Shown here piece after piece: positions 1 through 30,192 of a stretch of 30,192 nt of DNA (positions within the stretch are counted from its first letter, which is position 1; each line of letters starts with the position of its first letter). Source of the DNA: a virus (taxonomy: Duplodnaviria; Heunggongvirae; Uroviricota; Caudoviricetes). The notes under the pieces are model-generated. The model made no database searches. It had not been told where the DNA came from and saw nothing but the letters and a program-made list of their open reading frames with translations. The DNA lies in IMG/VR virus record IMGVR_UViG_3300029071_000017; one strand, given 5' to 3'. Both the position numbers and the translations under genes were made by a program.

Positions 1-618
1 GATGATTTCGGTGTATGACGACCAGAGCGTTTTGTTCTGCAGCTGGTCTGTGGTGCTGTCCGGCGTCATCCTGCGCATCCGGATATTGAACGGGCGCGGC
101 GGCAGGTTACCCACCACCACCGATGCCAGATACTGTGAGGTGGTTTTGCCTTTAATGGTGATGTCTTTTTCCGTCACCCAGCCACCATTACGCTGTATCT
201 GAACCAGCAGGCGGACTTCCGACGGATTCCGGTCCCCCTTTGAGGTGGTTTCCACCAGTGCCTGCACACCGAAGGTAAAGCGCAGACGGTCGATGTTTGC
301 AGACGTGATGGTCCGGGTAATCGGCGTGTCGTACTTCACTTCCGTACCCAGCACCGTCTCGGAGCCGGAGGATTCAAATCCCTCCGGCGGTGTCTGCTCC
401 TGCTCACCTGCCCGGAAAACCACCGTGACACCGGAGATATTGGTATTCCCCTCACTGTCCAGCACTGGCGTACTGTTCAGCAGCACACTTTTTAATCCGT
501 CCACCGGACCTTCAATCGGCCCTTCACTGATGGCGTCTATCACGCTCAGCATCTGCGTGGACTTCAGGTTGTCCTTCGCTTCGCGCGGGGTATGCCCCTT
601 ACTGCTGCCTTTACCCAT
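1..618 (-). CDS. J: Tail tip / host-specificity protein J, N-terminal part; gene runs off the left edge of the window
   Basis: Minus-strand translation from ~618 reads MGKGSSKGHTPREAKDNLKSTQMLSVIDAISEGPIEGPVDGLKSVL, near-identical to the lambda gpJ N-terminus as I recall it; GAGG Shine-Dalgarno upstream; no stop seen before the window edge in the stretches I translated. Confidence 0.8.
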   Translation of the reverse strand, partial: MGKGSSKGHTPREAKDNLKSTQMLSVIDAISEGPIEGPVDGLKSVLLNSTPVLDSEGNTNISGVTVVFRAGEQEQTPPEGFESSGSETVLGTEVKYDTPITRTITSANIDRLRFTFGVQALVETTSKGDRNPSEVRLLVQIQRNGGWVTEKDITIKGKTTSQYLASVVVGNLPPRPFNIRMRRMTPDSTTDQLQNKTLWSSYTEII

Positions 619-678
619 TCCTCACGCTCCAGAAACGACAAAACCGCCCTGAGGCGGTTTCACATAAAACGTTTTTCA

Positions 679-1326
679 TCAACGACCAATCACCACAACC
701 TGACCACCGTCCCCCTCGTCTGCCGTGCTGATCTCCTGAGAAGCCACCCGCGACCCCACGCGCATTTCACCGTACAGAACAGGCAGAACATTGCCCTGGG
801 CAACCATGTTATCCAGTGATGAGAAATAGGTGTTCTGCTTACCGTTATCCGTGCTGGTCGCTGTGGGCGTCCGGGCTTTCGGTGCCAGCATCTGGGCCAC
901 ACCACCCAGGATCATACTGGCCCCTGCCGCATACATGCCCGATACAGCCGCGGCACCCAGCCAGCCCACAGGGTTCCACCATGCCACCGCAATCAGCGCC
1001 GCACCCAGCACTGCCTGAAAAACACCGCCACTTTTAGCTCCCGCCAGACGCGGCACAATGTGGATCACGGCACCATTTGCCAGCGACTCATTAAGACGGG
1101 CAGATAATTCATTTTCGCCTGCATCACGCCCGGCAATGCGCACCTGATACCAGCCCTCATTCAGTTTCTGACGAAACGCCGGGAGCTGTGTGGACAACGC
1201 CCGGATGGCTTCAGCCCCCGTTTTTACACGAAGGTCGATGCGGCGGCCAAATCGTTGTAAATCCCCGTAAAGGCAGATGCGTGCCATGCCCGGTGACGCC
1301 AGAGGGAGTGTGTGCGTCGCTGCCAT
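679..1326 (-). CDS. I: Tail assembly protein I
   Basis: 215-aa ORF MAATHTLPLASPGMARICLYGDLQRFGRRIDLRV... matches lambda gpI along its length; sits between K and J as in lambda. Confidence 0.9.
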   Translation of the reverse strand: MAATHTLPLASPGMARICLYGDLQRFGRRIDLRVKTGAEAIRALSTQLPAFRQKLNEGWYQVRIAGRDAGENELSARLNESLANGAVIHIVPRLAGAKSGGVFQAVLGAALIAVAWWNPVGWLGAAAVSGMYAAGASMILGGVAQMLAPKARTPTATSTDNGKQNTYFSSLDNMVAQGNVLPVLYGEMRVGSRVASQEISTADEGDGGQVVVIGR

Positions 1327-1967
1327 TTGTCGGTATACCTCTCTCGTTTGCTCAGTTGTTCAGGAATATGGTGCAACAGCTCACCGTCGCCGCAGTAAAT
1401 GGCGGCATGATTCGGCACCGATGAACCAAAACAGCACAGCAGCACATCGCCCGGCTGCGCCGCTGACAACGGCACCTGATACAGCCCTGTGGCCTCCAGA
1501 TTATCCAGATAGAGATTCTGGCCGTTACACCACCAGTCATCCTCACGATGAAAGTCCGGCATCTCAATCCCCGCCAGATGATAAGCATCCCGGAACAGCG
1601 TGTAACAGTCCGTCACCCCGTGCTCAAAGCGCCGCCCGGTAAGATGCGGCACACAGCGGAATTTATGAATCTCACCCCGGCAGACCAGCCACCAAGGCAA
1701 ATTGCTCTGCACCTGCAGCCGCCTGTCAGCCTCACTCAGCCAGGGCAGACCACCGGGGTGGCTGTGGACCAGCGCCACAATCTCACCCTGCATCTCTGCC
1801 CGCAGCCAGTCCTCCGGCGACATCCGGAAATACGCCTCCGGCTCACCGGAGATATTCACGCAGGGAAAATATCTTTCCCCTTCCGGCGTTCTCACCACGA
1901 AGCCGCACGACTCCGCTGGCGCACATCGCCGGACGTGCGCCAGAATCGCTGATTCTGTCTGTGTCAT
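1224..1967 (-). CDS. K: Tail assembly protein K (JAB/NlpC-type)
   Basis: ORF 1224-2009; start set at internal Met (MTQTESAILAHVRRCAPAESCGFVV...), which matches the lambda gpK N-terminus; overlaps the start of I as in lambda. Confidence 0.85.
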   Translation of the reverse strand: MTQTESAILAHVRRCAPAESCGFVVRTPEGERYFPCVNISGEPEAYFRMSPEDWLRAEMQGEIVALVHSHPGGLPWLSEADRRLQVQSNLPWWLVCRGEIHKFRCVPHLTGRRFEHGVTDCYTLFRDAYHLAGIEMPDFHREDDWWCNGQNLYLDNLEATGLYQVPLSAAQPGDVLLCCFGSSVPNHAAIYCGDGELLHHIPEQLSKRERYTDKWQRRTHSLWRHRAWHASAFTGIYNDLAAASTFV

Positions 1968-1971
1968 GGGA

Positions 1972-2670
1972 TTACTGCGAAAGTTTGTTAATGGAAAGGA
2001 AGCCGCCAAAGTTGCCGACGTTATTGCGAAACTTACAGCCGCTCAGGCATTTGCTGCATTTATCCTTCGTGATATCGGACGTCGGCTGGTCATATTCATC
2101 CGCGACAGCCGGACCATGATAACCGCACTCATCACCGCGATAGGTCCAGGTGCAGGTGTTGGCCAGCATGATGCGCCCCGGAAAAACAGCACCATCCGTT
2201 TCCGTCGGTGTGGAGAGCACAAAGGAGGCACTGACCGCACTCAGTTCGCTGCACTGCTCGATGCGCCAGCGGCTGATCACCTCCTGCTCCGGATCGGCGT
2301 CGCTGTTTCCGTTGACGAAGTTCACCGCATCCAGAAAACGGGCGTAAACCTTACGCCTGACCACCGTTCCGCCGACCAGACTCTGCAGGTCTTCCGCCAT
2401 CCCGGTGACCATGCCGTGCAGGTTAGAGACCGTCAGTGTCGGACGGGCAGCACTGCCCTTACCGTTCAGTTCAAATCCCGTCCCCTGAATGGGGTATGCC
2501 TGATACTGCCGCCCCTGCCAGGTGACCGGCTCACCTTTTTCGTTCTGCTCATTACAGAAAAAATAACGTTCACCACCGACCTCTGTCAGATCGATTTCCC
2601 AGAGCACCACCAGGGCTGACTGAGTAAGGCGTGTCGTCTCATGATGTGTTTCCTGTGGAATATCCTGCAT
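1972..2670 (-). CDS. L: Minor tail protein L
   Basis: 232-aa ORF MQDIPQETHHETTRLTQSALVVLWEIDL... matches lambda gpL, including the C-terminal Cys cluster. Confidence 0.9.
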   Translation of the reverse strand: MQDIPQETHHETTRLTQSALVVLWEIDLTEVGGERYFFCNEQNEKGEPVTWQGRQYQAYPIQGTGFELNGKGSAARPTLTVSNLHGMVTGMAEDLQSLVGGTVVRRKVYARFLDAVNFVNGNSDADPEQEVISRWRIEQCSELSAVSASFVLSTPTETDGAVFPGRIMLANTCTWTYRGDECGYHGPAVADEYDQPTSDITKDKCSKCLSGCKFRNNVGNFGGFLSINKLSQ

Positions 2671-2679
2671 CAGGGCCTC

Positions 2680-3009
2680 CTATGCCACGACCTGTTCAAA
2701 ATCTGCCGTTATGGTTACCCACAGCGCCCCCACGCTTGCCGACCATTTACGACAAACCACCCTGATCGGCCTCCAGTCATAAGGTGGCGTCCACTGAAAT
2801 GCGCGGACGCCACCGTGCCGTTCCAGAAAGGCTTTTAAAGATGGGTGTTCACATTTACGAACACGTATCGTCACGCTGTAAGTCGACAACTGGTTATTCA
2901 GTCCCGCCGCACGACGCTGTTCATAACCATCGCCCAGCTTCACTGTCACCACTTTCGGCTCTGATACCACATTCATATCCGGGCGCACTTTCCAGTGAAA
3001 CGTCTCCAT
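2680..3009 (-). CDS. M: Minor tail protein M
   Basis: 109-aa ORF METFHWKVRPDMNVVSEPKVVTVKLGDGYEQRR... matches lambda gpM; its start overlaps the H stop. Confidence 0.9.
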   Translation of the reverse strand: METFHWKVRPDMNVVSEPKVVTVKLGDGYEQRRAAGLNNQLSTYSVTIRVRKCEHPSLKAFLERHGGVRAFQWTPPYDWRPIRVVCRKWSASVGALWVTITADFEQVVA

Positions 3010-6000
3010 TACCGATATGCTCCACTTAACCGACCACCATCACGGGCCTGCTGTTGCATAAAGTCCGCTGCAGCTTTTTTCCCGAGGTCATAAACCACCT
3101 TCAGGGCAGCCGGACCTATCTGCCCGTTCGTGCCATCGTTATTGATCTCGATGTTGTACTGCGGGGCAAACATCGCCATACCTGAACCACCAATATCCGC
3201 CACAACCCCCAGCTTACCGTCAGCACCACGACGCAGAGGCAGAATGGCTTCAGGCCCAGCTTCCCCCATCACACCTGCACCTTTTGCAAAAGCAAAAAAC
3301 GTCGGACGGTTAACCACCGTGCCACTGTAGCGACTCAAATCAGCAGACTGATAAACACCACCATCAGCATTGGGCGTCACACTGGCAGTTGCTGCACTCC
3401 CCCAGCCAAACGCCGAACCAATCCCCTTAACTGCCTGCATCATGGACATCTGGGCCATGATTTTTGCTAGATCAGAAAGGAGCGAGGCGGTAAAAGATTT
3501 GAAGTTCAGTTTTCCGGTAGTACAGAACGTTGCCAGTGCATTACCTGCACTGTTAAATGCCGCTGTAAGCATCTGCTCAGCAGTGCCTGCCGCATTATCC
3601 GCATCTGCCGTGAAATTCTGAAACGCCCGCATGGCACCGTTTTTCCAGTTACCCTGAGCAATTTCAAGCTGTTGCCAGTAACGGCGATTCTCATTCAGTT
3701 GTCGGTTCAGGCTCTCCGTCAGCGCCTGCTCGGCCTTTCTGTAGTCATCCGTGTTATATGTCCCTTTCTGCTCACTATCCCGCCTCAACTGCTCCAGCTG
3801 TTGCTGGTATTTCTGGCGAAGACTCAGTTGTACCTGATATCGCTGCCGCTGCTGATCACCCATACCCACCGTGGCGATATCCAGGTCATGTTGCTGACGC
3901 TGAGCGCGCTCTTCTTCAGCCAGTTGACTGGTCAGTTGAATTGTTTTTTTCTTCAGCTCGTTGAGTGCCGTCTGTTTCTGAAGCTCCTGCTGTTTTACAT
4001 CCAGCAGCGTCAATGCCTGAATCAGTTCATCTTTACGGGCAAGCACACTCTTTTCATCTGCCGTCAGTTTTTTCCCGTCCAGGTCGCTGATGCGCTGCTG
4101 CAGAGCCAGAAGCTGTTTATGCGCTTCTGTCATCTTTTCAGTGGCAATGCCTGCTGACTGTCTGGCAGCAGCAATCTGCCCTTCCACCTGTGCCTGTTGC
4201 TGACTGTACTGCAGCAATAACCGGGTGGCCTCATCATTACGGGTTTCGCGTGTTTTTTTCTTACCGGATGCCAGGGCTTTCTCGTAACGTTCATTTTCAC
4301 GTTGTATCGCCGCATCCCTGACAGCCTGATCGGCGTACTGCATGGCATTAATACGCGCAATTTCACGCTGATGTCGTGCTGCTTCCGTTTCATTCATCCG
4401 GTTCAGTGCAGCATTTTCAGCATTACGGCGTTTCTGTTGCTCCTGATAATTCCGCTCTGCCTGCTCTTTTGCATCCTGCAAATCCTTCTGGCGTTTTTTC
4501 TCCTGAAGATCGTTAAGACGCTGCTGATCGTATTCAACCTGAGAAGATGATGCCGTCCAGGGGAGTCTTTTCGCCCGCGACACTTTCTCCTGTAAAGCGG
4601 CAATCTGTTCATCCAGCGAGTCTTCACGACCAATATTCATGGCCGCATCCCAGAACTGCTTCCACCAGTCAGACAAGGTTTGCAGCGTGCTACCCAGCGC
4701 ATTGAGGTTATTATCAATATCCGCAGTACGCCGACCGGTTTCCTCTGCCAGTGCAGACATGGCTATCCGTGCAGCATCACTGGACCGTCCCTGATCCCCA
4801 AGGACGCGTATCTGCTCAAGCTGAGTGGCAGTAAGAAAATGCAGCTCATTGTCCAGAGCCTTCGCGGCATTTACAGGATCATCCTTCAGCCGCTTAAACT
4901 GACTTATGGTATCGCTGACCGACTGGCCAACCGATCGCTCCATCTGTGCGGCAGCTCTCGCCACCATACCGATATCGTTTCCACGAAATGCACCACTCCC
5001 CACCACCTGAGCCAGCGCACCGGCTGCAGCATGTTGCGTGATACCATTCCCGGAAATAGCACGACTGAGCGTCCACAGTTGCCCGGCAGTGACTCCGGCA
5101 TAATGCCCCGTCAGCGACAACTGGCGGTTAAATTCTTCCCCCTCCTTCTGACCGTCATACCAGGCTTTACCCAGACCATAGACGGCCGCGGCAATACCGC
5201 CAATAACCCCGCCCAGCATCATGCCTTTCGGTGACATCAGTGTGTCTATCCATCCGGCACGGTTAGCCAGCGTTATCCCGGATCCCCTCAGCGCACCTAA
5301 ATTGCCGCGGGCCAGTTCACCTATCAGAACGCCTATCTCCTGGCGGGCCGCTGCACTTTTCAGACCCAGCGAATGCGTGGCTTTTCCTGCCTGCTCCATT
5401 TTGCGGATATACACTTCTGCAGCACTGCTTACCCCCAGTTGGGCAGCCTTAGCACGAAGCAACTCAGAAGAAGAAAGATTCTGGCGGGTTGCCTGCTCTT
5501 TAAGCTGACGGATAAACGCCACTTTCTGTCGGGTAGACTCTTCCTCAGCCTGTGTAAGAACACGGGTTTTCGCAGTAACCTCAGAAATCAGCGCCAGATA
5601 ATCCTGCTGACCAATCCCGCCACTGTTTCTGGCCTGTCGGATCTGCTGCTGAATACGCTGTAATTCCTGCAGCCCCGCACTGGCCTGTTTCACACTGTCA
5701 ATCTGACGATAAAACGCAGCAGCCGCTTTATCCTGAGCCTCCGCCAGAGCCATGGCCTGCGCCTGTTCCTCGCGCATTTTCTGGCTCAGCGCCTCCATGC
5801 GCTGGTGGGTTTTCTCCACCTCGCGGGCCATGCGTTCATGAGCCTGTGCGTTCTTCTCCACCGTCTGCGCATGGACGGATGCGGCTGTTGCAGCCGAAGA
5901 AGCCGCCTGCGTTGTCTGCCGGGCGGCCTGAGTCTGACGCTCCATAAAACGCTGCATACGGGCAGAAGACCGTTCTGCATCGCTGGCTGCACCATTCAGA

Positions 6001-6083
6001 AGGTTTTTGATACGGGGGATTTCATTTTTAAACTCTGCCGCATCAATCCCCAAATCAATGACCAGGTTGGCTATCTGGTCCAT
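3009..6083 (-). CDS. H: Tail tape-measure protein H (about 1024 aa, longer than lambda H)
   Basis: Long coiled-coil-rich ORF; C-terminus ...EINNDGTNGQIGPAALKVVYD... resembles the lambda gpH C-terminus; start placed at Met 11 (MDQIANLVIDLGIDAAEF), which resembles the lambda H N-terminus. Confidence 0.85.
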   Translation of the reverse strand: MDQIANLVIDLGIDAAEFKNEIPRIKNLLNGAASDAERSSARMQRFMERQTQAARQTTQAASSAATAASVHAQTVEKNAQAHERMAREVEKTHQRMEALSQKMREEQAQAMALAEAQDKAAAAFYRQIDSVKQASAGLQELQRIQQQIRQARNSGGIGQQDYLALISEVTAKTRVLTQAEEESTRQKVAFIRQLKEQATRQNLSSSELLRAKAAQLGVSSAAEVYIRKMEQAGKATHSLGLKSAAARQEIGVLIGELARGNLGALRGSGITLANRAGWIDTLMSPKGMMLGGVIGGIAAAVYGLGKAWYDGQKEGEEFNRQLSLTGHYAGVTAGQLWTLSRAISGNGITQHAAAGALAQVVGSGAFRGNDIGMVARAAAQMERSVGQSVSDTISQFKRLKDDPVNAAKALDNELHFLTATQLEQIRVLGDQGRSSDAARIAMSALAEETGRRTADIDNNLNALGSTLQTLSDWWKQFWDAAMNIGREDSLDEQIAALQEKVSRAKRLPWTASSSQVEYDQQRLNDLQEKKRQKDLQDAKEQAERNYQEQQKRRNAENAALNRMNETEAARHQREIARINAMQYADQAVRDAAIQRENERYEKALASGKKKTRETRNDEATRLLLQYSQQQAQVEGQIAAARQSAGIATEKMTEAHKQLLALQQRISDLDGKKLTADEKSVLARKDELIQALTLLDVKQQELQKQTALNELKKKTIQLTSQLAEEERAQRQQHDLDIATVGMGDQQRQRYQVQLSLRQKYQQQLEQLRRDSEQKGTYNTDDYRKAEQALTESLNRQLNENRRYWQQLEIAQGNWKNGAMRAFQNFTADADNAAGTAEQMLTAAFNSAGNALATFCTTGKLNFKSFTASLLSDLAKIMAQMSMMQAVKGIGSAFGWGSAATASVTPNADGGVYQSADLSRYSGTVVNRPTFFAFAKGAGVMGEAGPEAILPLRRGADGKLGVVADIGGSGMAMFAPQYNIEINNDGTNGQIGPAALKVVYDLGKKAAADFMQQQARDGGRLSGAYR

Positions 6084-6405
6084 AACGCACACCTCCGGAA
6101 ATACCTTCCCCAAGATGCATCAGTTCTTCGTCCGTTCGCTCCGGTATCCCGTTCTCTTCCGGTAAAAGGCTGAAATCAGCCACCGCAGCATCACTGCTGC
6201 CGGACACCATTCTCACGATCAATGCCTTCAGCGAGGCAAACTGCGCATCCATCCACACATCACTGAAGCTCTGCATCCGGAAATAATCGCCCCACTCACC
6301 AAGCTCAGTGGCCGACATTTCCGACAGCATCCGCCGCCAGTCTGCCCGCCGGAACTCCCGGGCAAGCCGCATGACAAACTGCATTTCCCGCGTCAGGACT
6401 TTTCC
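6055..6405 (-). CDS. T: T segment of tail assembly chaperone G-T, reached by programmed -1 frameshift from G
   Basis: ORF 6055-6384 lies in the -1 frame relative to G and stays open upstream to about 6417; a GGAAAAG slippery-like heptamer sits at the 3' end of G (about 6399-6405), at the position of the lambda G-T shift site. Confidence 0.6.
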   Translation of the reverse strand, partial: GKVLTREMQFVMRLAREFRRADWRRMLSEMSATELGEWGDYFRMQSFSDVWMDAQFASLKALIVRMVSGSSDAAVADFSLLPEENGIPERTDEELMHLGEGISGGVRYGPDSQPGH

Positions 6406-6779
6406 GGCGTCAGCGCCTCATGCTCATCATCCCCGGCATTATCAATGGTCCCCATACCGCTCAGCGACAGAACCATCTCCGCCCCCGCACCCAGGGCATC
6501 ATACGACCATGTTGTAATAACGGATGCGCAAAGCGTCTCTACATCCTTAGACTGATCCGCATTCCACAGTGAGCGGGAAACCAGCCAGGCATTGATATCC
6601 ATCCCCATCCGCAGAAAAGCAATCTGTCGTTCAGCCTCCGGCAGTTCTCCCTCTTCGGCATCAAACTTTGCCGTTCGCTGCTGAACAAACGCCAGATATT
6701 CAATTCTCTGCAGCCCGGACAGCTCACTGAGCACCACGGACTGCTTTTCATAATTAAACGTGCCCTGTTTCAGAAACAT
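6393..6779 (-). CDS. G: Tail assembly chaperone G
   Basis: ORF 6393-6821; real start probably the MMFLKQGTFNYEKQ Met (cf. lambda G MFLK...) with GGAG 6 nt upstream; the ORF-track N-terminal extension runs through a terminator hairpin. Confidence 0.8.
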   Translation of the reverse strand: MFLKQGTFNYEKQSVVLSELSGLQRIEYLAFVQQRTAKFDAEEGELPEAERQIAFLRMGMDINAWLVSRSLWNADQSKDVETLCASVITTWSYDALGAGAEMVLSLSGMGTIDNAGDDEHEALTPEKS

Positions 6780-6794
6780 CATGTTCTCCACCTG

Positions 6795-6820
6795 CAAAAA
6801 AGCCCCGGATAACCGGGGCA
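6795..6820 (-). terminator. Intrinsic terminator (or attenuator) between major tail gene V and G
   Basis: Minus strand: GCCCCGG-TTAT-CCGGGGC hairpin followed by a run of 6-7 T, just downstream of the V stop and upstream of the G RBS. Approximate coordinates. Confidence 0.6.
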
Positions 6821-6839
6821 AATGATGAGTATCGTCCTG

Positions 6840-7583
6840 TTAACCTGCGGCGCTGACAGCCACCGTAGCCACTGCCACAAAATCGCCGTCAGAAGTCATG
6901 CCCACAATGCTGACACTGCCCTGCTTCACGCCTTTCACCGTGGCCACAAGCCCGTTCAGGGTCACCGTGGCAGTCTGTGGATCTGTCGAATGCACACTGA
7001 TCGCTTTGTCACTGGCTCCGTCAGGTTTTACTGTAAAGGTCAGCGTGGTGGTTGCTCCCACTTTTACACTGGCAGATGCCGGTGCCACCGTCAGCCCGGT
7101 AACGCCCACAGTTTCAGTGCCTTCCTCTGCCAGATACGGACGCCCCACACCGCTGATTTTCACTGTGCGGGTCATCACGTCTTTTGAGGCAATGGTTTTA
7201 CCCAGTGAGCTCAGCCAGCCACGGAAAACATCAACAGTGCCGTTGGGATATTTGATACGAAACGCACAGACTTCACCGGAGTCGAACAACTGAACCAGTT
7301 TTTTCTGCCCGCTGTCACCCGGACGCCAGGCCAGCGTCGCCGAAGTATCACCAACGGATTTCTGCCCCTGGGTTGTCGTTTTCCAGTCTGCATCTTCATC
7401 ATCGAGATAAGTGTCATCTTCTGCATCAGCAGTCATTTCGCCAGGTTGCAGATCCTTCACCATCGCAAGACGCAGCCAGTCAGTGTCCGACAAAGGGTTC
7501 GCAAATGCGTCGCCGTTGCCGGTATACATCCAGAACGTCGTTCCCGCACCTTTCGTTTTTGCCAGTGGATTTGGTGTGGTCAT
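6840..7583 (-). CDS. V: Major tail protein V with C-terminal Ig-like domain
   Basis: ORF 6840-7658; start set at MTTPNPLAKTKGAGTTFWMY, preceded by AAGGAGGT; matches lambda gpV including ...NGTVDVFRGW.... Confidence 0.9.
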   Translation of the reverse strand: MTTPNPLAKTKGAGTTFWMYTGNGDAFANPLSDTDWLRLAMVKDLQPGEMTADAEDDTYLDDEDADWKTTTQGQKSVGDTSATLAWRPGDSGQKKLVQLFDSGEVCAFRIKYPNGTVDVFRGWLSSLGKTIASKDVMTRTVKISGVGRPYLAEEGTETVGVTGLTVAPASASVKVGATTTLTFTVKPDGASDKAISVHSTDPQTATVTLNGLVATVKGVKQGSVSIVGMTSDGDFVAVATVAVSAAG

Positions 7584-7593
7584 TACCACCTCC

Positions 7594-7995
7594 TTAATTC
7601 GTGTACGTGATCTGGTACGTGATTTCCGCCATCGCCCAGGTGGCCATCTCATTATCACGTTGATAGTTAAAACCGAGTGGGATCAGGGTGTCGATGAGTC
7701 CGGAAAGTGCCGGTACATCATTCAGGGCCGGGAAAATGGTGCTCTCCATCCACATATCCAGCTCTGAATCCGGTGCCTGTGCCCGGATGAAGACAGCAAT
7801 ATGCAGAACAGCCTGCCAGTCATCTTCATCCGTCATTTTTCCGGTGTACTGAGCATCACTCAGCCACACCGCCACGGCAGGCAGTTCCTGCGCATCAACA
7901 AATGCCGGAAGCCCGTCAAAAAACGTGGCGCTGTCTCCACACTGTTCCCGAAGGCGTGCCAGTACGACCTGGCGGATTTGTGTATGTCGGTTCAT
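7594..7995 (-). CDS. U: Tail terminator protein U
   Basis: Resembles lambda gpU (ATFFDG...PAVAVWL...ELDMWMES); start chosen at MNRHTQ, which gives an ATGA overlap with the Z stop. Confidence 0.85.
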   Translation of the reverse strand: MNRHTQIRQVVLARLREQCGDSATFFDGLPAFVDAQELPAVAVWLSDAQYTGKMTDEDDWQAVLHIAVFIRAQAPDSELDMWMESTIFPALNDVPALSGLIDTLIPLGFNYQRDNEMATWAMAEITYQITYTN

Positions 7996-8570
7996 CGGGT
8001 CAGCCATAACCTCAGTTGTTGTTTCAGTGCATACCCCAACTGTTTCGGCATTTCCGCAGCAATGATGCGGTCGCGGGCATCTTCAAATGCCTGTGTCAGC
8101 GGTCCGGACAACGGGATTTTCACCACATCAATGGGGTAACGATTTTTGCCATCAATACGCCGCATCACATGCCAGCGACCATTCGCCAGTTGCTGAATAA
8201 ACGCATCCCGGAAAAGATATTTACCCACCTTCAGCACACTGCCACGGTACTGCAGTTTTCCACCACGCCGGGCCAGTCTGACCCTGGCTGTCCCCAGCTT
8301 AATGGCGGGCAGATTGCCCCGGTTAACGCGGATCCTGGCCGTCATTTTTCCTGACGGACTGGCTTTAAACACCCGGACACGCTGACGTACCAGTTTCAGG
8401 GGGATCCCTTTCACCTGGTTATCTCCCGCAACGGTATTCCCGGCAACCTGCCGGGTGGCAACCGAGACCGCTTTCTGTGCCACACGGTTTATCGCCCATG
8501 CGCTGGCCTGTGGCACCATACGGGTATCAAGGCTGTTCAGATTGCGGATGGCATTCTCAAGCCCCTTCAT
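7992..8570 (-). CDS. Z: Tail completion protein Z
   Basis: 192-aa ORF at the lambda gpZ position, same length, similar sequence. Confidence 0.8.
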   Translation of the reverse strand: MKGLENAIRNLNSLDTRMVPQASAWAINRVAQKAVSVATRQVAGNTVAGDNQVKGIPLKLVRQRVRVFKASPSGKMTARIRVNRGNLPAIKLGTARVRLARRGGKLQYRGSVLKVGKYLFRDAFIQQLANGRWHVMRRIDGKNRYPIDVVKIPLSGPLTQAFEDARDRIIAAEMPKQLGYALKQQLRLWLTR

Positions 8571-8581
8571 CCCACACCTCT

Positions 8582-8857
8582 TTACTCAATAAAGATCATT
8601 GGCTTACCGTTAAAGCGTTCATGCCGTGTGACCGTCCATTGTTGTCTGTCATAAACAACGCGATCCCCGCGCCGTGGGCGGTATCCCGAAGAAAACACCA
8701 CCAGAGAGACCGCAGGTCCGGACAGAGCATTCAGCTCTGCCAGTGTTTCTCCCGGGATCACAGTCATATCGACATCATTAATCGAGGCTGTCTTTCCCAT
8801 CTTTCTGACCGTGATCGCATCCATACGCGCTGCCAGCCGGGAAAAGGGATCAGACAT
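8582..8857 (-). CDS. Head-tail joining protein (at the lambda FII position)
   Basis: 91-aa ORF between the head module and Z; called by synteny only, the sequence is not lambda FII. Confidence 0.45.
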   Translation of the reverse strand: MSDPFSRLAARMDAITVRKMGKTASINDVDMTVIPGETLAELNALSGPAVSLVVFSSGYRPRRGDRVVYDRQQWTVTRHERFNGKPMIFIE

Positions 8858-9173
8858 TGAGTTTTACCGGCACTTCTTCTGCACTGGTTCCGGCATCTGC
8901 CCAGACAACCCCGACCAGCGGATCAGAGCCGCTGTTAGTCAGCTGAACTTTTCCGGACTTCAGATAAACCTTCTTACCCGTTTTCATGTCATCCGTTTTC
9001 AGCTTAGGCAGCATAAACACACCTTCGGTCATGCCGTCGCCTGTTTCACCCTGTGGAATATCGGTCAGCGCCACCGCAAAAACATCACCCACCTGCACCA
9101 GATCTCCGCTGCTGATGGCTGCACTGGCAACAATCGCCACCGTTTTTCCTTCTTCTACAAAATTCTTTGCCAT
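8850..9173 (-). CDS. Small head protein (decoration/DUF2190-like), start at MAKNF
   Basis: ORF 8850-9218; internal Met preceded by GGAG; lies directly downstream of the capsid gene and its terminator. Confidence 0.45.
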   Translation of the reverse strand: MAKNFVEEGKTVAIVASAAISSGDLVQVGDVFAVALTDIPQGETGDGMTEGVFMLPKLKTDDMKTGKKVYLKSGKVQLTNSGSDPLVGVVWADAGTSAEEVPVKLNV

Positions 9174-9187
9174 AACTGTCTCCGCAC

Positions 9188-9236
9188 AGCCCCGTTCAGG
9201 GGCTGATTTCAGGTACAAAAAAAGCCCTTACGGGCC
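9188..9236 (-). terminator. Intrinsic terminator downstream of the capsid gene
   Basis: Minus strand: GCCC-GTAA-GGGC hairpin followed by TTTTTTT about 25 nt after the capsid stop, then a second hairpin AGCCCC-TGAAC-GGGGCT. Approximate coordinates. Confidence 0.55.
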
Positions 9237-9259
9237 ATCAGAGTTGTTGTCTGCGACGT

Positions 9260-11218
9260 TTACGCCGTACATTTCACCAGACCGCGGTGATCAACTGGCG
9301 CGACACCGGCGTCAATACGCACTTTCGTTGTCACGCCATCCACACTGAAGCCCTCCATCTGATCAATATATGGCGTATCCACACCGTTGAGATAAGCCAC
9401 TTCAATCGTATCGGAGCCTTTGGACGCAGCCAGATAAAAGGTGGTCTGGCTGTTATCATCAAGACGAGGCTCTGCAATAACGGTCGCAAAATCTTTCACC
9501 GGGTTAATAATACCGGCGTTAATGTCAGCCCCCTTGACACTTGAGGAGCGAATGACCTGGTTAGCAACAGACTCCATCGCCGTCGGTACCAGTACGAACG
9601 CAGGACGAATATTCAGATGACGCTCCCCCTCTTTCTGAACGCGCATCAACTGGCGGGCTTTATCCAGCGATGCCACGTCCATTGCAGCGCTCTCCAGTAC
9701 GTTTGCATGTTTCGCTTTATCGAACAGACTTACATTATCTGTGGAGATTTTCGGGTTAGACGTCAGAATGGCATAAACCAGATCGGCAATAGTGGATTTC
9801 GCCGCACGGCCCAGTTTCATCGGGACATCGGTCAGCATATTCAGATCATCATTGATAATGGCCTGACGGGTGATACTGAACAGCGAGCCATAGGTCGCCA
9901 GTGCAATAGTGGCCTGTTTATCTCCGGTGGTGACGTATTTATATTCCGCCCCTTCACGCACCTGACGCAGAGCACTGAAGCCCCCCATACCCACACGATG
10001 GGCAATTTTAAAATCAGACAACTGACCTTTCCGCGTCCACTGTTCATAGGTTTCAGGAGCATCTTCCCAGCCCTGCAGAATGGCTTTGTTCGCAACATCC
10101 AGCAGAATATTACCGAAGTCAGACGTACTGTGTGTGAACGCCGCACCGACCATCTGCATCGGGTTATAACTGGAAACCCCAATACCCCGTTCAGTCAGTG
10201 ACATACGGGCATATTCACGCAGGGTCATCCCGTTGTAGACATTATCACGTTCGGTTTTTTCAAATCCGGCACGCGCCATCAGCGCCTGGCGGATCCCGTC
10301 CCCCACAAAATTACCGTTACCGGCATAAATATGAGCCGGGGTATTTTTATTGGATGGCGTGGACTCGCGCCCCATCTCGTTCAACAGCTTTTCGCGGGCC
10401 TGCTCCAGCGAACATTCAGGATCGGCAAGACACTGAGCCTGCAGCGTCTGATAACGCCCGCCAAACATGGCAAACAGATCATTAATACCGTTTACACGCG
10501 CTTTTTGCTCTGCCAGCACCTGCGCACGGATACTGTTTTCATCCACCACGGGTGCTGCTGCCTGCACTGGCGTCCGGGAGGCTGCAGGTTCATCATCCTG
10601 TACGCGTGGAGCACTGTTGCGTGGCGGAGTAATCATGTTTCGAATGGATTCCGGCATCTTTTTAAATTCCTCTGTACGTTTTGACTGAATACATGCCATT
10701 GCCTTAACGGCTGGCGTCACCTGATCAGCAAATCCATGTGCCAGACATTCGGCACCGGACATCCAGGTCTCATCCGCCAGCATGGCAGCAATTTCATCGG
10801 TGGTTTTCCCGGTTTTCTGTGCATAAGCGGGTAACAGAACCGCCTCAACCTTATCGAGCAGGTCGGCATAGGTGCGCATGTCCTCCGCATCACCGCCCGT
10901 AAAGCCAAATGGTTTATGAATCATCATGAAGGTGTTTTCCGGCATAATGACCGGGTTTCCCACCATCGCAATGACCGACGCCATTGACGCCGCCACACCG
11001 TCGACATAAACGGTAATGGACGCACCATGTGTTTTCAGCGCATTAAAAATGGCGATGCCTTCAAAGACATCGCCACCCGGTGAATTGATATGGAGATTAA
11101 TGTGGGTGATATCGCCCAGTGCATTCAGATCACTGATAAACTGCTTCGCTGTAACACCCCAGAAACCAATCTCGTCATAAATATAAATATCCGCGTCACT
11201 CTGGTGACCAGCCTGCAT
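9260..11218 (-). CDS. Prohead protease (ClpP/S49-like) fused to HK97-fold major capsid protein
   Basis: ORF 9260-11479; start set at MQAGHQSDADIYIYDEIGFWG, 13 nt after the portal stop; N-terminal ClpP-like region (...INSPGGDVFEGIAI...), central Ala/Gln-rich scaffold-like linker, C-terminal capsid-like region. Confidence 0.75.
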   Translation of the reverse strand: MQAGHQSDADIYIYDEIGFWGVTAKQFISDLNALGDITHINLHINSPGGDVFEGIAIFNALKTHGASITVYVDGVAASMASVIAMVGNPVIMPENTFMMIHKPFGFTGGDAEDMRTYADLLDKVEAVLLPAYAQKTGKTTDEIAAMLADETWMSGAECLAHGFADQVTPAVKAMACIQSKRTEEFKKMPESIRNMITPPRNSAPRVQDDEPAASRTPVQAAAPVVDENSIRAQVLAEQKARVNGINDLFAMFGGRYQTLQAQCLADPECSLEQAREKLLNEMGRESTPSNKNTPAHIYAGNGNFVGDGIRQALMARAGFEKTERDNVYNGMTLREYARMSLTERGIGVSSYNPMQMVGAAFTHSTSDFGNILLDVANKAILQGWEDAPETYEQWTRKGQLSDFKIAHRVGMGGFSALRQVREGAEYKYVTTGDKQATIALATYGSLFSITRQAIINDDLNMLTDVPMKLGRAAKSTIADLVYAILTSNPKISTDNVSLFDKAKHANVLESAAMDVASLDKARQLMRVQKEGERHLNIRPAFVLVPTAMESVANQVIRSSSVKGADINAGIINPVKDFATVIAEPRLDDNSQTTFYLAASKGSDTIEVAYLNGVDTPYIDQMEGFSVDGVTTKVRIDAGVAPVDHRGLVKCTA

Positions 11219-11231
11219 CCTGAACCAGGAA

Positions 11232-12740
11232 TTATTCTTCGGACTGGTCGTCGGTGTGCTGCGGCTCCTGTCGTTTCGTTGCGGCACTGCTGCCTCCTTT
11301 ATCACTGGCCGGATCGGTATCAAATACCAGATCCAGCTTGCGGTTTTCATCAATTTCGGCCTTGCGCCGACGTTTGACATCATCCGGATTACGACCACCT
11401 GCACGTACCCAGTCTGATTCTGTCGCCGCTCCACCACGAATCTGAATTTTCCAGGCCTCAGCCTCCTTAACAGGGTCAATCCACGGCATCACCGGTCCGG
11501 AATACACCGCGGTATACAGTGAAGAACGATCAAGATCGCGGGGTAGCCTGATAACACCGGATGCCACAGCCTGTTTCAGCCAGGCACGATACATCGGGCG
11601 GGTGACGGCACCAATAAACCAGTCCTGCAGGATCAGGTAGCCATCAGTGGATTCAACCAGCTCCTGACGCTGGGCGCTGTAAGTGCCGTTATAGTTGCGC
11701 GCTGTACTGGAAAAACTCAGACGACTGCCCGCCGCCACGGCACGCAACTGACCATTACGAAAAGTTTCAAGATTAGGATTGGGGCGATCCGACTTCACCA
11801 TTCCGATTTCTTCGCCGGGTTTCAGATCGTCGTAAATAATGCCTGGCTGAATGGTAAGCTCGCGTTCCTTATCCTTGCTGCCATTACCATCCGGTTCATA
11901 GCTCTGCCCGTCGCCTTTCCGGATGTACATCCCCAGAGCAGCGGCGATCCTTGCTGCAGTCAGCTCAGAATCTTCATACTCTTTCAGGGCACTGAGGCGG
12001 ATCAGCACACCGGACAACAAAGACGTCCCGCGCATCTGGTGCAGACGGCGAACAAATTTAAGATGCAGCATTCGCTCTGCATCCACTTCTTTGGTTTCCA
12101 TCTGCCGTCCGGATACAGGACGGCTTTTATACACCAGATATTTTTCGGGGCGCCCCCAGTCATCAACAAACACGCCCTGATTCAGCCTGTTGCTCTCATC
12201 ACTGGTCATGGGAATAAAGTCCGGCTCGAGCGCCTCCAGCCAGAAATGAACACCGGCAGAAGGCGTCAGGCTGTTTATGCGCCCGGAAACCATCTGGGCA
12301 AACACCTCACCATCGCGCAGCCAGGTACGCAGCATCAGACGTTCCAGCATCGGGCGGGTAAACTGCCCGGTGACTTCCGGACTGACAGACCATTCACTCC
12401 ATCGGGTGCGTATCTCCGCTGCCAGGTCACGGGCAATGGCCCCATTGCGTAATACCGGATGTGGCTCGACAATAATCCCGTTTTTCCCCACCACCCGTTC
12501 TTCCAGCTTGTCAAATACACCAATAACCAGATCGTGGTTGTTATCAAGGTAACGGGCCTGCTCACGTAACGACACGGCCCCGTACTGGCTTAACTGGTCG
12601 GCAGTTCGGTTTTCCCGCCGGGCTTTGTGTGTCCGCGTAGTTTTTACGGCCTCATAAGCCTGGATCACCGCCCGGGAACGCAGCCTTGCCGCTTTCCATC
12701 CTGGTGAAAAAACGCCAATCACATCATCAAGAATTGCCAT
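11232..12740 (-). CDS. Portal protein
   Basis: About 500 aa between W and the protease-capsid gene; start at MAILDDVIGVF gives an ATGA overlap with the W stop; acidic C-terminus typical of portals. Confidence 0.75.
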   Translation of the reverse strand: MAILDDVIGVFSPGWKAARLRSRAVIQAYEAVKTTRTHKARRENRTADQLSQYGAVSLREQARYLDNNHDLVIGVFDKLEERVVGKNGIIVEPHPVLRNGAIARDLAAEIRTRWSEWSVSPEVTGQFTRPMLERLMLRTWLRDGEVFAQMVSGRINSLTPSAGVHFWLEALEPDFIPMTSDESNRLNQGVFVDDWGRPEKYLVYKSRPVSGRQMETKEVDAERMLHLKFVRRLHQMRGTSLLSGVLIRLSALKEYEDSELTAARIAAALGMYIRKGDGQSYEPDGNGSKDKERELTIQPGIIYDDLKPGEEIGMVKSDRPNPNLETFRNGQLRAVAAGSRLSFSSTARNYNGTYSAQRQELVESTDGYLILQDWFIGAVTRPMYRAWLKQAVASGVIRLPRDLDRSSLYTAVYSGPVMPWIDPVKEAEAWKIQIRGGAATESDWVRAGGRNPDDVKRRRKAEIDENRKLDLVFDTDPASDKGGSSAATKRQEPQHTDDQSEE

Positions 12741-12952
12741 CAGAACCTCGCCAGCCGGTACCCGGGATGCCCCCGTCGTCGTGTAATCAGAGCCGCAAGG
12801 CGGCGCTCCCACTCCTGCCGCCCCTGCCGGATCTCAGATAAGTTTTCCATGGTCATCTGCTGACCATTAAAGGTGACGGATTTTCCGTCCAGCACCGCCA
12901 TTTCAGCTTCCGTATAACGCTGAATCATGGCTTCGATATCATTCTGGTTCAT
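12740..12952 (-). CDS. W: Head-tail joining protein W
   Basis: About 70 aa, ...ITRRRGHPGY... resembles the lambda gpW C-terminus; ATGA overlap with the terminase large subunit stop. Confidence 0.7.
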   Translation of the reverse strand: MNQNDIEAMIQRYTEAEMAVLDGKSVTFNGQQMTMENLSEIRQGRQEWERRLAALITRRRGHPGYRLARF

Positions 12953-15051
12953 AACCATCCTCCGGAAGTCAGCCAGGGGTTAACATCGTCAGTTACTGTT
13001 TTCTTCCGTTTTTGTTTTTTAACAGGCGTGGATATCGGTTCCGGTGAGGGTGACGGTTCGGTACTGTCCGGGACACACTCCAGCCAGGTTTCCCGGCTCG
13101 CCCACTCCGGTGCATCCGGCCAGCGGATCTTTTCGTATCCATGCAGAATGACCAGAGCCTCGGCATACACCATCAGGTCAAAAGCTTCGTTGGCACCGCG
13201 ACCCGGCTTACTCCATTTCCCGTCACTGCTCCGCTCTTCATACGTCAGTTCGTCGTAAAACCAGCTCCCCAGCCAGTCAGGGAAATGCACATAGCCGGGA
13301 CCTGGTGAGTCACGCCATAACGCGTTATTCACCCGGTCTTTCAGTGCATCCGTCTGAAGAAGCCAGAGCGGCACATCACCTGCGGCCTGCGCCCGTCGGC
13401 CCGTTCGTCCGGTGTTATCAGGGAATGTACGGGTGATCAGTTTTGCGCGCCGGATGCTGTCGCCCTTAAACAGGTAAATACGTTTACCAAGGCCATCACG
13501 ACGGCAACGACGCCAGAATTTATAGGCATTATCAGTGACCCCGTCTTCACCGCCGGAGTCCACCGCCATTGCCATCAGTCGCATTTGTTGAGAAGGATCG
13601 GAGGCCAGCGGCCAGCTTTTATGAAAAACATCCGTCAGCAGGACATCCCAGTCTTCCGGATAGCTGGCCGGATCAATTCGCTGGCTCTCCCCGTCGCTGT
13701 CACCGCGCAATGACTGCGTGATGTTGTAACGATCAATAATCCAGCGTTCGCCACGGCTGCCATAGCCCGTTACCTGAACCACAAAACGGCGATGACGTCC
13801 CGCCTGCACATCCACTGTCGCCACAAGGAAATTAACGCCATCCGGCACACTGCGGGAAGGAACTGGCTCTGCCCGCTGCTCAAGCAGTTCACTTTTTCGT
13901 TGCTCCATGCTGGCGCGGGGAAGATAAGGTAATCCCCAGTCGGTATTGATAACCGTCTTGAGTGTTTCTTCACTTCCGGTTGTCTCGTATTCCTGTTCTG
14001 CAGTAAGCAGTTTGTAAACGAGTTGCGAGAGTGTCTGGTAAGCAGCTGCCGGACCCTCCATCCAGAATGACGCAATACGTGAGCGTCGGGGATCACCATA
14101 ACGACTGCCATCCGCATTGATGGATTCACCATCCCGCAACCAGACCCCACGTCCGTTCAGCTCACGTTTTTGTTCAGGCATAATCCGTCCTGAACAGGAA
14201 GGACACTGAATATAAGCCGCCTCACTTGCCAGCACGGGATCGGCAATATCACGGAAACCAGCAACCACATCGCCGCAGGGCTGAAAATACTCACCACAGT
14301 GTGGACAGGGCCAGTACCAGCGACGGCGATCGCCACGGTTATAGAGCGACAGTATCCCCGTGGTTGGTGGAGCCTCATGCGGTGAAGTCCGTCGCCATTT
14401 CACATCCTTCACATCCCTGCCGGGGGAACTCTCCACCAGCGTCATACCACTGGACATAAATGTTGTGGTACGTTTTGAGGCAAGAGAGAAAGCATCCCCC
14501 TCGCCATCAATATCTTCCGGAAAACGGTCATAATCCGTCAGCGCGACGCATTTATAATCTGATGAGGACATGATATTGACTGACGGCCAGCCGATTTTCA
14601 GGTAGTTACCAGCAAGGAATGTTCTGTCATAAACGTTGTTGTCATTTTTGTTCGGACTCAGGCGACTGACCACTTCCGGGCTGACGCGAAACGTTCTGGC
14701 GAGTCGTTTTTTGGAGTGTTCGCGGGCTTTTTCCTCCGTCATCTGAATAATCAGCATATCAGCAGGATCGCAAATCACGTTGTAAATCACCCAGCCGTCA
14801 ATCAGGCCGATAGTCTTGCCGGTTCGTGCCGGGCCAACAAATATCACTGCGTCGTATTCACGCGAGGCCAGGCAGTTCATCGGCTCAATAACATACGGTG
14901 CCACCAGCGGATCCCACGGGACTGAGTTCCCTGCCCCCATGGGCACCCGCATATACTGAGCAACGGCATCAGCAACCCGCATTCGTCTCGGTGCGCGAAG
15001 GATATAACCTGAATCGGTTCGTGCTGCCTTTGCGGTTTCCTGATTCAGCAT
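12949..15051 (-). CDS. Terminase large subunit (lambda gpA family)
   Basis: 700-aa ORF with Walker A-like GPARTGKT and a Cys/His cluster (CPHCGEYF...CPSC) as in gpA-type terminases; directly follows the small subunit with an ATGA overlap. Confidence 0.85.
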   Translation of the reverse strand: MLNQETAKAARTDSGYILRAPRRMRVADAVAQYMRVPMGAGNSVPWDPLVAPYVIEPMNCLASREYDAVIFVGPARTGKTIGLIDGWVIYNVICDPADMLIIQMTEEKAREHSKKRLARTFRVSPEVVSRLSPNKNDNNVYDRTFLAGNYLKIGWPSVNIMSSSDYKCVALTDYDRFPEDIDGEGDAFSLASKRTTTFMSSGMTLVESSPGRDVKDVKWRRTSPHEAPPTTGILSLYNRGDRRRWYWPCPHCGEYFQPCGDVVAGFRDIADPVLASEAAYIQCPSCSGRIMPEQKRELNGRGVWLRDGESINADGSRYGDPRRSRIASFWMEGPAAAYQTLSQLVYKLLTAEQEYETTGSEETLKTVINTDWGLPYLPRASMEQRKSELLEQRAEPVPSRSVPDGVNFLVATVDVQAGRHRRFVVQVTGYGSRGERWIIDRYNITQSLRGDSDGESQRIDPASYPEDWDVLLTDVFHKSWPLASDPSQQMRLMAMAVDSGGEDGVTDNAYKFWRRCRRDGLGKRIYLFKGDSIRRAKLITRTFPDNTGRTGRRAQAAGDVPLWLLQTDALKDRVNNALWRDSPGPGYVHFPDWLGSWFYDELTYEERSSDGKWSKPGRGANEAFDLMVYAEALVILHGYEKIRWPDAPEWASRETWLECVPDSTEPSPSPEPISTPVKKQKRKKTVTDDVNPWLTSGGWL

Positions 15052-15542
15052 TACTCCTCCTGCTGTAATTCCTCCTCATCATCCGCACCTGCTTCAGTCA
15101 CCCGCAGGGCTATCTGATCGCGCAGATCATCAATAATGGACTGAACACGGCTCACAGCGGCAGGCTGCAGGCCGCAGTCACGTTCAAGAATATCCGGTAA
15201 TGTCTCCAGCACCTGCACGACCGCTTTTGCCCAGATGGCAAACTCCCGTCTGACATCACTGGCCGGAATGAGTTGTGCCGTTTCCTGTTCGAACTTAAGA
15301 CGCTCACGTTCAGACTGATACCAGGCTTTGCGTTCATGTGGATCCATTTCGCCCTCAGCAACCGGCGGTGGTAACCCCATAAATTCAGTCAGAATATCGG
15401 TCAACCGGTATAGCTTGAGTTTGTCATGTCCACCAGCGGGACGAATGTTTTTCAGTCTTGCCACGACAGTCTGGCGGTGCAGACCAGATAAAGCCGCCAG
15501 TTGATTAATATTCAGCACCAGGTTTTTCAACTCATGATCCAT
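15051..15542 (-). CDS. Terminase small subunit (Nu1-like, N-terminal HTH)
   Basis: 163-aa ORF, N-terminal LNINQLAALSGLHRQTVVARL HTH, acidic C-terminus; first gene downstream of cos. Confidence 0.75.
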   Translation of the reverse strand: MDHELKNLVLNINQLAALSGLHRQTVVARLKNIRPAGGHDKLKLYRLTDILTEFMGLPPPVAEGEMDPHERKAWYQSERERLKFEQETAQLIPASDVRREFAIWAKAVVQVLETLPDILERDCGLQPAAVSRVQSIIDDLRDQIALRVTEAGADDEEELQQEE

Positions 15543-15711
15543 ATTTCCTCCGGAGAGCTTTAAACATGCATCGTGCGAACAACTTTAAGAAAACGCGTTC
15601 GATGTCGAACAAAAAACACTCAATTCGACATACAAAAAACAAACAACCATTAATAATCAATAAGATGTAAAGATGATGGTGGCCGATAAAAATGCAAAAA
15701 CTAGCCTTTTT

Positions 15712-15732
15712 CCGCGACGCTCCCGCCCCGTG
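15712..15732 (-). other. cosN-like cohesive-end site
   Basis: Minus strand reads ACGGGGCGGGAGCGTCGCGG, compared with lambda cos ACGGGGCGGCGACCTCGCGG as I recall it, about 180 nt upstream of the terminase small-subunit start as in lambda. Approximate coordinates. Confidence 0.6.
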
Positions 15733-16181
15733 GCAAGACCCCCCACCGGGAGGACCCGTCAGCCTGACAGCTCTGACGAACGTCTGATACCGCGCCTTGC
15801 ATGAATGGCATCGGGATAATCCAGAAAGGTATAGCATCGTACCCACAAGAATCTGTGTGAGTGTCCTGTTTCTTCCACCCCCGCACAGGACTGGCGAGCA
15901 TGAGGGACAAACCCGCGAATCATTAGCGCGGTAAAAACCCGGTGTGCATCGTTTTTGATTATTCCCGCACACTCGCGCAGAAGGAGTTCCCCGTCGGGCT
16001 ACGGTCTCTGTTAATGGGGGAATACGGCGACGATACGGCGCACAGAAATAGATCAGAAATCTATTGCCCACAATCCACATAAAGGCAATACATTGCATGA
16101 GCACAGGTAATCGCCTATGCTCATGTATTGGCATTCTTTTGCCGCCGGCGAATCTTCAGCGGATTATCCTTGGCCGGTTTT

Positions 16182-16625
16182 TTATCTGAGGCATTGCTCG
16201 CTAATATATAGCTGTGCCCCCTCCAGTTGTTTTTGCATCAATATCAGCCGCTCTCTGAGGGTGAAATAATCCCGTTCAGCGGTGTCTGCCAGTCGGGGGG
16301 AGGCTGCATTATCCACGCCGGAGGCGGTGGTGGCTTCACGCACTGACTGACAGACTGCTTTGATGTGCAACCGACGACGACCAGCGGCAACATCATCACG
16401 CAGAGCATCATTTTCAGCTTTCGCATTGGCTAATTCTCTCGAGTACTTTGCATCGAGCGCAGCAACATCACGTTGACGCTTCTGCATATCAGCGATGATG
16501 GATGCGGCTTTATCGCGCTGCTCTTTGTAGGTCATGGCGTTATCACGGTAATGATTAACAGCCCATGACAGGCAGACGATGATGCAGATAACCAGAGCGG
16601 AGATAATCGCGGTGACTCTGCTCAT
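16182..16625 (-). CDS. Rz: i-spanin Rz
   Basis: 147-aa [33 protein letters not shown]..., near-identical to lambda Rz. Confidence 0.9.
16244..16426 (-). CDS. Rz1: o-spanin Rz1 (lipoprotein) embedded in Rz in another frame
   Basis: 60-aa [27 protein letters not shown]...[15 protein letters not shown] with lipobox VVGC; near-identical to lambda Rz1. Confidence 0.85.
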
Positions 16626-17098
16626 ACCTCAATCTCTCTGACCGTTCCGCCCGCTTCTTTGAATTTTGCAATCAGGCTGTCAGCCTTATGCTCGAACTGA
16701 CCATAACCAGCGCCCGGCAGTGAAGCCCAGATATTGCTGCAACGGTCGATTGCCTGACGAATATCGCCGCGGTCAATCATCGGTAAAGCGCCACGCTCTT
16801 TAATCTGCTGTAATGCCACTGAGTCCTGGCTTCTGGGAGAGAAGTCTTTCAGCCCAAGCTGCTTGCGGTAAGCATCCCACCAACGTGAAAGAAGTTGATA
16901 ACGGCCTGCAGCTGTTGATTTGAGTTTCGGGTTTAGCGTGACAAGTTTGCGAGGGTGATCGGAGTAATCAGTGAAGAGTTCGCCACCGACAATAACGTCA
17001 TAACCGTGGTTACGTGTCGGTTGTCGCCCGTTATCCGTTCCTTCTGACCAGGCCACCATATCAAGGAAAGCTTTACGCTGAGGATTTAGTACCTGCAT
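16622..17098 (-). CDS. R: Endolysin R (lytic transglycosylase)
   Basis: 158-aa [27 protein letters not shown]..., lambda R-like; ATGA overlap with Rz. Confidence 0.9.
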
Positions 17099-17101
17099 AA
17101 A

Positions 17102-17437
17102 TTACTCCTTCGAGCTACCAAATTTGTTACCGATTACTCGCATTGCAGCCCCACGAATAGCATCGACACCGATCAGCCCAACGCCGCCACCAATGGCAAC
17201 AGAAAGAGATTTAGGCCATCCGACATACTCAAGAGCGGATGCAAAAGTCAGCGTCAGAGCACCACAGAGCAAAATCTCGAGCGTTTTTCGCTTCCAGCCA
17301 CCACCACCGCCAAAATAGGCAATGCGCAAGCCAGCCATAACGATCGACATAATCACTGCGCCCAGCGGTGTGTCTCCACGCCACCAGCTCTGAAACAACT
17401 CCAGCCAGTCCGGCCAGGTATTTGGGTTATGAGGCAT
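17102..17437 (-). CDS. Holin (not lambda S type)
   Basis: 111-aa ORF immediately upstream of R with about three hydrophobic segments and a charged C-terminus; first gene after the late terminator. Confidence 0.6.
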   Translation of the reverse strand: MPHNPNTWPDWLELFQSWWRGDTPLGAVIMSIVMAGLRIAYFGGGGGWKRKTLEILLCGALTLTFASALEYVGWPKSLSVAIGGGVGLIGVDAIRGAAMRVIGNKFGSSKE

Positions 17438-17576
17438 TTGTAGTTATCTCTCACCTCGCTGATACAGCAGGTGCAAATTGAGGAAACATCATGTTCCGCA
17501 AATCAGAAGCGGAAACGTCAAAGAAGCCGAGTCAAAGGATAACTGCGGGATAAACCAAGCCCAACGAACAACCAGG

Positions 17577-17611
17577 CCCAGAAACGACAAAACCCGCTCA
17601 TCGGCGGGTTT
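17577..17611 (-). terminator. Candidate late terminator tR' (hairpin plus U-rich tract) upstream of the holin
   Basis: Minus strand: AAACCCGC-CGATGA-GCGGGTTT hairpin followed by TGTCGTTTCTGG. Approximate coordinates. Confidence 0.5.
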
Positions 17612-17703
17612 AAGCTGTGTGGCGAAGTAACCACTCTTAACACATTACATGATAAAATGCGGACCGCGTTAGTAATATTTTTCTCATATATTGGGTTCAC
17701 TAC

Positions 17704-18450
17704 ATGCGACATAATTTTTCTAAAGACACTATAAAAAAATTAGCAGAGCGGGCAGCATTCATTTGTTCAAACCCTTCATGCCCTAGATTGACCATTGGCC
17801 CATCAATTGATGGCAATAAATCAATCAAGACAGGAGTTGCTGCTCACATATGTGCAGCATCTCCTGATGGCCCACGCTATGACATGTCACAATCAGAAAC
17901 AGAAAGGAAGTCAATTAACAATGGCATATGGCTGTGTGCTACTTGTTCTGTATTAATAGATAAGAATCAGGGGCTAGACTATCCGGCACCTGTATTAAGA
18001 AAATGGAAAAAAGATCATGAAAGCCTTATAAGCTCCTGTCTTGAAGGTTCGATTAATATTACCTTCGATGCTTTGAAATATATTCAACAGCATGATGAAA
18101 GAAATCTGGCAAAAAAGATTATAAATGAATTGGATGATAAAGGGGCTTTGTTCGTAGAATATCATCTTGAAAACCCCTGTTTTGTTGCCGAATCACTCAA
18201 AGAGTTAAGAACCTGTTTGACCTCTTTGCTTTCTCAAATCCCAGATGAATCACCTCTATTTATCGTTTGCAAGTCAATTCGAGAAGCATGCCGTTATTAT
18301 ATGAACAACACTTCTAAAGACGCAGGGATTAAAGAGTTAGAATTTTCGTTGGGAGCTGTCAGAAAAATCGTAGGTATCAACGTTAAAAGAATATCAGAAA
18401 CCTACGGGGTTAAACCTAGCCCACAATTATCTACCATAATGCCAGATTAA
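17704..18450 (+). CDS. Moron-encoded protein with HNH-like Cys/His motifs; function unknown
   Basis: 248-aa ORF on the strand opposite to the late genes, AT-rich relative to flanks; N-terminal C-x4-C ... AHI ... NGIWLCATC pattern; own downstream terminator. Confidence 0.6.
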   Translation: MRHNFSKDTIKKLAERAAFICSNPSCPRLTIGPSIDGNKSIKTGVAAHICAASPDGPRYDMSQSETERKSINNGIWLCATCSVLIDKNQGLDYPAPVLRKWKKDHESLISSCLEGSINITFDALKYIQQHDERNLAKKIINELDDKGALFVEYHLENPCFVAESLKELRTCLTSLLSQIPDESPLFIVCKSIREACRYYMNNTSKDAGIKELEFSLGAVRKIVGINVKRISETYGVKPSPQLSTIMPD

Positions 18451-18458
18451 ATCTGTTA

Positions 18459-18500
18459 CGCAGCAACAAAGTTAAACTCTATGTTGCTGCCTTAATTTTA
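18459..18500 (+). terminator. Intrinsic terminator of the moron gene
   Basis: GCAGCAACA-(13 nt loop)-TGTTGCTGC followed by CTTAATTTTATT, right after the moron stop and just downstream of the Q stop. Approximate coordinates. Confidence 0.6.
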
Positions 18501-18863
18501 TTACTCCATTTCTAAACGAATATCCAGCATCGAGAGACAACCATCTATAAACCCTTCAGCCAACTGTATCTCTATACGTATCAATTTCTCATCTTTTTTG
18601 TATGCTTTTGCTATCTTCCTTTTCGAGATGCCATACAGGTAATGAGCCACAATCAGAGAGTGCTCATATGGTTTTCTCTTCTTAAGAAGAGCAAGACAAC
18701 CTTCAATAATTAATGCATCACTATCTGAACAAGCCTGACGTGTTTTGCTTGTATAGGGAAGAAGCCCTTTAAACCCAGCAGCTATAGGAGAATAGTCTAC
18801 TCCAGAACTATCACTCGCCGCCCATGCTCCCCAACGATCCAGAACCATCTGAATATCACGCAT
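18501..18863 (-). CDS. Late antiterminator Q (phage 82 / QuuD-like type)
   Basis: ORF 18501-18878; start set at MRDIQMVLDRWGAWAA... with GGAG upstream; C-terminal ...EGFIDGCLSMLDIRLEM resembles 82-type Q proteins as I recall them. Confidence 0.7.
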   Translation of the reverse strand: MRDIQMVLDRWGAWAASDSSGVDYSPIAAGFKGLLPYTSKTRQACSDSDALIIEGCLALLKKRKPYEHSLIVAHYLYGISKRKIAKAYKKDEKLIRIEIQLAEGFIDGCLSMLDIRLEME

Positions 18864-18880
18864 CAACTTTCTCCACAAAA

Positions 18881-19042
18881 TCAGGCCAGCACGCCAGTTG
18901 CCAGTGCACGATCGATAAAACGAAATATCAGCTCCAGCTGGGAGCCATATTTCTCTTCAAATGCCACGGTATCCGCATGCAGCTCGTCGTGATGCTTTCT
19001 GCACAAAGGCAACACAAAGAGGTCATGCGCTTTTGTACCCAT
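18881..19042 (-). CDS. Small hypothetical protein (about 53 aa) upstream of Q
   Basis: Not in the ORF track (under 60 aa); my own translation gives MGTKAHDLFVLPLCRKHHDELHADTVAFEEKYG... with an AGGGTGGA RBS. Coordinates hand-derived. Confidence 0.3.
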   Translation of the reverse strand: MGTKAHDLFVLPLCRKHHDELHADTVAFEEKYGSQLELIFRFIDRALATGVLA

Positions 19043-19099
19043 TCCACCCTGACCGTGGCCTATCAGGTGGTGGGGATCATCAGCAGACTTTCCACAACA

Positions 19100-19184
19100 N
19101 NNNNNNNNNNNNNNNNNNNNNNNNNNNNNNNNNNNNNNNNNNNNNNNNNNNNNNNNNNNNNNNNNNNNNNNNNNNNNNNNNNNN
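19100..19184. other. Assembly gap (85 N)
   Basis: Run of n characters in the sequence. Confidence 1.
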
Positions 19185-19868
19185 ATCCACTTTCAGCGCC
19201 AGCACCTTTTTCGCCTTATCCTGGATGATGCTGGTGGCAGGAACCGAAGGCACAAGGTCACTTTCCCGGGTGACAGACGGCACAACAGGCTTCGGTAATC
19301 TCAGTGCCTTACGGGCTGCGCTTTCCGGTAAGGCATCCGCCAGATCATTACGAACCAGCCACCAGCACAGTTCCGGCATTGTCACAACGTGACTGTCATC
19401 AAAACCGAGATCCCGACGCACAACAGATAACACCCAGCGAGCACAGTTATCCGTTGCCATTGATTCCAGCCGTTCCGTGAACTGATCGCGCAGCTGGTTA
19501 TCACAGTGCCAGCACAGACGGATTGCGCCCGGCGTGTGTCGCATTGTGGTCATGTTCTCGCTGTGCCAGTCGGAATGAGGCCACTGGCAGCCTTTTTCAC
19601 GAAGTAACCAACTTTCAAGACATTCCACGCCACCAGCACGACGGATCACTGCCTCATTGCGGAACACGGCCCGAACGGCAGGATCATCCGCCAGCGGTTG
19701 TGATGCCGCCGGAACGGCACCACTGGCGAAAGATGAATAACGCTCCGGCTCAGGCTCCAGCAGGACACGCCCCTGCATAAACAGGGGCATCAGCTCTGAA
19801 CCTGGCCTGAACAATACGATCCCCATACGCGGGGCAATTTCAGGGGTCAGTAGTGCTCTCACGGTCAC
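19185..19868 (-). CDS. Hypothetical nin-region protein, 3' end lost in the assembly gap
   Basis: Open frame from the Met at 19868 continuing into the N run; contains CWHC; follows the KilA-N gene with a 1-nt spacer. Confidence 0.5.
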
Positions 19869-19869
19869 C

Positions 19870-20667
19870 TCAATGAACGGTATCGAGCAGCTTTAACAGC
19901 TCAGGGAATCGGGATTCGAAGAAATGCGGCTGCGTCTCGCGCGGATTTGCGGGACTGGTGATGTTCTTGCCGAACATGCAACCTTTCGCTGTCAGCGACC
20001 AGAATTTTTTGATGTTGTTAATCGCGGTACGGCTGTATCGTTCGCGCTGCTCGACGATCCCCAGCTTCACCATCTGGTGATATGCCTGATTAGCTGTCAG
20101 GCGGATACCATACTGCTTCAGCAGTGCACTCAGTGACAGCGTGGGGCGGCTTGAGCCATCAGGCGCGTCAGCAGGAGCATCAATGGCATAGCGCGGTGCC
20201 AGATTCGGTAAGCCAACAGCCTCCTGAAGCTTCTGACAGGCTCCAAGCACTGATGAGTTAGACAGGTTTAATTCCCGGCGCATAAAGTCCAGCAGGATCA
20301 CACCAGCCTGCATCTTGTCAGCAGCCTGTCCGGATAATTTTTCCGGTGCGCTGGTTACCATGTCGAAAGTACGGATCACCTTCAGATGGAATGACGGGCT
20401 GATCCACATTGCATAGGCATACACCAGTTCTTTGCAGACATACGTCCCCTGGTTATTTCCGCCACGAATAACGTTAACTGGCTCTATATTGACCGAGTTG
20501 CAAATCTGCAACTCGCTTATTAAATGCTCAGTTTGCTCATTGCGGAGCCAGAATGCAGGCTTATGCTTATCCAGAGAACCAGCAGCCCTGTGCAGATCGT
20601 TCAGGCTGTAACGCCCATAAGCATCACGACGAACTTCAATACCATCAATAACCATCAGATTATTCAT
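19870..20667 (-). CDS. KilA-N domain protein (Roi/antirepressor-like)
   Basis: 265-aa ORF; N-terminal region ...YVCKELVYAYAMWISPSFHLKVIRTF... typical of KilA-N/APSES DNA-binding domains. Confidence 0.5.
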   Translation of the reverse strand: MNNLMVIDGIEVRRDAYGRYSLNDLHRAAGSLDKHKPAFWLRNEQTEHLISELQICNSVNIEPVNVIRGGNNQGTYVCKELVYAYAMWISPSFHLKVIRTFDMVTSAPEKLSGQAADKMQAGVILLDFMRRELNLSNSSVLGACQKLQEAVGLPNLAPRYAIDAPADAPDGSSRPTLSLSALLKQYGIRLTANQAYHQMVKLGIVEQRERYSRTAINNIKKFWSLTAKGCMFGKNITSPANPRETQPHFFESRFPELLKLLDTVH

Positions 20668-20686
20668 ACTTCGTTTCTCCTCTTAA

Positions 20687-21076
20687 TCAGGCGGCTGCAC
20701 CCGCCGTTTTCTCGTACTTACTGATAGTGATCTCGACCTTCCCTTCCGGGATAACCGGTCCCCACTCCACCAGCATTCTTTTCACCTGACTGTCGTCTTC
20801 CCACACACCCGCGTGGGTCAGGGCGTCAAACAGCGCCTTGTTATAGTTGTCCAGATCGCGGATCCGGTTATCCGGAGGAAACAACACGATCTCCACTGAA
20901 GCAGGTGCCGACGTTGGTTTCGGCAGACGACGTAACTGCTCAACTATTGCTGCGCACGCTGCACTCTGGAATTTTCGCCCCGCCGCGCTTATCAGGCTCT
21001 TACCAGCAAACGCCCCTTTGTTGGGGTGTCGCCAGTACGTGTTCACGCTGGGCGGAAAAGGCAGGATCAGCTTCAT
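20687..21076 (-). CDS. rusA: Holliday junction resolvase RusA
   Basis: 129-aa ORF with LPFPPSVNTYWRH ... RDLDNYNKALFDALTHAGVWEDDSQV, the RusA catalytic motif pattern. Confidence 0.85.
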   Translation of the reverse strand: MKLILPFPPSVNTYWRHPNKGAFAGKSLISAAGRKFQSAACAAIVEQLRRLPKPTSAPASVEIVLFPPDNRIRDLDNYNKALFDALTHAGVWEDDSQVKRMLVEWGPVIPEGKVEITISKYEKTAGAAA

Positions 21077-21399
21077 ACTTTCAGGCCCCTCTCATGTAAC
21101 CAGTGGGTTGCACGCAGCCTTGCGTTTTCCTCACCGGCAAGCAGTGCGCGGATAATCCCGACCGCCTCGCTGTCGTCGTCCTTCACCGCGGTATGAAGCG
21201 TTATCCCCCGGGCCACGCCACGCTTTATCGTGATGACGCCTTTTTTCTCCAGTGCGCGAAGATGCTCTACCGCTGCATTCACTGAACGGTATCCCAGCAT
21301 GGTTGCCACCTCCTGATTGGTTGGCGGAAAGCCACGCTCTTTCTGATAAGAAATCAGCATATCCAGCACCTGCTGCTGGCATTGAGTTAACGTCGTCAT
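21073..21399 (-). CDS. LexA N-terminal DNA-binding-domain-like protein (no peptidase domain)
   Basis: Start set at MTTLTQCQQQVLDMLISYQKERGFPPTNQEVATMLGYRSVNAAVEHLRALEKKGVI, which parallels the LexA winged-helix domain; about 108 aa, no S24 domain; ATGA overlaps on both sides. Confidence 0.55.
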   Translation of the reverse strand: MTTLTQCQQQVLDMLISYQKERGFPPTNQEVATMLGYRSVNAAVEHLRALEKKGVITIKRGVARGITLHTAVKDDDSEAVGIIRALLAGEENARLRATHWLHERGLKV

Positions 21400-21893
21400 T
21401 ACGCCCCCACGTAATTCCCTGACAGATACCACTCATCACTCGATACAGCGCGCTTGCTGCTTTTCCGTAAACACAGCTCACGACGCGCCAGAAAATTGTT
21501 TCGTTCTGGCTGGGAGTGGCTTTCACGGAATGCCGCCATCCACACGGTTGCAGCACGACGGTATAAGCCCCTGGACTCCAGTTCTTCAGCCTGGCGGGTC
21601 AGGCACAAAATCACCCGTGGATCGTTAGTGCCGACATAGAAATTGCGCACAGGTCTGGTTTCTCGAACTGGTTGTGGTTCCGGTTCCTGCGCTCTCTCAG
21701 TCAGGCGCGGGAAATGTCTGCGTGTATCTCCTTCACAACGGTGAGCCACACGCCCACTCTGACGTAACTTGCTTGCAGACTGCAGAACGCGCTGCCGTGA
21801 GTAACCTGCAAAAGCATCCGCAATGTCTCCGGAAGTACACCCCGGATGGGCTTCAATGCATTTCTGAACGTCATTTAACAGACTCATGATCAC
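21399..21893 (-). CDS. PerC-like transcriptional regulator
   Basis: 164-aa ORF; C-terminal half ...QAEELESRGLYRRAATVWMAAF...RRELCL resembles the PerC/Pch signature as I recall it; translationally coupled to the replication initiator. Confidence 0.4.
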   Translation of the reverse strand: MIMSLLNDVQKCIEAHPGCTSGDIADAFAGYSRQRVLQSASKLRQSGRVAHRCEGDTRRHFPRLTERAQEPEPQPVRETRPVRNFYVGTNDPRVILCLTRQAEELESRGLYRRAATVWMAAFRESHSQPERNNFLARRELCLRKSSKRAVSSDEWYLSGNYVGA

Positions 21894-22846
21894 CCTCTGA
21901 ATCCTGCCGGGATCTGGCTGTAGTCCACGTTGTCGTAACTGGCTTTGAAGTACGGGTCCTCGCGTTTTTCGGTGTACGTGCTGACGGACGGCGATAAGCG
22001 CAGGGAAAGCTCATCCCATTTTTCCCGCAGCTTCGACGGGCTGAGCACGTTACGGCACCAGAACGGATCGCGGCTGACACGGCTGTACATCTCGCAGATT
22101 TGTTTGTGAGTACGCCCATCCTGTACACACATCAGGCGAATTTCGTTTGCCCAGGCTGTCCAGTTCGGTTCTTTGGGACGAACCACCTCGCCGTCACATT
22201 CGGCAGCCTGCTCGTACAGGGCGATGATTTTTTTCCAGAGCCACTGTGCGCAGGTCAAATCATCCTGCGTCCCCCACTGGCGCTTTTTAGGGCTGAATAC
22301 AACCGCATCAGGATGGCGAGTTAAAAAATCCTGTTCAGCCGTCTGCGTGTCCGGTTGCGAAGCGTCCGGACGAGAAGGTTTTTTATCTGACGGATCATGT
22401 TTTGATTTTACTGACGGATCCCCGCCAGATTCTGACGGGTGAAAACCCGCTTTTTTGCCAGATTTCGACGCATCAAATTTTGACGGGTCAGATTTTGATG
22501 CGTCAGATTTTGATGCGTCAGATTTTGACGGGTCAGAATCTGACAGTTGAGAAAATGCCGCTGCCTGAAGCTTCGCAACGTTAAGCTGATAAACATTCGA
22601 CGCATTGCGGTTACCCTGGCGACGCGCCTTACGCGTTAACCAGCCTTCTGCTTCCAGCCGTGCGATAGCCGTTCTGACGGTACTCATCCCCGCGCCAATC
22701 TGACGGGCAATGGTTTCAATTGATGGCCAGCACACACCTTCGTCATTACTGAAATCAGCCAGGCGGGCCATAATTGCCACGCTGGATAACTTCATGCCTG
22801 ATGCAGCGCAACCATCCCATACATAGCCGGTTAATTTAGTGCTCAT
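21890..22846 (-). CDS. Replication initiator (O-like) with HTH N-terminus and iteron-encoded SKSDA repeats
   Basis: 318-aa ORF; N-terminal HTH-like region; central SKSDASKSDASKSDPSKFDASKS repeats encoded by tandem 15-bp DNA repeats; position after the cro/cII-like genes. Confidence 0.65.
   Translation of the reverse strand: MSTKLTGYVWDGCAASGMKLSSVAIMARLADFSNDEGVCWPSIETIARQIGAGMSTVRTAIARLEAEGWLTRKARRQGNRNASNVYQLNVAKLQAAAFSQLSDSDPSKSDASKSDASKSDPSKFDASKSGKKAGFHPSESGGDPSVKSKHDPSDKKPSRPDASQPDTQTAEQDFLTRHPDAVVFSPKKRQWGTQDDLTCAQWLWKKIIALYEQAAECDGEVVRPKEPNWTAWANEIRLMCVQDGRTHKQICEMYSRVSRDPFWCRNVLSPSKLREKWDELSLRLSPSVSTYTEKREDPYFKASYDNVDYSQIPAGFRG
22426..22548. repeat. Origin-like iteron array: about 7 tandem 15-bp repeats CAGATTTTGAYGSGT inside the initiator gene
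   Basis: Direct repeats read in the sequence (cagattctgacgggt, cagatttcgacgcat, caaattttgacgggt, cagattttgatgcgt x2, cagattttgacgggt, cagaatctgacagtt). Approximate coordinates. Confidence 0.65.
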
Positions 22847-22855
22847 GACCGACCT

Positions 22856-23194
22856 CTATTTCCCTGAATTTACGACGAAACTGTTCGAGCGGACTGAAGC
22901 ATTCATGCTCATAACCTTCGCGGAGGTAGATAACCCGTTGTGTTTCCGGCTCCCAACGAATGACTCTGACGGGCACTCCGTAGTGATCTTTGAACCAGCG
23001 GTTAACTTGTCGCAAAGGACTGTCTCCTTCTGCCGGTTGAAATCACCCACAGCCCACTCTGCAAAGCTGTGGGTTACAATTTCCCTGTCACCTGGTACAT
23101 TCACTGCATAGCAATATTCCACCTTCGCTTTTCCACCCGGTACAGGAAGCGCAATCAGTTGCGAGCGACGGTAGTGTGTTGTTAAACTGTTCAT
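22856..23194 (-). CDS. Hypothetical protein
   Basis: 112-aa ORF whose start overlaps the upstream gene stop and whose stop lies about 10 nt before the initiator start; no recognisable motif. Confidence 0.4.
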
Positions 23195-23760
23195 GCGTTA
23201 GTTTCTCCACAACCAGAAGCAATCGACGCCACGACGCCCGGAGCTGCACACTCGCGGGCGTCATTACTTTCTGAAATGCAAAAAATTTTGTAGACAAGTG
23301 CTGCATGCTCCTGCAGCTTCGAAATTGAGAGATACAGCTCGTCGTTAATTGCTGTCTTCTCATGCGGTTCCACTACACCGTCTTCGATTGCTGAACGAAT
23401 CTGTTTTGAATAACTGCCGATCTGTTCAATGACTTCCAGCAGACGCTGGTTAATATCGGCGTTGTCCACATCCTCGACGTCAGGAAGAGACACAAAGACG
23501 CCATTTGCAGACTGCGCCACAGCATCAGCAATGAAGTGAGTGCCACCAGCACGCTGTAAAACCATTGCCCATCCCAGCGGGAAAATCTGATCGCCATCTG
23601 CACGAAGGCGGTTGAATAAAGCGTTTTCTGTTACATCGAGCCAGTCAGCCGCTTCAGCGTAACCACCCGGCAACGCCGCGATAGTTTTTCTGACAGCTTT
23701 CACGTACCACTCAGGCTGTTTTTCTATTTTCCAGTGATGCTTACCCACGATTAGCCTCAT
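23191..23760 (-). CDS. Putative early regulatory protein (CII/YdaT-like position)
   Basis: 189-aa ORF immediately downstream of the cro-like gene; the family assignment is a weak recollection. Confidence 0.4.
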
Positions 23761-23791
23761 CGTTCTGTGGTTAAAAATTGAAAGTGTTCTG

Positions 23792-23992
23792 CTAATCTTT
23801 CGGATAGATATCCGGTCTTAAGTCAGATTTCGTAATTGCACCTGACGTGCATTGCTCAAGTTTTTTAGCCAGCACAAAACTGGCTTTTTTATAGCCATTG
23901 AAAACCAGCCGTAAGTAGCCAGGTGTTGAGCCAACTTTTCCGGCCAACTCGCCCTGCTGTTCTTTGGTTAAAGAGTCCCAATACGCCTTCAT
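23792..23992 (-). CDS. Cro-like HTH regulator
   Basis: ORF 23792-24295; start set at MKAYWDSLTKEQQGELAGKVGSTPGYLRLVFNGYKKAS (HTH) with GGAGG upstream; divergent from the repressor gene. Confidence 0.65.
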   Translation of the reverse strand: MKAYWDSLTKEQQGELAGKVGSTPGYLRLVFNGYKKASFVLAKKLEQCTSGAITKSDLRPDIYPKD

Positions 23993-24082
23993 ACAATATG
24001 TACCTCCGGTATACATATTACATGATTGAAATGAACCTTCAAGATACTTGTACCTTAACGGTACAAGGGTTTTAATTTTGTT
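23993..24082. promoter_or_regulatory. Immunity operator/promoter region (OR; divergent pR and pRM)
   Basis: Perfect 21-bp palindrome CTTGTACC-TTAAC-GGTACAAG (about 24046-24066) and imperfect palindrome ATATGTACCTCCGGTATACATAT (about 23994-24016); pR candidate TTGAAG-16-TAATAT on the minus strand; pRM candidate TTGTAC-17-TTTAAT ending about 7 nt before the repressor ATG. Confidence 0.6.
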
Positions 24083-24757
24083 ATGAAAACAATCCATGAC
24101 ATCCGGCGGTCTAACGCCAGAAAACTGAGAGATGGTGTTGGCGGGAATTCTTCCTTTGCCACTATGATTGATCGCGAGCCAACCCAGACCAGCAGGTTTA
24201 TGGGAGATGGTGCTACTAAAAATATCGGTGACAGCATGGCACGACACATCGAAAAATGTTTCGACCTGCCTGTCGGATGGCTCGATCAAGAACACCAGAC
24301 AACGAACATCACAAAAAAACCTGATGTTTCAATCACTAATAAACAAATCACATTAGTCCCTGTCATATCATGGGTACAGGCCGGAGCATGGAAAGAAGTT
24401 GGATATTCTGAGGTTGATTTGAGCACAGCAGAAACGTATCCCTGCCCTGTCCCCTGTGGGGAAATGACTTATATCTTGCGGGTGATAGGTGATTCAATGA
24501 TTGATGAGTACCGCCCGGGAGACATGATTTTTGTCGATCCTGAAGTACCTGCCTGCCACGGTGACGACGTTATTGCATTGATGCACGATACAGGTGAAAC
24601 CACCTTCAAAAGGTTGATAGAAGATGGGACACAGCGTTATCTCAAAGCGTTAAACCCAAACTGGCCTGAGCCTTACATTAAGATCAACGGTAATTGCTCT
24701 ATAATTGGTACAGTGATTTTCTCAGGAAAACCAAGAAGATACAAAATCAAAGCCTAA
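24083..24757 (+). CDS. CI/C2-type repressor (HTH N-terminus, LexA-like S24 autopeptidase C-terminus)
   Basis: 224-aa ORF; C-terminal ...ISWVQAGAWKEV...VIGDSMIDEY...ETTFKRLIEDGTQRYLKALNPNWPEPYIKINGNCSIIG parallels P22 C2 and the LexA catalytic Ser/Lys region. Confidence 0.85.
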   Translation: MKTIHDIRRSNARKLRDGVGGNSSFATMIDREPTQTSRFMGDGATKNIGDSMARHIEKCFDLPVGWLDQEHQTTNITKKPDVSITNKQITLVPVISWVQAGAWKEVGYSEVDLSTAETYPCPVPCGEMTYILRVIGDSMIDEYRPGDMIFVDPEVPACHGDDVIALMHDTGETTFKRLIEDGTQRYLKALNPNWPEPYIKINGNCSIIGTVIFSGKPRRYKIKA

Positions 24758-24769
24758 TCAATGTTTATG

Positions 24770-24792
24770 AACCTGCTTCGGCAGGTTTTTTT
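24770..24792 (+). terminator. Intrinsic terminator of the repressor gene
   Basis: AACCTGC-TTCG-GCAGGTT hairpin followed by 7 T directly after the repressor stop. Approximate coordinates. Confidence 0.7.
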
Positions 24793-24796
24793 ATAC

Positions 24797-24830
24797 TTGA
24801 CAATGTACCTTTTAGATACATAATGTACCC
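24797..24830 (+). promoter_or_regulatory. pL-like early promoter with operator-like AATGTACC repeats
   Basis: TTGACA-16 nt-CATAAT; AATGTACC occurs at -35/spacer and again overlapping -10, the same TGTACC core as the OR palindromes. Approximate coordinates. Confidence 0.6.
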
Positions 24831-24991
24831 AGGCGAAACAACAAACAGGCAGGACGTCCATGAAGTAGCCCCCTGGAGCATATGAAGTCCAGGATGATTC
24901 GTTAGCAACAAAAAAGCGCCCTACAGGACGCTTAGCTCTTTAACAATCTGGTCCCCATCAACAAGTAACTGATAACTTGAGGAGGTGTGAA

Positions 24992-25198
24992 ATGCACAAA
25001 ACAGAACCCAAAATCGTCGCGCCCGGATACACAAATGAGGAAATTTACGAGTGGATGGCAAAGAAGCTGGCAGCTATAAACCAGCTTCGTGAAGTGCTGT
25101 CTTATCGACAGGAAACAATAGACTCCTTAAAAAAACTGGATCAGGAAATCACGGTTTTATCACAGGATGTTACTTTAGATATTGTGCAGACAAATTAG
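24992..25198 (+). CDS. Small hypothetical protein (68 aa), first ORF of the rightward early operon
   Basis: ORF 24977-25198; start set at MHKTEPKIV with GAGGAGG 6 nt upstream; no Arg-rich motif, so not an N-type antiterminator. Confidence 0.45.
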   Translation: MHKTEPKIVAPGYTNEEIYEWMAKKLAAINQLREVLSYRQETIDSLKKLDQEITVLSQDVTLDIVQTN

Positions 25199-25604
25199 GA
25201 TCCCATTCATTTTCGTCAAAATCATCAAAGTGATGAATTTGTGATCTCCAGTCTCGATAATCTAAAAATTTCTGGGCGGTTACGCTTATTTTATCAAGTG
25301 TGAGTTCATCCTGAATTGAAAGAAGAAGTTCATCAAATTTCATCTCATTAATCTGTTTTGGCATCCAGTGATGCTTCATCAGAATAAGGTGAACCAGAGC
25401 CTTTTTCCCATTCAACTGATTATAGGGAGTGCCGAATTTCTTCCGGTGCTCATGTAAGACAAGGTCCAGAAGAGTAAGTAATGTTGCCCTTGATTCGACT
25501 TTGCTTATTTCGACTGATGACACTACCCCACTGATTTCAATGCCCCGATACTTTCCAACATTTTCACAGTGGGATTTGTACAGCGTGTAGATATTACCGG
25601 ACAT
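25170..25604 (-). CDS. Hypothetical 144-aa protein, AT-rich, convergent to the early operon
   Basis: Clean ORF antisense to pL-direction transcription, AT-rich relative to flanks, AAGGA RBS; 3' end overlaps the 68-aa ORF by about 29 nt. Confidence 0.5.
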   Translation of the reverse strand: MSGNIYTLYKSHCENVGKYRGIEISGVVSSVEISKVESRATLLTLLDLVLHEHRKKFGTPYNQLNGKKALVHLILMKHHWMPKQINEMKFDELLLSIQDELTLDKISVTAQKFLDYRDWRSQIHHFDDFDENEWDPNLSAQYLK

Positions 25605-26148
25605 TTCTTTTCCTTTTGCGTTGTTGGGGATAACCAGATTAACCGAATCCTTGTTGTTGGGGAATAACCAGGTCCACCTCGCCTGATGTGGCTAAAAGCA
25701 GGCACATAACAGCTAAGTATTTTCAACCAGAGAGAATCCTTAGCGTTGTGGTGAATGCGGCTCAGCGCACGCGGGTTAAGGTTGAGGCTGACAGTCGACC
25801 TTCTGTGGATACCCACCCGCCTGGTGTGCAACCTTCGCCAGGCACCGGGAGGCACCCGGCACCACAACTTTATGCTGTGTGTAGTCCTGGCGGTACCAGT
25901 TTGTACCCTTGCTTCCGGCTGGTACCGTCCTTTTTACAAAACAGAGAAGAGCATCACCGGACGACGGGCTCATAACCCAATCCATCCGGGCGGCTGCCAC
26001 CGCAGGTGTTCTTCTCTGTTTTGTGGAGAAACTAACCGCCCCTACGGGGGCATTTATGGAAATGTAATTGACTCAATAATCGCCGGACGGTGAGGGCTTC
26101 CTTTTACCCGAATTCAGCGCGGTGCAGCGCATATACGTGGAGAACAAA
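25605..26148. other. GC-rich non-coding region with direct and inverted repeats (candidate structured RNA / regulatory region)
   Basis: No credible ORF. Direct repeats TTGTTGGGGATAACCAG and TTGTTGGGGAATAACCAG (about 25621-25671); 9-bp inverted repeat CGGTACCAG/CTGGTACCG (about 25891-25927) followed by TTTTT; 15-bp perfect inverted repeat ACAAAACAGAGAAGA/TCTTCTCTGTTTTGT (about 25936-25950 and 26010-26024). Confidence 0.4.
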
Positions 26149-26685
26149 ATGTCATTTATTAAAACTTTTTCCGGGAAGCATTTTTATTATGACAGGATAA
26201 ATAAAGACGACATCGTTATTAACGATATCGCGGTTTCCCTTTCAAATATCTGTCGCTTTGCAGGACATCTTTCACACTTCTACAGTGTCGCCCAACATGC
26301 GGTGCTTTGCAGCCAGCTGGTGCCGCAGGAATTTGCTTTTGAAGCTTTAATGCATGATGCAACAGAAGCATATTGCCAGGACATCCCCGCACCACTGAAA
26401 CGACTTCTTCCTGACTATAAACGGATGGAAGAAAAAATAGACGCCGTAATCCGTGAGAAATACGGGTTACCTCCTGTTATGAGCACGCCAGTGAAATATG
26501 CCGATCTCATTATGCTGGCAACCGAACGCCGCGATCTCGGGCTTGATGATGGCTCTTTCTGGCCTGTGCTGGAAGGTATCCCGGCAACAGAGATGTTCAA
26601 CGTGATTCCACTGGCTCCAGGCCATGCCTACGGGATGTTTATGGAACGCTTTAACGAATTATCGGAGTTACGCAAATGCGCATGA
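26149..26685 (+). CDS. HD-domain phosphohydrolase
   Basis: ORF 26122-26685; start set at MSFIKTF with GGAG upstream; His...HD pattern (...SVAQHAV..., ...LMHDATEAY...). Confidence 0.6.
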   Translation: MSFIKTFSGKHFYYDRINKDDIVINDIAVSLSNICRFAGHLSHFYSVAQHAVLCSQLVPQEFAFEALMHDATEAYCQDIPAPLKRLLPDYKRMEEKIDAVIREKYGLPPVMSTPVKYADLIMLATERRDLGLDDGSFWPVLEGIPATEMFNVIPLAPGHAYGMFMERFNELSELRKCA

Positions 26686-27038
26686 ATGTTTTCGAAATGG
26701 AAGGGTTTCTTCGTGGGAGATGTGTACCGCGAGATCTGAAAGTGAATGAAACGGATGCTGAATACCTGGTGCGTAAATTCGATGCGCTTGAAGCTAAATG
26801 TGCAGCACAGGAAAACAAAGTAATACCAGTGTCAACTGAACTGCCACCAGCAAATGAAAGTGTTTTGTTATTCGATGCTAACGGAGAAGGCTGGCTAATT
26901 GGCTGGCGTTCTCTCTGGTACACCTGGGGACAAAAAGAAACCGGAGAATGGCAGTGGACATTTCAGGTCGGGGACCTTGAAAACGTCAATATCACTCACT
27001 GGGCAGTAATGCCAAAAGCACCGGAGGCTGGAGCATAA
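26676..27038 (+). CDS. Hypothetical early protein (Trp-rich small protein)
   Basis: 120-aa ORF overlapping the HD gene end by 10 nt; same strand and operon as xis/int. Confidence 0.5.
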   Translation: MRMNVFEMEGFLRGRCVPRDLKVNETDAEYLVRKFDALEAKCAAQENKVIPVSTELPPANESVLLFDANGEGWLIGWRSLWYTWGQKETGEWQWTFQVGDLENVNITHWAVMPKAPEAGA

Positions 27039-27343
27039 TGACCACTTTTACCGACAAAGAACTGATTAAAGAAATTAAAGAGCGTATCAGCAGCCTTGAC
27101 GTGCGAGACGATATTGAGCGCCGTGCTTATGAAATCGCACTCCTATCTCTGGAAGTAGAACCAGATGAACGCGAAGCTTATGAATTATTCATGGAAAAGC
27201 GTTTTGGTGACTTAGTAGATCGTCGGAGAGCAAAAAACGGCGATAACGAATACATGGCATGGGATATGACTCTCGGTTGGATCGTCTGGCAGCAACGAGC
27301 TGGTATCCATTTCTCAACAATGTCACAGCAAGAGGTGAAATAA
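27038..27343 (+). CDS. Hypothetical early protein
   Basis: 101-aa ORF with ATGA overlap upstream and TAATG overlap with xis. Confidence 0.5.
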   Translation: MTTFTDKELIKEIKERISSLDVRDDIERRAYEIALLSLEVEPDEREAYELFMEKRFGDLVDRRRAKNGDNEYMAWDMTLGWIVWQQRAGIHFSTMSQQEVK

Positions 27344-27693
27344 TGGAGCCATACAGCCTCACACTCGATGAGGCCTGTCATTTTCTCAAGATATCCAGAC
27401 CGACTGCCATTAACTGGATACGCACAGGGCGTCTTCAGGCAACACGCAAAGATCCCACTAAGAATAAATCTCCTTACCTCACAACACGACAAGCCTGCAT
27501 TGCGGCTCTTCAGTCTCCGCTGCATACTGTCCAGGTGAGCGCGGGTGATGGCATAACAGAGGAAAGAAAATGTCACTCTTCCGCAGAGGTGAAATATGGT
27601 ACGCCAGTTTCACATTGCCGAACGGTAAAAGATTTAAACAGTCTCTTGGAACAAAGGACAAAAGGCAGGCGACAGAACTCCATGACAAGCTAA
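27343..27693 (+). CDS. xis: Excisionase (P22-type)
   Basis: ORF 27259-27693; start set at [38 protein letters not shown], which resembles P22 Xis as I recall it; immediately upstream of and overlapping int. Confidence 0.75.
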
Positions 27694-28733
27694 AGGCTGA
27701 AGCATGGCGGGTCAGCAAACTTGGTGAAATACCTGATATAACGTTCGAGGAAGCGTGTGTCAGGTGGCTTGAAGAGAAAGCACATAAAAAATCACTGGAC
27801 GATGACAAAAGCCGGATCGGATTCTGGCTTCAACATTTCGCAGGAATGCAACTAAGAGACATTACTGAATCAAAAATTTATTCAGCAATGCAGAAAATGA
27901 CGAACCGGCGTCATGAGGAAAACTGGAAACTCAGGGCAGAAGCATGCAGAAAAAAAGGGAAACCTGTTCCAGAATACACGCCAAAACCAGCGTCCGTTGC
28001 AACGAAGGCTACGCATCTTTCATTTATAAAGGCCCTACTAAGAGCCGCAGAGCGTGAATGGAAAATGCTGGATAAGGCACCAATTATTAAAGTGCCTCAA
28101 CCAAAGAATAAACGGATCCGCTGGCTGGAGCCCCATGAAGCACAAAGGCTGATTGATGAATGTCCGGAGCCATTAAAGTCTGTTGTTGAATTTGCACTGG
28201 CAACAGGCTTAAGACGCTCGAACATCATCAACCTTGAATGGCAACAAATAGATATGCAGCGCCGGGTGGCATGGATAAACCCGGAAGAGAGTAAATCAAA
28301 CCGCGCAATTGGCGTTGCGCTGAATGATACTGCATGTCGCGTATTGAAAAAACAAATCGGGAATCATCACCGTTGGGTATTTGTGTACAAGGAAAGCTGT
28401 ACCAAACCAGACGGAACGAAAGCGCCAACAGTAAGGAAGATGCGGTATGACGCAAACACAGCCTGGAAAGCGGCGCTGAGACGGGCTGGTATTGATGATT
28501 TCAGATTTCACGACTTGAGACACACCTGGGCAAGTTGGCTGGTTCAAGCCGGAGTCCCGTTGTCAGTGTTACAGGAAATGGGAGGCTGGGAGTCTATCGA
28601 AATGGTTCGTCGATATGCTCACCTTGCACCTAATCACCTTACCGAACACGCACGGCAAATAGACTCGATCCTGAACCCATCGGTCCCAAATTTGTCCCAG
28701 TCAAAAAATAAGGAAGGTACTAATGATGTGTAA
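27570..28733 (+). CDS. int: Tyrosine integrase (P22 Int-like)
   Basis: 387-aa [51 protein letters not shown]...; C-terminal R...HDLRHTWAS...MVRRYAHL catalytic signature; ends 14 nt before the tRNA 3' end. Confidence 0.9.
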
Positions 28734-28747
28734 CTTATTGATTTAAA

Positions 28748-28823
28748 TGGTGCCGATAATAGGAGTCGAACCTACGACCTTCGCATTACGAATGCGCTGC
28801 TCTACCAACTGAGCTATATCGGC
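28748..28823 (-). tRNA. thrW: tRNA-Thr (anticodon CGU), thrW-type; prophage attachment site at its 3' end
   Basis: Reverse complement reads GCCGATATAGCTCAGTTGGTAGAGCAGCGCATTCGTAATGCGAAGGTCGTAGGTTCGACTCCTATTATCGGCACCA: 7-bp acceptor stem, CGT anticodon in a 7-nt loop, T-arm GGTTCGACTCC, 3' CCA. Coordinates within 1 bp. Confidence 0.9.
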
Positions 28824-28938
28824 CCTGAAAAGGACATGTTCACGAACGTGAATCACGGTGGACAAGGTTAAAACTAACCGGGCGATGCGTCAATGGCCTT
28901 GTGAATCAAATGGCTACTTTTGCATCACCCGGTTTTAT

Positions 28939-30192
28939 TTACGCACGAACGGTGTAATCACCAATACCGATCCACTTGTAGGTGGTCAGCGCTTCCAGCC
29001 CCATTGGTCCGCGTGCGTGGAGTTTTTGCGTGCTTACCGCCACTTCCGCGCCAAGACCAAACTGGCCGCCGTCGGTGAAACGTGTAGACGCGTTAACGTA
29101 AACAGCAGAGGAGTCCACTTCATTGACAAAACGCTGGGCATTGCGCATATCACGCGTCAGGATCGCATCGGAGTGTTGCGTCCCGTGTTCACGAATATGG
29201 GCGATGGCGTCGTCAAGATCGCTGACGATTTTGACGTTCAAATCTAACGACAGGAATTCATCGTCATACTCTTCCGCCTTAACAGCCACCACTTTCGCAG
29301 ATCCTGCCTGCAACTGCGCCAGTGCCGCAGCATCGGCGTGTAACGTCACGCCGCTTTCCGCCATTTGCTTGCTTAACGCAGGCAGGAAGTTATCAGCGAT
29401 GTTTTTATTCACCAGCAACGTTTCTACCGTATTGCAGGTACTCGGACGCTGGGTTTTCGCGTTGACGATCACTTTCAGGGCTGCAGAAATGTCAGCACTT
29501 TCATCAACGTAAATATGGCAGACGCCAATGCCGCCAGTGATCACCGGAATTGTCGACTGCTCGCGGCACAGCTTATGCAAACCAGCACCACCACGCGGGA
29601 TCAACATGTCGATGTATTTATCCATGCGCAGCATTTCACTCACCAGCGCGCGATCCGGATTATCAATCGCCTGCACTGCGCCTGCCGGTAAACCGCAGGA
29701 TTTCAGGGCGTCCTGAATCACCGCTACCGTTGCAGCGTTAGTGCGACAGGTTTCTTTGCCGCCGCGCAGGATCACCGCGTTACCGGTTTTCAGACACAGC
29801 GAAGCGACATCAACTGTCACGTTCGGACGCGCTTCATAAATTACACCTATAACACCCAGCGGCACGCGGCGACGCTCCAGACGCAGACCGCTGTCCAGCA
29901 CACCTCCATCAATCACCTGCCCTACCGGATCGGCAAGATTACACACCTGCCGCACATCGTCGGCAATGCCTTTCAGGCGCGCGGGCGTTAACGCCAGACG
30001 GTCAAGCATCGCTTCGCTAAGGCCATTGGCACGCGCGTCAGCAACATCCTGGGCGTTAGCATCGAGGATGCTTTCGCTCTGTGCTTCCAGCTCATCAGCG
30101 ATCTTTTCCAGCACGCGATTTTTTTCGCGGCTGGAGAGTTGCGCTAATTTATACGAGGCTTGCTTCGCAGCAATGCCCATTTGTTCCAGCAT
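28939..30192 (-). CDS. proA: Gamma-glutamyl phosphate reductase (host gene, complete)
   Basis: 417-aa [41 protein letters not shown]... matches E. coli ProA; start codon is the last three bases of the window. Confidence 0.95.

What the first reader, a model, noticed from the sequence alone, without database searches (positions are those of the whole stretch)
620..660. Terminator-like hairpin module inserted between tail genes I and J
In lambda, I and J abut, but here ~60 nt separate them and contain AAACCGCC-TCAG-GGCGGTTT followed by TGTCGTTTCTGG on the late strand, a copy of the module at the candidate tR'. A terminator within the tail operon just before the long tip-fibre gene could set J dosage or mark a recombination joint in the mosaic.
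Basis: seen in the sequence. Interest (0 to 1): 0.4.

Follow-up and report, generated by a model that had tools for sequence, protein, structure and literature searches.

The report
Conserved terminator-like hairpin before lambda J
The hairpin between tail genes I and J is real, but it is not an insertion: phage lambda has the same 60-base spacer and hairpin, as do prophages in about half of complete E. coli genomes, so this is an ordinary, conserved, terminator-type element.

Summary
The sequence observation holds. On the late (minus) strand, gene I stops at 681..679 and J starts at 618. The 60-nt spacer carries AAACCGCC-TCAG-GGCGGTTT (660..641), followed by TGTCGTTTCTGG.

The premise is wrong. 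Lambda I and J do not abut (I ends 15444, J starts 15505). Lambda has the same 60-nt spacer and the same stem, differing only in the loop and two tail bases. Identity to lambda is continuous across the spacer; the mosaic joint lies inside gene I.

Among 68 distinct lambda-type sequences, 0 of 18 stem positions vary. In contrast, 19 of 42 other spacer positions vary, including all 4 loop positions (p = 2e-4).

Other lineages carry different hairpins with T-runs at the same position: HK97/N15-like, Stx 1717-like and T1-like. One shows a compensatory C-G to U-A change. The phiKO2 record annotates its copy as a putative terminator.

The likeness to the hairpin upstream of the holin gene (17611..17590) is real: a shared 17-mer tail.

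Best reading: an ancestral intrinsic-terminator-type hairpin, read through by Q-modified polymerase and stopping unmodified polymerase. It may also stabilise upstream mRNA. Termination itself is inferred, not shown. Low novelty.

The parts
641..660 (-). Stem-loop. 5' arm 660..653 AAACCGCC, loop 652..649 TCAG, 3' arm 648..641 GGCGGTTT. A G661-U640 pair can extend it to 9 bp.
   Evidence: Read directly. Folds at -14.3 kcal/mol. The stem is invariant in 68 distinct lambda-type sequences while the loop varies.
629..640 (-). T-rich tail TGTCGTTTCTGG. With the last bases of the 3' arm, the RNA reads UUUUGUCGUUUCU. The tail's last two bases (630..629) are the first two of J's Shine-Dalgarno GGAG.
   Evidence: the TTTT immediately after GGCGG is invariant, while the later tail varies (GTCATTT, ATCGTTT, GTCGTAT, TTTATGG or TTTCTGG).
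619..678 (-). The whole 60-nt I-J intergenic spacer, orthologous to lambda 15445..15504.
627..630 (-). Shine-Dalgarno GGAG of J, 8 nt before the ATG.
   Evidence: The sequence itself, plus the ribosome-binding-site annotation at the same position in Lambda imm21, OM418625. Invariant in the haplotypes.
679..1326 (-). Gene I (tail tip assembly protein, 215 aa).
   Evidence: Homologues carry PF06805. There is a divergent internal patch at about 1150..815 relative to lambda.
1..618 (-). 5' part of gene J (central tail fibre / host specificity protein). It runs off the start of the window.
17578..17611 (-). Related hairpin plus tail: AAACCCGCC-GATGA-GCGGGTTT then TGTCGTTTCTGG. It lies about 140 nt upstream of the holin gene (17437..17102). 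It is part of a ~54-nt module (17642..17589) found in the slot after Q in other phages.
6802..6819 (-). Companion late-strand intergenic hairpin after the tail tube gene V: GCCCCGG-TTAT-CCGGGGC followed by T6. Context only.
   Evidence: Lambda cannot hold it, because its V-G gap is only 15 nt.
9216..9236 (-). Companion late-strand intergenic hairpin after the protease-capsid gene: GGCCC-GTAA-GGGC followed by T7. Context only.

Best explanation
The element is the ordinary, ancestral I-J intergenic hairpin of lambda-type tail operons. It is an intrinsic (Rho-independent) terminator-type stem-loop with a U-rich tail on the late transcript, kept by selection.

Proposed mechanism (inferred):
- RNA polymerase that does not carry the late antiterminator Q stops here. 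Such polymerase could come from leaky or spurious transcription of the tail genes in a lysogen, or could have lost the Q modification.
- In that case J and the genes downstream of it are not transcribed.
- Q-modified polymerase coming from the late promoter reads through, which is how the essential J gene is expressed. There is no room or match for a promoter between the hairpin and J.
- A secondary, compatible role is that the hairpin protects the upstream head and tail message from 3'-to-5' exonucleases after cleavage downstream.

Shown: the position, anatomy and orientation of the hairpin; its identity with lambda's element; conservation of the stem with a free loop; and recurrence of different hairpins at the same position in other lineages.

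Inferred: termination itself and its Q-dependence.
For: 1. The same 60-nt spacer and stem occur in lambda NC_001416 at 15445..15504.
2. The element is very common. 109 phage records match. So do 2771 of 5426 complete E. coli genomes, at 4141 places; every listed row lies under tail assembly protein and J annotations.
3. Across 86 loci (68 distinct sequences), 0 of 18 stem positions vary. By contrast 19 of 42 other spacer positions vary, including 4 of 4 loop positions (Fisher p = 2.4e-4). Coding flanks vary at 24% of sites.
4. Citrobacter werkmanii (I protein 65% identical) has a 71-nt spacer with different flanks but the same GAACCGCC-TCCG-GGCGGTTTTGTCGTTT.
5. Other lineages carry other hairpins with T-runs in the same place:
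   - HK97/N15-like: GCCACC-TTCG-GGTGGC followed by T6-8. The phiKO2 record annotates it as a 'putative terminator' at 15298..15320.
   - Stx 1717-like: ACAGGCACCC-TCCG-GGGTGCCTGT followed by CGTTTTT. It shows one compensatory C-G to U-A change and two wobble-compatible changes, with 97.5% of cells paired.
   - A 13-bp hairpin in other Stx-like loci.
   - T1-like SH6 and Klebsiella Roth42, and a Pseudomonas phage.
6. Hairpin energies range from -10.9 to -22.7 kcal/mol.
7. The element is directional. A T-run follows the stem only on the late strand.
8. No sigma-70-like promoter was found in 500..800, so J depends on read-through.
9. The same window has two more terminator-like hairpins in late-strand intergenic spacers.
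10. That Q-modified polymerase reads through terminators is established knowledge of lambdoid late regulation, summarised in PMC7547250.
Against: - No 3'-end or termination data for this site were found in the searchable literature.
- The U-tract is interrupted (UUUUGUCGUUU), so efficiency could be modest.
- The simple scanner did not call the site.
- Perfect 8-bp hairpins are not over-represented in the window as a whole.
- Within the lambda type the stem never varies, so that lineage gives no covariation, only conservation. DNA-level constraints could also produce conservation.
- Some I/J-bearing phages have no spacer at all: Salmonella 29485 (9 nt), MagusPhagus (14 nt) and Gluttony (overlapping genes). 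The element is therefore not required for a lambda-type tail tip.
Confidence: 0.6

Rival explanations
1. The hairpin is mainly an mRNA stability or processing element. It forms in the long late transcript and blocks 3'-to-5' exonucleases, which sets the relative half-lives of the upstream tail message and the J message. Little or no transcription termination occurs.
For: - The stable stem is conserved.
- The same operon carries similar hairpins directly after the two most abundant structural genes, capsid and tail tube. That is the classical placement for intercistronic stabilisers.
- J must be transcribed by read-through in any case.
Against: - An exonuclease block needs no U-tract, yet the TTTT after the stem is invariant in the lambda type.
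- A T6-8 run is kept in the HK97/N15 type.
- Gene I is not a high-abundance product that would need protecting.
- This rival is compatible with, rather than exclusive of, termination.
Confidence: 0.2
2. The hairpin is a DNA-level module boundary: a short conserved linker at which lambdoid phages recombine to swap the host-range gene J.
For: - In 80 HK97/N15-like loci, at least five unrelated upstream sequences all join the same hairpin, T-run and J leader. Similarity starts at the hairpin.
- In locus L161 the 5' arm itself is replaced.
- At the second site, similarity between phiP27 and this window ends at the 3' arm of the hairpin.
- The Citrobacter locus keeps the hairpin between diverged flanks.
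Against: - In this window there is no joint at the spacer. Identity to lambda is continuous across it, and the divergent patch lies inside gene I.
- A linker would not explain conservation of both arms with a free loop, nor the directional T-run.
- Junctions at terminators are expected anyway, because non-coding DNA tolerates crossovers.
Confidence: 0.1
3. The spacer encodes a small protein, or a translational relay. A 22-codon ORF starts at an ATG (679..677) that overlaps the I stop codon and ends at a TAA (613..611) that overlaps J codons 2-3. It could couple I translation to J translation.
For: - The ORF is open in lambda and in 54 of 68 distinct lambda-type sequences, with the TGATG overlap.
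- The spacer length of 60 nt is a multiple of three in 64 of 68 sequences.
Against: - The peptide is hypervariable, with replacements at about half of its positions.
- 7 of 68 sequences have a lost start, a frameshift or a premature stop. Another 7 end 12 nt later.
- A 20-codon frame is open by chance about 38% of the time (own arithmetic).
- The ORF is absent from the Citrobacter, HK97/N15, 1717 and T1-like spacers, which still keep a hairpin.
Confidence: 0.05
4. A terminator module was inserted between I and J in this prophage, relative to lambda.
For: None beyond the resemblance to the hairpin at 17.6 kb.
Against: - Lambda has the identical spacer length and stem.
- The alignment to lambda has no gaps from window 934 to 35, a stretch that spans the spacer.
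Confidence: 0.01

Closest known systems
The I-J intergenic region of bacteriophage lambda (NC_001416 15445..15504)
   Same: Same position, same 60-nt length and same 9-bp stem GAAACCGCC/GGCGGTTTT. Also the same TTTT, the same GGAG ribosome-binding site and the same distance to the J ATG. The aligned region of about 130 nt around it is 96% identical.
   Different: The loop is TCAG here and TGCG in lambda. The tail is GTCGTTTCTGG here and GTCATTTATGG in lambda. The lambda record carries no feature there.
The 'putative terminator' annotated between genes 20 (I-like) and 21 (J-like) of Klebsiella phage phiKO2 (NC_005857 15298..15320), with the same element in HK97/N15-like coliphages
   Same: Same position between the I and J homologues and the same orientation. 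Same anatomy: a 6-8-bp GC-rich stem, a tetraloop, a T-run, and then TTTATGG..GCG..ATG before J. The core CCACC/GGTGG differs from lambda's CCGCC/GGCGG by one change on each arm that keeps the pair.
   Different: The outer stem is different, the T-run is uninterrupted (T6-8), and the J protein is only about 32-33% identical. Whether the two hairpins are homologous or convergent cannot be decided from about 45 nt.
Intrinsic (Rho-independent) terminators of lambdoid late regions, such as tR' downstream of the late promoter, read through by Q-modified polymerase
   Same: The anatomy is the same. In this window the hairpin upstream of the holin gene shares its stem type and a 17-nt tail with the I-J hairpin.
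   Different: tR' sites have mapped 3' ends, for example in Stx phages (PMC7547250). No such data exist for the I-J site. The I-J site lies about 17 kb into the operon, not at its start.
Terminator-flanked transcription modules of T1-like phages
   Same: SH6 and Roth42 have a terminator hairpin in the I-J spacer. The T1 late region has been described as modules flanked by Rho-independent terminators (PMC11447400).
   Different: In those phages the hairpin is followed by a -10-like TATAAT or TACAAT, so J may have its own promoter. The lambda-type spacer has no room for one.

Membership tests
Intrinsic (Rho-independent) terminator | GC-rich stem-loop in the RNA. | tested here: met
   An 8-9-bp stem with 5 G-C pairs and a 4-nt loop, folding at -14.3 kcal/mol.
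Intrinsic (Rho-independent) terminator | U-rich tract immediately 3' of the stem, on the transcribed strand only. | tested here: met
   The RNA reads UUUUGUCGUUUCU on the late strand. The opposite strand reads CACAUAAAACG after the stem. The tract is interrupted, so the strength of the terminator is uncertain.
Intrinsic (Rho-independent) terminator | Lies outside coding sequence, downstream of a stop codon and in the same orientation as the operon. | tested here: met
   It lies 18 nt after the I stop codon and 9 nt before J's Shine-Dalgarno sequence. The small ORF across the spacer shows no coding constraint.
Intrinsic (Rho-independent) terminator | Generates RNA 3' ends and releases polymerase, in vivo or in vitro. 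| not testable with these tools
   No data were found in the papers searched.
Structured element under selection | Base-pairing is preserved across relatives: conserved arms, a free loop and compensatory changes. | tested here: met
   In the lambda type, 0 of 18 stem sites vary against 19 of 42 other spacer sites. In the 1717 type there is one C-G to U-A compensatory pair, 97.5% of cells are paired, and 22 of 500 shuffles score as high. Covariation is modest.
Orthologue of the lambda I-J spacer | Same flanking genes, same length, and alignable without gaps. | tested here: met
Moron, or an inserted module relative to lambda | Extra DNA absent from lambda at this junction, usually with its own promoter, gene and terminator. 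| tested here: not met
   There is no extra DNA relative to lambda, no promoter and no conserved ORF.
Any curated RNA family (Rfam 15) | A match at the family's gathering score. | tested here: not met
   A tRNA is the only match in the window. Matches in 500..800 reach at most 16 bits, with E-values of 0.87 or higher.

The most novel reading that the evidence does not exclude
The I-J hairpin is a selected 'checkpoint'. It makes the host-range gene J, and whatever lies downstream of it, strictly dependent on Q-modified polymerase. This insulates the distal end of the prophage from stray transcription of the tail genes. At the same time it serves as the preferred crossover point at which lambdoid phages exchange J modules. 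That double role would explain why unrelated hairpins recur at exactly this junction in lambda-like, HK97/N15-like, Stx-like and T1-like phages.
Probability: 0.15. Interest if true: 0.45.

Novelty: already known. Interest (0 to 1): 0.15.

Why it matters
It matters little as a discovery. The element is part of lambda's own sequence, it is present in prophages of roughly half of complete E. coli genomes, and its counterpart in phiKO2 is already annotated as a putative terminator.

What the check does add:
- It corrects a false premise, that I and J abut in lambda.
- It shows that the stem is under clear purifying selection.
- It shows that a hairpin with a T-run in front of J recurs, with different sequences, in several siphophage lineages.

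If someone measured it, the site would be a convenient natural test of how far from the late promoter Q-modified polymerase remains terminator-resistant. It would also test whether internal terminators insulate the distal genes of a prophage.

Tried and rejected
- **Terminator scanner.** It did not list the site. This is probably an artefact of G-T stem extension, not evidence against the hairpin.
- **Whole-window hairpin count against shuffles.** The count is not above chance, so significance was argued from position and conservation instead.
- **Rfam**, at gathering and at permissive thresholds. No family matched either hairpin.
- **Protein search with I**. The 120 rows listed were all at least 65% identical, so it was of little use for distant loci.
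- **The one genome-contig scan**. It returned mostly lambda DNA sitting in unrelated assemblies, which looks like spike-in contamination. Only Citrobacter werkmanii and a few decayed prophages were informative.
- **Literature.** The phiKO2 genome paper, the Casjens-Hendrix lambda review and the lambda ribosome-profiling paper were not held under the ids I tried. Full-text searches found no mapping of a 3' end at I-J. The EHEC Term-seq paper has no held supplements.
- **Small-ORF reading of the spacer.** Rejected on hypervariability and frameshifts.
- **'Inserted module' and 'mosaic joint at the spacer'.** Rejected on the lambda alignment.
- **Link between the 17.6-kb module and the prophage anti-sRNAs of PMC4104026.** Considered, but no Rfam match was found and the link was not tested further.
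- **Homology versus convergence** of the lambda-type and HK97-type hairpins, and of the two hairpins in this window. The shared sequence is too short to decide.

Full report
**What is there.** The window is a lambdoid prophage whose late genes lie on the minus strand.
- Gene I (215 aa, ending ...VVVIGR) occupies 1326..679, with its stop TGA at 681..679.
- J starts at ATG 618..616 (MGKGSSKGHTPREAKDNLK...) and runs off the start of the window.
- The spacer 678..619 is exactly 60 nt.
- Read on the late strand, the spacer is tgaaaaacgttttatgtg AAACCGCC tcag GGCGGTTT tgtcgtttctGGAGcgtgagga ATG.
- The stem is a perfect 8 bp (660..653 with 648..641), or 9 bp with G661-U640, and the loop has 4 nt.
- The RNA after the G-C core reads UUUUGUCGUUUCU. 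J's Shine-Dalgarno GGAG (630..627) follows directly.
- The hairpin alone folds at -14.3 kcal/mol.

**Is it more than chance?** The hairpin by itself is not.
- Perfect hairpins of at least 8 bp with loops of 3-8 nt occur at 4 distinct sites in the window. Dinucleotide shuffles give 2.8 +/- 2.2.
- The consensus terminator scanner did not list the site. My reading is that its G-T-tolerant stem extension runs to 11 pairs and eats the T-run.
- The case therefore rests on position and comparison with relatives.

**The premise about lambda is wrong.**
- In NC_001416, gene I is 14773..15444 and J is 15505..18903. That is a 60-nt gap, not abutting genes.
- Aligned, lambda reads ...GTGAAACCGCC TGCG GGCGGTTTT GTCATTTATGGAGCGTGAGGAATG. 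It has the same stem, the same length and the same ribosome-binding site. It differs in two loop bases and two tail bases.
- A 2.7-kb alignment of the window to lambda has no gap from window 934 to 35, a stretch that spans the spacer.
- Identity is 54/60 in the bin that holds the spacer and 55-59/60 in the bins on either side.
- The only strongly divergent stretch lies inside gene I, at window ~1150..815, where identity falls to 26-49/60.

The hairpin is therefore neither an insertion nor a mosaic joint in this prophage.

**How common it is.**
- The 341-nt region matches 109 phage records at 90-100% identity, including lambda, 434, DE3, HK629 and mEp460.
- The 101 nt around the spacer match 4141 places in 2771 of 5426 complete E. 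coli genomes. Every listed row lies under 'tail assembly protein | J' annotations.

**Selection on the stem.**
- I compared 86 lambda-type loci from IMG/VR and GTDB genomes, which gave 68 distinct sequences.
- None of the 18 stem positions varies.
- All 4 loop positions vary. The loops seen are TCAG, TCCG, TGCG, TGCT, CCCG and one 5-nt loop.
- 15 of the 38 remaining spacer positions vary.
- Stem against the rest of the spacer gives 0/18 against 19/42, Fisher p = 2.4e-4.
- The neighbouring coding sequence varies at 24% of sites.
- The sequences are related, so this p-value overstates independence. Even so, the pattern of two fixed arms around a free loop is what selection for pairing predicts.
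- In Citrobacter werkmanii, where the I protein is 65% identical, the spacer is 71 nt with unrelated flanks. It still holds GAACCGCC-TCCG-GGCGGTTTTGTCGTTT.

**The same position in other lineages.** Different hairpins with T-runs sit between the I and J homologues of other phages.
- HK97/N15-like phages (J N-terminus about 32-33% identical) have GCCACC-TTCG-GGTGGC followed by T6-8. In Klebsiella phage phiKO2 the record annotates this as 'terminator, putative' at 15298..15320.
- Stx 1717-like prophages (J about 77% identical) have ACAGGCACCC-TCCG-GGGTGCCTGT followed by CGTTTTT, about 54 nt before J.
  - A frequent variant is ACAGGCATCC...GGATGCCTGT, which is a compensatory C-G to U-A change.
  - Two further changes are wobble-compatible, and 97.5% of cells are paired.
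  - The covariation score is reached by 22 of 500 shuffles, so the support is modest.
- Another Stx-like group has a 13-bp hairpin, AAACCCCGGTATC-TGCT-GATACCGGGGTTT.
- T1-like SH6 has AACCCGC-CTTGC-GCGGGTT followed by T8. Klebsiella Roth42 has an 11-bp hairpin followed by TTTTTGTCGT. Each is followed by a -10-like hexamer.
- A Pseudomonas phage has a 9-bp hairpin with a weak T-run.
- The feature is not universal. Salmonella 29485 (9-nt gap), MagusPhagus (14 nt), Gluttony (overlapping genes) and a Vibrio phage have no hairpin.
- The lambda core CCGCC/GGCGG and the HK97 core CCACC/GGTGG differ by one pair-preserving change on each arm, and both are followed by TTTATGG..GCG..ATG. With only about 45 nt shared, I cannot separate homology from convergence.

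**The second copy.**
- 17611..17590 (minus strand) reads AAACCCGCC-GATGA-GCGGGTTT followed by TGTCGTTTCTGG. It lies about 140 nt upstream of the holin gene at 17437..17102 (PF05106).
- It shares a 17-nt tail, GGTTTTGTCGTTTCTGG, with the I-J site. The 13-mer core of that tail occurs nowhere else in the window; 0.05 matches are expected.
- So the claim that the two sites are copies of one module holds as a resemblance beyond chance.
- The 17.6-kb hairpin belongs to a ~54-nt module (17642..17589) found at 84-96% identity in phiP27, SfII, SfIV, cdtI and several Stx2a phages. In the two loci inspected it sits in the variable slot after the Q gene, before the lysis genes.
- In phiP27, similarity stops at the 3' arm of the hairpin.
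- The window's Q is of the phage-82 type (PF06530, 18878..18501). It is separated from the module by an antisense 248-aa ORF with no Pfam match.
- Whether the module is tR' proper or the terminator at a moron boundary was not resolved.

**Rivals examined.**
- Small ORF across the spacer.
  - A 22-codon ORF spans the spacer. Its ATG (679..677) overlaps the I stop codon, and its TAA (613..611) overlaps J codons 2-3. It is also open in lambda.
  - The peptide is hypervariable. 7 of 68 sequences have lost the start, shifted frame or gained a stop, and another 7 end later.
  - The ORF is absent from every other lineage that keeps a hairpin.
  - The refutation condition of 'conserved coding sequence' is therefore not met.
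- Curated RNA families. No Rfam family matches either hairpin.
- Recombination linker.
  - This has some support elsewhere. In the HK97/N15 set, at least five unrelated upstream sequences join the same hairpin and J leader, and in one locus the 5' arm itself is replaced.
  - It has no support in this window.
- mRNA stabiliser.
  - This role is compatible with the data. It is suggested by two further late-strand intergenic hairpins in the window: one after the protease-capsid gene (9236..9216) and one after the tail tube gene (6819..6802).
  - The conserved U-tract, however, points to termination.

**Mechanism.** No promoter-like site lies between the hairpin and J, so the essential J gene must be transcribed by read-through. 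In lambdoid phages the late transcript is made by Q-modified polymerase, which ignores intrinsic terminators; this is established knowledge, summarised in PMC7547250. The most economical reading is that the hairpin terminates polymerase lacking Q and is transparent to the late transcription complex, with a possible second role as a 3' stabiliser. Termination and its Q-dependence are inferences. I found no transcript-end data for this site.

**Verdict.** The feature is real, conserved and probably functional, but it is ordinary and already present in lambda. Its counterpart in phiKO2 is already annotated as a putative terminator. Interest is low.

Noticed in passing
window 6782..6839 (- strand), hairpin 6819..6802: The V-G spacer holds a strong terminator-like hairpin, GCCCCGG-TTAT-CCGGGGC followed by T6, just before G's ribosome-binding site. 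Lambda's V-G gap is only 15 nt (V ends 9695, G starts 9711). This junction, not I-J, carries extra DNA relative to lambda.
   Followed up: partly
window 9216..9236 (- strand): A terminator-like hairpin, GGCCC-GTAA-GGGC followed by T7, lies directly after the 739-aa ClpP-protease/major-capsid fusion gene (11479..9260) and before the cement-protein gene.
   Followed up: partly
window 611..679 (- strand): A 22-codon ORF spans the I-J spacer. Its ATG overlaps the I stop codon and its TAA overlaps J codons 2-3, and it is also open in lambda. The peptide is hypervariable, and the ORF is broken by a lost start, frameshift or early stop in 7 of 68 relatives (7 more end later), so it is probably not a gene.
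   Followed up: yes
window ~815..1150 (- strand, inside gene I): This patch is only about 43-82% identical to lambda, between flanks of 90-98%. It is the real mosaic joint of this region and it lies inside gene I.
   Followed up: partly
window 17589..17642 (- strand): A ~54-nt module that ends in the second hairpin is shared with phiP27, SfII, SfIV, cdtI and Stx2a phages, in the variable slot after Q in the loci inspected. In phiP27, similarity ends at the 3' arm of the hairpin. Short prophage anti-sRNAs with conserved 3' parts are described at this slot (PMC4104026). There was no Rfam match, and the link is untested.
   Followed up: partly
window 17704..18450 (+ strand): A 248-aa ORF with no Pfam match lies antisense to the late strand, between the 82-type Q gene (18878..18501) and the holin gene. 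It may be a moron.
   Followed up: no
loci L093-L107, L110, L112-L121 and L123 (genome-contig scan): Lambda gene I turns up on short, low-coverage contigs in assemblies of unrelated organisms, including Streptomyces, Bradyrhizobium, Shewanella, Paenibacillus and Enterococcus. This looks like lambda spike-in or control-DNA contamination of public genomes.
   Followed up: no
L296 (Shigella phage SH6) 290..368; L300 (Klebsiella phage Roth42) 286..374: In T1-like phages the I-J spacer has a terminator hairpin followed by a -10-like TATAAT or TACAAT. This suggests that J starts a new transcription unit there. Roth42's tail, TTTTTGTCGT, contains the TTTTGTCGT that begins the lambda-type tail.
   Followed up: no
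L129 (Stx2 phage 1717) 241..501: The 259-nt I-J spacer holds two hairpins. The first (TCCCGCAG...CTGCGGGA) is followed by a T-run only on the opposite strand. It is as if a reverse-oriented unit had once sat between I and J.
   Followed up: no
window 28751..28823 (- strand): A tRNA gene (Rfam RF00005, 71.8 bits) lies next to a 387-aa ORF at 27570..28733 that was not examined. It may be the prophage attachment site.
   Followed up: no

What the first reader, a model, noticed from the sequence alone, without database searches (positions are those of the whole stretch)
17577..17611. Candidate tR' late terminator that shares a 17-nt identical flank with a second hairpin module at 620-660
On the late-gene strand, upstream of the holin and downstream of the moron, there is an 8-bp GC-cored hairpin (AAACCCGC/GCGGGTTT) followed by TGTCGTTTCTGG. 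The same 17-nt flank (+ strand CCAGAAACGACAAAACC) precedes a second analogous hairpin between I and J. Exact 17-nt identity is unlikely by chance in 30 kb, so these are copies of one terminator/attenuator module, probably read through by Q-modified RNA polymerase. This element plus the upstream ~90 bp should hold pR' and the Q utilisation site; I could not confidently read the promoter hexamers.
Basis: seen in the sequence. Interest (0 to 1): 0.5.

Follow-up and report, generated by a model that had tools for sequence, protein, structure and literature searches.

The report
Late-gene terminator of a lambdoid prophage
The hairpin is very probably the ordinary "stop unless Q is present" terminator (tR') that sits just after the late promoter of an E. 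coli lambda-like prophage. The 17 bases it shares with a second hairpin are a common terminator tail, not evidence of a duplicated module.

Summary
The exact 17-mer occurs at 629-645 and 17578-17594. On the late (-) strand each copy is the last two stem bases plus the T-rich tail of a GC hairpin.

Site 2 (hairpin 17590-17611) is the 3' end of a compact unit of about 95 bp (17578-17672). The unit holds a -10 hexamer, a palindrome in the promoter spacer, a conserved start region and the terminator.
- In phage 1720a-02 this unit lies directly after the Q gene. In the window a 0.8-kb opposite-strand cargo gene separates it from Q.
- Across 75 non-redundant relatives the spacer palindrome matches the Q21-family Q clade one-to-one, although Q lies 27-3780 nt away. 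The tail after the hairpin is shuffled among clades.
- This supports pR' + Q-binding element + tR', with a predicted terminated RNA of about 48 nt.

Site 1 is the lambda I-J intergenic hairpin. Lambda itself has it with two tail differences.

"Copies of one module" is not supported. The stems and flanks differ. The same tail follows dozens of unrelated hairpins in other phages and in many bacterial phyla. Each site also occurs without the other.

No transcription was tested here. This is an ordinary, unannotated member of a known kind.

The parts
17590..17611 (-). tR' terminator hairpin: AAACCCGC / loop CGATGA / GCGGGTTT
   Evidence: The hairpin is kept, with different stem sequences, in diverged relatives.
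17578..17589 (-). T-rich tail TGTCGTTTCTGG. With the last 5 stem bases it forms the shared 17-mer (17578-17594). Release is predicted at about 17586-17589.
   Evidence: This tail type (T1) is one of three alternative tails found after the same hairpin.
17627..17639 (-). Conserved start-region block TAAGAGTGGTTAC. It contains the predicted transcription start (about 17635) and a candidate sigma-dependent pause element, AAGAGT.
   Evidence: The block is kept as TAAGAGTrGTyAC in relatives whose downstream leader differs. Those relatives were retrieved with that very pattern, so the conservation is partly by construction. The resemblance to lambda AACGATGGGTTAATTCGC was seen by eye only, and MAFFT did not align the two. 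The pause function is an inference.
17642..17647 (-). Predicted pR' -10 hexamer TAATGT
   Evidence: A TAnnnT hexamer at this exact position was seen in every variant read by eye among the 75 module variants listed. In other clades it pairs with a good -35: TTTACA with a 16-nt spacer, or TTTACG in K-12 DLP12.
17659..17667 (-). Q-clade-specific palindrome GCGGTCCGC in the promoter spacer; predicted Q-binding element
   Evidence: One-to-one association with the Q clade in 75 of 75 non-redundant modules. Its position matches the Q-binding site of Q21 and Q-lambda, between -35 and -10 (PMC6606751).
17666..17672 (-). Weak -35-like region CTAACGC, preceded by an A-rich patch (17673-17685)
   Evidence: Conserved as yTAACGCG in the Qa and Qb clades. 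It matches the consensus poorly and was not called by the scan.
17586..17635 (-). Predicted short pR'-tR' transcript of about 47-50 nt: a possible weak 5-bp hairpin, a single-stranded CACAGCUUA, then the terminator
   Evidence: Fold. The ends are inferred, not mapped. No Rfam family matches.
18501..18878 (-). Q antiterminator gene, Q21 family
   Evidence: PF06530 at 6.6e-52. Distant match to the Q21 structures 6P18 and 6JNX, E = 2e-4. The family assignment follows PMC9388147.
17704..18450 (+). Opposite-strand cargo gene inserted between Q and pR' (248 aa). It is followed by the hairpin GCAGCAAC/GTTGCTGC at 18460-18490.
   Evidence: It is absent in phage 1720a-02, where the unit abuts Q. PADLOC matches: PDC-M68A at 7.5e-27 and HNH effector domains.
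17102..17437 (-). Lambda-family holin, the first late gene downstream of tR'
   Evidence: PF05106; RefSeq annotation.
629..660 (-). I-J intergenic terminator-like hairpin (641-660) plus tail (629-640). It lies 18 nt after the stop of I and 10 nt before the J ATG (618).
   Evidence: Its orthologue lies in the lambda I-J gap (J02459 15445-15504), has the tail GGTTTTGTCATTTATGG and is not annotated there.

Best explanation
Site 2 is tR', the intrinsic terminator that ends the short constitutive transcript of the late promoter pR' of a lambdoid prophage with a Q21-family antiterminator.

Proposed mechanism:
1. RNA polymerase starts at about 17635 (- strand) from a -10 hexamer, TAATGT.
2. It transcribes a leader of about 24 nt.
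3. Without Q, it terminates at the AAACCCGC/GCGGGTTT hairpin and U-rich tail. This gives an RNA of about 48 nt and keeps the holin and the roughly 17 kb of lysis, head and tail genes silent in the lysogen.
4. When Q (18501-18878) is made, it binds the GCGGTCCGC palindrome in the promoter spacer and loads onto polymerase paused in the conserved TAAGAGTGGTTAC start region.
5. The modified polymerase then ignores this terminator and later ones, including the I-J hairpin at 629-660.

The 17 bases shared by the two hairpins are the stem end plus a very common intrinsic-terminator tail. The two sites are independent terminators, not duplicates.

Shown here: the sequence anatomy, the conservation, the co-variation with Q and the distribution of the tail. 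Inferred: the transcription start, pausing, Q binding, termination and read-through.
For: 1. The anatomy is that of a - strand terminator.

2. In Stx2 phage 1720a-02 the same unit (GCGGTCCGCA, 27 nt, GTTAAGAGTGGTTACTTCGCCACACAGCTTAAACCCGCC..GGCGGGTTTT) begins within 10 nt of the Q stop codon.

3. Of 133 units in viral contigs, 115 have a Q21-family ORF upstream on the same strand, at 27-38 nt or at 525-3780 nt.

4. The spacer motif and the Q clade pair one-to-one in 75 of 75 non-redundant units:
- Qa with GCGGTCCGC
- Qb with GCGTACGC
- Qc with TGTTATAACA
- Qd with TTTACAATCGTAAA
The tail types T1, T2 and T3 are mixed among clades. The element therefore travels with the promoter yet tracks Q, as a Q-binding site should.

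5. The element sits where the Q21 and Q-lambda binding sites lie, between -35 and -10 (PMC6606751).

6. A TAnnnT hexamer was seen at a fixed position in every variant read by eye, and clade Qd and K-12 DLP12 have a good -35 (TTTACA, TTTACG) at 16-17 nt.

7. Diverged relatives keep a GC hairpin plus T run with different stem sequences, and two stem pairs show compensatory changes.

8. The unit lies upstream of lysis genes here, in SfIV and in K-12 DLP12, between nmpC and essD. Q-dependent control of the DLP12 lysis cassette is reported in Rueggeberg 2013, as cited in PMC7918800.

9. For the tail:
- Three permuted controls gave 11-14 loci and 0-1 hairpins.
- A near variant gave 10 hairpin contexts.
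- Of 118 hits in one-genome-per-species contigs, 73 follow unrelated hairpins in many phyla.
Against: - No transcript ends, pausing, Q binding or termination were measured.
- The -35 in this clade is poor and the promoter scan did not call the site.
- The U tract is short (UUUU, then GUCGUUUCU), so termination may be incomplete.
- With the proposed start, the candidate pause element AAGAGT lies at -3 to +3, closer to the -10 than in lambda. The pause geometry is therefore uncertain.
- The Q-binding element here is a palindrome, whereas Q21's is a direct repeat of TGAGCA.
- Q and pR' lie close together, so linkage could contribute to the co-variation, although the adjacent tails are shuffled.
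- In DLP12 a reporter paper places its -121 primer about 470 nt upstream of the unit, implying another mapped start site upstream.
Confidence: 0.8

Rival explanations
1. The two hairpins are copies of one dispersed terminator/attenuator module, arising by duplication, gene conversion or a mobile cassette.
For: The 17-nt identity is exact and in the same register relative to a hairpin. Only 2% of simulated windows show any direct 17-mer repeat. In other phages the same tail sits at junctions between different upstream and downstream blocks, which fits recombination at terminators.
Against: - Identity ends at the 17-mer; the stems, loops and flanks differ.
- Each site has its own orthologues. 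The lambda I-J hairpin has 2 tail differences, and the tR' unit occurs with three alternative tails.
- HannyBb has the identical I-J site but no second copy of the tail.
- The SfIV lysis region carries the tR' unit with a near-identical tail.
- The tail follows unrelated hairpins in Alpha-, Beta- and Gammaproteobacteria, Actinobacteria, Planctomycetes and other phyla, which common descent cannot explain.
Confidence: 0.12
2. pR' lies directly after Q (18450-18500). The hairpin then ends a transcript of about 900 nt that runs antisense through the cargo gene, or it merely insulates the holin from read-through of early or Q transcription.
For: In lambda, pR' follows Q immediately. The hairpin would stop any non-antiterminated polymerase coming from upstream, so an insulating role is not excluded. 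DLP12 seems to have a further start site upstream of the unit.
Against: - When cargo is inserted, the Q-specific element and the conserved -10 stay next to the hairpin, not next to Q.
- In 1720a-02 the whole unit fits between the Q stop and the hairpin.
- The scan found no promoter-like site at 18450-18500, and that gap holds a hairpin, seen by eye, that looks like the terminator of the convergent cargo gene.
Confidence: 0.07
3. The main selected product is the short RNA itself: a trans-acting small RNA made from pR' to tR', analogous to StxS of Stx phages.
For: StxS shows that pR'-tR' by-products can become Hfq-dependent regulators (PMC7547250). The leader is nearly invariant across four Q clades whose promoter spacers differ. 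It is present in at least 1005 of 5426 complete E. coli genomes.
Against: - The leader was the search anchor, so its invariance is partly by construction.
- More distant relatives keep only the first ~13 nt and a short CUUA motif seen by eye.
- The RNA would be only about 48 nt with a 4-U tail, which is poor for Hfq.
- There is no Rfam match.
- StxS belongs to a different Q type (144 aa) and comes from a 258-nt transcript.
Confidence: 0.15
4. The 17-mer match is pure coincidence and the hairpins have no function.
For: The window also has an unrelated exact 17-nt inverted match, so matches of this length do occur by chance.
Against: Both hairpins are conserved in position across many phages. 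Both have the full terminator anatomy on the coding strand of the late operon.
Confidence: 0.03

Closest known systems
Phage lambda late control region: Q, pR', qut and tR' (6S RNA)
   Same: A Q gene is followed by a constitutive promoter, a Q-binding site in the promoter spacer, a conserved start region and an intrinsic terminator ahead of the holin gene S. The start region resembles lambda's by eye (AAGAGTGGTTACTTCGC against AACGATGGGTTAATTCGC).
   Different: Q belongs to a different family (PF06530, not PF03589). The terminated RNA would be about 48 nt rather than 194 nt. A cargo gene separates Q from pR'. Lambda's tR' tail (GGGATTTTTTATATCTG) is different.
Phage 21 Q21 / pR'21 (structures 6P18, 6JNX)
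   Same: Same Pfam family of Q, and the Q-binding site lies between -35 and -10.
   Different: The Q proteins are only distantly related (E = 2e-4; 125 aa against 162 aa). The Q21 site is a direct repeat of TGAGCA, whereas here every clade has a palindrome.
E. coli K-12 DLP12 quuD - nmpC - essD region
   Same: Same unit, with the palindrome TTTACGTACGTAAA, -10 TATGCT, an identical leader and the same hairpin. It lies upstream of the holin gene, with an opposite-strand cargo gene (nmpC) between Q and the unit. Q-dependent expression of this lysis cassette is reported in Rueggeberg 2013, cited in PMC7918800; I could not read that paper.
   Different: Different Q clade and palindrome, and a different tail (TTTTTCCATTTTTTGAG). 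The prophage is defective.
StxS small RNA of Stx phages (PMC7547250)
   Same: A short RNA made between pR' and tR' in lysogens.
   Different: A different Q type (144 aa). StxS comes from a 258-nt precursor processed to 74 nt and has demonstrated Hfq binding. No sequence relation was tested or seen.
Lambda I-J intergenic hairpin (in the J02459 gap 15445-15504)
   Same: Site 1 is its direct orthologue. The region is 94% identical and has the same stem.
   Different: The loop differs (TCAG against TGCG) and the tail differs at two bases. It is not annotated in the lambda record, and I found no description of it in the papers searched.

Membership tests
Intrinsic (Rho-independent) terminator | GC-rich stem-loop on the transcribed strand | tested here: met
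   Both sites have 8-bp stems with 5 G-C pairs, dG -11.5 and -12.2 kcal/mol.
Intrinsic (Rho-independent) terminator | U-rich tract immediately 3' of the stem | tested here: met
   UUUUGUCGUUUCU has 9 U in 13 but only 4 consecutive. It passes the scan's criterion. The other tail types after the same hairpin have 6-8 T.
Intrinsic (Rho-independent) terminator | Hairpin kept in relatives despite sequence change | tested here: met
   Diverged units use the stems CCTCGC/GCGGGG, CCCTGCCA/TGGTGGGG and CCTCAC/GTGGGG. Two aligned pairs show changes on both sides.
Intrinsic (Rho-independent) terminator | Transcripts actually end there | not testable with these tools
   Needs 3' end mapping or in vitro transcription.
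Lambdoid Q-dependent late control unit (pR' - Q-binding site - pause element - tR') | Lies between a Q gene and the lysis genes, on the same strand | tested here: met
   Q is at 18501-18878 and the holin at 17102-17437. Of 133 related units, 115 have a Q21-family ORF upstream.
Lambdoid Q-dependent late control unit (pR' - Q-binding site - pause element - tR') | Sigma-70 promoter just upstream of the terminator | tested here: inconclusive
   A conserved TAnnnT hexamer sits at a fixed position, and other clades have a good -35. In this clade the -35 is weak and the scan made no call.
Lambdoid Q-dependent late control unit (pR' - Q-binding site - pause element - tR') | DNA site specific to its own Q, between -35 and -10 | tested here: met
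   The spacer motif and the Q clade pair one-to-one in 75 of 75 units, independent of distance and of tail type. Binding itself was not tested.
Lambdoid Q-dependent late control unit (pR' - Q-binding site - pause element - tR') | -10-like pause element in the initially transcribed region | tested here: inconclusive
   The block TAAGAGTGGTyAC recurs in diverged units, though they were retrieved with that pattern. AAGAGT has the A2 and T6 of a -10, like lambda AACGAT, but its spacing from the -10 is unusual.
Lambdoid Q-dependent late control unit (pR' - Q-binding site - pause element - tR') | Q-dependent read-through of the terminator | not testable with these tools
   Only indirect support from the literature on DLP12, as cited in PMC7918800.
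   Identity is limited to 17 nt; the stems, loops and flanks differ.
   The same tail follows at least 39 different hairpins in viral contigs and 73 in genomes of many phyla.
   HannyBb has the exact I-J copy only. The tR' unit occurs with three different tails. Only a few genomes were examined.
StxS-type small RNA derived from pR' | Homology to StxS, or a stable chaperone-bound RNA | not tested
   No Rfam match. StxS accompanies a different Q type. Expression and Hfq binding cannot be tested here.

The most novel reading that the evidence does not exclude
The compact pR'-tR' unit may be more than a switch. It would be a portable late-control cassette found in about a fifth or more of complete E. 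coli genomes, including K-12 DLP12. On this reading:
- its Q21-family antiterminators recognise clade-specific palindromes, a symmetric binding mode unlike the direct-repeat site of Q21;
- the junction between Q and its promoter is a preferred landing site for defence and other cargo genes;
- the invariant 48-nt leader acts as a trans-acting small RNA, as StxS does.

Separately, the tail UUUUGUCGUUUCUGG may be a near-optimal terminator tail selected convergently across bacteria. For example, it may place a pause-prone YG step about 7 nt after the stem.
Probability: 0.2. Interest if true: 0.55.

Novelty: new member of a known kind. Interest (0 to 1): 0.3.

Why it matters
The element itself is the textbook lambdoid late switch, so it changes nothing conceptually. 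Its practical value is for annotation.
- The unit is unannotated in RefSeq although it is present in at least 1005 of 5426 complete E. coli genomes. It marks where late transcription of these prophages starts, including Stx2 phages such as 1720a-02.
- The one-to-one pairing of Q clade with spacer palindrome gives testable predictions of Q specificity.
- The gap between Q and pR' is a recurrent cargo slot. It holds a candidate HNH defence gene here and nmpC in K-12.
- As a caution for sequence scanning: a 17-nt exact repeat between two terminators need not indicate homology, because terminator tails occupy a small, heavily reused sequence space.

Tried and rejected
- **Rfam.** The whole window at gathering threshold gave only a tRNA at 28751-28823. 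The region at E up to 10 gave only noise hits far below threshold.
- **Literature by sequence.** Searches for the leader, the tail and lambda's I-J tail found nothing relevant.
- **Papers not available.** The Rueggeberg 2013 and 2015 papers on DLP12 are not held. A search for essD with Term-seq found nothing useful. The Q21 structure papers give their DNA sequences only in figures.
- **Alignment to lambda.** MAFFT of the unit against lambda pR' did not align the two. The resemblance in the start region is by eye only and should be treated as a lead.
- **Leader hairpin.** GUGGU/GCCAC is predicted but shows no compensatory changes, and 4 of 27 sequences break one pair. I do not claim it as a structure.
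- **+ strand terminator.** Rejected: only TTT follows the stem on that strand, and no + strand gene ends there.
- **ORF 17518-17712 (-), 64 aa, spanning the unit.** It has no family match and overlaps the conserved non-coding unit, so I treated it as spurious.
- **StxS.** Considered and rejected as the identity of the element: it accompanies a different Q type and has a different transcript length.
- **Simulation error.** A first simulation of repeat frequency was wrong because of the masked N run at 19100-19184 and was redone.
- **Limits of the tail census.** Both the viral and the genome scans stopped at 120 rows. The counts are lower bounds, and the enrichment over a proper terminator-tail background model was estimated only roughly.

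Full report
**1. Observation**

The + strand 17-mer CCAGAAACGACAAAACC occurs exactly twice, at 629-645 and 17578-17594. There are no further matches at up to two mismatches, and it is the only exact direct 17-mer in the window.

On the - strand, which carries the late genes, each copy is the last bases of a GC-rich stem plus a T-rich tail.
- Site 2 is AAACCCGC-CGATGA-GCGGGTTT (17611-17590) followed by TGTCGTTTCTGG. It is the best terminator-like hit in 14-24 kb, with dG -11.5 kcal/mol.
- Site 1 is AAACCGCC-TCAG-GGCGGTTT (660-641) followed by the same tail, with dG -12.2. It lies in the 60-nt gap between I (679-1326) and the J start (618).

Only 2% of 300 Markov simulations of the window contain any exact direct 17-mer. 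However, the window also has an unrelated exact 17-nt inverted match. The match is non-random because of its register with a hairpin, not because of its length.

**2. Context**

The window is an E. coli lambdoid prophage; 19 complete genomes carry this Q-to-lysis region nearly intact. The local order on the - strand is as follows:
- a DUF968 gene;
- Q (18501-18878, PF06530);
- a 248-aa gene on the opposite strand (17704-18450);
- the hairpin;
- the holin (17102-17437, PF05106);
- the endolysin.

PF06530 is the Q21 family (PMC9388147). The protein matches the Q21 structures only distantly, at E = 2e-4.

**3. What site 2 belongs to**

In Stx2 phage 1720a-02, the sequence GCGGTCCGCA, 27 nt, GTTAAGAGTGGTTACTTCGCCACACAGCTTAAACCCGCC..GGCGGGTTTT starts within 10 nt of the Q stop codon. 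In the window, and in SfIV, the same unit lies next to the holin region. The opposite-strand gene is therefore an insertion between Q and this unit.

A scan of viral contigs with the leader sequence gave 133 units in 75 distinct variants.
- Upstream similarity ends about 45 nt before GTTAAGAG.
- Within the unit, a TAnnnT hexamer lies directly before GTTAAGAG in every variant read by eye. It is TAATGT at 17647-17642 in the window.
- About 11 nt upstream of that hexamer lies a short palindrome followed by an A or T run.
- In one clade, and in K-12 DLP12, the palindrome begins with a good -35 (TTTACA or TTTACG) at 16-17 nt from the hexamer.

**4. Co-variation with Q**

Of the 133 units, 115 have a Q21-family ORF upstream on the same strand. 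The Q stop lies 27-38 nt before the leader in 15 cases and 525-3780 nt before it in the rest. In 79 non-redundant units, 75 fall into four Q clades defined by the helix-turn-helix region, and each clade has its own spacer motif without exception:
- Qa with GCGGTCCGC (31 units, including the window);
- Qb with GCGTACGC (30);
- Qc with TGTTATAACA (5);
- Qd with TTTACAATCGTAAA (9).

The tail after the hairpin comes in three types. T1 is TTTTGTCGTTTCT, T2 is TTTTTTGTACCTG and T3 is TTTTTTTATGGCTG. These types are mixed among the Qa and Qb clades.

So an element a few bases from the shuffled tail tracks a protein encoded up to 3.8 kb away. That is what a Q-binding element should do. Its position matches that reported for Q21 and Q-lambda, between -35 and -10 (PMC6606751).

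More distant relatives keep TAAGAGTrGTyAC after the -10 and again have a palindrome (TGTCATGACA, TTCGTTACGAA), but different leaders and different terminator stems. Those relatives were retrieved with that pattern, so its recurrence is partly by construction.

I therefore read the unit as pR' plus a Q-binding element, a start/pause region and tR'. The start would be near 17635 and the terminated RNA about 47-50 nt. The start site, the pause element and all activities are inferred.

**5. Site 1**

The I-J gap is 94% identical to that of lambda. Lambda has the same stem with the loop TGCG and the tail GGTTTTGTCATTTATGG, which differs at two bases. The lambda record does not annotate it. It is a terminator-like hairpin inside the late operon, 10 nt before the J start codon. 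From established knowledge of lambda, the Q-modified late transcript runs through J, so this hairpin must be read through during lytic growth. Its role in lysogens (insulation, or protection of mRNA 3' ends) is unknown.

**6. Is the shared 17-mer a shared module?**

Of its 123 occurrences, 44 were in the tR' unit, 33 in I-J gaps and 46 in other places.
- Of 44 distinct upstream contexts, 39 end in a hairpin.
- Some of the other contexts lie 66-93 nt after Q genes of the Q82 family (PF06323), of PF06530 and of DUF1133 type. Others lie after lysozyme or HNH genes, or in high-GC phages.
- Often the tail runs into ..CTGGAG and a start codon 6-10 nt later.

Controls:
- Three same-composition permutations gave 11-14 loci with 0-1 hairpins.
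- The near variant GGTTTTGTGCTTTCTGG gave 23 loci and 10 hairpin contexts.
- In one-genome-per-species contigs, 73 of 118 hits follow unrelated hairpins in Alpha-, Beta- and Gammaproteobacteria, Actinobacteria, Planctomycetes, Myxococcota and others.

Phage HannyBb has the I-J site identical to the window, a 250-aa protein annotated as Q-like, and no second copy of the tail.

My conclusion is that the tail is a heavily reused, near-consensus terminator tail. The two sites are independent terminators that both carry its commonest form. My rough estimate is an enrichment of about ten-fold over a simple T-rich background. That is within what a consensus sequence of a position-specific tail profile would give, but I did not build such a profile.

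**7. Comparison with known systems**

The unit works like the lambda and phage 21 late switch, and it is the same unit as the one upstream of essD in K-12 DLP12. There it lies at about 577,189-577,289 and nmpC occupies the cargo slot. Q-dependent control of that lysis cassette is reported in Rueggeberg 2013, cited in PMC7918800; I could not read that paper.

StxS (PMC7547250) is the precedent for pR'-tR' RNAs acting as small RNAs. However, it belongs to a different Q type and is much longer. No Rfam family matches. The unit is present in at least 1005 of 5426 complete E. coli genomes, with no annotated feature in any of the 12 sampled records listed.

**8. Verdict**

- The tR'/pR'/qut reading is well supported by comparison, with confidence of about 0.8.
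- The "copies of one module" reading is not supported.
- This is an ordinary, unannotated member of a known kind.

The most interesting by-products are the palindromes specific to each Q clade, the cargo slot between Q and its promoter, and the widely reused terminator tail.

Noticed in passing
window 17704-18450 (+), with flanks 17650-17658 and 18460-18490: The 248-aa gene inserted between Q and pR' has no Pfam or NCBIfam match. It does hit the PADLOC candidate defence family PDC-M68A (7.5e-27) and the N-terminal HNH domain of CBASS-type endonuclease effectors (5e-21). By eye it looks like a self-contained cassette: an extended -10 (TGATAAAAT) on the + strand overlaps the pR' spacer, and the hairpin GCAGCAAC/GTTGCTGC follows its stop codon.
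   Followed up: partly
IMG/VR loci L124-L225; L408 (K-12 574529-576825): In about 100 of 115 related prophages, 0.5-3.8 kb of DNA lies between the Q stop codon and the pR' unit. Only about 15 have the two adjacent. The junction between Q and its promoter looks like a hot spot for cargo insertion. It holds nmpC in K-12 DLP12 and two ORFs in the SfIV region.
   Followed up: partly
window 17659-17667 and the equivalent position in related loci: Every Q21-family clade examined has a different palindrome in the pR' spacer: GCGGTCCGC, GCGTACGC, TGTTATAACA, TTTACAATCGTAAA, TTTACGTACGTAAA, TGTCATGACA or TTCGTTACGAA. The characterised Q21 site is a direct repeat of TGAGCA. This hints at a different, symmetric mode of binding.
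   Followed up: partly
IMG/VR and genome loci L004-L123 and L253-L372: The tail GGTTTTGTCGTTTCTGG follows unrelated GC hairpins in many phages and bacterial phyla, far more often than permuted versions do. It is often followed by AG, giving CTGGAG, and a start codon 6-10 nt later. Why this exact tail is favoured is unexplained.
   Followed up: partly
window 19100-19184: A run of 85 N (masked sequence) lies inside the DUF968-type ORF region upstream of Q. ORF calls across it are unreliable.
   Followed up: no
window 22459-22558: Five tandem 15-bp repeats (CAGATTTTGAYGSGT) lie inside the 318-aa ORF 21890-22846 (-). They look like origin iterons within an O-like replication gene.
   Followed up: no
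window 18101-18117 and 22450-22466: An exact 17-nt inverted match (GAAATCTGGCAAAAAAG) links the cargo gene with the edge of the iteron array. It is probably chance, but it is as long as the repeat in the finding.
   Followed up: no
window 28751-28823 (-): A tRNA gene (Rfam 71.8 bits) lies near the far end of the window, next to the 387-aa ORF 27570-28733. It may mark the prophage integration site.
   Followed up: no
L408 4254-4273 (K-12 576753-576772): A published DLP12 promoter reporter begins at '-121' about 470 nt upstream of the pR'-like unit. This implies that a different start site, reported as RpoE-regulated, was used as +1. Transcripts from it would have to pass the tR' hairpin.
   Followed up: partly

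What the first reader, a model, noticed from the sequence alone, without database searches (positions are those of the whole stretch)
21073..21399. Prophage-encoded LexA DNA-binding domain without the autopeptidase domain
The ~108-aa protein aligns by eye to the N-terminal winged-helix domain of LexA (..QQQVLDML..GFPPT..E.A..LGYRS.NAAVEHLRALEKKGVI..) but is too short to carry the S24 cleavage domain. A non-cleavable LexA-like binder could occupy SOS boxes or a phage operator and uncouple some genes from RecA-mediated derepression. It is translationally coupled (ATGA overlaps) to the PerC-like gene upstream and rusA downstream.
Basis: partly seen in the sequence, partly recalled or inferred. 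Interest (0 to 1): 0.55.

Follow-up and report, generated by a model that had tools for sequence, protein, structure and literature searches.

The report
Prophage mini-LexA DNA-binding protein
A small prophage gene encodes a copy of the DNA-gripping half of the SOS repressor LexA, with a short conserved helical tail in place of the self-cleaving half; it is real, very common in E. coli prophages and already annotated, but its DNA target and purpose are untested.

Summary
Window 21073-21399 (minus strand) encodes a 108-aa protein whose residues 1-69 are a LexA winged-helix domain (Pfam E 2.9e-19; AlphaFold model 1.0 Å rmsd from E. coli LexA on DNA). It has no S24 peptidase domain.

It is not a bare truncation. 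Residues 75-103 form a two-helix hairpin that is conserved in relatives of 39-52% identity and is under the same purifying selection as the DNA-binding domain (dN/dS about 0.19).

The gene is annotated "LexA family transcriptional regulator" (PHROG 362) and occurs in 2233 of 5426 complete E. coli genomes and in SfV, SfII, mEp460, cdtI and Stx2 phages. It is a fixed part of the replication–RusA–DUF968–Q early-right module.

The idea that it plugs SOS boxes is weakened:
- The base-contact residue Glu44 is replaced in every family member checked.
- Positions 43-45 of the recognition helix vary between clades.
- The window has no SOS box.

In a Klebsiella/Enterobacter clade, however, the gene lies in an operon behind a canonical SOS box, with DinI in part of the clade.

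The closest characterised analogue is GIL01 gp6, a truncated LexA homologue with its own operator. Function is untested; interest is moderate.

The parts
21073..21399 (-). mini-LexA coding sequence, 108 aa (LexA family transcriptional regulator; SfV orf42 homologue; PHROG 362)
21193..21399 (-). residues 1-69: LexA-type winged helix-turn-helix (helices 6-22, 28-35, 40-52; beta wing 56-58 and 66-68)
   Evidence: Pfam E 2.9e-19; 1lea E 6e-16; AF2 model and Foldseek hit to 3jso at rmsd 1.0 Å
21244..21285 (-). residues 39-52: recognition helix alpha-3, SVNAAVEHLRALEK. LexA contact residues S39, N41, A42 and E45 are kept; E44 is replaced by V
21076..21192 (-). residues 70-108: low-confidence linker (71-74), then a conserved two-helix hairpin (75-88, 93-103) with invariant A97 and L101. 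Putative dimerisation module replacing the S24 domain
21399..21893 (-). upstream PerC-family (YfdN-like) gene; its TAA stop overlaps the mini-LexA ATG by one base (TAATG)
20687..21076 (-). downstream RusA Holliday-junction resolvase gene; its ATG overlaps the mini-LexA TGA (ATGA)
19870..20667 (-). KilA-N domain protein (PHROG 129)
18881..19868 (-). DUF968 / HNH-like gene, interrupted by a run of 85 N at 19100-19184
18501..18878 (-). Q antiterminator, end of the early-right operon
21890..22846 (-). O-like replication initiator, directly upstream in the same overlapping gene string
23191..24757 (.). immunity region that should drive the operon: cII-like gene (23191-23760, minus), cro-like gene (within 23792-24295, minus) and S24-type cI (24083-24757, plus)
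   Evidence: homologous layout in SfV

Best explanation
The gene makes a small DNA-binding regulator derived from the N-terminal domain of a gammaproteobacterial LexA. It has lost the RecA-responsive S24 autopeptidase and gained a conserved C-terminal helical hairpin, which most likely holds two subunits together.

It sits in the string of overlapping genes O-like, PerC-like, mini-LexA, RusA, KilA-N, DUF968, Q. It should therefore be made as a delayed-early product of the rightward early promoter after infection or induction, not in the quiescent lysogen.

I think it most likely binds an operator of its own that is related to the SOS box but not identical to it. That would make it a phage-specific transcription factor like GIL01 gp6, not a general stand-in for LexA.

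Shown here: the fold, the domain loss, the conserved tail, purifying selection, the conserved gene neighbourhood and the altered recognition helix. Inferred: dimerisation, expression timing, DNA binding itself and the nature of the target.
For: - Fold and homology.
- Residues invariant across the family (S39, K53, R64, G65, I66 and others) are the same residues as in E. coli LexA, so a working DNA-binding surface is being preserved.
- The tail is conserved at 39-52% identity and is under purifying selection: dN/dS 0.189 for the tail against 0.196 for the DNA-binding domain, from 72 distinct sequences.
- E44 is never retained and positions 43-45 differ between and within clades, although all hosts are Enterobacterales, whose LexA box I take to be uniform (own knowledge). 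This pattern fits operators that co-evolve with the phage.
- Precedent: GIL01 gp6 is a truncated LexA homologue that binds its own palindrome, not the host LexA box, and activates the late promoter (PMC6182141).
- Stand-alone LexA domains of 65-150 aa are common in viral proteomes.
- On the coding strand there is no terminator-like site between the cII-like gene and the 3' part of the DUF968 gene. The only promoter-like match there (20686-20659) lies downstream of rusA.
Against: - No candidate operator was found. A palindrome survey across 131 loci returned only lineage-specific conservation and the SOS box itself. Short inverted repeats near Q, the holin and the immunity region were unremarkable.
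- In the E. coli clade four of the five LexA contact residues remain. In the L006-type clade the helix (SPNAAAEHLK) differs from LexA only at E44, so binding to CTGT-type half-sites cannot be excluded.
- Dimerisation through the tail is untested; only a monomer model was possible and its pTM is 0.57.
- No experimental data exist for any member of this family in the searched literature.
Confidence: 0.4

Rival explanations
1. RecA-proof SOS re-repressor. The protein binds canonical CTGT-N8-ACAG boxes while host LexA is cleaved. It shuts down host SOS genes and LexA-controlled rivals (antirepressor-induced prophages, colicin operons, SOS toxins) during lytic growth. In phages where it sits behind an SOS box it also turns its own operon off again.
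For: - 50% identity and 1.0 Å rmsd to the LexA N-terminal domain; S39, N41, A42 and E45 are kept in the E. coli clade.
- In the Klebsiella/Enterobacter/Raoultella clade, 28 of 34 loci have a strong SOS box 0.5-0.7 kb upstream. In L006 and L008 it directly follows a sigma-70-like promoter and a terminator, and heads an operon of small ORF (preceded by DinI in some loci), mini-LexA, RusA/DUF968 and Q.
- DinI, a RecA modulator, lies upstream in 17 loci.
- An AriS-like pRha+ANT gene follows RusA in another clade. The ANT/KilAC domain of AriS damps the SOS response in Listeria (PMC9043618).
- Own knowledge: the free LexA N-terminal fragment retains operator binding.
Against: - E44 is lost in every member, and E45 becomes L, I or A in clades that still carry perfectly canonical boxes upstream. 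Those boxes are therefore best explained as host-LexA sites.
- No SOS box in this 30-kb window.
- The recognition helix diversifies although the host box is constant.
Confidence: 0.25
2. DNA-targeting or regulatory accessory of the recombination/nuclease genes it travels with (RusA resolvase, DUF968 HNH-like protein), not a transcription factor.
For: - Of 126 loci with enough downstream sequence, DUF968 follows within 3 kb in 125 and RusA within 1.5 kb in 104, 94 of them with a 4-nt start/stop overlap.
- The link persists across three different replication modules: HTH_36/O-like, DUF1376 plus lambda P, and DnaT plus DnaC-like.
Against: - The loci are not independent: about 80 come from one clade. 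Conserved order in a nin-type module may be plain co-inheritance.
- RusA is missing or separated in some loci (L065, L009).
- No known resolvase or HNH enzyme needs a LexA-type partner (own knowledge).
Confidence: 0.1
3. Decoy or modulator acting on proteins instead of DNA, for example a trans-cleavage substrate or competitor for LexA or CI peptidase domains through the retained 'AGE' stretch that aligns with the LexA Ala84-Gly85 cleavage site.
For: - HMMER and BLASTP extend the alignment through LexA residues 70-86, pairing LLAGE with VAAGE.
- Intermolecular cleavage by the LexA and CI C-terminal domains is established (Kim and Little 1993, seen only as a reference-list entry; the content is from my own knowledge).
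Against: - The Ala-Gly pair is not conserved even among close relatives (VG in P0036, AN in P0038 and P0043) and is absent in distant ones.
- The segment is predicted to be a confident alpha-helix, not the LexA cleavage loop.
Confidence: 0.04

Closest known systems
E. coli LexA, N-terminal DNA-binding domain (PDB 1lea, 3jso)
   Same: Same winged-helix fold (rmsd 1.0 Å), about 50% identity over residues 1-69. Wing and scaffold residues are identical, and four of the five base-contact residues are kept.
   Different: No S24 peptidase or dimerisation domain, no conserved cleavage site, E44 replaced by V, an extra conserved C-terminal helical hairpin, and phage-encoded in the early-right operon.
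GIL01 gp6 (Bacillus thuringiensis tectivirus), a truncated LexA homologue that activates late promoter P3 (PMC6182141)
   Same: A temperate-phage protein consisting essentially of a LexA DNA-binding domain, 44% identical to its own host's LexA, made early in the lytic programme.
   Different: gp6 has no helical tail (domain plus 14 residues). Its operator GaCACAnnTGTGaC and its activator role are shown experimentally; nothing is shown for the enterobacterial family. The host phylum and phage type differ, so this is probably an independent capture. I did not compare the two sequences directly.
LexA N-terminal autocleavage fragment (residues 1-84)
   Same: Nearly the same extent of LexA sequence. 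Own knowledge: the fragment keeps weak operator binding.
   Different: Own knowledge: the natural fragment is cleared by ClpXP through its new C-terminus. The phage protein has a different, structured C-terminus.
Gifsy prophage LexA-controlled operon dinI - antirepressor (gfoA/gftA) - irsA (PMC3121763)
   Same: The sister clade (L006, L008, L065 and similar) has the same layout: terminator, promoter with LexA box, (dinI), small ORF, then a third gene, upstream of Q. The phage repressor there lacks an S24 domain.
   Different: The third gene in Gifsy-2 is DUF1367 (irsA homologue), not a LexA domain. The small ORF is not similar to GftA by BLASTP. This window's phage has an S24-type cI and no such promoter.

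Membership tests
LexA SOS repressor (NCBIfam TIGR00498 equivalog) | N-terminal LexA-type winged-helix DNA-binding domain | tested here: met
   Pfam PF01726 E 2.9e-19, full profile; 1lea E 6e-16; Foldseek 3jso rmsd 1.0 Å
LexA SOS repressor (NCBIfam TIGR00498 equivalog) | C-terminal S24 serine-lysine autopeptidase and dimerisation domain | tested here: not met
   The protein ends at residue 108; no Peptidase_S24 hit. TIGR00498 matches only positions 1-91 of 203, 70.5 bits against a cutoff of 110.95
LexA SOS repressor (NCBIfam TIGR00498 equivalog) | Conserved Ala-Gly self-cleavage site in a loop | tested here: not met
   A87-G88 aligns with LexA A84-G85, but it is VG or AN in close relatives, absent in distant ones, and lies in a predicted helix
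LexA SOS repressor (NCBIfam TIGR00498 equivalog) | Recognition-helix contact residues S39, N41, A42, E44, E45 (PMC3091678) | tested here: not met
   Four of five are present here. E44 is V here and A, V, F or T in all 127 parsed family loci. E45 is variable in other clades
LexA SOS repressor (NCBIfam TIGR00498 equivalog) | Binds CTGT-N8-ACAG SOS boxes and represses | not testable with these tools
   Indirect only: no SOS box in the window; boxes lie upstream of the gene in one sister clade
PHROG 362 / NCBI 'LexA family transcriptional regulator' (stand-alone phage LexA-domain proteins of about 106 aa) | Full-length match to the family profile, including the C-terminal tail | tested here: met
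   phrog_362 E 1.2e-59, residues 1-108 on profile positions 1-106 of 106. 97-100% identical proteins are named this way in RefSeq
gp6-type truncated LexA homologues acting as phage transcription factors | [quoted passage not shown] | tested here: met
   definition from PMC6182141
gp6-type truncated LexA homologues acting as phage transcription factors | Binds its own palindromic operator at a phage promoter and changes transcription | not testable with these tools
   No candidate operator emerged
gp6-type truncated LexA homologues acting as phage transcription factors | Direct sequence relationship to gp6 | not tested
BFVD hits include Tectiviridae LexA-domain proteins at 23-30% identity
IrsA (third gene of the Gifsy LexA-controlled operon) | Homology to the Gifsy-2 irsA homologue STM1020 | tested here: not met
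   STM1020 is DUF1367 (E 4e-98) with no LexA domain

The most novel reading that the evidence does not exclude
About 40% of E. coli genomes, including Stx2-phage lysogens, carry a RecA-proof LexA mimic that re-occupies SOS boxes once a prophage has fired. It would curtail the host SOS response and silence LexA-controlled competitors (antirepressor-induced prophages, colicins, SOS toxins). In Klebsiella-type phages it would give the LexA-controlled antirepressor operon a built-in off-switch.
Probability: 0.2. Interest if true: 0.75.

Novelty: new member of a known kind. Interest (0 to 1): 0.4.

Why it matters
The SOS response controls mutagenesis, prophage induction and Shiga-toxin release. A non-cleavable LexA-derived DNA binder present in 2233 of 5426 complete E. 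coli genomes, and in Stx2a, Stx2c, cdtI and Shigella serotype-converting phages, could alter any of these if it touches SOS boxes. If instead it has its own operator, it is an unstudied regulator in the early-to-late transition of a very common lambdoid module. Either way it is cheap to test: one 108-aa protein, an EMSA and a reporter. As it stands it is an annotated but functionally unstudied family, not a new kind of system.

Tried and rejected
1. SOS boxes in the window. The pattern CTGT-N8-ACAG with one mismatch gave 15 hits against 10.9 expected. A 20-mer PWM built from about 20 E. coli boxes recalled from memory gave a best score of 11.3. The PWM was validated on the experimentally defined Gifsy-2 box. 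Result: none present.

2. Mini-LexA as the Gifsy irsA homologue. This was suggested by the identical operon layout, but the Gifsy-2 irsA homologue is DUF1367.

3. The small ORF upstream in the sister clade as a GftA antirepressor homologue. No BLASTP similarity and no Pfam hit. It remains only a positional analogue.

4. De novo operator search. Exact 6+6 inverted repeats with spacers of 0-12 across 131 loci were dominated by shared ancestry; the only cross-clade motif was the SOS box. Fixed-offset comparison of regions downstream of Q failed because of mosaicism. Local inverted repeats and promoter/terminator scans in the window were unremarkable.

5. Retained LexA cleavage site. The Ala-Gly pair is not conserved and the segment is helical.

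6. Searches that returned nothing useful. The search for related loci with the 17-sequence alignment failed for lack of a conserved stretch. A viral scan with P0213 found nothing.

7. Literature. None found a functional study of this enterobacterial family. The LexA-DNA structure paper was not held, so the role of E44 rests on a secondary citation.

8. PADLOC gave only a marginal, uninformative hit for the protein.

Full report
**The observation.** Window 21073-21399 on the minus strand is an ORF of 108 codons starting MTTLTQCQQQVLDML. A longer GTG-initiated reading (119 aa) exists. The ATG start matches the 108-aa RefSeq proteins (clusters with 2527 and 782 member sequences) and the N-terminus of LexA itself, and it is preceded by a GGGGG Shine-Dalgarno-like run.

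Pfam LexA_DNA_bind matches end to end (E 2.9e-19). phmmer finds the E. coli LexA N-terminal domain without gaps, residues 2-70 (E 6e-16). BLASTP against E. coli LexA gives 39/90 identities.

An AlphaFold2 model built on 17 family sequences (mean pLDDT 84.3) has the LexA topology H-H-H-beta-beta. It superposes on LexA in the LexA-DNA complex 3jso at 1.0 Å rmsd with 50% identity.

There is no S24 domain. The NCBIfam lexA equivalog covers only model positions 1-91 and falls below its cutoff.

The PerC-like junction is TAATG, a one-base overlap.

Residues 70-108 are not leftover sequence. After a short low-confidence linker (71-74), the model has two confident helices, 75-88 and 93-103.

Full-length relatives at 39-52% identity, found by an exhaustive HMMER scan of 1.84 billion representatives, keep this tail with the consensus EAVxxIRALLAxEENARxRAxxWLxxRG. 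A97 and L101 are invariant.

In 72 distinct nucleotide sequences of one clade, dN/dS is 0.189 for the tail and 0.196 for the DNA-binding domain. The family is thus "LexA N-terminal domain plus a conserved helical hairpin". LexA dimerises through the domain that is missing here, so the hairpin is the natural candidate for a replacement dimer interface. This is an inference; only a monomer could be modelled.

The first tail helix still aligns with the LexA hinge and cleavage region, pairing LLAGE with VAAGE. The Ala-Gly pair is not conserved even in close relatives and the segment is helical, so a cleavage function is unlikely.

**Where it lives.** The window is a lambdoid prophage beside proA with an SfV-like early region. 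On the minus strand the genes run cro-like, cII-like, O-like replication, PerC-like (YfdN family), mini-LexA, RusA, KilA-N, DUF968, Q, then the lysis genes. An S24-type cI is divergent.

On that strand the scan found no terminator-like site between the cII-like gene and the 3' part of DUF968. The only promoter-like match there lies downstream of rusA, at 20686-20659. I therefore infer delayed-early expression from the rightward early promoter, by analogy with the lambda nin region.

The same gene, at least 95% identical, is in 2233 of 5426 complete E. coli genomes, with up to four copies per genome. It is also in mEp460, SfII, SfV (orf42), SfIV, cdtI and Stx2a/Stx2c phages, annotated "LexA family transcriptional regulator", "LexA DNA binding domain protein" or "transcriptional repressor". 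It matches PHROG 362 over its full length (E 1e-59). A survey of Stx phages lists it as pham 237 without functional comment (PMC8136144).

In SfV, mEp460 and cdtI a dam-like gene sits between the PerC-like gene and mini-LexA. The window lacks it precisely, the junction TAATG being shared.

**Family-wide neighbourhood.** I collected 166 loci; 130 carry a short family member with the tail. Of 126 with at least 1.5 kb of downstream sequence:
- DUF968 follows within 3 kb in 125.
- RusA follows in 104, in 94 of them with the four-base overlap.
- A KilA-N or pRha+ANT gene follows in 67.

This holds across three unrelated replication modules. The loci are not independent, since about 80 come from one clade, so this is strong synteny but not proof of a functional partnership.

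**Does it bind SOS boxes?** The recognition helix carries most of the specific LexA contacts (PMC4951493). The contact residues are S39, N41, A42, E44 and E45 (PMC3091678).

The window protein reads SVNAAVEHLR against SPNAAEEHLK in LexA. Across 127 parsed family loci, position 44 is never Glu (it is A, V, F or T). Position 45 is E, A, L, I, D or T. Inside a single clade, E45 alternates with Ala in 21 of 64 distinct proteins. The genuine LexA fragments in alignment A2 keep NAAEEH in 8 of 9 cases.

All these hosts are Enterobacterales, whose LexA box I take to be uniform (own knowledge). A diversifying helix therefore argues for phage-specific, co-evolving operators, not for the host box.

The window contains no SOS box. 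The PWM used for this was built from boxes I recalled from memory. It recovers the experimentally defined Gifsy-2 LexA box just upstream of dinI (PMC3121763).

**A link to SOS in a sister clade.** In the Klebsiella/Enterobacter/Raoultella clade (members with an N-terminal extension), 28 of 34 loci have a high-scoring SOS box 0.5-0.7 kb upstream of the gene. This is a sharp peak in the positional histogram.

In L006 and L008 the box directly follows a TTGCAA-N17-AATAAT type promoter, which itself follows an intrinsic terminator. It heads an operon of small ORF (75-101 aa), mini-LexA, RusA and/or DUF968, and Q. In L065 a DinI gene comes first. A DinI-like gene lies within 1.2 kb upstream in 17 loci.

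The phage repressor in L006 has no S24 domain. The layout therefore copies the Gifsy LexA-controlled dinI–antirepressor–irsA operon. I tested whether mini-LexA is IrsA; it is not, because the Gifsy-2 irsA homologue is DUF1367.

So in that clade the protein is made when host LexA is cleaved, sometimes together with a RecA modulator. That keeps the SOS re-repressor idea alive, as a possible self-limiting pulse. Two of the four helix types in that clade have L or I at position 45 while their upstream boxes stay perfectly canonical. The boxes are thus most simply host-LexA sites.

**Comparison with known systems.** The nearest characterised case is GIL01 gp6, a truncated LexA homologue 44% identical to its host's LexA domain. 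It binds its own palindrome overlapping the -35 of late promoter P3 and activates it (PMC6182141). Foldseek against viral models shows many stand-alone LexA domains of 65-150 aa, including ones from Tectiviridae.

The protein here is a member of that general kind: a phage-borne LexA DNA-binding domain without the peptidase. It differs in having the conserved helical hairpin, in sitting in a lambdoid early-right operon, and in having no demonstrated target. It fails membership of LexA proper on three tested features: the peptidase domain, the cleavage site and the full contact set.

**Verdict.** My estimates for the competing explanations are:
- LexA-derived regulator, insensitive to RecA, dimerised by its tail, expressed early in lytic growth, with a private operator related to the SOS box: about 0.4.
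- SOS-box re-repressor: about 0.25.
- Accessory of RusA/DUF968: about 0.1.
- Protein-level decoy: about 0.04.
- The remainder is unassigned.

No function has been tested for this family in the literature I could search (10 of 10 searches used). It is a new member of a known kind, already annotated, and of moderate interest, mainly because of its prevalence and its presence in toxin-converting phages.

Noticed in passing
window 17704-18450 (+): A 248-aa gene in reverse orientation sits between Q and the holin, the classic moron site. It has no Pfam hit but matches the PADLOC candidate defence protein PDC-M68A (E 7.5e-27). Its N-terminal 115-130 residues also match models labelled endonuclease effector and SAVED_HNH.
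   Followed up: partly
window 19100-19184: A run of 85 N interrupts the DUF968/HNH-like gene, so that gene cannot be read through in this window.
   Followed up: no
L010 5103-5122; L001 (mEp460) 11149-11168; L002 836-855: Near-perfect SOS boxes (PWM 26-27 bits) lie inside the coding sequence of S24-type cI-like repressor genes. In L010 the box is at the linker between the HTH and peptidase parts; in L001 and L002 it lies about 165-230 nt into the gene. Possible LexA-controlled internal promoter or roadblock within the repressor gene. The cI in this window is a different type and has none.
   Followed up: partly
L168 (SfV) 34170-34189; L169 (cdtI) 44083-44102; L001 (mEp460) 2098-2117; L008 8739-8758: A conserved SOS box, TACTGTAAAAATAAACAGTG (one base different in L008), sits at or just before the 5' end of the late-region DNA methyltransferase gene between Q and the holin. 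This suggests LexA control of, or a LexA roadblock in, the late transcript. The module is absent from this window.
   Followed up: partly
L006 5480-6408; L008 5480-6357; L065 7300-8327: In Klebsiella/Enterobacter-type phages a terminator, sigma-70-like promoter and SOS box precede (DinI), an unannotated 75-101-aa ORF and mini-LexA. The L006 phage repressor lacks an S24 domain. The small ORF is thus a positional analogue of the Gifsy antirepressors, though it shows no BLASTP similarity to GftA.
   Followed up: partly
window 21397-21401 versus L168 (SfV) 29610-30267: The dam-like gene found between the PerC-like gene and mini-LexA in SfV, mEp460 and cdtI is missing here exactly from start codon to start codon. 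The TAATG junction is shared, so it behaves as a cassette-like presence/absence.
   Followed up: yes
proteins P0132, P0133, P0148, P0151, P0153 and others: Some database proteins contain two LexA DNA-binding domains in tandem (two matched stretches, 140-350 aa). They could be single-chain 'dimers' of the same domain.
   Followed up: no
window 19870-20667 (-); L003 6732-7448: The gene after rusA is a KilA-N protein here and a pRha+ANT protein in another clade. pRha+ANT is one of the AriS-like architectures; the ANT/KilAC domain of AriS was shown to damp the SOS response in Listeria (PMC9043618).
   Followed up: no
L169 (cdtI) 26720-26767: Two adjacent strong SOS boxes lie just upstream of the reverse-oriented dinI gene next to the cdt toxin genes.
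   Followed up: no

What the first reader, a model, noticed from the sequence alone, without database searches (positions are those of the whole stretch)
21399..21893. PerC-like regulator translationally coupled to the replication initiator
The C-terminal half (..AEELESRGLYRRAATVWMAAF..RRELCL) resembles the PerC/Pch family of prophage-encoded activators that in pathogenic E. coli switch on virulence regulons. A helicase loader would normally sit at this position after the initiator, so either the replication module is unusual (possibly relying on host DnaC) or this gene has a dual role.
Basis: inference. Interest (0 to 1): 0.4.

Follow-up and report, generated by a model that had tools for sequence, protein, structure and literature searches.

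The report
YfdN-type PerC-like prophage early gene
The gene is real and carries a PerC-like domain, but it is the common, already annotated prophage gene yfdN, and it looks like an optional early regulator or adaptor rather than the missing helicase loader.

Summary
The ORF at 21399-21893 (-) is real. Its likely start is the ATG at 21887, giving 162 aa. Residues 98-152 match Pfam PerC above the curated cut-off (E 1e-9, 39 bits vs 22.6). It is YfdN / SfV orf40. RefSeq already names it 'PerC family transcriptional regulator', and it occurs in 2674 of 5426 complete E. coli genomes. It has an N-terminal winged helix, a disordered linker, a PerC/ANR-type helical region, and a conserved C-terminal peptide L-[AS]-G-[RN]-[YF]-x-G. 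It sits 2 nt after the O-like initiator, but every gene in this operon is packed that tightly.

No helicase or loader gene is present. YfdN shows no loader homology (hhalign against lambda P, probability 0.25%). Two prophages whose initiators are 71-75% identical have no YfdN-like gene anywhere. Some family members lie away from any initiator. The missing loader is better explained by the initiator. Every loader-less initiator examined ends in a peptide matching the extreme C-terminus of host DnaT (SQIPxGFRG), so these modules probably rely on host primosome proteins.

The best reading is an accessory early DNA-tethered regulator or adaptor. A DNA methyltransferase of varying family usually follows it, though not here. 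The finding is ordinary, with two side leads.

The parts
21399..21887 (-). yfdN-type CDS, 162 aa plus TAA stop; an in-frame GTG at 21893 gives the 164-aa version that most records annotate
21708..21887 (-). N-terminal winged-helix domain (aa 1-60; helix-helix-helix-strand-strand)
   Evidence: AF2 pLDDT 80-87. Foldseek finds ArsR/SmtB/MarR/BlaI-type winged helices at rmsd about 2 A over about 60 aa. The family profile hits BlaI/MecI/MarR in the PDB at E 3e-4 to 1e-3.
21621..21707 (-). variable linker (aa 61-89), largely predicted disordered
   Evidence: pLDDT below 50 for aa 63-83; length and sequence vary across the family
21447..21620 (-). PerC/ANR-type helical region (aa 90-147); the Pfam PerC match covers aa 98-152
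   Evidence: Pfam PF06069 E 1e-9. NCBIfam ANR 24.8 bits, below its cut-off of 32. AF2 predicts three helices with pLDDT about 89. A 60-aa phage ANR model superposes at rmsd 0.5 A over 57 aa, target TM-score 0.93.
21405..21431 (-). conserved C-terminal peptide WYLSGNYVG (aa 153-161; family consensus [WC]-x-L-[AS]-G-[RN]-[YF]-x-G) in a predicted disordered tail
   Evidence: invariant among close relatives; kept down to about 23% identity and in 77-78 aa PerC-plus-tail-only relatives; pLDDT below 50
21890..22846 (-). O-like replication initiator, 318 aa: N-terminal HTH_36 winged helix, repeat-coded linker, lambda-O-type C-terminal domain (aa 186-282)
22459..22537 (.). 5.3 tandem copies of a 15-bp unit inside the initiator gene: putative origin iterons, placed as in lambda
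   Evidence: the placement comparison with lambda is from textbook knowledge
21893..21919 (-). last nine codons of the initiator, SQIPAGFRG: a DnaT-like C-terminal peptide
21885..21893 (-). initiator/yfdN junction: GGG TGA TC ATG (stop, 2 nt, start; alternatively a GTGA overlap)
   Evidence: read
21073..21399 (-). next gene: 108-aa protein with only a LexA DNA-binding domain; its ATG overlaps the yfdN stop (TAATG). In most relatives a DNA methyltransferase gene lies between the two.

Best explanation
This is a YfdN-type accessory early gene of an SfV/mEp460-like lambdoid prophage. It is transcribed with the replication genes in the early-right operon, so it is made on induction or infection. 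The protein has two parts. An N-terminal winged helix most likely tethers it to DNA. A PerC/ANR-type helical region plus a conserved C-terminal peptide (L-[AS]-G-[RN]-[YF]-x-G) most likely grips a protein partner. By analogy with Pch/PerC, which relieve H-NS silencing, and with ANR proteins, which bind other regulators, it most probably changes transcription or nucleoid-protein occupancy. It probably does not load DnaB. Replication of this module probably needs only the initiator, which carries a lambda-O-type C-terminal domain and a DnaT-like C-terminal peptide and so is inferred to use host primosome and loader proteins. Shown here: the domain anatomy, the family membership, the gene's optional presence, and the lack of loader homology. 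Inferred: DNA binding, the partner, and the regulatory output.
For: PerC Pfam match above the curated cut-off. PHROG 'transcriptional activator' family, 8e-76. Winged helix of the BlaI/MecI/MarR/ArsR type by sequence profile and by fold. The helical region superposes on a phage ANR model. Purifying selection. The tail motif is conserved across a family that diverges to about 23% identity. Pch acts by displacing H-NS at LEE1 (PMC4764244). No loader family hit in Pfam, NCBIfam or PHROG. hhalign against the lambda P family gives probability 0.25%. A profile search of all PDB sequences hits only winged-helix proteins. Prophages vB_EcoS-716R3 and Kp4873-4 have initiators 71-75% identical and no YfdN-like ORF in any frame. 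Family members occur in recombination (RecE/RecT) operons with no initiator adjacent. All 19 loader-less initiators examined carry the DnaT-like tail, with or without YfdN.
Against: No experiment on YfdN function was found. The papers found mention it only as a homologue deleted as a precaution, as a node in a predicted interaction network, or as one of five genes on a fragment that causes filamentation. In every lambdoid context examined the gene sits in the slot directly after the initiator, where lambda has P. That includes domain-reduced 77-78 aa versions. The protein lacks the C-terminal third of the PerC model (the ...RMGI... segment of canonical PerC/Pch), so transfer of function from Pch is weak. 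Winged helices can also be protein-binding modules.
Confidence: 0.5

Rival explanations
1. Replication accessory. YfdN is an adaptor or modulator of initiation, a functional stand-in for lambda P or a regulator of the initiator. It might use its C-terminal peptide on the same host primosome component as the initiator's DnaT-like tail.
For: It occupies the slot right after the initiator in all lambdoid contexts examined (about 18, counting the window), with a -4 or +2 nt junction. The initiators belong to several different types. No helicase or loader gene is present in the window. The initiator's C-terminal domain is homologous to the lambda O domain that binds P in lambda (the P-binding role is textbook). 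Aligned on the last Gly, both tails read hydrophobic(-7) ... aromatic(-3) ... G(-1) (read).
Against: Two apparently complete prophages with 71-75% identical initiators lack any YfdN-like gene, and HannyBb has an initiator followed by a Ren-like gene. There is no homology to lambda P or to any PDB loader, and no Walker A motif. Family members occur away from initiators. All genes in the operon are equally tightly packed, so the coupling is not specific. The tail resemblance rests on three positions and was noticed post hoc.
Confidence: 0.15
2. Methyltransferase-linked function. YfdN-type proteins control or assist the orphan DNA methyltransferase that usually follows them. This copy would then be a leftover after loss of the methylase.
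For: The next gene is a DNA methyltransferase in about 12 of 18 lambdoid contexts, drawn from four unrelated Pfam families. These are Dam PF05869, MethyltransfD12 PF02086, MT-A70 PF05063, and a C5 PF00145 + D12 fusion. In the separate recombination-operon context a C5 methylase lies 1-3 genes downstream.
Against: Presence and absence are independent in both directions. YfdN occurs without a methylase here and in L030, L033 and L040, and in the E. coli copies 99.8% identical to this gene. A methylase occurs without YfdN in 716R3 and Kp4873-4. The slot after the replication genes is a methylase site in this phage lineage regardless of YfdN. No paper linking the two was found.
Confidence: 0.15
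3. A virulence switch in the sense of PerC/Pch: it activates ler/LEE or another host virulence regulon.
For: Pfam PerC membership. Uhlich et al. deleted yfdN from MG1655 as a precaution before testing Pch proteins on a ler::lacZ fusion (PMC5931665).
Against: The gene is in 2674 of 5426 complete E. coli genomes, and the family occurs in Salmonella, Enterobacter, Klebsiella and Citrobacter prophages. The host here is E. marmotae. The protein lacks the C-terminal segment of canonical PerC/Pch. PchD and PchE, also family members, barely activate ler. No data for YfdN were found.
Confidence: 0.05

Closest known systems
YfdN of E. coli K-12 CPS-53 (KpLE1) prophage; SfV orf40; ST64B Sb43
   Same: Same protein family. 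95-98% identity to the E. coli and Shigella phage copies and 67% to ST64B Sb43, with the same two-domain architecture and the same place after the initiator.
   Different: Nothing material. In SfV and most close relatives a dam gene follows, which this prophage lacks. The function of the family is not established experimentally.
PerC (EPEC pEAF) and PchA/B/C (EHEC prophages), Pfam PF06069
   Same: Shares the helical core ...LE.+GL.RRAA..W......ER.....RR..CL, positions 5-59 of the 90-position model, scoring above the gathering threshold. It is also prophage-borne.
   Different: It has an extra N-terminal winged helix of about 60 aa plus a linker. It lacks the C-terminal ...KRPP...RMGI... segment seen in short canonical-type relatives. 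It carries the L-[AS]-G-[RN]-[YF]-x-G tail instead. No LEE activation has been shown.
ANR (AraC negative regulator, Aar-type) family, NCBIfam NF033650
   Same: The same helical unit. It matches model positions 5-51 of 54 and superposes closely on a predicted phage ANR protein.
   Different: It scores 24.8 bits, below the curated cut-off of 32. ANR proteins are single-domain and about 60 aa long.
Lambda P helicase loader (Pfam PF06992)
   Same: Only the gene position, directly after an O-type initiator whose C-terminal domain is homologous to that of lambda O.
   Different: No sequence or profile similarity. It is smaller, has a different predicted fold, and is optional in this module.

Membership tests
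PerC family (Pfam PF06069) | Score at or above the Pfam gathering threshold | tested here: met
   39 bits against 22.6, E 1e-9, aa 98-152
PerC family (Pfam PF06069) | Match over the whole 90-position domain, including the C-terminal third | tested here: not met
   Only model positions 5-59 align. The canonical-type ...RMGI... segment is replaced by the LxG[RN][YF]xG tail.
PerC family (Pfam PF06069) | Small single-domain protein (canonical-type short relatives seen here are about 55-105 aa) | tested here: not met
   162 aa with an added N-terminal winged helix
PerC family (Pfam PF06069) | Activates the LEE1/ler promoter by relieving H-NS silencing | not testable with these tools
   Needs a reporter assay; no published YfdN data were found
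ANR family (NCBIfam NF033650) | Score at or above the curated cut-off | tested here: not met
   24.8 bits against 32. The fold does match a phage ANR model.
YfdN / SfV orf40 family (PHROG 1324) | Full-length match to the family profile and near-identity to named members | tested here: met
   PHROG 1324 at 8e-76 over aa 1-161. 95-98% identity to the phage and E. coli copies annotated yfdN.
Lambda P-type helicase loader (PF06992) | Sequence or profile homology to replication protein P | tested here: not met
   No Pfam hit at E up to 1. hhalign probability 0.25%. A lambda P HMM finds nothing in the window.
DnaC/IstB-type AAA+ loader or DnaB-type helicase | Walker A P-loop and an AAA+ or RecA fold | tested here: not met
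   No Walker A in this ORF; the only Walker A ORF in the window is the large terminase. No such Pfam, PHROG or PDB hits.
Helicase loader, functional class | Required for replication of its module and binds the replicative helicase | tested here: inconclusive
   Comparative evidence only. Prophages with 71-75% identical initiators lack the gene. Binding and requirement need experiments.

The most novel reading that the evidence does not exclude
YfdN-type proteins (a PerC-type helical unit plus the L-[AS]-G-[RN]-[YF]-x-G tail) are modulators of replisome assembly in loader-less lambdoid replication modules. Their tail would dock on the same host primosome component as the DnaT-like ...IPxGFRG tail of the initiator, tuning or competing with recruitment of host DnaB-DnaC. 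PerC-like 'regulators' would then include a branch that acts on replication rather than on transcription.
Probability: 0.1. Interest if true: 0.6.

Novelty: already known. Interest (0 to 1): 0.25.

Why it matters
As stated, the finding re-discovers an existing annotation, yfdN as a PerC family transcriptional regulator, so it matters little by itself. Two side results are worth more. First, loader-less lambdoid initiators of several domain types all end in a peptide that copies the extreme C-terminus of host DnaT. That gives a concrete, testable answer to how these common prophages, including Stx2c and Shigella serotype-converting phages, recruit the host helicase. Second, YfdN is an uncharacterised gene present in about half of E. 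coli genomes. Its conserved terminal peptide and its habit of preceding orphan DNA methyltransferases give defined handles for finding its partner.

Tried and rejected
1. Homology to lambda P. A pairwise BLASTP match of 8 residues (W..AFRE, E 0.2) looked suggestive. Profile-profile comparison of the two families gave probability 0.25%, so it was rejected as chance.

2. The idea that the YfdN winged helix is a paralogue of the initiator's winged helix. BLASTP found no similarity (E above 1).

3. Structure of the initiator. Only a single-sequence AlphaFold2 run was allowed. It gave mean pLDDT 44 and was not used for a fold search.

A 10-sequence alignment found only 11 loci in genome contigs.

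5. Defence-system membership. PADLOC gave only a GajB hit at E 0.009 with no significant stretch, taken as chance.

6. Literature. The SfV genome paper is not held. No paper links PerC-family proteins to phage methyltransferases. The Stx-phage 'Eru' papers do not discuss this gene. The papers read on DnaT structure do not say what its extreme C-terminal peptide binds.

7. Treating the tight stop/start junction as evidence of partnership with the initiator. This was rejected because every junction in this operon is equally tight.

Full report
**Observation.** The minus-strand ORF at 21399..21893 exists and encodes 164 aa from a GTG. The initiator upstream ends ...GGG TGA at 21892-21890. Two bases later comes an ATG at 21887-21885, preceded by GAGGG at -10..-6 (read). 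The ATG start, giving 162 aa, is therefore the likelier one. Pfam PerC (PF06069) matches aa 98-152 at E 1e-9 and 39 bits, against a curated cut-off of 22.6. NCBIfam's ANR model matches the same stretch below its cut-off, 24.8 bits against 32. PHROG 1324, 'transcriptional activator', matches the full length at 8e-76. dN/dS against four homologues is 0.13-0.26.

**What the gene is called.** It is YfdN of the K-12 CPS-53 prophage, equivalent to SfV orf40 and ST64B Sb43. It is 95-98% identical in SfV, SfII, SfIV, mEp460 and Stx2c/Stx2a phages, and 67% identical in ST64B. RefSeq annotates it 'yfdN: PerC family transcriptional regulator'. It is found in 2674 of 5426 complete E. coli genomes (names also). 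Uhlich et al. call yfdN 'the K12 unique PerC homologue' and deleted it before testing Pch proteins on ler::lacZ (PMC5931665). No experiment on YfdN itself was found.

**Anatomy.**
- AlphaFold2 on a 12-sequence alignment gives a winged helix at aa 1-60 (pLDDT 80-87).
- A disordered linker follows (aa 63-83).
- Three helices span aa 90-147 (pLDDT about 89).
- The last 15 residues are disordered.
- The N-terminal domain superposes on ArsR/SmtB/MarR/BlaI winged helices at about 2 A over about 60 residues. The family profile finds BlaI, MecI and MarR in the PDB at E 3e-4 to 1e-3, and nothing else relevant.
- The C-terminal helices superpose on a 60-aa phage ANR model, rmsd 0.5 A over 57 aa.
- An exhaustive profile search finds a small family: 158 clusters at 50% identity. 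About 35 are full-length two-domain members, diverging to about 23% identity. There are also short proteins that match only the helical core.
- Across the two-domain members, and in some 77-91 aa versions, the disordered tail keeps the motif [WC]-x-L-[AS]-G-[RN]-[YF]-x-G. In this window it is WYLSGNYVG, aa 153-161.
- Canonical-type short PerC relatives instead continue with ...KRPP...RMGI.... This explains why only positions 5-59 of the 90-position Pfam model align.

**Setting.** The window is an SfV/mEp460-like prophage integrated at tRNA-Thr next to proA. The ProA sequence is exactly that named Escherichia marmotae, and its DNA is only about 92% identical to E. coli proA. The early-right operon on the minus strand reads, in order:
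- a CII-like gene (Phage_CP76);
- DUF4222 / phrog_1170;
- the O-like initiator;
- YfdN;
- a LexA-DNA-binding-domain-only protein;
- RusA;
- a KilA-N protein;
- DUF968;
- Q.

The initiator has an HTH_36 winged helix. It carries 5.3 copies of a 15-bp repeat inside its coding sequence at 22459-22537, which are putative iterons. Its C-terminal domain (aa 186-282) is homologous to that of lambda O (BLASTP 6e-26). No ORF in the window matches a helicase, DnaC or lambda P. The only Walker A ORF is the large terminase.

**Is YfdN the loader?** Five tests argue against it.
1. No loader family matches in Pfam, NCBIfam or PHROG. hhalign of the YfdN family against a lambda P family alignment gives probability 0.25%. 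The profile search of all PDB sequences returns only winged-helix regulators.
2. Prophage vB_EcoS-716R3 has an initiator 71% identical. It also has integrase, CI, Cro, Q, lysis, head and tail genes. Klebsiella phage Kp4873-4 has an initiator 75% identical. In both, the initiator is followed directly by a D12 methyltransferase and then RusA. An unfiltered HMM search of all six frames finds no YfdN-like ORF anywhere in either. HannyBb, whose initiator C-terminal domain is 60% identical, is followed by a Ren-like gene.
3. Family members in Klebsiella and Salmonella prophages lie in RecE/RecT-type operons near the integrase, with no initiator adjacent.
4. Versions of 77-78 aa, with the helical core and tail only, occupy the same slot.
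5. The tight junction is not special to this pair. Throughout these operons, neighbouring genes overlap by 1 or 4 nt or are 2 nt apart.

One fact still favours a replication link. In all lambdoid contexts examined (about 18, counting the window), the YfdN-like gene sits immediately after the initiator, whatever the initiator type.

**A better explanation for the missing loader.** I compared 22 initiators.
- All 19 that lack a following loader or helicase gene, whether or not YfdN follows, end in ...[IVL]P-x-GFR[GS] or ...LPEN[AS]GFR[ST].
- This holds even though their N-terminal and central regions fall into several groups unrelated by BLAST.
- The three followed by a P gene (lambda, Mulock, Meifeng) do not end this way; lambda O ends TDWIYGVDL.
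- phmmer aligns the last 21 residues of the HannyBb initiator (VQRCVNHISEPDTEIPPGFRG) to the last 21 residues of E. coli DnaT ([21 protein letters not shown]; PDB 2ru8, 6aep, 9zbt_D residues 159-179; E 0.013).
- The window's initiator ends DYSQIPAGFRG, so it shares SQIPxGFRG with DnaT.

DnaT is the adaptor of the PriA/PriB/DnaT preprimosome, which is proposed to recruit DnaB/DnaC (PMC13377028). The inference is that these initiators plug directly into host primosome and loader proteins. The papers I could read do not say what the DnaT terminal peptide binds, so the contact itself is unproven.

**Methyltransferase adjacency.** In about 12 of 18 lambdoid contexts the gene after YfdN is a DNA methyltransferase, taken from four unrelated families:
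- Dam PF05869;
- MethyltransfD12 PF02086;
- MT-A70 PF05063;
- C5 PF00145 fused to D12.

In the recombination-operon context a C5 methylase lies 1-3 genes downstream. But YfdN occurs without a methylase here, in L030, L033 and L040, and in the E. coli copies 99.8% identical to this gene. Methylases also occur without YfdN. This is a lead, not a demonstrated link.

**Mechanism.** The best-supported reading (confidence about 0.5) is an accessory early protein. It would be tethered to DNA by its winged helix. Its PerC/ANR helical unit and terminal peptide would bind a protein partner and so alter transcription or nucleoid-protein occupancy. This is modelled on Pch, which displaces H-NS (PMC4764244). 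The rivals are:
- a replication modulator, about 0.15;
- a methyltransferase-linked role, about 0.15;
- a LEE-type virulence activator, about 0.05.

The last rival is weakened by the gene's presence in half of E. coli genomes and in many other enterobacteria, by the E. marmotae host, and by the missing C-terminal PerC segment. PchD and PchE show that family membership does not guarantee ler activation.

**Verdict.** The gene itself is already known and annotated, so interest is low. The DnaT-like initiator tail and the conserved YfdN tail are the parts worth following up.

Noticed in passing
window 21893-21919 (-); also L001, L002, L006, L011, L016, L018, L021, L023, L024, L025, L028, L033, L036, L037, L039, L040, L042, L044: All 19 phage initiators examined that have no loader or helicase gene after them end in a peptide matching the extreme C-terminus of host DnaT (...SQIPxGFRG). 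Their other domains are unrelated to one another. The three initiators followed by a lambda-P-type gene lack this peptide. This suggests direct hijacking of the host primosome.
   Followed up: partly
loci L001, L002, L006, L011, L018, L021, L023, L036, L037, L039, L042, L044; also L003, L010, L014: YfdN-like genes are usually followed by an orphan DNA methyltransferase from one of four unrelated Pfam families (Dam, D12, MT-A70, C5 or C5+D12 fusion). This window lacks the methylase.
   Followed up: partly
window 21073-21399 (-): A 108-aa protein consisting only of a LexA DNA-binding domain, with no peptidase domain (Pfam 3.7e-19). Its start overlaps the yfdN stop. It accompanies YfdN-like genes in most lambdoid contexts and is absent from the two YfdN-less prophages.
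   Followed up: no
window 17704-18450 (+): A 248-aa ORF on the opposite strand between Q and the lysis genes. It matches the PADLOC candidate defence protein PDC-M68A (7.5e-27) and endonuclease-effector models, and has no Pfam hit. It is a possible prophage-borne anti-phage defence gene.
   Followed up: no
window 22836-23194 (-): Two ORFs overlap out of frame just upstream of the initiator. One is a 59-aa DUF4222 protein (22836-23015; Pfam 8.6e-19; PHROG 1343). The other is a 112-aa phrog_1170 protein (22856-23194; 7.6e-70). Gene callers pick one or the other in related loci.
   Followed up: no
window 22459-22537: A 15-bp unit repeated 5.3 times inside the initiator gene, encoding the DASKSD repeats. 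These are probably origin iterons, placed as in lambda.
   Followed up: no
window 27570-30192: The prophage is integrated at tRNA-Thr beside proA. The ProA protein is exactly the sequence named Escherichia marmotae, and the proA DNA is about 92% identical to E. coli. The host is therefore cryptic-clade Escherichia, not E. coli proper.
   Followed up: yes
window 19100-19184: A run of 85 N (masked sequence) interrupts the DUF968 / HNH-like ORF at 19080-19868.
   Followed up: no
literature: UTI89 chromosome 4,997,073-4,999,597: A 2.5-kb UTI89 prophage fragment carrying 'yfdN2' and four neighbouring genes caused filamentation when over-expressed. The responsible gene was not resolved (PMC6206680).
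   Followed up: no

What the first reader, a model, noticed from the sequence alone, without database searches (positions are those of the whole stretch)
23993..24082. Compact immunity switch with a perfect 21-bp palindromic operator and a probably leaderless repressor mRNA
CTTGTACC-TTAAC-GGTACAAG overlaps the predicted pRM -35, and the predicted pRM -10 (TTTAAT) ends ~7 nt before the repressor ATG, with no Shine-Dalgarno, as for lambda cI from pRM. A second imperfect palindrome overlaps the cro-like RBS and the pR -10. Only two clear operator sites are visible in 90 bp, where lambda has three.
Basis: partly seen in the sequence, partly recalled or inferred. Interest (0 to 1): 0.4.

Follow-up and report, generated by a model that had tools for sequence, protein, structure and literature searches.

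The report
e14/SfV prophage repressor–cro control region

Summary
CTTGTACC-TTAAC-GGTACAAG lies at 24047-24067 (8-nt arms; 9 of 10 pairs). The second imperfect dyad lies over the cro Shine-Dalgarno and the pR -10.

The region is 98-99.5% identical to the cI/cro region of Shigella phages SfV and SfIV and to ymfK(cohE)/ymfT(croE) of the E. coli K-12 e14 prophage. It occurs in 1324 of 5426 complete E. coli genomes. The SfV GenBank record already marks a "putative operator region" here.

Published dRNA-seq (Romero 2014) places the ymfK transcription start on the A of the ATG, a 0-nt leader. The leaderless prediction is therefore already shown experimentally in e14.

In 24 related loci (42-100% repressor identity, from Escherichia to Vibrio and Pseudomonas phages) the 17-bp operator TGTACC-N5-GGTACA keeps its half-sites while its spacer varies. 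A -10-like hexamer always ends 6-7 nt before the ATG.

- A conserved weaker third site (OR2, 24032-24048) lies between the two clear ones.
- Two more sites lie on a near-consensus pL promoter just downstream of the repressor gene (24797-24840).

Protein binding, occupancy order and pR start were not tested here. Verdict: real, lambda-like, already known; low interest.

The parts
24083..24757 (+). Repressor gene (224 aa; = SfV/SfIV cI, e14 ymfK/cohE). N-terminal helical DNA-binding domain plus C-terminal S24 autopeptidase domain; Ala100-Gly101, Ser138 and Lys176 are present.
   Evidence: ORF. (Peptidase_S24, 1.5e-26). (100% identical to SfIV cI). (lambda CI C-terminal domain rmsd 1.8 A; full-length 3bdn; N-terminal domain matches 5d50 Rep). 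(conserved A100, S138, K176).
23792..23992 (-). cro-like gene (66 aa; = SfV cro, e14 ymfT/croE), a YdaS-family helix-turn-helix protein.
   Evidence: weak matches: YdaS_toxin 1.5e-05 at 25.1 bits, below Pfam's 30-bit cut-off; HTH_3. (annotations). (homologous Cro-like genes beside distant relatives).
23999..24015 (.). OR1-like operator TGTACC-TCCGG-TATACA. It covers the predicted pR start region and the cro Shine-Dalgarno. K-12 has G at 24011, which gives TGTACA.
   Evidence: Conserved at -84/-85 from the repressor ATG in 18 of 18 enterobacterial loci and present in the distant relatives.
24032..24048 (.). OR2-like weak operator TGAACC-TTCAA-GATACT. The left half-site is invariant and the right half is degenerate. 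It overlaps the pR -35 and is centred at -43 of pRM.
   Evidence: 3 mismatches. (TGAACC invariant at -51/-52). (an exact TGTACC at this position in the Providencia, Salinicola, Morganella and Pseudomonas-phage relatives). Function is inferred.
24049..24065 (.). It overlaps the pRM -35 and spacer and is centred at -26 of pRM.
   Evidence: 0 mismatches. (half-sites about 2 bits, spacer 0.2-0.6 bits). (fixed at -34/-35).
24048..24083 (+). pRM: -35 TTGTAC (24048-53), 17-bp spacer, -10 TTTAAT (24071-76), start at the A of the ATG (24083). The mRNA is leaderless.
   Evidence: Read from the sequence. Transcription start from Romero 2014 Table S3 for e14 ymfK. A -10-like hexamer ends 6-7 nt before the ATG in 24 of 24 related loci.
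24003..24042 (-). Predicted pR: -35 TTGAAG (24042..24037), 16-bp spacer, -10 TAATAT (24020..24015), start near 24010-24007, Shine-Dalgarno GGAGG (24007..24003), cro ATG at 23992.
   Evidence: Read from the sequence. The TTG of the -35 is conserved in 17 of 18 orthologues and a -10-like hexamer in most. It was not found by the stricter scan (8 of 12 matches). No transcription start data were found.
24769..24795 (+). Intrinsic terminator after the repressor gene.
   Evidence: Annotated as a terminator in the SfV and Ayreon records.
24797..24840 (+). pL-like promoter TTGACA (24797-802) / 16 bp / CATAAT (24819-24), with OL1 TGTACC-TTTTA-GATACA (24804-20) and OL2 TGTACC-CAGGC-GAAACA (24824-40).
   Evidence: 11 of 12 matches.. 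TTGACA-A-TGTACC-N5-GRTACA-TAAT-GTACC is conserved in all 18 enterobacterial loci, with single-base exceptions in two. Also present in Providencia and Morganella.
23191..23760 (-). CII-like gene (189 aa; e14 ymfL / SfV orf36), second gene of the pR operon.
   Evidence: Pfam Phage_CP76, the phage-186 type CII, 1.3e-13. (synteny).

Best explanation
This is the right-operator control region (OR/pR/pRM) of an e14/SfV-type lambdoid prophage.

What the sequence and comparisons show:
- The repressor (CohE/YmfK = SfV CI) is transcribed rightward from a weak promoter, TTGTAC-17-TTTAAT. Its transcript begins at the A of the AUG and has no Shine-Dalgarno sequence.
- The operator is a 17-bp dyad, TGTACC-N5-GGTACA.
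- OR1 lies over the start of the leftward cro/cII operon and OR2 over its -35. OR3 lies over the -35 and spacer of pRM.
- Two more sites (OL1, OL2) sit inside a strong promoter just downstream of the repressor gene.

What is inferred:
- Repressor dimers bind these sites.
- In the lysogen, repressor on OR1 and OR2 and on OL1 and OL2 shuts off both early operons.
- Repressor on OR2, centred at -43 of pRM, may stimulate pRM as lambda CI does from OR2. I recall lambda OR2 at about -42.
- Repressor or Cro on OR3 shuts pRM off.
- DNA damage leads to RecA-stimulated self-cleavage of the repressor at Ala100-Gly101, which frees pR and pL.
- The YdaS-family Cro (YmfT) then occupies the same sites, probably OR3 first.

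Shown elsewhere: the transcription start of ymfK (Romero 2014) and SOS-linked induction of e14 genes. The occupancy order and the pR start are also inferred, not shown.
For: Identity:
- The region is 98-99.5% identical at the DNA level to phages SfV, SfIV and PhiR49_1.
- It matches ymfK/ymfT of e14 and is present in 1324 of 5426 complete E. coli genomes.
- The SfV record annotates a 'putative operator region' equivalent to window ~23998-24066.

Repressor type:
- S24 domain.
- Sequence match to the lambda CI C-terminal domain.
- AlphaFold model with pLDDT 80 that matches full-length lambda CI, with the N-terminal domain matching SPC32H Rep.
- Conserved Ala-Gly, Ser and Lys.

Operators:
- Matches with at most 2 mismatches occur only at four places in 30 kb, all flanking the repressor gene.
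- 18 enterobacterial loci keep the sites at -84, -51 and -34 from the ATG; 13 also keep both OL sites (about +47/+67 after the stop) and the other five keep OL1 with a more degenerate OL2. Half-sites are invariant and spacers vary.
- The same layout is found in Providencia, Salinicola, Morganella and Salinivibrio prophages and in Vibrio and Pseudomonas phages at 42-60% identity.

Leaderless transcript:
- The ymfK transcription start is at the first base of the ORF in K-12.
- A -10-like hexamer ends 6-7 nt before an ATG in 24 of 24 loci, while the intervening bases vary.

Analogy:
- In CP-933P, PaaR2 (leaderless, activates PRM at low level) and YdaS (binds PRM first) were footprinted on a 97-bp intergenic region (PMC8630535).

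Induction:
- e14 genes co-vary with the SOS genes sulA and recN (gene list) and are most active in fur mutants and under H2O2 stress (PMC10602906).
- sfiC/ymfM is SOS-inducible but LexA-independent.
Against: - No binding, footprint or reporter data for CohE or CroE on these sites were found in the papers I could read. Mehta 2004 and Allison 2002 are not held.
- The best operator (OR3) sits on pRM rather than on pR, the reverse of the lambda CI affinity order. The order of occupancy and any positive autoregulation are therefore open.
- OR2 has 3 mismatches here, and part of its conservation could be due to the pR -35.
- pRM has T, not A, at -11, and a 3-of-6 -35 hexamer. It is not picked up by the consensus scan.
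- The pR start is predicted only.
- Half-sites do not co-vary with repressor divergence, so conservation cannot tell whether CI, Cro or both read them.
Confidence: 0.85

Rival explanations
1. A two-site switch. Only OR1 and OR3 are protein-binding sites. The conserved TGAACC...CAAG block between them reflects the pR -35 and spacer (RNA polymerase contacts), not a third operator. In that case the repressor only represses, with simple negative autoregulation and no lambda-like activation from -43.
For: - OR2 has 3 of 12 mismatches in the window.
- Its right half is degenerate across orthologues.
- Its spacer contains the conserved TTG of the pR -35.
- The strongest site overlies pRM, which fits plain autorepression.
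Against: - TGAACC is invariant in 18 of 18 enterobacterial loci even though it lies mainly in the pR spacer, where polymerase needs no specific sequence.
- In four distant relatives the same position carries an exact TGTACC half-site.
- It keeps a fixed 17-bp phase with OR3 in the enterobacterial loci and most distant relatives.
- OL2 shows the same pattern of a perfect left half and a degenerate right half.
- The CP-933P analogue shows activation of PRM at low repressor levels.
Confidence: 0.2
2. The 24047-24067 palindrome works as an RNA hairpin. With the following GGTTTTAATTTT it would form an intrinsic terminator or attenuator for rightward transcripts entering from the cro side (for example a CII-activated establishment transcript), rather than acting as a DNA operator.
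For: - The terminator scan flags it: 8-bp stem, 5-nt loop, T-rich tail.
- The RNA folds at -13.1 kcal/mol, z = -2.4.
Against: - The T-run is not conserved. Most orthologues have GAATG, CACTG or CAATG after the stem.
- The stem arms never co-vary, and the same half-sites recur as separate dyads at OR1, OL1 and OL2, where no terminator makes sense.
- The mapped ymfK start lies downstream of the hairpin.
- A terminator directly before the repressor gene would defeat an establishment transcript.
- No Rfam family matches the region.
Confidence: 0.03
3. The palindromes are chance features of an AT-rich intergenic region and have no function.
For: 13 perfect 8-nt-arm inverted repeats occur in the 30-kb window, so one such repeat alone is weak evidence.
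Against: - Four of four matches with at most 2 mismatches cluster around the repressor gene.
- Position and half-site sequence are conserved across genera while the spacer is free to vary.
Confidence: 0.01

Closest known systems
e14 prophage ymfK(cohE)-ymfT(croE) region of E. coli K-12, and the cI-cro region of Shigella phages SfV/SfIV
   Same: It is the same element.
- The K-12 copy is 98.5% identical over the central 201 bp; SfV and SfIV are 98.2-99.0% identical over 1.1 kb.
- The repressor is 100% identical to SfIV cI.
- Gene order is the same: cI / cro / ymfL-like / DUF4222 / replication genes.
- The 'putative operator region' is already annotated in U82619.2.
- The ymfK mRNA has been shown to be leaderless.
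   Different: - A few point differences. OR1 is TATACA here and in SfV but TGTACA in K-12. Position 24079 is T here and C in K-12. The OR3 spacer is TTAAC here and CTATC in SfV.
- The rest of this prophage is a mosaic, with structural genes like vB_EcoS-569R4 and PhiR40_1.
Phage lambda OR (OR1-OR2-OR3, PR/PRM) with leaderless cI, plus OL/PL
   Same: - Divergent cI and cro genes.
- 17-bp dyad operators and three sites in OR.
- One site centred at about -43 of pRM. I recall lambda OR2 at about -42.
- A site over pRM.
- The pRM transcript starts at the AUG.
- A second operator cluster on the early promoter on the other side of cI.
- An S24 repressor whose model matches lambda CI.
   Different: - The operator sequence is unrelated.
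- OR2 and OR3 abut (17 bp centre to centre), and OR1-OR2 are 33 bp apart. I recall 23-24 bp for lambda.
- The best-matching site is over pRM, not pR.
- OL has two sites, not three.
- Cro is of the YdaS family.
- The CII-like protein is of the phage-186 (CP76) type.
- No N-like gene was noted.
CP-933P PaaR2-YdaS-YdaT switch (E. coli O157:H7), and the Rac racR-ydaS and Qin dicA-dicC switches
   Same: - A short intergenic region (97 bp in CP-933P) between a leaderless repressor gene and a YdaS-type Cro-like gene.
- For CP-933P, footprints over both promoters and a PL analogue were shown.
- racR and dicA mRNAs are leaderless in the same data set as ymfK.
   Different: - PaaR2, RacR and DicA lack the S24 cleavage domain.
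- The operator consensus differs (GTTTAGTAA repeats in CP-933P).
- The CII analogue there is YdaT, not CP76.
Rep repressor of Salmonella phage SPC32H (PDB 5d50; Gifsy-type repressors)
   Same: The N-terminal DNA-binding domain matches in sequence and fold: 75 columns, rmsd 2.1 A, 37% identity.
   Different: According to the literature as I recall it, Rep has no S24 autopeptidase domain and is inactivated by an antirepressor. Its operators were not compared here.

Membership tests
e14 / SfV-type immunity module (cohE-croE = SfV cI-cro) | Near-identical DNA across the repressor gene, intergenic region and cro gene. | tested here: met
   96-99.5% identity over 1101 bp to 26 phage records. At least 94.5% (nearly all 95% or more) over 201 bp in 1324 E. 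coli genomes annotated ymfK/ymfT. Repressor 100% identical to SfIV cI.
Lambdoid CI/Cro genetic switch | Divergent repressor and cro genes separated by a short regulatory region that carries both promoters. | tested here: met
   The 90-bp intergenic region 23993-24082 lies between 24083(+) and 23992(-). pRM is supported by the published transcription start. pR is predicted from the sequence only.
Lambdoid CI/Cro genetic switch | Repressor with an N-terminal helix-turn-helix domain and a C-terminal S24 self-cleaving domain (Ala-Gly site, Ser/Lys dyad). | tested here: met
   Pfam S24. Lambda CI C-terminal domain hits. Model matches 3bdn, 1f39 and 5d50. A100-G101, S138 and K176 are conserved. Cleavage itself was not tested.
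Lambdoid CI/Cro genetic switch | Several dyad-symmetric operators of one consensus that overlap pR and pRM, with a second cluster at pL. | tested here: met
   OR1, OR2 and OR3 and OL1 and OL2 share TGTACC-N5-GGTACA. Positions and half-sites are conserved in 24 loci.
Lambdoid CI/Cro genetic switch | Repressor and Cro bind these operators with opposite preference; cooperative binding; positive and negative autoregulation. | not testable with these tools
   No binding data were found. Only the CP-933P analogy is available.
Leaderless mRNA (lambda cI type) | Transcription starts at, or within a few nucleotides of, the A of an AUG start codon. | tested here: inconclusive
   Not measurable on this window. 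It has been shown for the e14 copy: transcription start RVS_(I)-1202156 equals the ymfK start, leader 0. From the -35 to the ATG the e14 promoter differs from the window only at 24079.
Leaderless mRNA (lambda cI type) | A -10 hexamer placed so that +1 falls on the start codon; no Shine-Dalgarno sequence; AUG rather than GUG or UUG. | tested here: met
   TTTAAT lies at -12..-7 relative to 24083. There is no Shine-Dalgarno 4-mer in the 20 nt upstream. In 24 of 24 related loci the hexamer ends 6-7 nt before an ATG, with unconserved bases in between (for Morganella the second ATG is used, as in the alignment).
Intrinsic (rho-independent) terminator | A G+C-rich stem followed directly by a conserved U-run. 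| tested here: not met
   The pattern is present in the window, but the T-run is absent in most orthologues.

The most novel reading that the evidence does not exclude
This 'GTAC-box' module could be one ancient immunity specificity. The module comprises the repressor N-terminal domain, the TGTACC-N5-GGTACA operators at fixed positions, a YdaS-type Cro and a leaderless repressor mRNA. It appears from Escherichia to Vibrio, Halomonadaceae and Pseudomonas phages.

Under this reading its logic differs from lambda. The best operator sits on pRM, so the repressor is held low by tight autorepression, and the weak abutting OR2 at -43 sets the balance.

A practical corollary follows. e14-type cryptic prophages, present in about a quarter of complete E. 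coli genomes, would confer immunity to SfV-type serotype-converting phages and to the Stx2c-converting and cdtI phages that carry the same region.
Probability: 0.25. Interest if true: 0.4.

Novelty: already known. Interest (0 to 1): 0.15.

Why it matters
It matters little as a discovery. The element, its repressor and cro genes, a putative operator region and the leaderless repressor transcript are already on record for e14 and SfV.

It has some practical value:
- The operator code (TGTACC-N5-GGTACA), the three OR sites, the two OL sites and the promoter geometry are now laid out with comparative support. That gives a ready design for footprinting and reporter tests of CohE and CroE, which remain biochemically uncharacterised in the literature I could read.
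- The same immunity region in Stx2c-converting, cdtI and SfV/SfIV phages suggests cross-immunity with a very common cryptic prophage.

Tried and rejected
- Terminator reading of the palindrome: rejected because the T-run is not conserved.
- Chance palindrome: rejected by clustering and conservation.
- Known RNA family: none in 23000-25600 at E <= 1.
- Covariation between repressor and operator: not informative, because half-sites stay the same down to 42% protein identity.
- Literature on operator mapping. Mehta et al. 2004 (PMC331406) and Allison et al. 2002 are not held. Searches for ymfK/ymfT, cohE/croE, e14 operator and the half-site strings found no binding study.
- ymfT transcription start: absent from the Romero supplement and from the Reg-Seq supplement.
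- A homologue search with the N-terminal 88 residues alone returned mainly fragments. The full-length search was used instead.
- The extended 37-bp symmetry around OR1 (23989-24025): I treat the outer arms as by-products of the cro ATG and the pR -10, because flanks are not shared by the other sites.

Full report
**What is in the sequence**

The 90-bp stretch 23993-24082 lies between two divergent ORFs.
- A 224-aa ORF runs rightward from the ATG at 24083.
- A 66-aa ORF runs leftward from the ATG at 23992.

CTTGTACC-TTAAC-GGTACAAG is at 24047-24067. It has 8-nt perfectly complementary arms and a 5-nt centre. Nine of its ten pairs are complementary, so 'perfect 21-bp palindrome' is a slight overstatement.

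For the repressor promoter, TTGTAC (24048-53) lies 17 bp upstream of TTTAAT (24071-76). TTTAAT ends six nucleotides before the ATG. No Shine-Dalgarno 4-mer occurs in the 20 nt upstream.

The second dyad is TGTACC-TCCGG-TATACA at 23999-24015. It extends as a 14-nt, 86% inverted repeat. Its centre is the complement of the cro Shine-Dalgarno (GGAGG, 24007..24003). Its right edge touches the best pR -10 candidate (TAATAT, 24020..24015), which pairs with TTGAAG (24042..24037) across a 16-bp spacer.

The consensus scan did not report either promoter. pRM lacks A at -11, and pR scores only 8 of 12.

**Is it more than chance?**

One 8-nt inverted repeat is weak evidence on its own. The window holds 13 of them, against 3.7 +/- 2.1 in shuffles. 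However, the 17-bp pattern TGTACC-N5-GGTACA matches with at most 2 mismatches at only four places in 30 kb, and all four flank the 224-aa ORF:
- 23999-24015
- 24049-24065
- 24804-24820
- 24824-24840

A 3-mismatch site, TGAACC-TTCAA-GATACT, lies at 24032-24048, directly abutting the perfect site.

**Identity**

The 1.1 kb around the finding is 98.2-99.5% identical to Escherichia phages PhiR49_1 and PhiR29 and to Shigella phages SfIV and SfV. It is 96% identical to Ayreon, 2H10, the cdtI phage and twelve Stx2c-converting phages.

The central 201 bp occurs at about 95% identity or more in 1324 of 5426 complete E. coli genomes, K-12 included. There the genes are ymfK (LexA-family protein) and ymfT (YdaS-family HTH) of the e14 prophage.

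The SfV GenBank record U82619.2 already carries a regulatory feature, 'putative operator region'. It maps to about 23998-24066 of the window.

The rest of the window is a mosaic, with structural genes like vB_EcoS-569R4 and PhiR40_1.

**The proteins**

Repressor:
- An S24 peptidase domain spans residues 93-212.
- It matches the lambda CI C-terminal domain by sequence.
- An AlphaFold model built on 33 homologues has pLDDT 80.
- That model matches full-length lambda repressor (3bdn) and the lambda C-terminal domain at rmsd 1.8 A.
- Its four-helix N-terminal domain matches the Rep repressor of Salmonella phage SPC32H (5d50; 75 columns, rmsd 2.1 A, 37% identity).
- Ala100-Gly101, Ser138 and Lys176 are conserved.

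Neighbouring genes:
- The leftward ORF weakly matches the YdaS and HTH_3 families, below Pfam's own cut-offs.
- The next gene (23191-23760) matches Pfam Phage_CP76, the phage-186 type of CII.

**Leaderless transcript**

Romero et al. 2014 (PMC4681348) mapped transcription starts in MG1655 by differential RNA-seq. They found only five mRNAs with leaders under 10 nt, and three of them encode prophage regulators: dicA, racR and ymfK.

Their Table S3 lists ymfK with its start, RVS_(I)-1202156, at the first base of the ORF, leader 0. From the -35 to the ATG, the K-12 promoter differs from the window only at position 24079.

Comparative data agree. In 24 related loci a -10-like hexamer ends 6-7 nt before the ATG of the conserved MKT... 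N-terminus. The intervening bases are unconserved and no usable Shine-Dalgarno is present.

**Phylogenetic footprint**

A scan of one genome per species returned 19 loci whose repressors are 73-100% identical to the query. They come from Pseudocitrobacter, Klebsiella, Atlantibacter, Leclercia, Phytobacter, Enterobacter, Pantoea, Trabulsiella, Kluyvera, Limnobaculum, Rahnella, Edwardsiella and others.

Alignment of the intergenic regions and a motif scan show sites fixed at -84/-85, -51/-52 and -34/-35 from the repressor ATG.
- In the perfect site the half-site columns carry about 2 bits and the 5-bp spacer 0.2-0.6 bits.
- The middle site keeps an invariant left half (TGAACC) and a degenerate right half.

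Downstream of the repressor gene, TTGACA-A-TGTACC-N5-GRTACA-TAAT-GTACC is conserved in all 18 enterobacterial loci, with single-base exceptions in two. That is a near-consensus promoter (11 of 12) with one operator in its spacer and one over its start. It follows the terminator at 24769-24788.

Six more distant relatives keep the same half-sites and roughly the same positions (within 1-2 bp of -34 for OR3 where measured). They are Providencia (60%), Salinicola (52%), Morganella (43%), Salinivibrio (42%), a Vibrio phage (43%) and a Pseudomonas phage whose repressor shares only the N-terminal domain (59%). The middle site is an exact TGTACC in four of them. Their divergent genes are homologues of the Cro-like protein.

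**How it most likely works**

Positions relative to the mapped pRM start (24083):
- OR3 spans -34 to -18.
- OR2 spans -51 to -35 (centre -43).
- OR1 spans -84 to -68.

Positions relative to the predicted pR start (~24008):
- OR1 spans about -7 to +10.
- OR2 spans about -40 to -24.

The layout is therefore the lambda one:
- two sites over pR;
- the promoter-distal one at the position from which lambda CI activates PRM (about -42, from my knowledge of lambda);
- one site over pRM;
- an OL cluster on the other early promoter.

I infer the following steps.
1. Repressor dimers on OR1 and OR2 and on OL1 and OL2 keep both early operons off.
2. OR3 occupancy limits repressor synthesis.
3. SOS-triggered self-cleavage releases the switch.
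4. The YdaS-type Cro then occupies the same sites.

Support by analogy comes from CP-933P (PMC8630535).
- PaaR2, also leaderless by 5' RACE and N-terminal sequencing, and YdaS footprint a 97-bp intergenic region.
- YdaS binds PRM first.
- Low PaaR2 activates PRM.

SOS-linked induction of e14 genes is reported in PMC10602906 and in the ymfM preprint.

These points remain unshown:
- binding of the proteins to the sites;
- the occupancy order, which is notable because the best site is over pRM, the reverse of lambda CI;
- any activation of pRM from OR2;
- the pR start.

**Rivals**

- A terminator or RNA-hairpin role for the palindrome is formally flagged. It fails because the T-run is not conserved and the same half-sites recur at four other dyads.
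- A two-site switch without a functional OR2 cannot be excluded. I give it 0.2.
- Pure chance is excluded by the conservation.
- No Rfam family matches the region.

**Novelty and verdict**

The finding rediscovers the immunity control region of e14/SfV.
- The leaderless repressor mRNA is published.
- A putative operator region is annotated.
- The proteins are named CohE and CroE in the E. coli literature.

I could not read the two papers most likely to discuss the operators, Mehta 2004 and Allison 2002. I therefore cannot say whether OR2, OL1, OL2 and the wide conservation were described before. No binding study turned up in the searchable library.

Novelty: already known. Interest: 0.15.

Noticed in passing
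window 24769-24840: Directly after the repressor gene there is an intrinsic terminator (24769-88). It is followed by a near-consensus promoter, TTGACA/16/CATAAT, carrying two operator-like sites (24804-20 and 24824-40). This is a pL/OL equivalent, conserved in 18 enterobacterial loci.
   Followed up: yes
window 23191-23760 (-): The gene after cro matches Pfam Phage_CP76, the phage-186 type of CII (E = 1.3e-13). The SfIV genome paper (PMC3851460) states that SfV and SfIV have no cII. A CII-dependent establishment promoter reading towards the repressor gene was not looked for.
   Followed up: partly
window 22459-22537: A 15-bp tandem repeat (5.3 copies, 85% matches) lies inside the replication-initiator-like ORF 21890-22846(-). 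It encodes the SKSDASKSD peptide repeat. These are candidate origin iterons, as in the lambda O gene.
   Followed up: partly
window 19100-19184: A run of 85 N (masked or unresolved sequence).
   Followed up: no
window 23700-24800 versus phage records: Twelve Stx2c-converting phages, the cdtI phage, Ayreon and 2H10 carry this same immunity region at about 96% identity. They are probably homoimmune with e14 and SfV, so e14-type cryptic prophages may protect against them.
   Followed up: no
window 24011 (OR1) and 24055-24059 (OR3 spacer): There are allelic differences inside the operators. OR1's right half is TATACA here and in SfV and Ayreon, but TGTACA in K-12. The OR3 spacer is TTAAC here and in K-12, TTATC in Ayreon and CTATC in SfV. 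The OR1 change removes one consensus base over pR.
   Followed up: partly
window 24448-24464: A weak operator-like match lies inside the repressor ORF: TGTCCCCTGTGGGGAAA, 3 mismatches. The K-12 copy is TGTACCCTGTGGGGAAA, 2 mismatches. It is probably chance, and no such match (at 2 mismatches or fewer) appeared inside the repressor gene of the other orthologues in the scan.
   Followed up: partly
L028 2000-2120 (Pseudomonas phage vB_Pae_CF3a, downstream of its repressor): Two copies of CTGTATATACA(G/A)AG lie downstream of the repressor homologue instead of GTAC-type OL sites. The left-operator equivalent may differ in that phage.
   Followed up: no

What the first reader, a model, noticed from the sequence alone, without database searches (positions are those of the whole stretch)
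24797..25198. pL-like promoter carrying operator-type AATGTACC repeats, followed by a long leader and a non-N small ORF
A near-consensus sigma-70 promoter (TTGACA-16-CATAAT) lies directly after the repressor terminator. It contains two copies of AATGTACC, the half-site core seen in the OR palindromes, so it is probably the repressor-controlled early promoter. The first ORF (68 aa, MHKTEPK...) comes after a ~160-nt leader and is not Arg-rich, so the phage seems to lack an N-type antiterminator; early antitermination may be absent or RNA-based.
Basis: partly seen in the sequence, partly recalled or inferred. Interest (0 to 1): 0.4.

Follow-up and report, generated by a model that had tools for sequence, protein, structure and literature searches.

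The report
Prophage early-left promoter with RNA leader
This is the repressor-controlled early-left promoter of an e14/SfV-type prophage, and its untranslated leader carries a widespread, unannotated structured RNA plus a ribosomal-RNA-type boxA signal that may let phages lacking an N protein read through terminators.

Summary
A near-consensus sigma-70 promoter (TTGACA-16-CATAAT, 24797-24824) follows the repressor terminator. It is overlapped by two 17-bp operators of the TGTACC-N5-GGTACA type also found at OR. A ~160-nt leader precedes a 68-aa, non-Arg-rich ORF (24992-25198). No N-like ORF was found; a Q antiterminator is present.

- **Structured RNA, 24840-24903.** It starts about +10 from the predicted start. 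It is a 64-nt three-way-junction RNA with strong covariation in two helices. It sits at the same place, just after the early-left promoter beside the repressor gene, in over 100 distinct prophages with unrelated immunity regions across Enterobacterales. It occurs in 1846 of 5426 complete E. coli genomes. It is absent from Rfam, and a model of it does not match HK022/HK639 put RNAs.
- **Hairpin plus boxA, 24914-24947.** The boxA is a perfect rrn-type sequence (GCUCUUUAACAAU). About 89% of such units in viral contigs lie downstream of the structured RNA.

A strong intrinsic terminator lies further down the operon.

Best reading: pL/OL plus N-independent, RNA-based antitermination. The promoter and operator part is near certain; the antitermination part is inferred. 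Interest is moderately high.

The parts
24083..24757 (+). Repressor gene (cI analogue, YmfK/CohE type, 224 aa).
   Evidence: ORF. Pfam Peptidase_S24 at 92.8 bits. Annotated ymfK / LexA family in a 99%-identical E. coli prophage.
24769..24788 (+). Intrinsic terminator of the repressor transcript: 8-bp stem, then a T-run.
   Evidence: Terminator scan. Annotated as a terminator in phage Ayreon.
24797..24824 (+). Early-left promoter (pL analogue), TTGACA-16-CATAAT. The predicted start is about 24831 (inferred).
   Evidence: 11 of 12 matches. Identical hexamers in e14, SfIV and Ayreon. Annotated as a promoter in Ayreon.
24804..24820 (.). Operator OL1, TGTACC-TTTTA-GATACA (1 mismatch to the palindrome), in the promoter spacer.
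   Evidence: Half-sites conserved and spacer variable in relatives.
24824..24840 (.). Operator OL2, TGTACC-CAGGC-GAAACA (2 mismatches), across the start site.
23999..24065 (.). OR region with the matching operators: 23999-24015 (2 mismatches), 24032-24048 (3 mismatches, weak) and 24049-24065 (perfect palindrome). It lies between cro (23792-23992, minus) and the repressor gene.
24840..24903 (+). Conserved 5' leader RNA, a three-way junction. P1 is 24840-24845 with 24898-24903. P2 is 24848-24850 with 24868-24870, with a conserved 17-nt loop. P3 is 24872-24876 with 24889-24893. The junction AUGA is 24894-24897.
   Evidence: Alignments A2 and A4 with covariation. The model R1 scores 79.5 bits here, with a single copy in the window. 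The element sits at the same place in over 100 loci.
24908..24933 (.). A-run plus hairpin. On the minus strand it is a clean intrinsic terminator: 8 perfect pairs, then U6. On the plus strand the hairpin carries a C.A mismatch and sits directly upstream of boxA, the same order as boxB then boxA in rrn leaders.
   Evidence: minus-strand terminator 24933..24914. (-12.4 kcal/mol for the minus strand against -7.8 for the plus strand). Unit conserved in at least 120 viral contigs.
24935..24947 (+). boxA, GCUCUUUAACAAU. It is identical to the 13-mer in the rrnB leader.
   Evidence: Only exact match in the window. rrnB leader sequence. It fits the GYTCTTTAANA consensus of Baniulyte et al. 2017.
24992..25198 (+). 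First ORF of the operon: 68 aa, coiled-coil-like, acidic, not N-like. Shine-Dalgarno GAGGAGG at 24979-24985.
   Evidence: No Pfam hit. PHROG 1744, unknown function, 117 bits. Annotated hypothetical in RefSeq.
25170..25604 (-). Convergent 144-aa gene ('ECs1072 family'). Its 3' end overlaps the 68-aa ORF by 29 nt. It is probably terminated at the 24933-24914 hairpin.
   Evidence: PHROG 5286. It co-occurs with the 68-aa ORF in 13 loci.
25715..25937 (+). STnc100-like structured RNA. Its 3' hairpin (about 25889-25927) plus CUUUUU forms a strong intrinsic terminator inside the early-left operon, upstream of yfdR-yfdS-yfdT-xis-int.
   Evidence: Rfam RF02076 at 43.1 bits, below the gathering score of 47, E=1.2e-7. 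Fold -28.6 kcal/mol, z=-4.0.

Best explanation
Region 24797-25198 is the early-left control region of a lambdoid prophage with e14/SfV-type immunity, integrated at thrW.

**In the lysogen.** The S24-type repressor (24083-24757) binds two adjacent 17-bp operators. These overlap the promoter spacer and the start site and shut the promoter.

**After repressor cleavage.** Transcription starts near 24831. The first ~75 nt of the transcript fold into a conserved three-way-junction RNA (24840-24903). About 10 nt later come a hairpin and a perfect rrn-type boxA (24914-24947).

**Proposed mechanism (inferred, not shown).** These RNA signals replace the missing N protein.
- The 5' RNA acts in cis on the polymerase that made it. 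This is analogous to HK022 putL, but the RNA shows no sequence or structure-model relationship to it.
- boxA recruits NusB/S10 and the other Nus factors, as in rRNA operons.
- The elongation complex then resists Rho in the 160-nt untranslated leader. It reads through terminators such as the STnc100-like one at about 25930 and reaches yfdRST, xis and int.

**The hairpin read on the other strand.** It is an intrinsic terminator. It stops the convergent 144-aa gene's transcript before that transcript reaches the leader, the promoter and the repressor gene.
For: **Promoter and operators**
-, as set out in the observation check.

**The 5' RNA is real**
- 101 distinct sequences align without gaps.
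- P1 and P3 show many compensatory pair types: 95.5% of cells paired against 72% in shuffles, and 345 double-change cells against 119. Slid controls give 19-50% paired.
- This is reproduced on a set collected through the boxA unit instead of through the RNA core: 92% against 80% paired, and 90 against 22 double-change cells.
- In that independent set the P2 loop and GGAUGA are still 85-95% conserved or better.

**Position**
- In 123 of 129 loci a repressor gene (S24-type or RacR-like) ends about 90-170 nt upstream on the same strand.
- Among promoters scoring at least 9 of 12, the -10 hexamer usually ends 12-15 nt before P1. The RNA therefore starts within about 10 nt of the transcript's 5' end, as putL does (PMC9378689).

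**N is missing**
- No Arg-rich-motif ORF in the window.
- phmmer with lambda, P22 and phi21 N proteins finds nothing in 129 loci.
- In SEN34 the RNA precedes HNH-kil-gam-recT-exo with no N gene.
- Literature statement for SfII, SfV and SfIV.

**boxA**
- Exact 13-mer of the rrnB leader, with a hairpin directly upstream as in rrn.

**Linkage of the two signals**
- The RNA model finds the 5' RNA in 87 of 100 newly fetched loci that hold a hairpin-boxA unit. All 17 previously held loci with the unit also have it.

**Need for read-through**
- A strong plus-strand terminator lies at about 25889-25935.
- 55 of 81 distinct loci have at least one candidate plus-strand terminator within 2.5 kb downstream.

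**Distribution**
- Enterobacterales genera.
- 1846 of 5426 complete E. coli genomes, never annotated.
Against: - No experiment or transcript data were available. The start site, repressor binding and any antitermination are all inferred.
- The model of the RNA does not match putL or putR of HK022, or putL of HK639, even with filters off. The put analogy therefore rests on position, size and context only.
- The leader's folding energy is no better than that of shuffles (z=0.73 and 0.14).
- One locus (L053) has the RNA followed by an ORF that weakly matches an N-like PHROG (E=8e-5). RNA and N are therefore not strictly exclusive.
- Only about 18% of RNA-bearing loci have boxA within 330 nt, so the RNA must also work without it.
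- Strictly canonical plus-strand terminators are scarce downstream: 0.54 per 2 kb.
- Wobble-pair counts do not settle which strand is the RNA. There are 15 G.U cells on the plus strand against 31 A.C cells that would be G.U on the minus strand.
- boxA close to a start codon can repress rather than promote expression, as at suhB.
- The window's copy has private changes at otherwise conserved positions. It has the lowest score among the full-length, indel-free copies scored (79.5 bits against 80-97), so it may be decaying.
Confidence: 0.5

Rival explanations
1. The promoter and operators are as described, but the 5' RNA is not an antiterminator. It could be a stabilising 5' structure, a binding site for a conserved host factor that controls decay or translation of early-left transcripts, or a discrete trans-acting small RNA released from the 5' end.
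For: - There is no similarity to put.
- The RNA occurs with very different downstream genes and mostly without boxA.
- It coexists once with an N-like ORF.
- GGA motifs lie in a possible small hairpin loop (AGGAC) and in GGAUGA, which would fit a CsrA-type site. This is my reading of the alignment and was not tested.
- Prophage regions of this kind are rich in small RNAs (bioRxiv 10.64898/2026.05.13.724894).
Against: - The long, near-invariant loop sequences across an order of bacteria suggest a specific partner, not a generic 5' stem.
- About 89% of hairpin-boxA units follow the RNA. That ties the RNA to a signal whose only known roles concern transcription elongation and termination.
- No terminator follows the RNA closely in most loci, so a discrete small RNA is not obvious.
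Confidence: 0.27
2. There is no processive antitermination here. The hairpin is only the terminator of the convergent 144-aa gene. boxA, 46 nt before the 68-aa ORF, works as at suhB: the Nus complex represses translation of that ORF and promotes Rho termination, which keeps early-left expression low.
For: - The hairpin is a perfect terminator only on the minus strand, and the A-run needed for that role is conserved in the unit.
- boxA lies within 50 nt of a start codon, the arrangement used by Baniulyte et al. to predict repressive targets.
- Minus-strand terminators are more frequent than plus-strand ones downstream of the promoter.
Against: - boxA units occur with and without the 68-aa ORF (13 against 10 loci) and at variable distances from the next ORF. 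A fixed translational target is therefore unlikely.
- xis and int lie at the end of the same operon, beyond a strong terminator.
- This reading does not explain the 5' RNA.
Confidence: 0.13
3. The conserved element works on the minus strand or as DNA. Examples are an antisense RNA against the start of the early-left transcript, or a single-strand DNA structure.
For: A.C cells on the plus strand, which would be G.U on the minus strand, outnumber plus-strand G.U cells 31 to 15. The unconstrained folding energy is slightly better on the minus strand (-18.8 against -17.6 kcal/mol).
Against: - The consensus P1+P3 energy is better on the plus strand in 90 of 101 sequences.
- The A.C cells come mainly from two lineages.
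- The tight spacing to the promoter's -10 makes sense only for the plus strand.
- In the window, and in the other loci where the hairpin-boxA unit directly follows the RNA, a minus-strand terminator ends 5-10 nt before the element. Minus-strand transcripts would therefore not reach it.
- No minus-strand promoter was found next to it.
Confidence: 0.05
4. A protein antiterminator exists but is unrecognisable. The 68-aa ORF sits in the position N holds in lambda, just after the nut-like site, and could act on the hairpin-boxA unit.
For: The order promoter, boxA-containing site, first small ORF mirrors lambda pL-nutL-N (own knowledge of lambda). The ORF is a conserved phage family (PHROG 1744).
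Against: - The ORF has no Arg-rich motif, only 2 Arg, and is acidic.
- 10 of 23 boxA-bearing loci lack it.
- The hairpin lies upstream of boxA, not downstream as boxB does in phage nut sites (and own knowledge).
Confidence: 0.05

Closest known systems
HK022 put RNAs (putL, putR) and the HK639 putL-like RNA: cis-acting antiterminator RNAs that bind the RNA polymerase beta' zinc-binding domain
   Same: - Found in a phage lacking an N-type antiterminator.
- The element starts within a few nucleotides of the early-left transcript's 5' end, like putL.
- About 65-70 nt, with two stem-loops.
- Terminators lie downstream.
- Confined to enterobacterial hosts.
   Different: - No detectable sequence or structure-model similarity.
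- Here the two hairpins are enclosed by a third helix, giving a three-way junction.
- Only one copy per phage, with no putR equivalent.
- Far more widespread than the ten put sequences known.
- Activity is untested.
rRNA operon antitermination leader (boxB-boxA-boxC with NusB/S10, NusA, NusG, SuhB, S4)
   Same: - Identical 13-nt boxA.
- A hairpin lies 1-3 nt upstream of boxA.
- No phage protein is needed.
   Different: - The hairpin sequence is unrelated to rrn boxB.
- No clear boxC.
- The hairpin also serves as a terminator for the opposite strand.
- It sits in a phage early operon, behind another conserved RNA.
Lambdoid nut sites (boxA-spacer-boxB) with N protein
   Same: - Located in the leader of the early-left operon, before the first ORF.
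- Contains boxA.
   Different: - The order is hairpin then boxA, not boxA then boxB.
- No N protein.
- No second site in the rightward operon of this window.
Lambda pL/OL and the e14 (CohE/YmfK) immunity region of E. coli K-12
   Same: - The promoter lies downstream of the repressor gene and points the same way.
- Multiple palindromic operators are shared with OR.
- The promoter and operators are almost identical to e14's.
   Different: - Two clear OL sites rather than three.
- A 17-bp TGTACC-N5-GGTACA operator rather than lambda's.
- e14 has the 5' RNA but no boxA unit.
boxA-dependent regulation outside rRNA (the suhB leader; CRISPR arrays, the latter from my own knowledge of Stringer et al. 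2020)
   Same: A consensus boxA in a non-rRNA leader that recruits host Nus factors.
   Different: Phage context and linkage to a second conserved RNA. The direction of the effect is unknown.

Membership tests
Lambdoid early-left promoter/operator (pL/OL) | A sigma-70 promoter downstream of the repressor gene, transcribing away from it | tested here: met
   11 of 12 match, 9 nt after the repressor terminator stem, on the same strand.
Lambdoid early-left promoter/operator (pL/OL) | At least two operators overlapping the promoter, of the same sequence type as those at OR | tested here: met
   The four best TGTACC-N5-GGTACA sites in 30 kb are two at OR and two at the promoter, and 0 of 100 shuffles match this. 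Half-sites are conserved and spacers vary in relatives.
Lambdoid early-left promoter/operator (pL/OL) | Repressor binding and repression in the lysogen | not testable with these tools
   Needs footprinting or reporter assays.
put-type antiterminator RNA (HK022/HK639) | Sequence and secondary-structure homology to putL/putR | tested here: not met
   Model R1 gives no hit on putL, putR or HK639 putL, with default filters or with filters off. Only 7-12-nt word matches were found.
put-type antiterminator RNA (HK022/HK639) | Promoter-proximal position in an early operon of a phage lacking an N-type antiterminator | tested here: met
put-type antiterminator RNA (HK022/HK639) | Cis-acting suppression of terminators, blocked by beta' zinc-binding-domain mutations | not testable with these tools
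   Needs genetics or in vitro transcription.
rrn-type Nus-factor antitermination signal | boxA matching the gamma-proteobacterial consensus GYTCTTTAANA | tested here: met
   GCTCTTTAACAAT at 24935-24947, the only exact match in the window and identical to rrnB.
rrn-type Nus-factor antitermination signal | A hairpin (boxB) immediately upstream of boxA | tested here: met
   The hairpin 24914-24933 ends 1 nt before boxA. It is weak on the plus strand.
rrn-type Nus-factor antitermination signal | A boxC element downstream | tested here: inconclusive
   AAUCUGG follows boxA and is conserved in the unit. It resembles the AAUCUGUGUGGG that lies further downstream of boxA in the rrnB leader. No full GU-rich boxC is present.
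rrn-type Nus-factor antitermination signal | NusB/S10 binding and Rho resistance | not testable with these tools
   Needs ChIP of SuhB or NusB, or assays in nus mutants.
Lambda-type nut site with N | boxA followed by a boxB hairpin bound by an Arg-rich N protein | tested here: not met
   No boxB-like hairpin was seen when reading the 45 nt after boxA in the sequence. No Arg-rich-motif or N-like ORF was found.
Rfam STnc100 (RF02076), for the downstream RNA at 25715-25937 | Score at or above the family's gathering threshold | tested here: not met
   43.1 bits against a threshold of 47, E=1.2e-7. It is a likely relative, not a certified member.
Any Rfam 15 family, for the 5' RNA | A covariance-model match | tested here: not met
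   Nothing overlaps 24840-24903 on the plus strand, even at E up to 10. There is no hit on the element in 14 related loci at gathering thresholds.

The most novel reading that the evidence does not exclude
The 64-nt leader RNA is a second class of polymerase-modifying antiterminator RNA, structurally unrelated to put. It would be the protein-free replacement for N in a large group of lambdoid, e14-like, SfV-like, ST64B-like and Rac-like prophages. It would often work together with an rrn-type boxA, so that the phage borrows the host's rRNA antitermination machinery. It is present, unannotated, in about a third of complete E. coli genomes.
Probability: 0.35. Interest if true: 0.85.

Novelty: new variant of a known kind. 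Interest (0 to 1): 0.68.

Why it matters
- RNA-only processive antitermination is known in phages only from put of HK022 and a handful of relatives. How the many lambdoid phages without N express their early-left genes (recombination, excision, integration) has been left open in the genome papers.
- A conserved, covarying leader RNA now marks the same spot in hundreds of prophages across Enterobacterales, including e14 of E. coli K-12. It is tightly linked to a consensus boxA. This gives a concrete, easily testable candidate.
- If it acts on RNA polymerase, it offers a second natural RNA for studying how nascent RNA reprograms elongation.
- It would also show phages borrowing the rRNA antitermination system without N.
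- Even if its role is different, it is an abundant unannotated RNA family that belongs in Rfam and in prophage annotation.
- The promoter and operator part is ordinary, but it defines the operator of the e14/SfV immunity group.

Tried and rejected
- **Homology to put.** The covariance model (default filters and filters off) did not hit HK022 putL/putR, and with default filters it did not hit HK639 putL. Short-word BLAST gave only 7-12-nt words and an nhmmer run listed nothing. The shared words CGAAC..GGC and CAGGAUGA lie in different structural contexts.
- **Rfam.** No family matches the 5' RNA.
- **Thermodynamics.** The leader and the element fold no better than shuffles, so energy alone would never flag it.
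- **By-eye comparisons (no tool).** I compared the element with the hammerhead core, a tRNA-like layout, the RfaH ops element, SRP RNA domain IV and purine-riboswitch architecture. Junction lengths or key bases do not fit. These are recalled resemblances, not tests.
- **Tertiary or loop-loop pairs.** Mutual information finds only the P1 and P3 pairs. P2 has only one-sided changes, so it stays unproven.
- **Strand assignment from wobble pairs.** Inconclusive.
- **Literature.**
  - No paper holds the core sequence.
  - There is nothing on the e14 ymfJ leader.
  - The boxA target list of Baniulyte et al. does not include this site among the E. coli genomes in the part read.
  - King et al. 2011 could not be read.
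- **K-12 Rac prophage.** It lacks the RNA, although Rac-like prophages elsewhere have it.
- **Ayreon and Stx2c phages.** They share the promoter and operators but carry a different leader, which is not clearly put-like.
- **Arg-rich ORF scan across loci.** Too permissive; almost all hits are out-of-frame noise. Only L053 held up.
- **First terminator scan (loops up to 8 nt).** It missed long-loop terminators such as the STnc100-like one, so I repeated it with folding.
Full report
**Setting**

- The window holds a lambdoid prophage integrated at tRNA-Thr(CGU) (28748-28823, minus strand) next to proA.
- It is 98.4% identical over the immunity region to Shigella phage SfIV. It is 99% identical to prophages in many E. 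coli genomes.
- The immunity genes are those of e14 of E. coli K-12:
  - cro/ymfT, 23792-23992 (minus);
  - a CII(CP76)-type ymfL, 23191-23760 (minus);
  - an S24-peptidase repressor, ymfK, 24083-24757 (plus).
- The rightward-equivalent operon runs on the minus strand to a Q-type antiterminator at 18504-18878 (Pfam Phage_antitermQ, 175 bits).
- The leftward-equivalent operon runs on the plus strand from the finding to yfdR, yfdS, yfdT, xis and int.

**The observation**

- The promoter TTGACA-16-CATAAT (24797-24824) scores 11 of 12. It starts 9 nt after the repressor terminator stem at 24769-24788.
- AATGTACC occurs at 24802 and 24822. The functional unit is a 17-bp site, TGTACC-N5-GGTACA.
- With at most two mismatches there are four sites in 30 kb: two at OR (23999; 24049, perfect) and two at the promoter (24804, 24824). 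The expectation is 0.61, and no shuffle of 100 reaches four.
- The first promoter site fills the -35/-10 spacer. The second spans the predicted start.
- In e14, SfIV, an E. coli prophage and phage Ayreon the half-sites are kept while the five central bases differ. This is the usual signature of an operator.
- The 68-aa ORF (24992-25198) has a strong Shine-Dalgarno sequence and two arginines. It has no Pfam hit and belongs to PHROG 1744 of unknown function.
It has not been tested experimentally.

**No N protein**

- No ORF in 18000-30192 has an Arg-rich N-terminal motif, apart from internal starts within the PerC-family gene (21399-21893).
- The SfIV genome paper states that SfII, SfV and SfIV lack N, cII and cIII homologues (PMC3851460).

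**What the leader contains: the 5' RNA**

- A sensitive BLAST of the leader showed that one 65-nt piece (window 24837-24905) recurs in phages whose repressors and promoters are unrelated. These include SfII, Citrobacter phiNP, Salmonella ST64B and SEN34, Yersinia YeP1-3, Pantoea AH07, Klebsiella phages and mEp460.
- A pattern scan of viral contigs gave at least 120 loci. From these and the loci fetched earlier, 101 distinct sequences align without gaps.
- Two helices covary strongly.
  - P1 (window 24840-24845 with 24898-24903) appears as AGCGAA/UUCGCU, GUCAUC/GAUGAC or CCACC/GGUGG.
  - P3 (24872-24876 with 24889-24893) appears as CCUGG/CCAGG, CCCGG/CCGGG, CCGGU/ACCGG, CCGAC/GUCGG and others.
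- Overall, 95.5% of cells pair against 72% in shuffles. There are 345 double-change cells against 119. Slid controls pair at 19-50%.
- A short P2 (GGC/GCC) encloses a 17-nt loop, AGGACGCCCACGAAGUA. It shows only one-sided changes, so it is unproven.
- AUGA joins P3 to P1.
- A second set, collected through the boxA unit rather than through the RNA core, reproduces the covariation. It also shows that the P2 loop and GGAUGA are truly conserved, at 85-95% or better.
- RNAalifold finds P1 and P3 on its own. Mutual information finds no further pairs.

**Where the RNA sits**

- In 123 of 129 loci a repressor gene ends about 90-170 nt upstream on the same strand. It is the S24 type in 75 loci and a RacR-like HTH type in 48.
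- A cro/YdaS-type gene diverges beyond the repressor.
- Downstream genes vary:
  - yfdRST-xis-int here;
  - RecE (exonuclease VIII) in Rac-like elements;
  - HNH-kil-gam-recT-exo in SEN34.
- Among promoters scoring at least 9 of 12, the -10 hexamer most often ends 12-15 nt before P1. P1 therefore begins around +5 to +10 of the transcript.
- There is normally one copy per locus and one in this window.
- e14 of K-12 has the RNA in front of ymfJ. K-12 Rac does not.
- In species-representative genomes, 44 of 80 pattern hits are full-length elements.
  - All but two are in Enterobacterales genera such as Xenorhabdus, Photorhabdus, Yersinia, Serratia, Pantoea, Klebsiella, Enterobacter and Citrobacter.
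  - The two exceptions are one Pseudomonas and one Chryseobacterium assembly, possibly contaminated.
  - The actinobacterial hits are chance partial matches.
- The RNA is in 1846 of 5426 complete E. coli genomes, up to four copies each, with nothing annotated over it.

**Is the RNA known?**

- It matches no Rfam 15 family.
- No held paper contains its core sequence.
- A covariance model of it does not hit HK022 putL/putR, even with filters off, or HK639 putL.
- I therefore do not file it as a put RNA.
- It does resemble putL in position (putL pairs from +3 of the transcript; PMC9378689) and in size. Both also occur in phages that lack an N-type antiterminator.
- A 2025 review still lists put as the only phage example of an RNA that binds polymerase to block termination (PMC12360218).

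**What the leader contains: hairpin plus boxA**

- GCUCUUUAACAAU at 24935-24947 is the only exact boxA in the window. By my calculation, an exact 12-mer match is expected about 0.004 times in 30 kb on both strands.
- It equals the boxA 13-mer of the rrnB leader. As in rrn, a hairpin ends just upstream.
- The unit A-run, GCGCCC-loop-GGACGC, boxA, AAUCUGG recurs in at least 120 viral contigs, with variable loops and flanks.
- The RNA model finds the 5' RNA in 87 of 100 newly fetched unit-bearing loci. All 17 previously held loci with the unit also have it. Together that is about 89%.
- Conversely, only 23 of 127 RNA loci have boxA within 330 nt.
- The 68-aa ORF follows boxA in 13 of 23 loci, so it is not an obligate partner.
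- On the plus strand the hairpin has a conserved C.A mismatch (-7.8 kcal/mol) and a poor U-tract.
- On the minus strand it is eight perfect pairs followed by U6 (-12.4 kcal/mol).
- It therefore most likely terminates the convergent 144-aa 'ECs1072-family' gene (25170-25604, minus). This protects the leader, the promoter and the repressor gene from antisense transcription while letting early-left transcripts pass.

**Is read-through needed?**

- The region 25715-25937 resembles the prophage small RNA STnc100 (43.1 bits, just under the threshold of 47).
- It ends in a 13-bp hairpin plus CUUUUU (-28.6 kcal/mol, z=-4). This lies on the plus strand, upstream of yfdRST-xis-int.
- A folding-based scan finds at least one candidate plus-strand terminator within 2.5 kb downstream in 55 of 81 distinct loci. 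A stricter scan finds fewer.
- The 160-nt untranslated leader should also be exposed to Rho. This is an inference.

**Mechanism proposed**

- Shown by sequence:
  - the promoter;
  - the operators;
  - the conserved, covarying RNA at the transcript's 5' end;
  - the consensus boxA;
  - the linkage of the two RNA signals;
  - the absence of N;
  - a terminator downstream.
- Inferred: the 5' RNA modifies the transcribing polymerase in cis. boxA loads NusB/S10 and partners as in rRNA operons, making the complex resistant to Rho and to intrinsic terminators.
- I put about 0.5 on this overall reading. The promoter and operator part alone deserves about 0.85-0.9.

**Caveats**

- One locus (L053) has an ORF 200 nt after the RNA that weakly matches an N-like PHROG.
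- Most RNA loci lack boxA.
- boxA near a start codon can repress, as at suhB.
- Wobble counts do not settle the strand. However, the spacing to the promoter argues for the plus strand, and so does a minus-strand terminator just 3' of the element.
- The window's copy carries private substitutions (alignment columns 24, 28 and 38). It also shares with five other sequences an A.C mismatch in P1.
- Among the full-length, indel-free copies scored, it has the lowest score.
- The prophage also lacks about 1.3 kb that is present in SfIV. This particular copy may therefore be decaying.

**Verdict**

- The promoter and operators are a known kind of element.
- The leader holds an apparently undescribed, very common RNA family tied to an rrn-type boxA. 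This makes the open question of early gene expression in N-less lambdoid phages directly testable.

Noticed in passing
window 25715-25937 (+): A structured RNA resembling the prophage small RNA STnc100 (RF02076): 43.1 bits against a threshold of 47, E=1.2e-7. It ends in a strong terminator hairpin. ORF callers (SfIVp34/p35, a RefSeq 'frameshifted' pseudogene) lie over this probably non-coding stretch.
   Followed up: partly
window, within about 25690-26120, compared with L001 (SfIV) 4556-6126: The window lacks about 1.3 kb that SfIV has, including the DUF2303/YfdQ gene. This suggests a deletion in this prophage.
   Followed up: partly
window 24857, 24861, 24871 (alignment A2 columns 24, 28, 38) and 24843 (column 10): This copy of the 5' RNA has substitutions at positions that are otherwise nearly invariant, and an A.C mismatch in P1. 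Its model score is the lowest among the full-length, indel-free copies scored (79.5 bits).
   Followed up: partly
window 24048-24085: A possible maintenance promoter for the repressor, TTGTAC-17-TTTAAT. It would start transcription at or next to the ATG at 24083, giving a leaderless mRNA, and it is overlapped by the perfect palindromic operator. This comes from reading the sequence only.
   Followed up: no
L079, L094, L259, L265, and SEN34 L255 3068-3110: A third recurrent leader module (GCGCAG..AAACGTTCCGCTGG..GGCGATA) sits between the 5' RNA and the hairpin-boxA unit in some phages. It is absent from this window.
   Followed up: no
L002 (phage Ayreon) 3625-4200; also the Stx2c-converting phages: These phages share the same repressor, promoter and operators, but the 5' RNA is replaced by a different long GC-rich non-coding leader. 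That leader merges into the STnc100-like region.
   Followed up: partly
L053 6071-6442: The only locus of 129 where the 5' RNA is followed by an Arg-rich ORF (KMRRHLERS) that matches the 'N-like' PHROG 271 (E=8e-5).
   Followed up: partly
L100 975-1039 (-): A second, truncated copy of the 5' RNA lacking the P2 loop core lies about 600 nt downstream of the intact one. It looks like a recombination scar around an inserted gene.
   Followed up: no
2-2.5 kb downstream of the 5' RNA in 81-84 distinct loci: Terminator-like hairpins are more frequent on the strand opposite to early-left transcription (about 2.6-2.7 per locus) than on the same strand (0.5-1.4). This fits many convergent accessory genes inserted in these operons.
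   Followed up: partly
L012 11128-11215 (-): A strong Rfam isrB hit (99 bits) lies antisense to the start of the RecE-like gene in a Rac-like prophage that carries the 5' RNA.
   Followed up: no
window 25170-25198: The 68-aa ORF and the convergent 144-aa gene overlap by 29 nt at their 3' ends. No consensus promoter for the 144-aa gene was found in 25605-26036.
   Followed up: no

What the first reader, a model, noticed from the sequence alone, without database searches (positions are those of the whole stretch)
25170..25604. Convergent AT-rich 144-aa gene inside the rightward early operon
Between the repressor and the xis/int module, a 144-aa ORF runs on the minus strand against the direction of the pL-like promoter at ~24797. 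It is much AT-richer than its flanks, has an AAGGA RBS, and its 3' end overlaps the small 68-aa ORF by ~29 nt, so the two transcripts would be antisense to each other. I recognise no domain. Oppositely oriented AT-rich genes next to the immunity region of prophages are often lysogenic-conversion or defence loci.
Basis: partly seen in the sequence, partly recalled or inferred. Interest (0 to 1): 0.75.

Follow-up and report, generated by a model that had tools for sequence, protein, structure and literature searches.

The report
Unknown prophage gene in sieB slot
The 144-aa ORF is a real, conserved prophage gene of unknown function that occupies the place, and uses the promoter region, of the lambda/P22 exclusion gene sieB, and it nearly always comes with a small convergent partner gene, so it is a good but untested candidate for a new phage-exclusion module.

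Summary
ORF 25170-25604 (-) is intact, has an AAGGA ribosome-binding site, is 38.6% GC, overlaps the 68-aa ORF by 29 nt and faces a repressor-controlled pL promoter.

It is a real gene. It matches NCBIfam NF033230 ('ECs1072 family', function unknown) and PHROG 5286. It has 76 distant relatives, dN/dS is 0.20, and the AlphaFold model is confident (pLDDT 94), all-helical, with no structural relative found.

Three things are new.
1. About 110 nt upstream of it is homologous to the sieB promoter region of lambda and P22. The gene is a non-homologous replacement of sieB, the classic exclusion gene that faces pL. A search with the 3' half of the common form of this leader found it before at least 22 unrelated cargo families.
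2. The family always lies head-on to a lytic promoter: pL, the late operon, or the P2 early operon.
3. It travels with a convergent, 3'-overlapping YdfC-like gene (37 of 42 loci; Mantel r = 0.78).
The 'adjacent non-coding region' holds an STnc100/PasD-like sRNA.

Function is inferred, not shown. My best reading is a lysogen-expressed exclusion or abortive-infection protein, silenced or neutralised by antisense pL transcription and its partner during the phage's own lytic growth.

The parts
24083..24757 (+). CI/LexA-type prophage repressor (Peptidase_S24)
   Evidence: Pfam PF00717, E 1.5e-26. PGAP names the homologue 'LexA family protein' and SfIV annotates it as 'repressor / cI'.
24769..24796 (+). 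Intrinsic terminator after the repressor gene
   Evidence: 8-bp stem followed by a T-run.
24797..24824 (+). pL-type early promoter with an overlapping operator (24803-24821)
   Evidence: TTGACA-16-CATAAT, 11 of 12. The palindrome ATGTACC-N5-GATACAT is unique in the window, and its half-sites recur at 24000-24065 between cI and cro.
24914..24933 (-). Minus-strand intrinsic terminator, the likely 3' end of the orf144 transcript
   Evidence: 8-bp stem with 5 GC pairs, then TTTTTGTTGCT. It is conserved in E. albertii locus L028. The same layout is seen in L020. It places the whole orf68 and its RBS antisense to the orf144 mRNA 3' UTR.
24992..25198 (+). 68-aa YdfC-like partner gene, the first gene after pL
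   Evidence: PHROG 1744, E 4.8e-34. tblastn gives 38-39% identity to annotated ydfC genes. The RBS is GAGGAGG. A partner HMM finds a convergent homologue beside 37 of 42 ECs1072-family genes.
25170..25604 (-). The finding: a 144-aa ECs1072-family gene, cargo of the sieB slot
   Evidence: NF033230 at 157.8 bits and PHROG 5286 at E 1.5e-90. dN/dS is 0.20. AlphaFold model pLDDT 94, all-alpha. No Pfam, PADLOC, PDB or BFVD relative.
25170..25198 (.). 29-nt convergent 3' overlap of the two genes
   Evidence: 23 of the 27 distinct ECs1072 genes that have a partner overlap it at the 3' end (22-223 nt between stop-to-stop frames, which gives 23 nt for this window).
25605..25712 (-). sieB-type promoter and leader. 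Conserved block 25653-25706; inferred -35 at about 25667-25662, -10 at about 25641-25636, TSS at about 25631; direct repeats at 25620-25635 and 25653-25668
   Evidence: The region aligns at 66-67% identity over 99-106 nt with the lambda and P22 sieB upstream regions. Local alignment score is 51 against 14.7 +/- 2.2 for shuffles. An nhmmer leader profile gives E 2.8e-6. The P22 record annotates the sieB promoter and RNA start. The repeats match in 0 of 100 shuffles at this count. The promoter hexamers and TSS are inferred by homology only.
25715..25937 (+). STnc100/PasD-like prophage sRNA, divergent neighbour
   Evidence: Rfam RF02076 at 43.1 bits (gathering score 47), E 1.2e-7, full model length, ending in a hairpin and T-run. 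The family is described in bioRxiv 10.64898/2026.05.13.724894.

Best explanation
**Shown.** orf144 is a protein-coding accessory gene (a 'moron') of an SfIV/SfII-like prophage.
- It occupies the sieB slot. It has the lambda/P22 sieB-type promoter region in front of it, but it encodes an unrelated, soluble, all-helical protein of the ECs1072 family.
- It points against pL.
- It is paired with a convergent, 3'-overlapping YdfC-like gene that lies on the pL transcript.

**Inferred.**
- In the lysogen pL is repressed. orf144 is then transcribed from its own weak sieB-type promoter (TSS at about 25631) to the terminator at 24933-24914. That mRNA is also a full antisense to the partner gene.
- On induction, pL transcription runs head-on through orf144 and its leader. 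This would shut it off by collision and antisense pairing, as the sas RNA does for P22 sieB. It would also produce the YdfC-like protein.

**Most likely function, inferred only.** The ECs1072 protein acts against superinfecting phages by exclusion or abortive infection. The cognate YdfC-like protein, made only in the phage's own lytic cycle, neutralises it. That would be defence with self-immunity, analogous to SieB/Esc/sas and BstA/aba.
For: **Real gene.**

**sieB slot.**
- The leader consensus matches lambda at 34395-34429 and P22 at 29650-29684, next to sieB.
- Alignment over about 110 nt includes both direct repeats.
- The alignment scores far above shuffles, while SieB and orf144 are unrelated as proteins.
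- The 3' half of the common form of this leader, used as a search pattern, lies in front of at least 22 cargo families in 120 IMG/VR contigs. It also precedes SieB itself in L009.

**Head-on to a lytic promoter in three contexts.**
- Between the repressor and early-left genes.
- Between Q (or the nin-type genes) and the holin in Serratia, ST64B and Klebsiella phages.
- Inside the Pantoea P2-like early operon.

**Partner.**
- 37 of 42 loci have one, and 23 of 27 unique pairs overlap.
- Mantel r = 0.78, p = 5e-4.
- 16 of 18 ECs1072 cargos have a partner against 17 of 95 other cargos, Fisher p = 1e-8.

**Other points.**
- pL is repressor-controlled.
- The terminator lies beyond orf68.
- The allele is swapped exactly at the ORF borders: 78% identity inside against 98.6% in the upstream non-coding region and about 94% over orf68.
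- The Sakai homologue ECs1072 was detected as a regulated transcript in uninduced cultures (PMC2241611).
- sas/sieB mechanism: PMC12197685, and Ranade & Poteete 1993 from my own knowledge.
Against: - There is no functional evidence of any kind for defence.
- PADLOC has no hit.
- No fold or sequence relative hints at an activity.
- The protein has no membrane segment, unlike SieB.
- The inferred promoter is weak by consensus, and the scan found none on the minus strand.
- Five of 42 loci had no partner that the HMM detected; one of them, L023, holds a diverged candidate. YdfC-like genes also occur without ECs1072, for example in Qin and PPompW phages.
- The other cargo families of the slot are also uncharacterised, so the slot is not proven to be defence-only.
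Confidence: 0.4

Rival explanations
1. The roles are reversed. The YdfC-like early protein is the active, possibly host-toxic, lytic factor. The ECs1072 protein and its antisense mRNA keep leaky YdfC-like expression silent in the lysogen. That would be a prophage-maintenance or lysis-lysogeny safety device rather than anti-phage defence.
For: - The orf144 mRNA would cover all of orf68 and its RBS as antisense.
- The pair co-diverges.
- The homologous dicB operon of Qin, which holds ydfC, encodes toxic early products (own knowledge; operon order in PMC6206680).
Against: - YdfC-like genes are common without any ECs1072 gene (19 of 25 phage records), so they do not need this antidote.
- A 144-aa conserved protein under purifying selection is more than an antisense RNA would require.
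Confidence: 0.2
2. The gene is a lysogenic-conversion gene that acts on host physiology or fitness and has nothing to do with phages. The sieB slot would simply be a convenient lysogen-expressed site.
For: - The slot holds at least 22 unrelated small cargos of unknown function.
- The gene is carried by 7.8% of complete E. coli genomes from many sources.
- The Sakai homologue responds to a growth phase transition.
Against: - This does not explain the tight, co-diverging pairing with a gene on the lytic transcript, seen in three different prophage contexts.
- The only characterised cargo of the slot is an exclusion gene.
Confidence: 0.15
3. The pair is a toxin-antitoxin-like addiction module, with ECs1072 as toxin and YdfC-like as antitoxin, that stabilises the prophage.
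For: - It is a two-gene, co-inherited module.
- The small acidic partner (pI 5.0) can occur alone, whereas the larger protein rarely does.
Against: - The genes are convergent, not co-transcribed.
- The presumed antitoxin sits behind promoters that are off in the lysogen (pL, late, P2 Pe), so a constitutive toxin would kill the lysogen.
- There is no similarity to known toxin-antitoxin families.
Confidence: 0.1
4. The ORF is a chance or decaying reading frame and only the antisense RNA matters.
For: It is AT-rich, lacks a Pfam domain, and is unannotated in ST64B and a Klebsiella phage.
Against: - dN/dS is 0.20 with dS 0.83.
- 76 diverged full-length relatives have conserved R54, G66, H72 and W134.
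- The AlphaFold model has pLDDT 94.
- The ORF is annotated intact in all 29 full-length rows listed of the 422 E. coli genomes.
Confidence: 0.02

Closest known systems
sieB / esc / sas superinfection-exclusion locus of phages P22 and lambda
   Same: - Same genomic slot, between the repressor/pL region and the rest of the early-left operon.
- Same orientation, against pL and convergent with the first pL gene.
- Homologous promoter region of about 110 nt, including two direct repeats.
- The same built-in exposure to antisense pL transcription, which in P22 yields the sas RNA (PMC12197685).
   Different: - The protein is unrelated: blastp finds nothing and there is no PF14163 hit.
- It is soluble rather than membrane-associated.
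- No internal Esc-like start is evident.
- The convergent neighbour is a YdfC-like gene, not N/24, and it co-diverges with the cargo.
- Exclusion activity is untested.
BstA / aba (prophage defence with cognate self-immunity; Owen et al. 2021, PMC8585504)
   Same: It is a prophage gene close to the repressor that would be expressed in the lysogen. The proposed logic is the same: the prophage must protect its own lytic cycle from its own defence.
   Different: - There is no sequence or fold similarity.
- BstA self-immunity is a DNA element inside the gene. Here a separate partner protein and antisense transcription are proposed.
- All of this is inference for orf144.
ydfC-dicF segment of the dicB operon of the Qin prophage
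   Same: The 68-aa ORF is YdfC-like. As in Qin, a small RNA gene follows on the same strand: DicF in Qin and an STnc100-like RNA here.
   Different: Qin has no ECs1072-type gene between ydfC and the sRNA. The sRNAs belong to different Rfam families. YdfC itself has no known function.
NCBIfam NF033230 'ECs1072 family phage-associated protein' / PHROG 5286
   Same: orf144 is a full-length member.
   Different: These are naming families only. No function, partner, slot or regulation was found recorded in the libraries or papers I could search.

Membership tests
NCBIfam NF033230 (ECs1072 family) | Whole-protein score above the curated cutoff of 70 bits | tested here: met
   157.8 bits, E 1.7e-46, profile positions 2-142 of 142.
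PHROG 5286 | Full-length profile match | tested here: met
   E 1.5e-90, positions 1-144 of 144, category 'unknown function'.
SieB protein family (PF14163) | Sequence match to the SieB profile or protein | tested here: not met
   No Pfam hit. blastp against P22 SieB finds nothing better than E = 9.5.
sieB-slot cassette (lambda/P22 type) | Homologous promoter region directly upstream of the start codon | tested here: met
   66-67% identity over 99-106 nt; alignment score 51 against a shuffle maximum of 29. nhmmer gives E 2.8e-6.
sieB-slot cassette (lambda/P22 type) | Position downstream of pL, in the opposite orientation and convergent with the first pL gene | tested here: met
   compared with the P22 and lambda maps.
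sieB-slot cassette (lambda/P22 type) | Transcript start at the mapped sieB position, and antisense (sas-like) control by the pL transcript | not testable with these tools
   This needs 5' end mapping and RNA-seq of lysogens with and without induction.
Anti-phage defence system (any in PADLOC 2.0) | Match to a known defence protein model | tested here: not met
   No families match orf144 or orf68 at E up to 1.
Anti-phage defence system (functional definition) | Reduces plating or burst of a challenging phage | not testable with these tools
   No experiment on this gene was found in the papers searched.
HD-domain phosphohydrolases | HD fold with the H...HD...D metal motif | tested here: not met
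Rfam RF02076 STnc100 (neighbouring RNA at 25715-25937) | Score at or above the gathering score of 47 bits | tested here: not met
   43.1 bits, E 1.2e-7, full-length match. It is a close relative just under the curated threshold.

The most novel reading that the evidence does not exclude
ECs1072 plus its YdfC-like partner is a previously unrecognised two-gene anti-phage module built on a fold with no known relative. It would be armed in the lysogen and disarmed in the phage's own lytic cycle by the partner protein and by antisense pL transcription. Beyond this gene, the sieB promoter region would be a portable, antisense-switchable expression platform. Temperate phages of Enterobacterales would swap at least 22 unrelated cargo genes behind it, giving a defined and easily mined reservoir of uncharacterised exclusion genes.
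Probability: 0.3. Interest if true: 0.75.

Novelty: new variant of a known kind. Interest (0 to 1): 0.55.

Why it matters
If the inference holds, this gene would add a new exclusion protein with a new fold and a protein-based self-immunity partner. The allele is carried by about 8% of complete E. coli genomes, and relatives occur in Shigella, Salmonella, Klebsiella, Yersinia, Serratia, Proteus and Pantoea prophages.

Whatever this one gene does, the conserved sieB-type leader gives a simple sequence handle. A search with the 3' half of its common form already returned 120 viral contigs carrying at least 22 unrelated lysogen-side cargo genes. These are candidates for superinfection exclusion that island-based defence searches would miss. 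It also corrects annotation in several reference phages, where the gene is unannotated or spurious ORFs cover the leader and sRNA.

Tried and rejected
- **Structured ncRNA or retron reading of 25605-26120.** Rfam finds only an STnc100-like sRNA. There is no reverse transcriptase nearby.
- **Pseudogene reading of the same stretch** (PGAP 'frameshifted', SfIV_34/35). The stretch is equally non-coding in SfIV, where the real yfdP-like gene starts further on.
- **Fold-based function.**
  - BFVD gave nothing with E below 0.8.
  - A profile search of PDB sequences gave nothing.
  - The afdb50 library was not available.
- **HD-domain and HEPN-like ideas.** Rejected on motifs.
- **Direct repeats upstream as CII or operator sites.** They are not found elsewhere in the immunity region. 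They turned out to be the ancestral repeats of the sieB leader.
- **RNA secondary structure in the conserved leader.**
  - RNAalifold energy is negligible.
  - The helices are almost invariant.
  - Only one pair covaries.
  - Structure is therefore not shown.
- **Consensus promoter upstream of orf144.** None found by scan. The promoter is inferred by homology only.
- **Terminator beyond the partner gene as a family rule.** It is seen in the window and L020 only.
- **Literature on ECs1072, its accession or YdfC function.** Nothing functional turned up. Brenes & Laub 2025 could not be read.
- **Pfam on ten other cargo families.** Only weak zinc-ribbon hits, all below the Pfam cutoffs.

Full report
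**1. The observation**

The window is an SfIV/SfII/CPS-53-like prophage integrated at tRNA-Thr(CGT), which lies at 28748-28823. On the + strand the order is:
- a Peptidase_S24 repressor (24083-24757)
- its terminator
- a TTGACA-16-CATAAT promoter at 24797-24824
- a 68-aa ORF (24992-25198)
- the 144-aa ORF on the opposite strand (25170-25604)
- about 500 nt without a credible ORF
- yfdR, yfdS, yfdT, xis and int

The 29-nt overlap and the AAGGA ribosome-binding site are as described. The ORF is 38.6% GC, in the lowest 3% of windows of its size. The contrast is mainly with the right flank.

The promoter is a true pL. A palindrome ATGTACC-N5-GATACAT overlaps its -10. The same half-sites occur two or three times between the repressor and the cro-like gene.

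**2. It is a real gene of a named but uncharacterised family**

- orf144 matches NCBIfam NF033230 ('ECs1072 family phage-associated protein') at 157.8 bits against a cutoff of 70. It also matches PHROG 5286 (unknown function). It has no Pfam or PADLOC match.
- A profile search of 1.84 billion representatives found 76 clusters. Nearly all full-length hits are single-domain proteins of 143-161 aa. Every source that names them is a member of Enterobacterales.
- L50, R54, L64, G66, A69 and H72 are nearly invariant and W134 is invariant.
- Against the 72%-identical E. albertii allele, dN/dS is 0.20 with dS 0.83. The flanking non-coding DNA is 98.6% identical. The allele has therefore been exchanged by recombination exactly at the ORF borders.
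- This allele occurs in 422 of 5426 complete E. coli genomes. It is annotated intact in all 29 full-length rows listed.
- With a 45-sequence alignment AlphaFold2 gives pLDDT 94 and pTM 0.88 for an all-helical protein.

**3. The gene sits in the sieB slot**

The last 60-110 nt before the start codon are strikingly conserved among family members whose proteins are only 22-37% identical.

I searched IMG/VR with the pattern TCTTGG-N6-9-ACACARCCAAGA, taken from the 3' part of this leader.
- Only 20 of 121 instances precede an ECs1072-family gene.
- The others precede at least 21 further unrelated small ORF families, each starting 2-14 nt after the motif.
- The part of the block not used in the search (TGTGCCTG..CCAC.TCAGGC..GGTGG) is mostly 90-99% conserved across 111 unique sequences. 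Conservation stops abruptly upstream.

The consensus matches lambda at 34395-34429 and P22 at 29650-29684. Both sites are just upstream of sieB, whose promoter and RNA start are annotated in the P22 record.

The window's own leader lacks the search pattern and is a diverged variant that resembles the lambda/P22 form. It aligns with the lambda and P22 sieB upstream regions over 99-106 nt at 66-67% identity. The local score is 51 against 14.7 +/- 2.2 for shuffles. The two direct repeats are included: CCCCTACAG twice in P22 and lambda, CCCCAACAAC twice here. An nhmmer profile of the leader also finds the window at 25706-25653 (-), E 2.8e-6.

By homology the promoter would have its -35 near 25667-25662, its -10 (TAATCT) near 25641-25636, and a start near 25631. 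This is inference. The hexamers are weak and a consensus scan finds nothing.

SieB and orf144 are unrelated as proteins. orf144 is therefore a non-homologous replacement of sieB in a slot whose cargo is hypervariable:
- SfII carries a 63-aa gene behind the same leader.
- PhiR49_1 carries another gene.
- SfV has only a leader remnant.
- A Yersinia prophage carries an ECs1072 gene and a SieB gene in tandem, the first behind a full leader and the second behind a partial one.

**4. The gene always faces a lytic promoter and has a conserved partner**

In every locus recovered the family lies head-on to a lytic transcription unit.
- Between the repressor and early-left genes in many lambdoid prophages.
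- Between Q (or the nin-type genes) and the holin in Serratia, ST64B and Klebsiella phages, where it is unannotated.
- Inside the early operon of Pantoea P2-like prophages.

The 68-aa ORF is YdfC-like, with 38-39% identity to annotated ydfC genes. It carries an N-terminal motif, EP-x5-7-hs-x-EEL-x2-WL, followed by a coiled coil.

An HMM of this partner finds a convergent copy beside 37 of 42 ECs1072-family genes.
- 23 of the 27 distinct sequences overlap at the 3' ends.
- The divergence of the two proteins is correlated (Mantel r = 0.78, p = 5e-4).
- Among cargos with the same leader, 16 of 18 ECs1072 genes have the partner against 17 of 95 others (Fisher p = 1e-8). This figure is not corrected for relatedness.
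- The reverse does not hold: YdfC-like genes are frequent without ECs1072.

The pair also occurs where nhmmer found no leader (ST64B, Klebsiella and Pantoea loci; only a partial one in Serratia), so it moves as a unit.

**5. How it most likely works**

Shown:
- the architecture
- the homology of the control region to sieB
- the pairing

Inferred:
- In the lysogen pL is repressed. orf144 is transcribed from the sieB-type promoter to the minus-strand terminator at 24933-24914.
- That terminator lies beyond orf68, so the mRNA is antisense to the whole partner gene and its RBS. It is conserved in E. albertii.
- On induction, pL transcription crosses orf144 and its leader in antisense. In P22 such leftward antisense RNA (sas, 105 nt) switches off SieB translation (PMC12197685; Ranade & Poteete 1993 from my own knowledge). 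The YdfC-like protein appears at the same time.
- The only characterised cargo of the slot is an abortive-infection or exclusion protein. ECs1072 depends on a partner expressed only in the lytic cycle in all three contexts. I therefore favour an exclusion protein with cognate self-immunity, at confidence 0.4.

The rivals are the reversed roles (0.2), phage-unrelated lysogenic conversion (0.15), a toxin-antitoxin addiction module (0.1) and a spurious ORF (0.02).

The only expression evidence is indirect. The Sakai homologue ECs1072 changed 2.1-fold at a growth transition in uninduced cultures (PMC2241611).

**6. The adjacent 'non-coding region'**

- 25605-25712 is the leader described above.
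- 25715-25937 (+) matches Rfam STnc100 over its full length at 43.1 bits, just under the gathering score of 47, with E 1.2e-7. This prophage sRNA family was recently linked to PasD (bioRxiv 10.64898/2026.05.13.724894).
- The match to the 24760-26125 query in about 2800 E. coli records is mostly to this right-hand part, judging from the phage hits.
- The PGAP 'frameshifted pseudogene' and SfIV_34/35 are ORF calls over this stretch. Alignment with SfIV shows that homology ends at about 26036, before the real yfdP-like gene that the window lacks, as SfII does.

**7. Comparison, novelty and limits**

- The closest known system is sieB/esc/sas. It shares the slot, the orientation and a homologous control region. 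It differs in the protein and the partner, and no Esc-like internal start is evident here.
- BstA/aba is a functional analogy only.
- I found no paper that assigns a function to ECs1072, to its accession or to YdfC. One relevant screen could not be read, so prior testing cannot be excluded.
- RNA structure in the leader is not supported by covariation.

I rate this a new variant of a known kind: a prophage exclusion-type cassette at the sieB locus. Interest is moderate at 0.55, because the function is still inferred.

Noticed in passing
window 25715-25937 (+): An STnc100/PasD-like prophage sRNA lies divergent from orf144. It matches Rfam RF02076 at 43.1 bits (gathering score 47), E 1.2e-7, and ends in a hairpin plus T-run. 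The surrounding region is present in about 2800 E. coli records.
   Followed up: partly
window 25936-25960 / 26000-26024: A 25-nt inverted repeat, 84% complementary with a 39-nt loop, lies just after the sRNA. A small GC hairpin follows at 26037-26052, where homology with SfIV ends. Its function is unknown.
   Followed up: no
L029-L148 (IMG/VR contigs); also L003 2469-2534, L009 5718-5753, L025 4837-4884: A sieB-type leader of about 75 nt directly precedes the start codon of at least 22 unrelated small ORF families, sometimes in tandem cassettes. This looks like a portable expression platform at a hypervariable prophage slot. Pfam gives no match above its cutoffs for the ten largest other cargo families (only weak zinc-ribbon hits for two).
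   Followed up: partly
L017 2812-3279 (+) in ST64B; L018 2782-3291 (+) in Klebsiella phage KPP5665-2: Intact ECs1072-family ORFs lie between Q (KPP5665-2) or the late-region genes (ST64B) and the holin. They are not annotated in the reference records, which call only the convergent YdfC-like ORFs (sb50, gp45).
   Followed up: yes
window 25748-26067; L002 3764-4676; L003 2583-2921: The PGAP 'frameshifted hypothetical protein', SfIV_34/35 and SfII_35 are probably spurious ORF calls over the leader and sRNA region.
   Followed up: partly
L028 1070-1312 (E. albertii): The YdfC-like partner of the 72%-identical allele is frameshifted by one base in a T-run. This gives an 80-aa product with an unrelated tail. 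It could be decay, phase variation or a sequencing error.
   Followed up: no
window 21890-22846 (-), about 22400-22600: The 318-aa replication-type protein contains tandem SDASK-type peptide repeats. This implies DNA repeats that could be origin iterons inside the gene, as in lambda O.
   Followed up: no
window 25273-25288 (+): A weak plus-strand terminator-like hairpin lies inside orf144. It could stop pL transcripts after orf68 when antitermination is absent.
   Followed up: no
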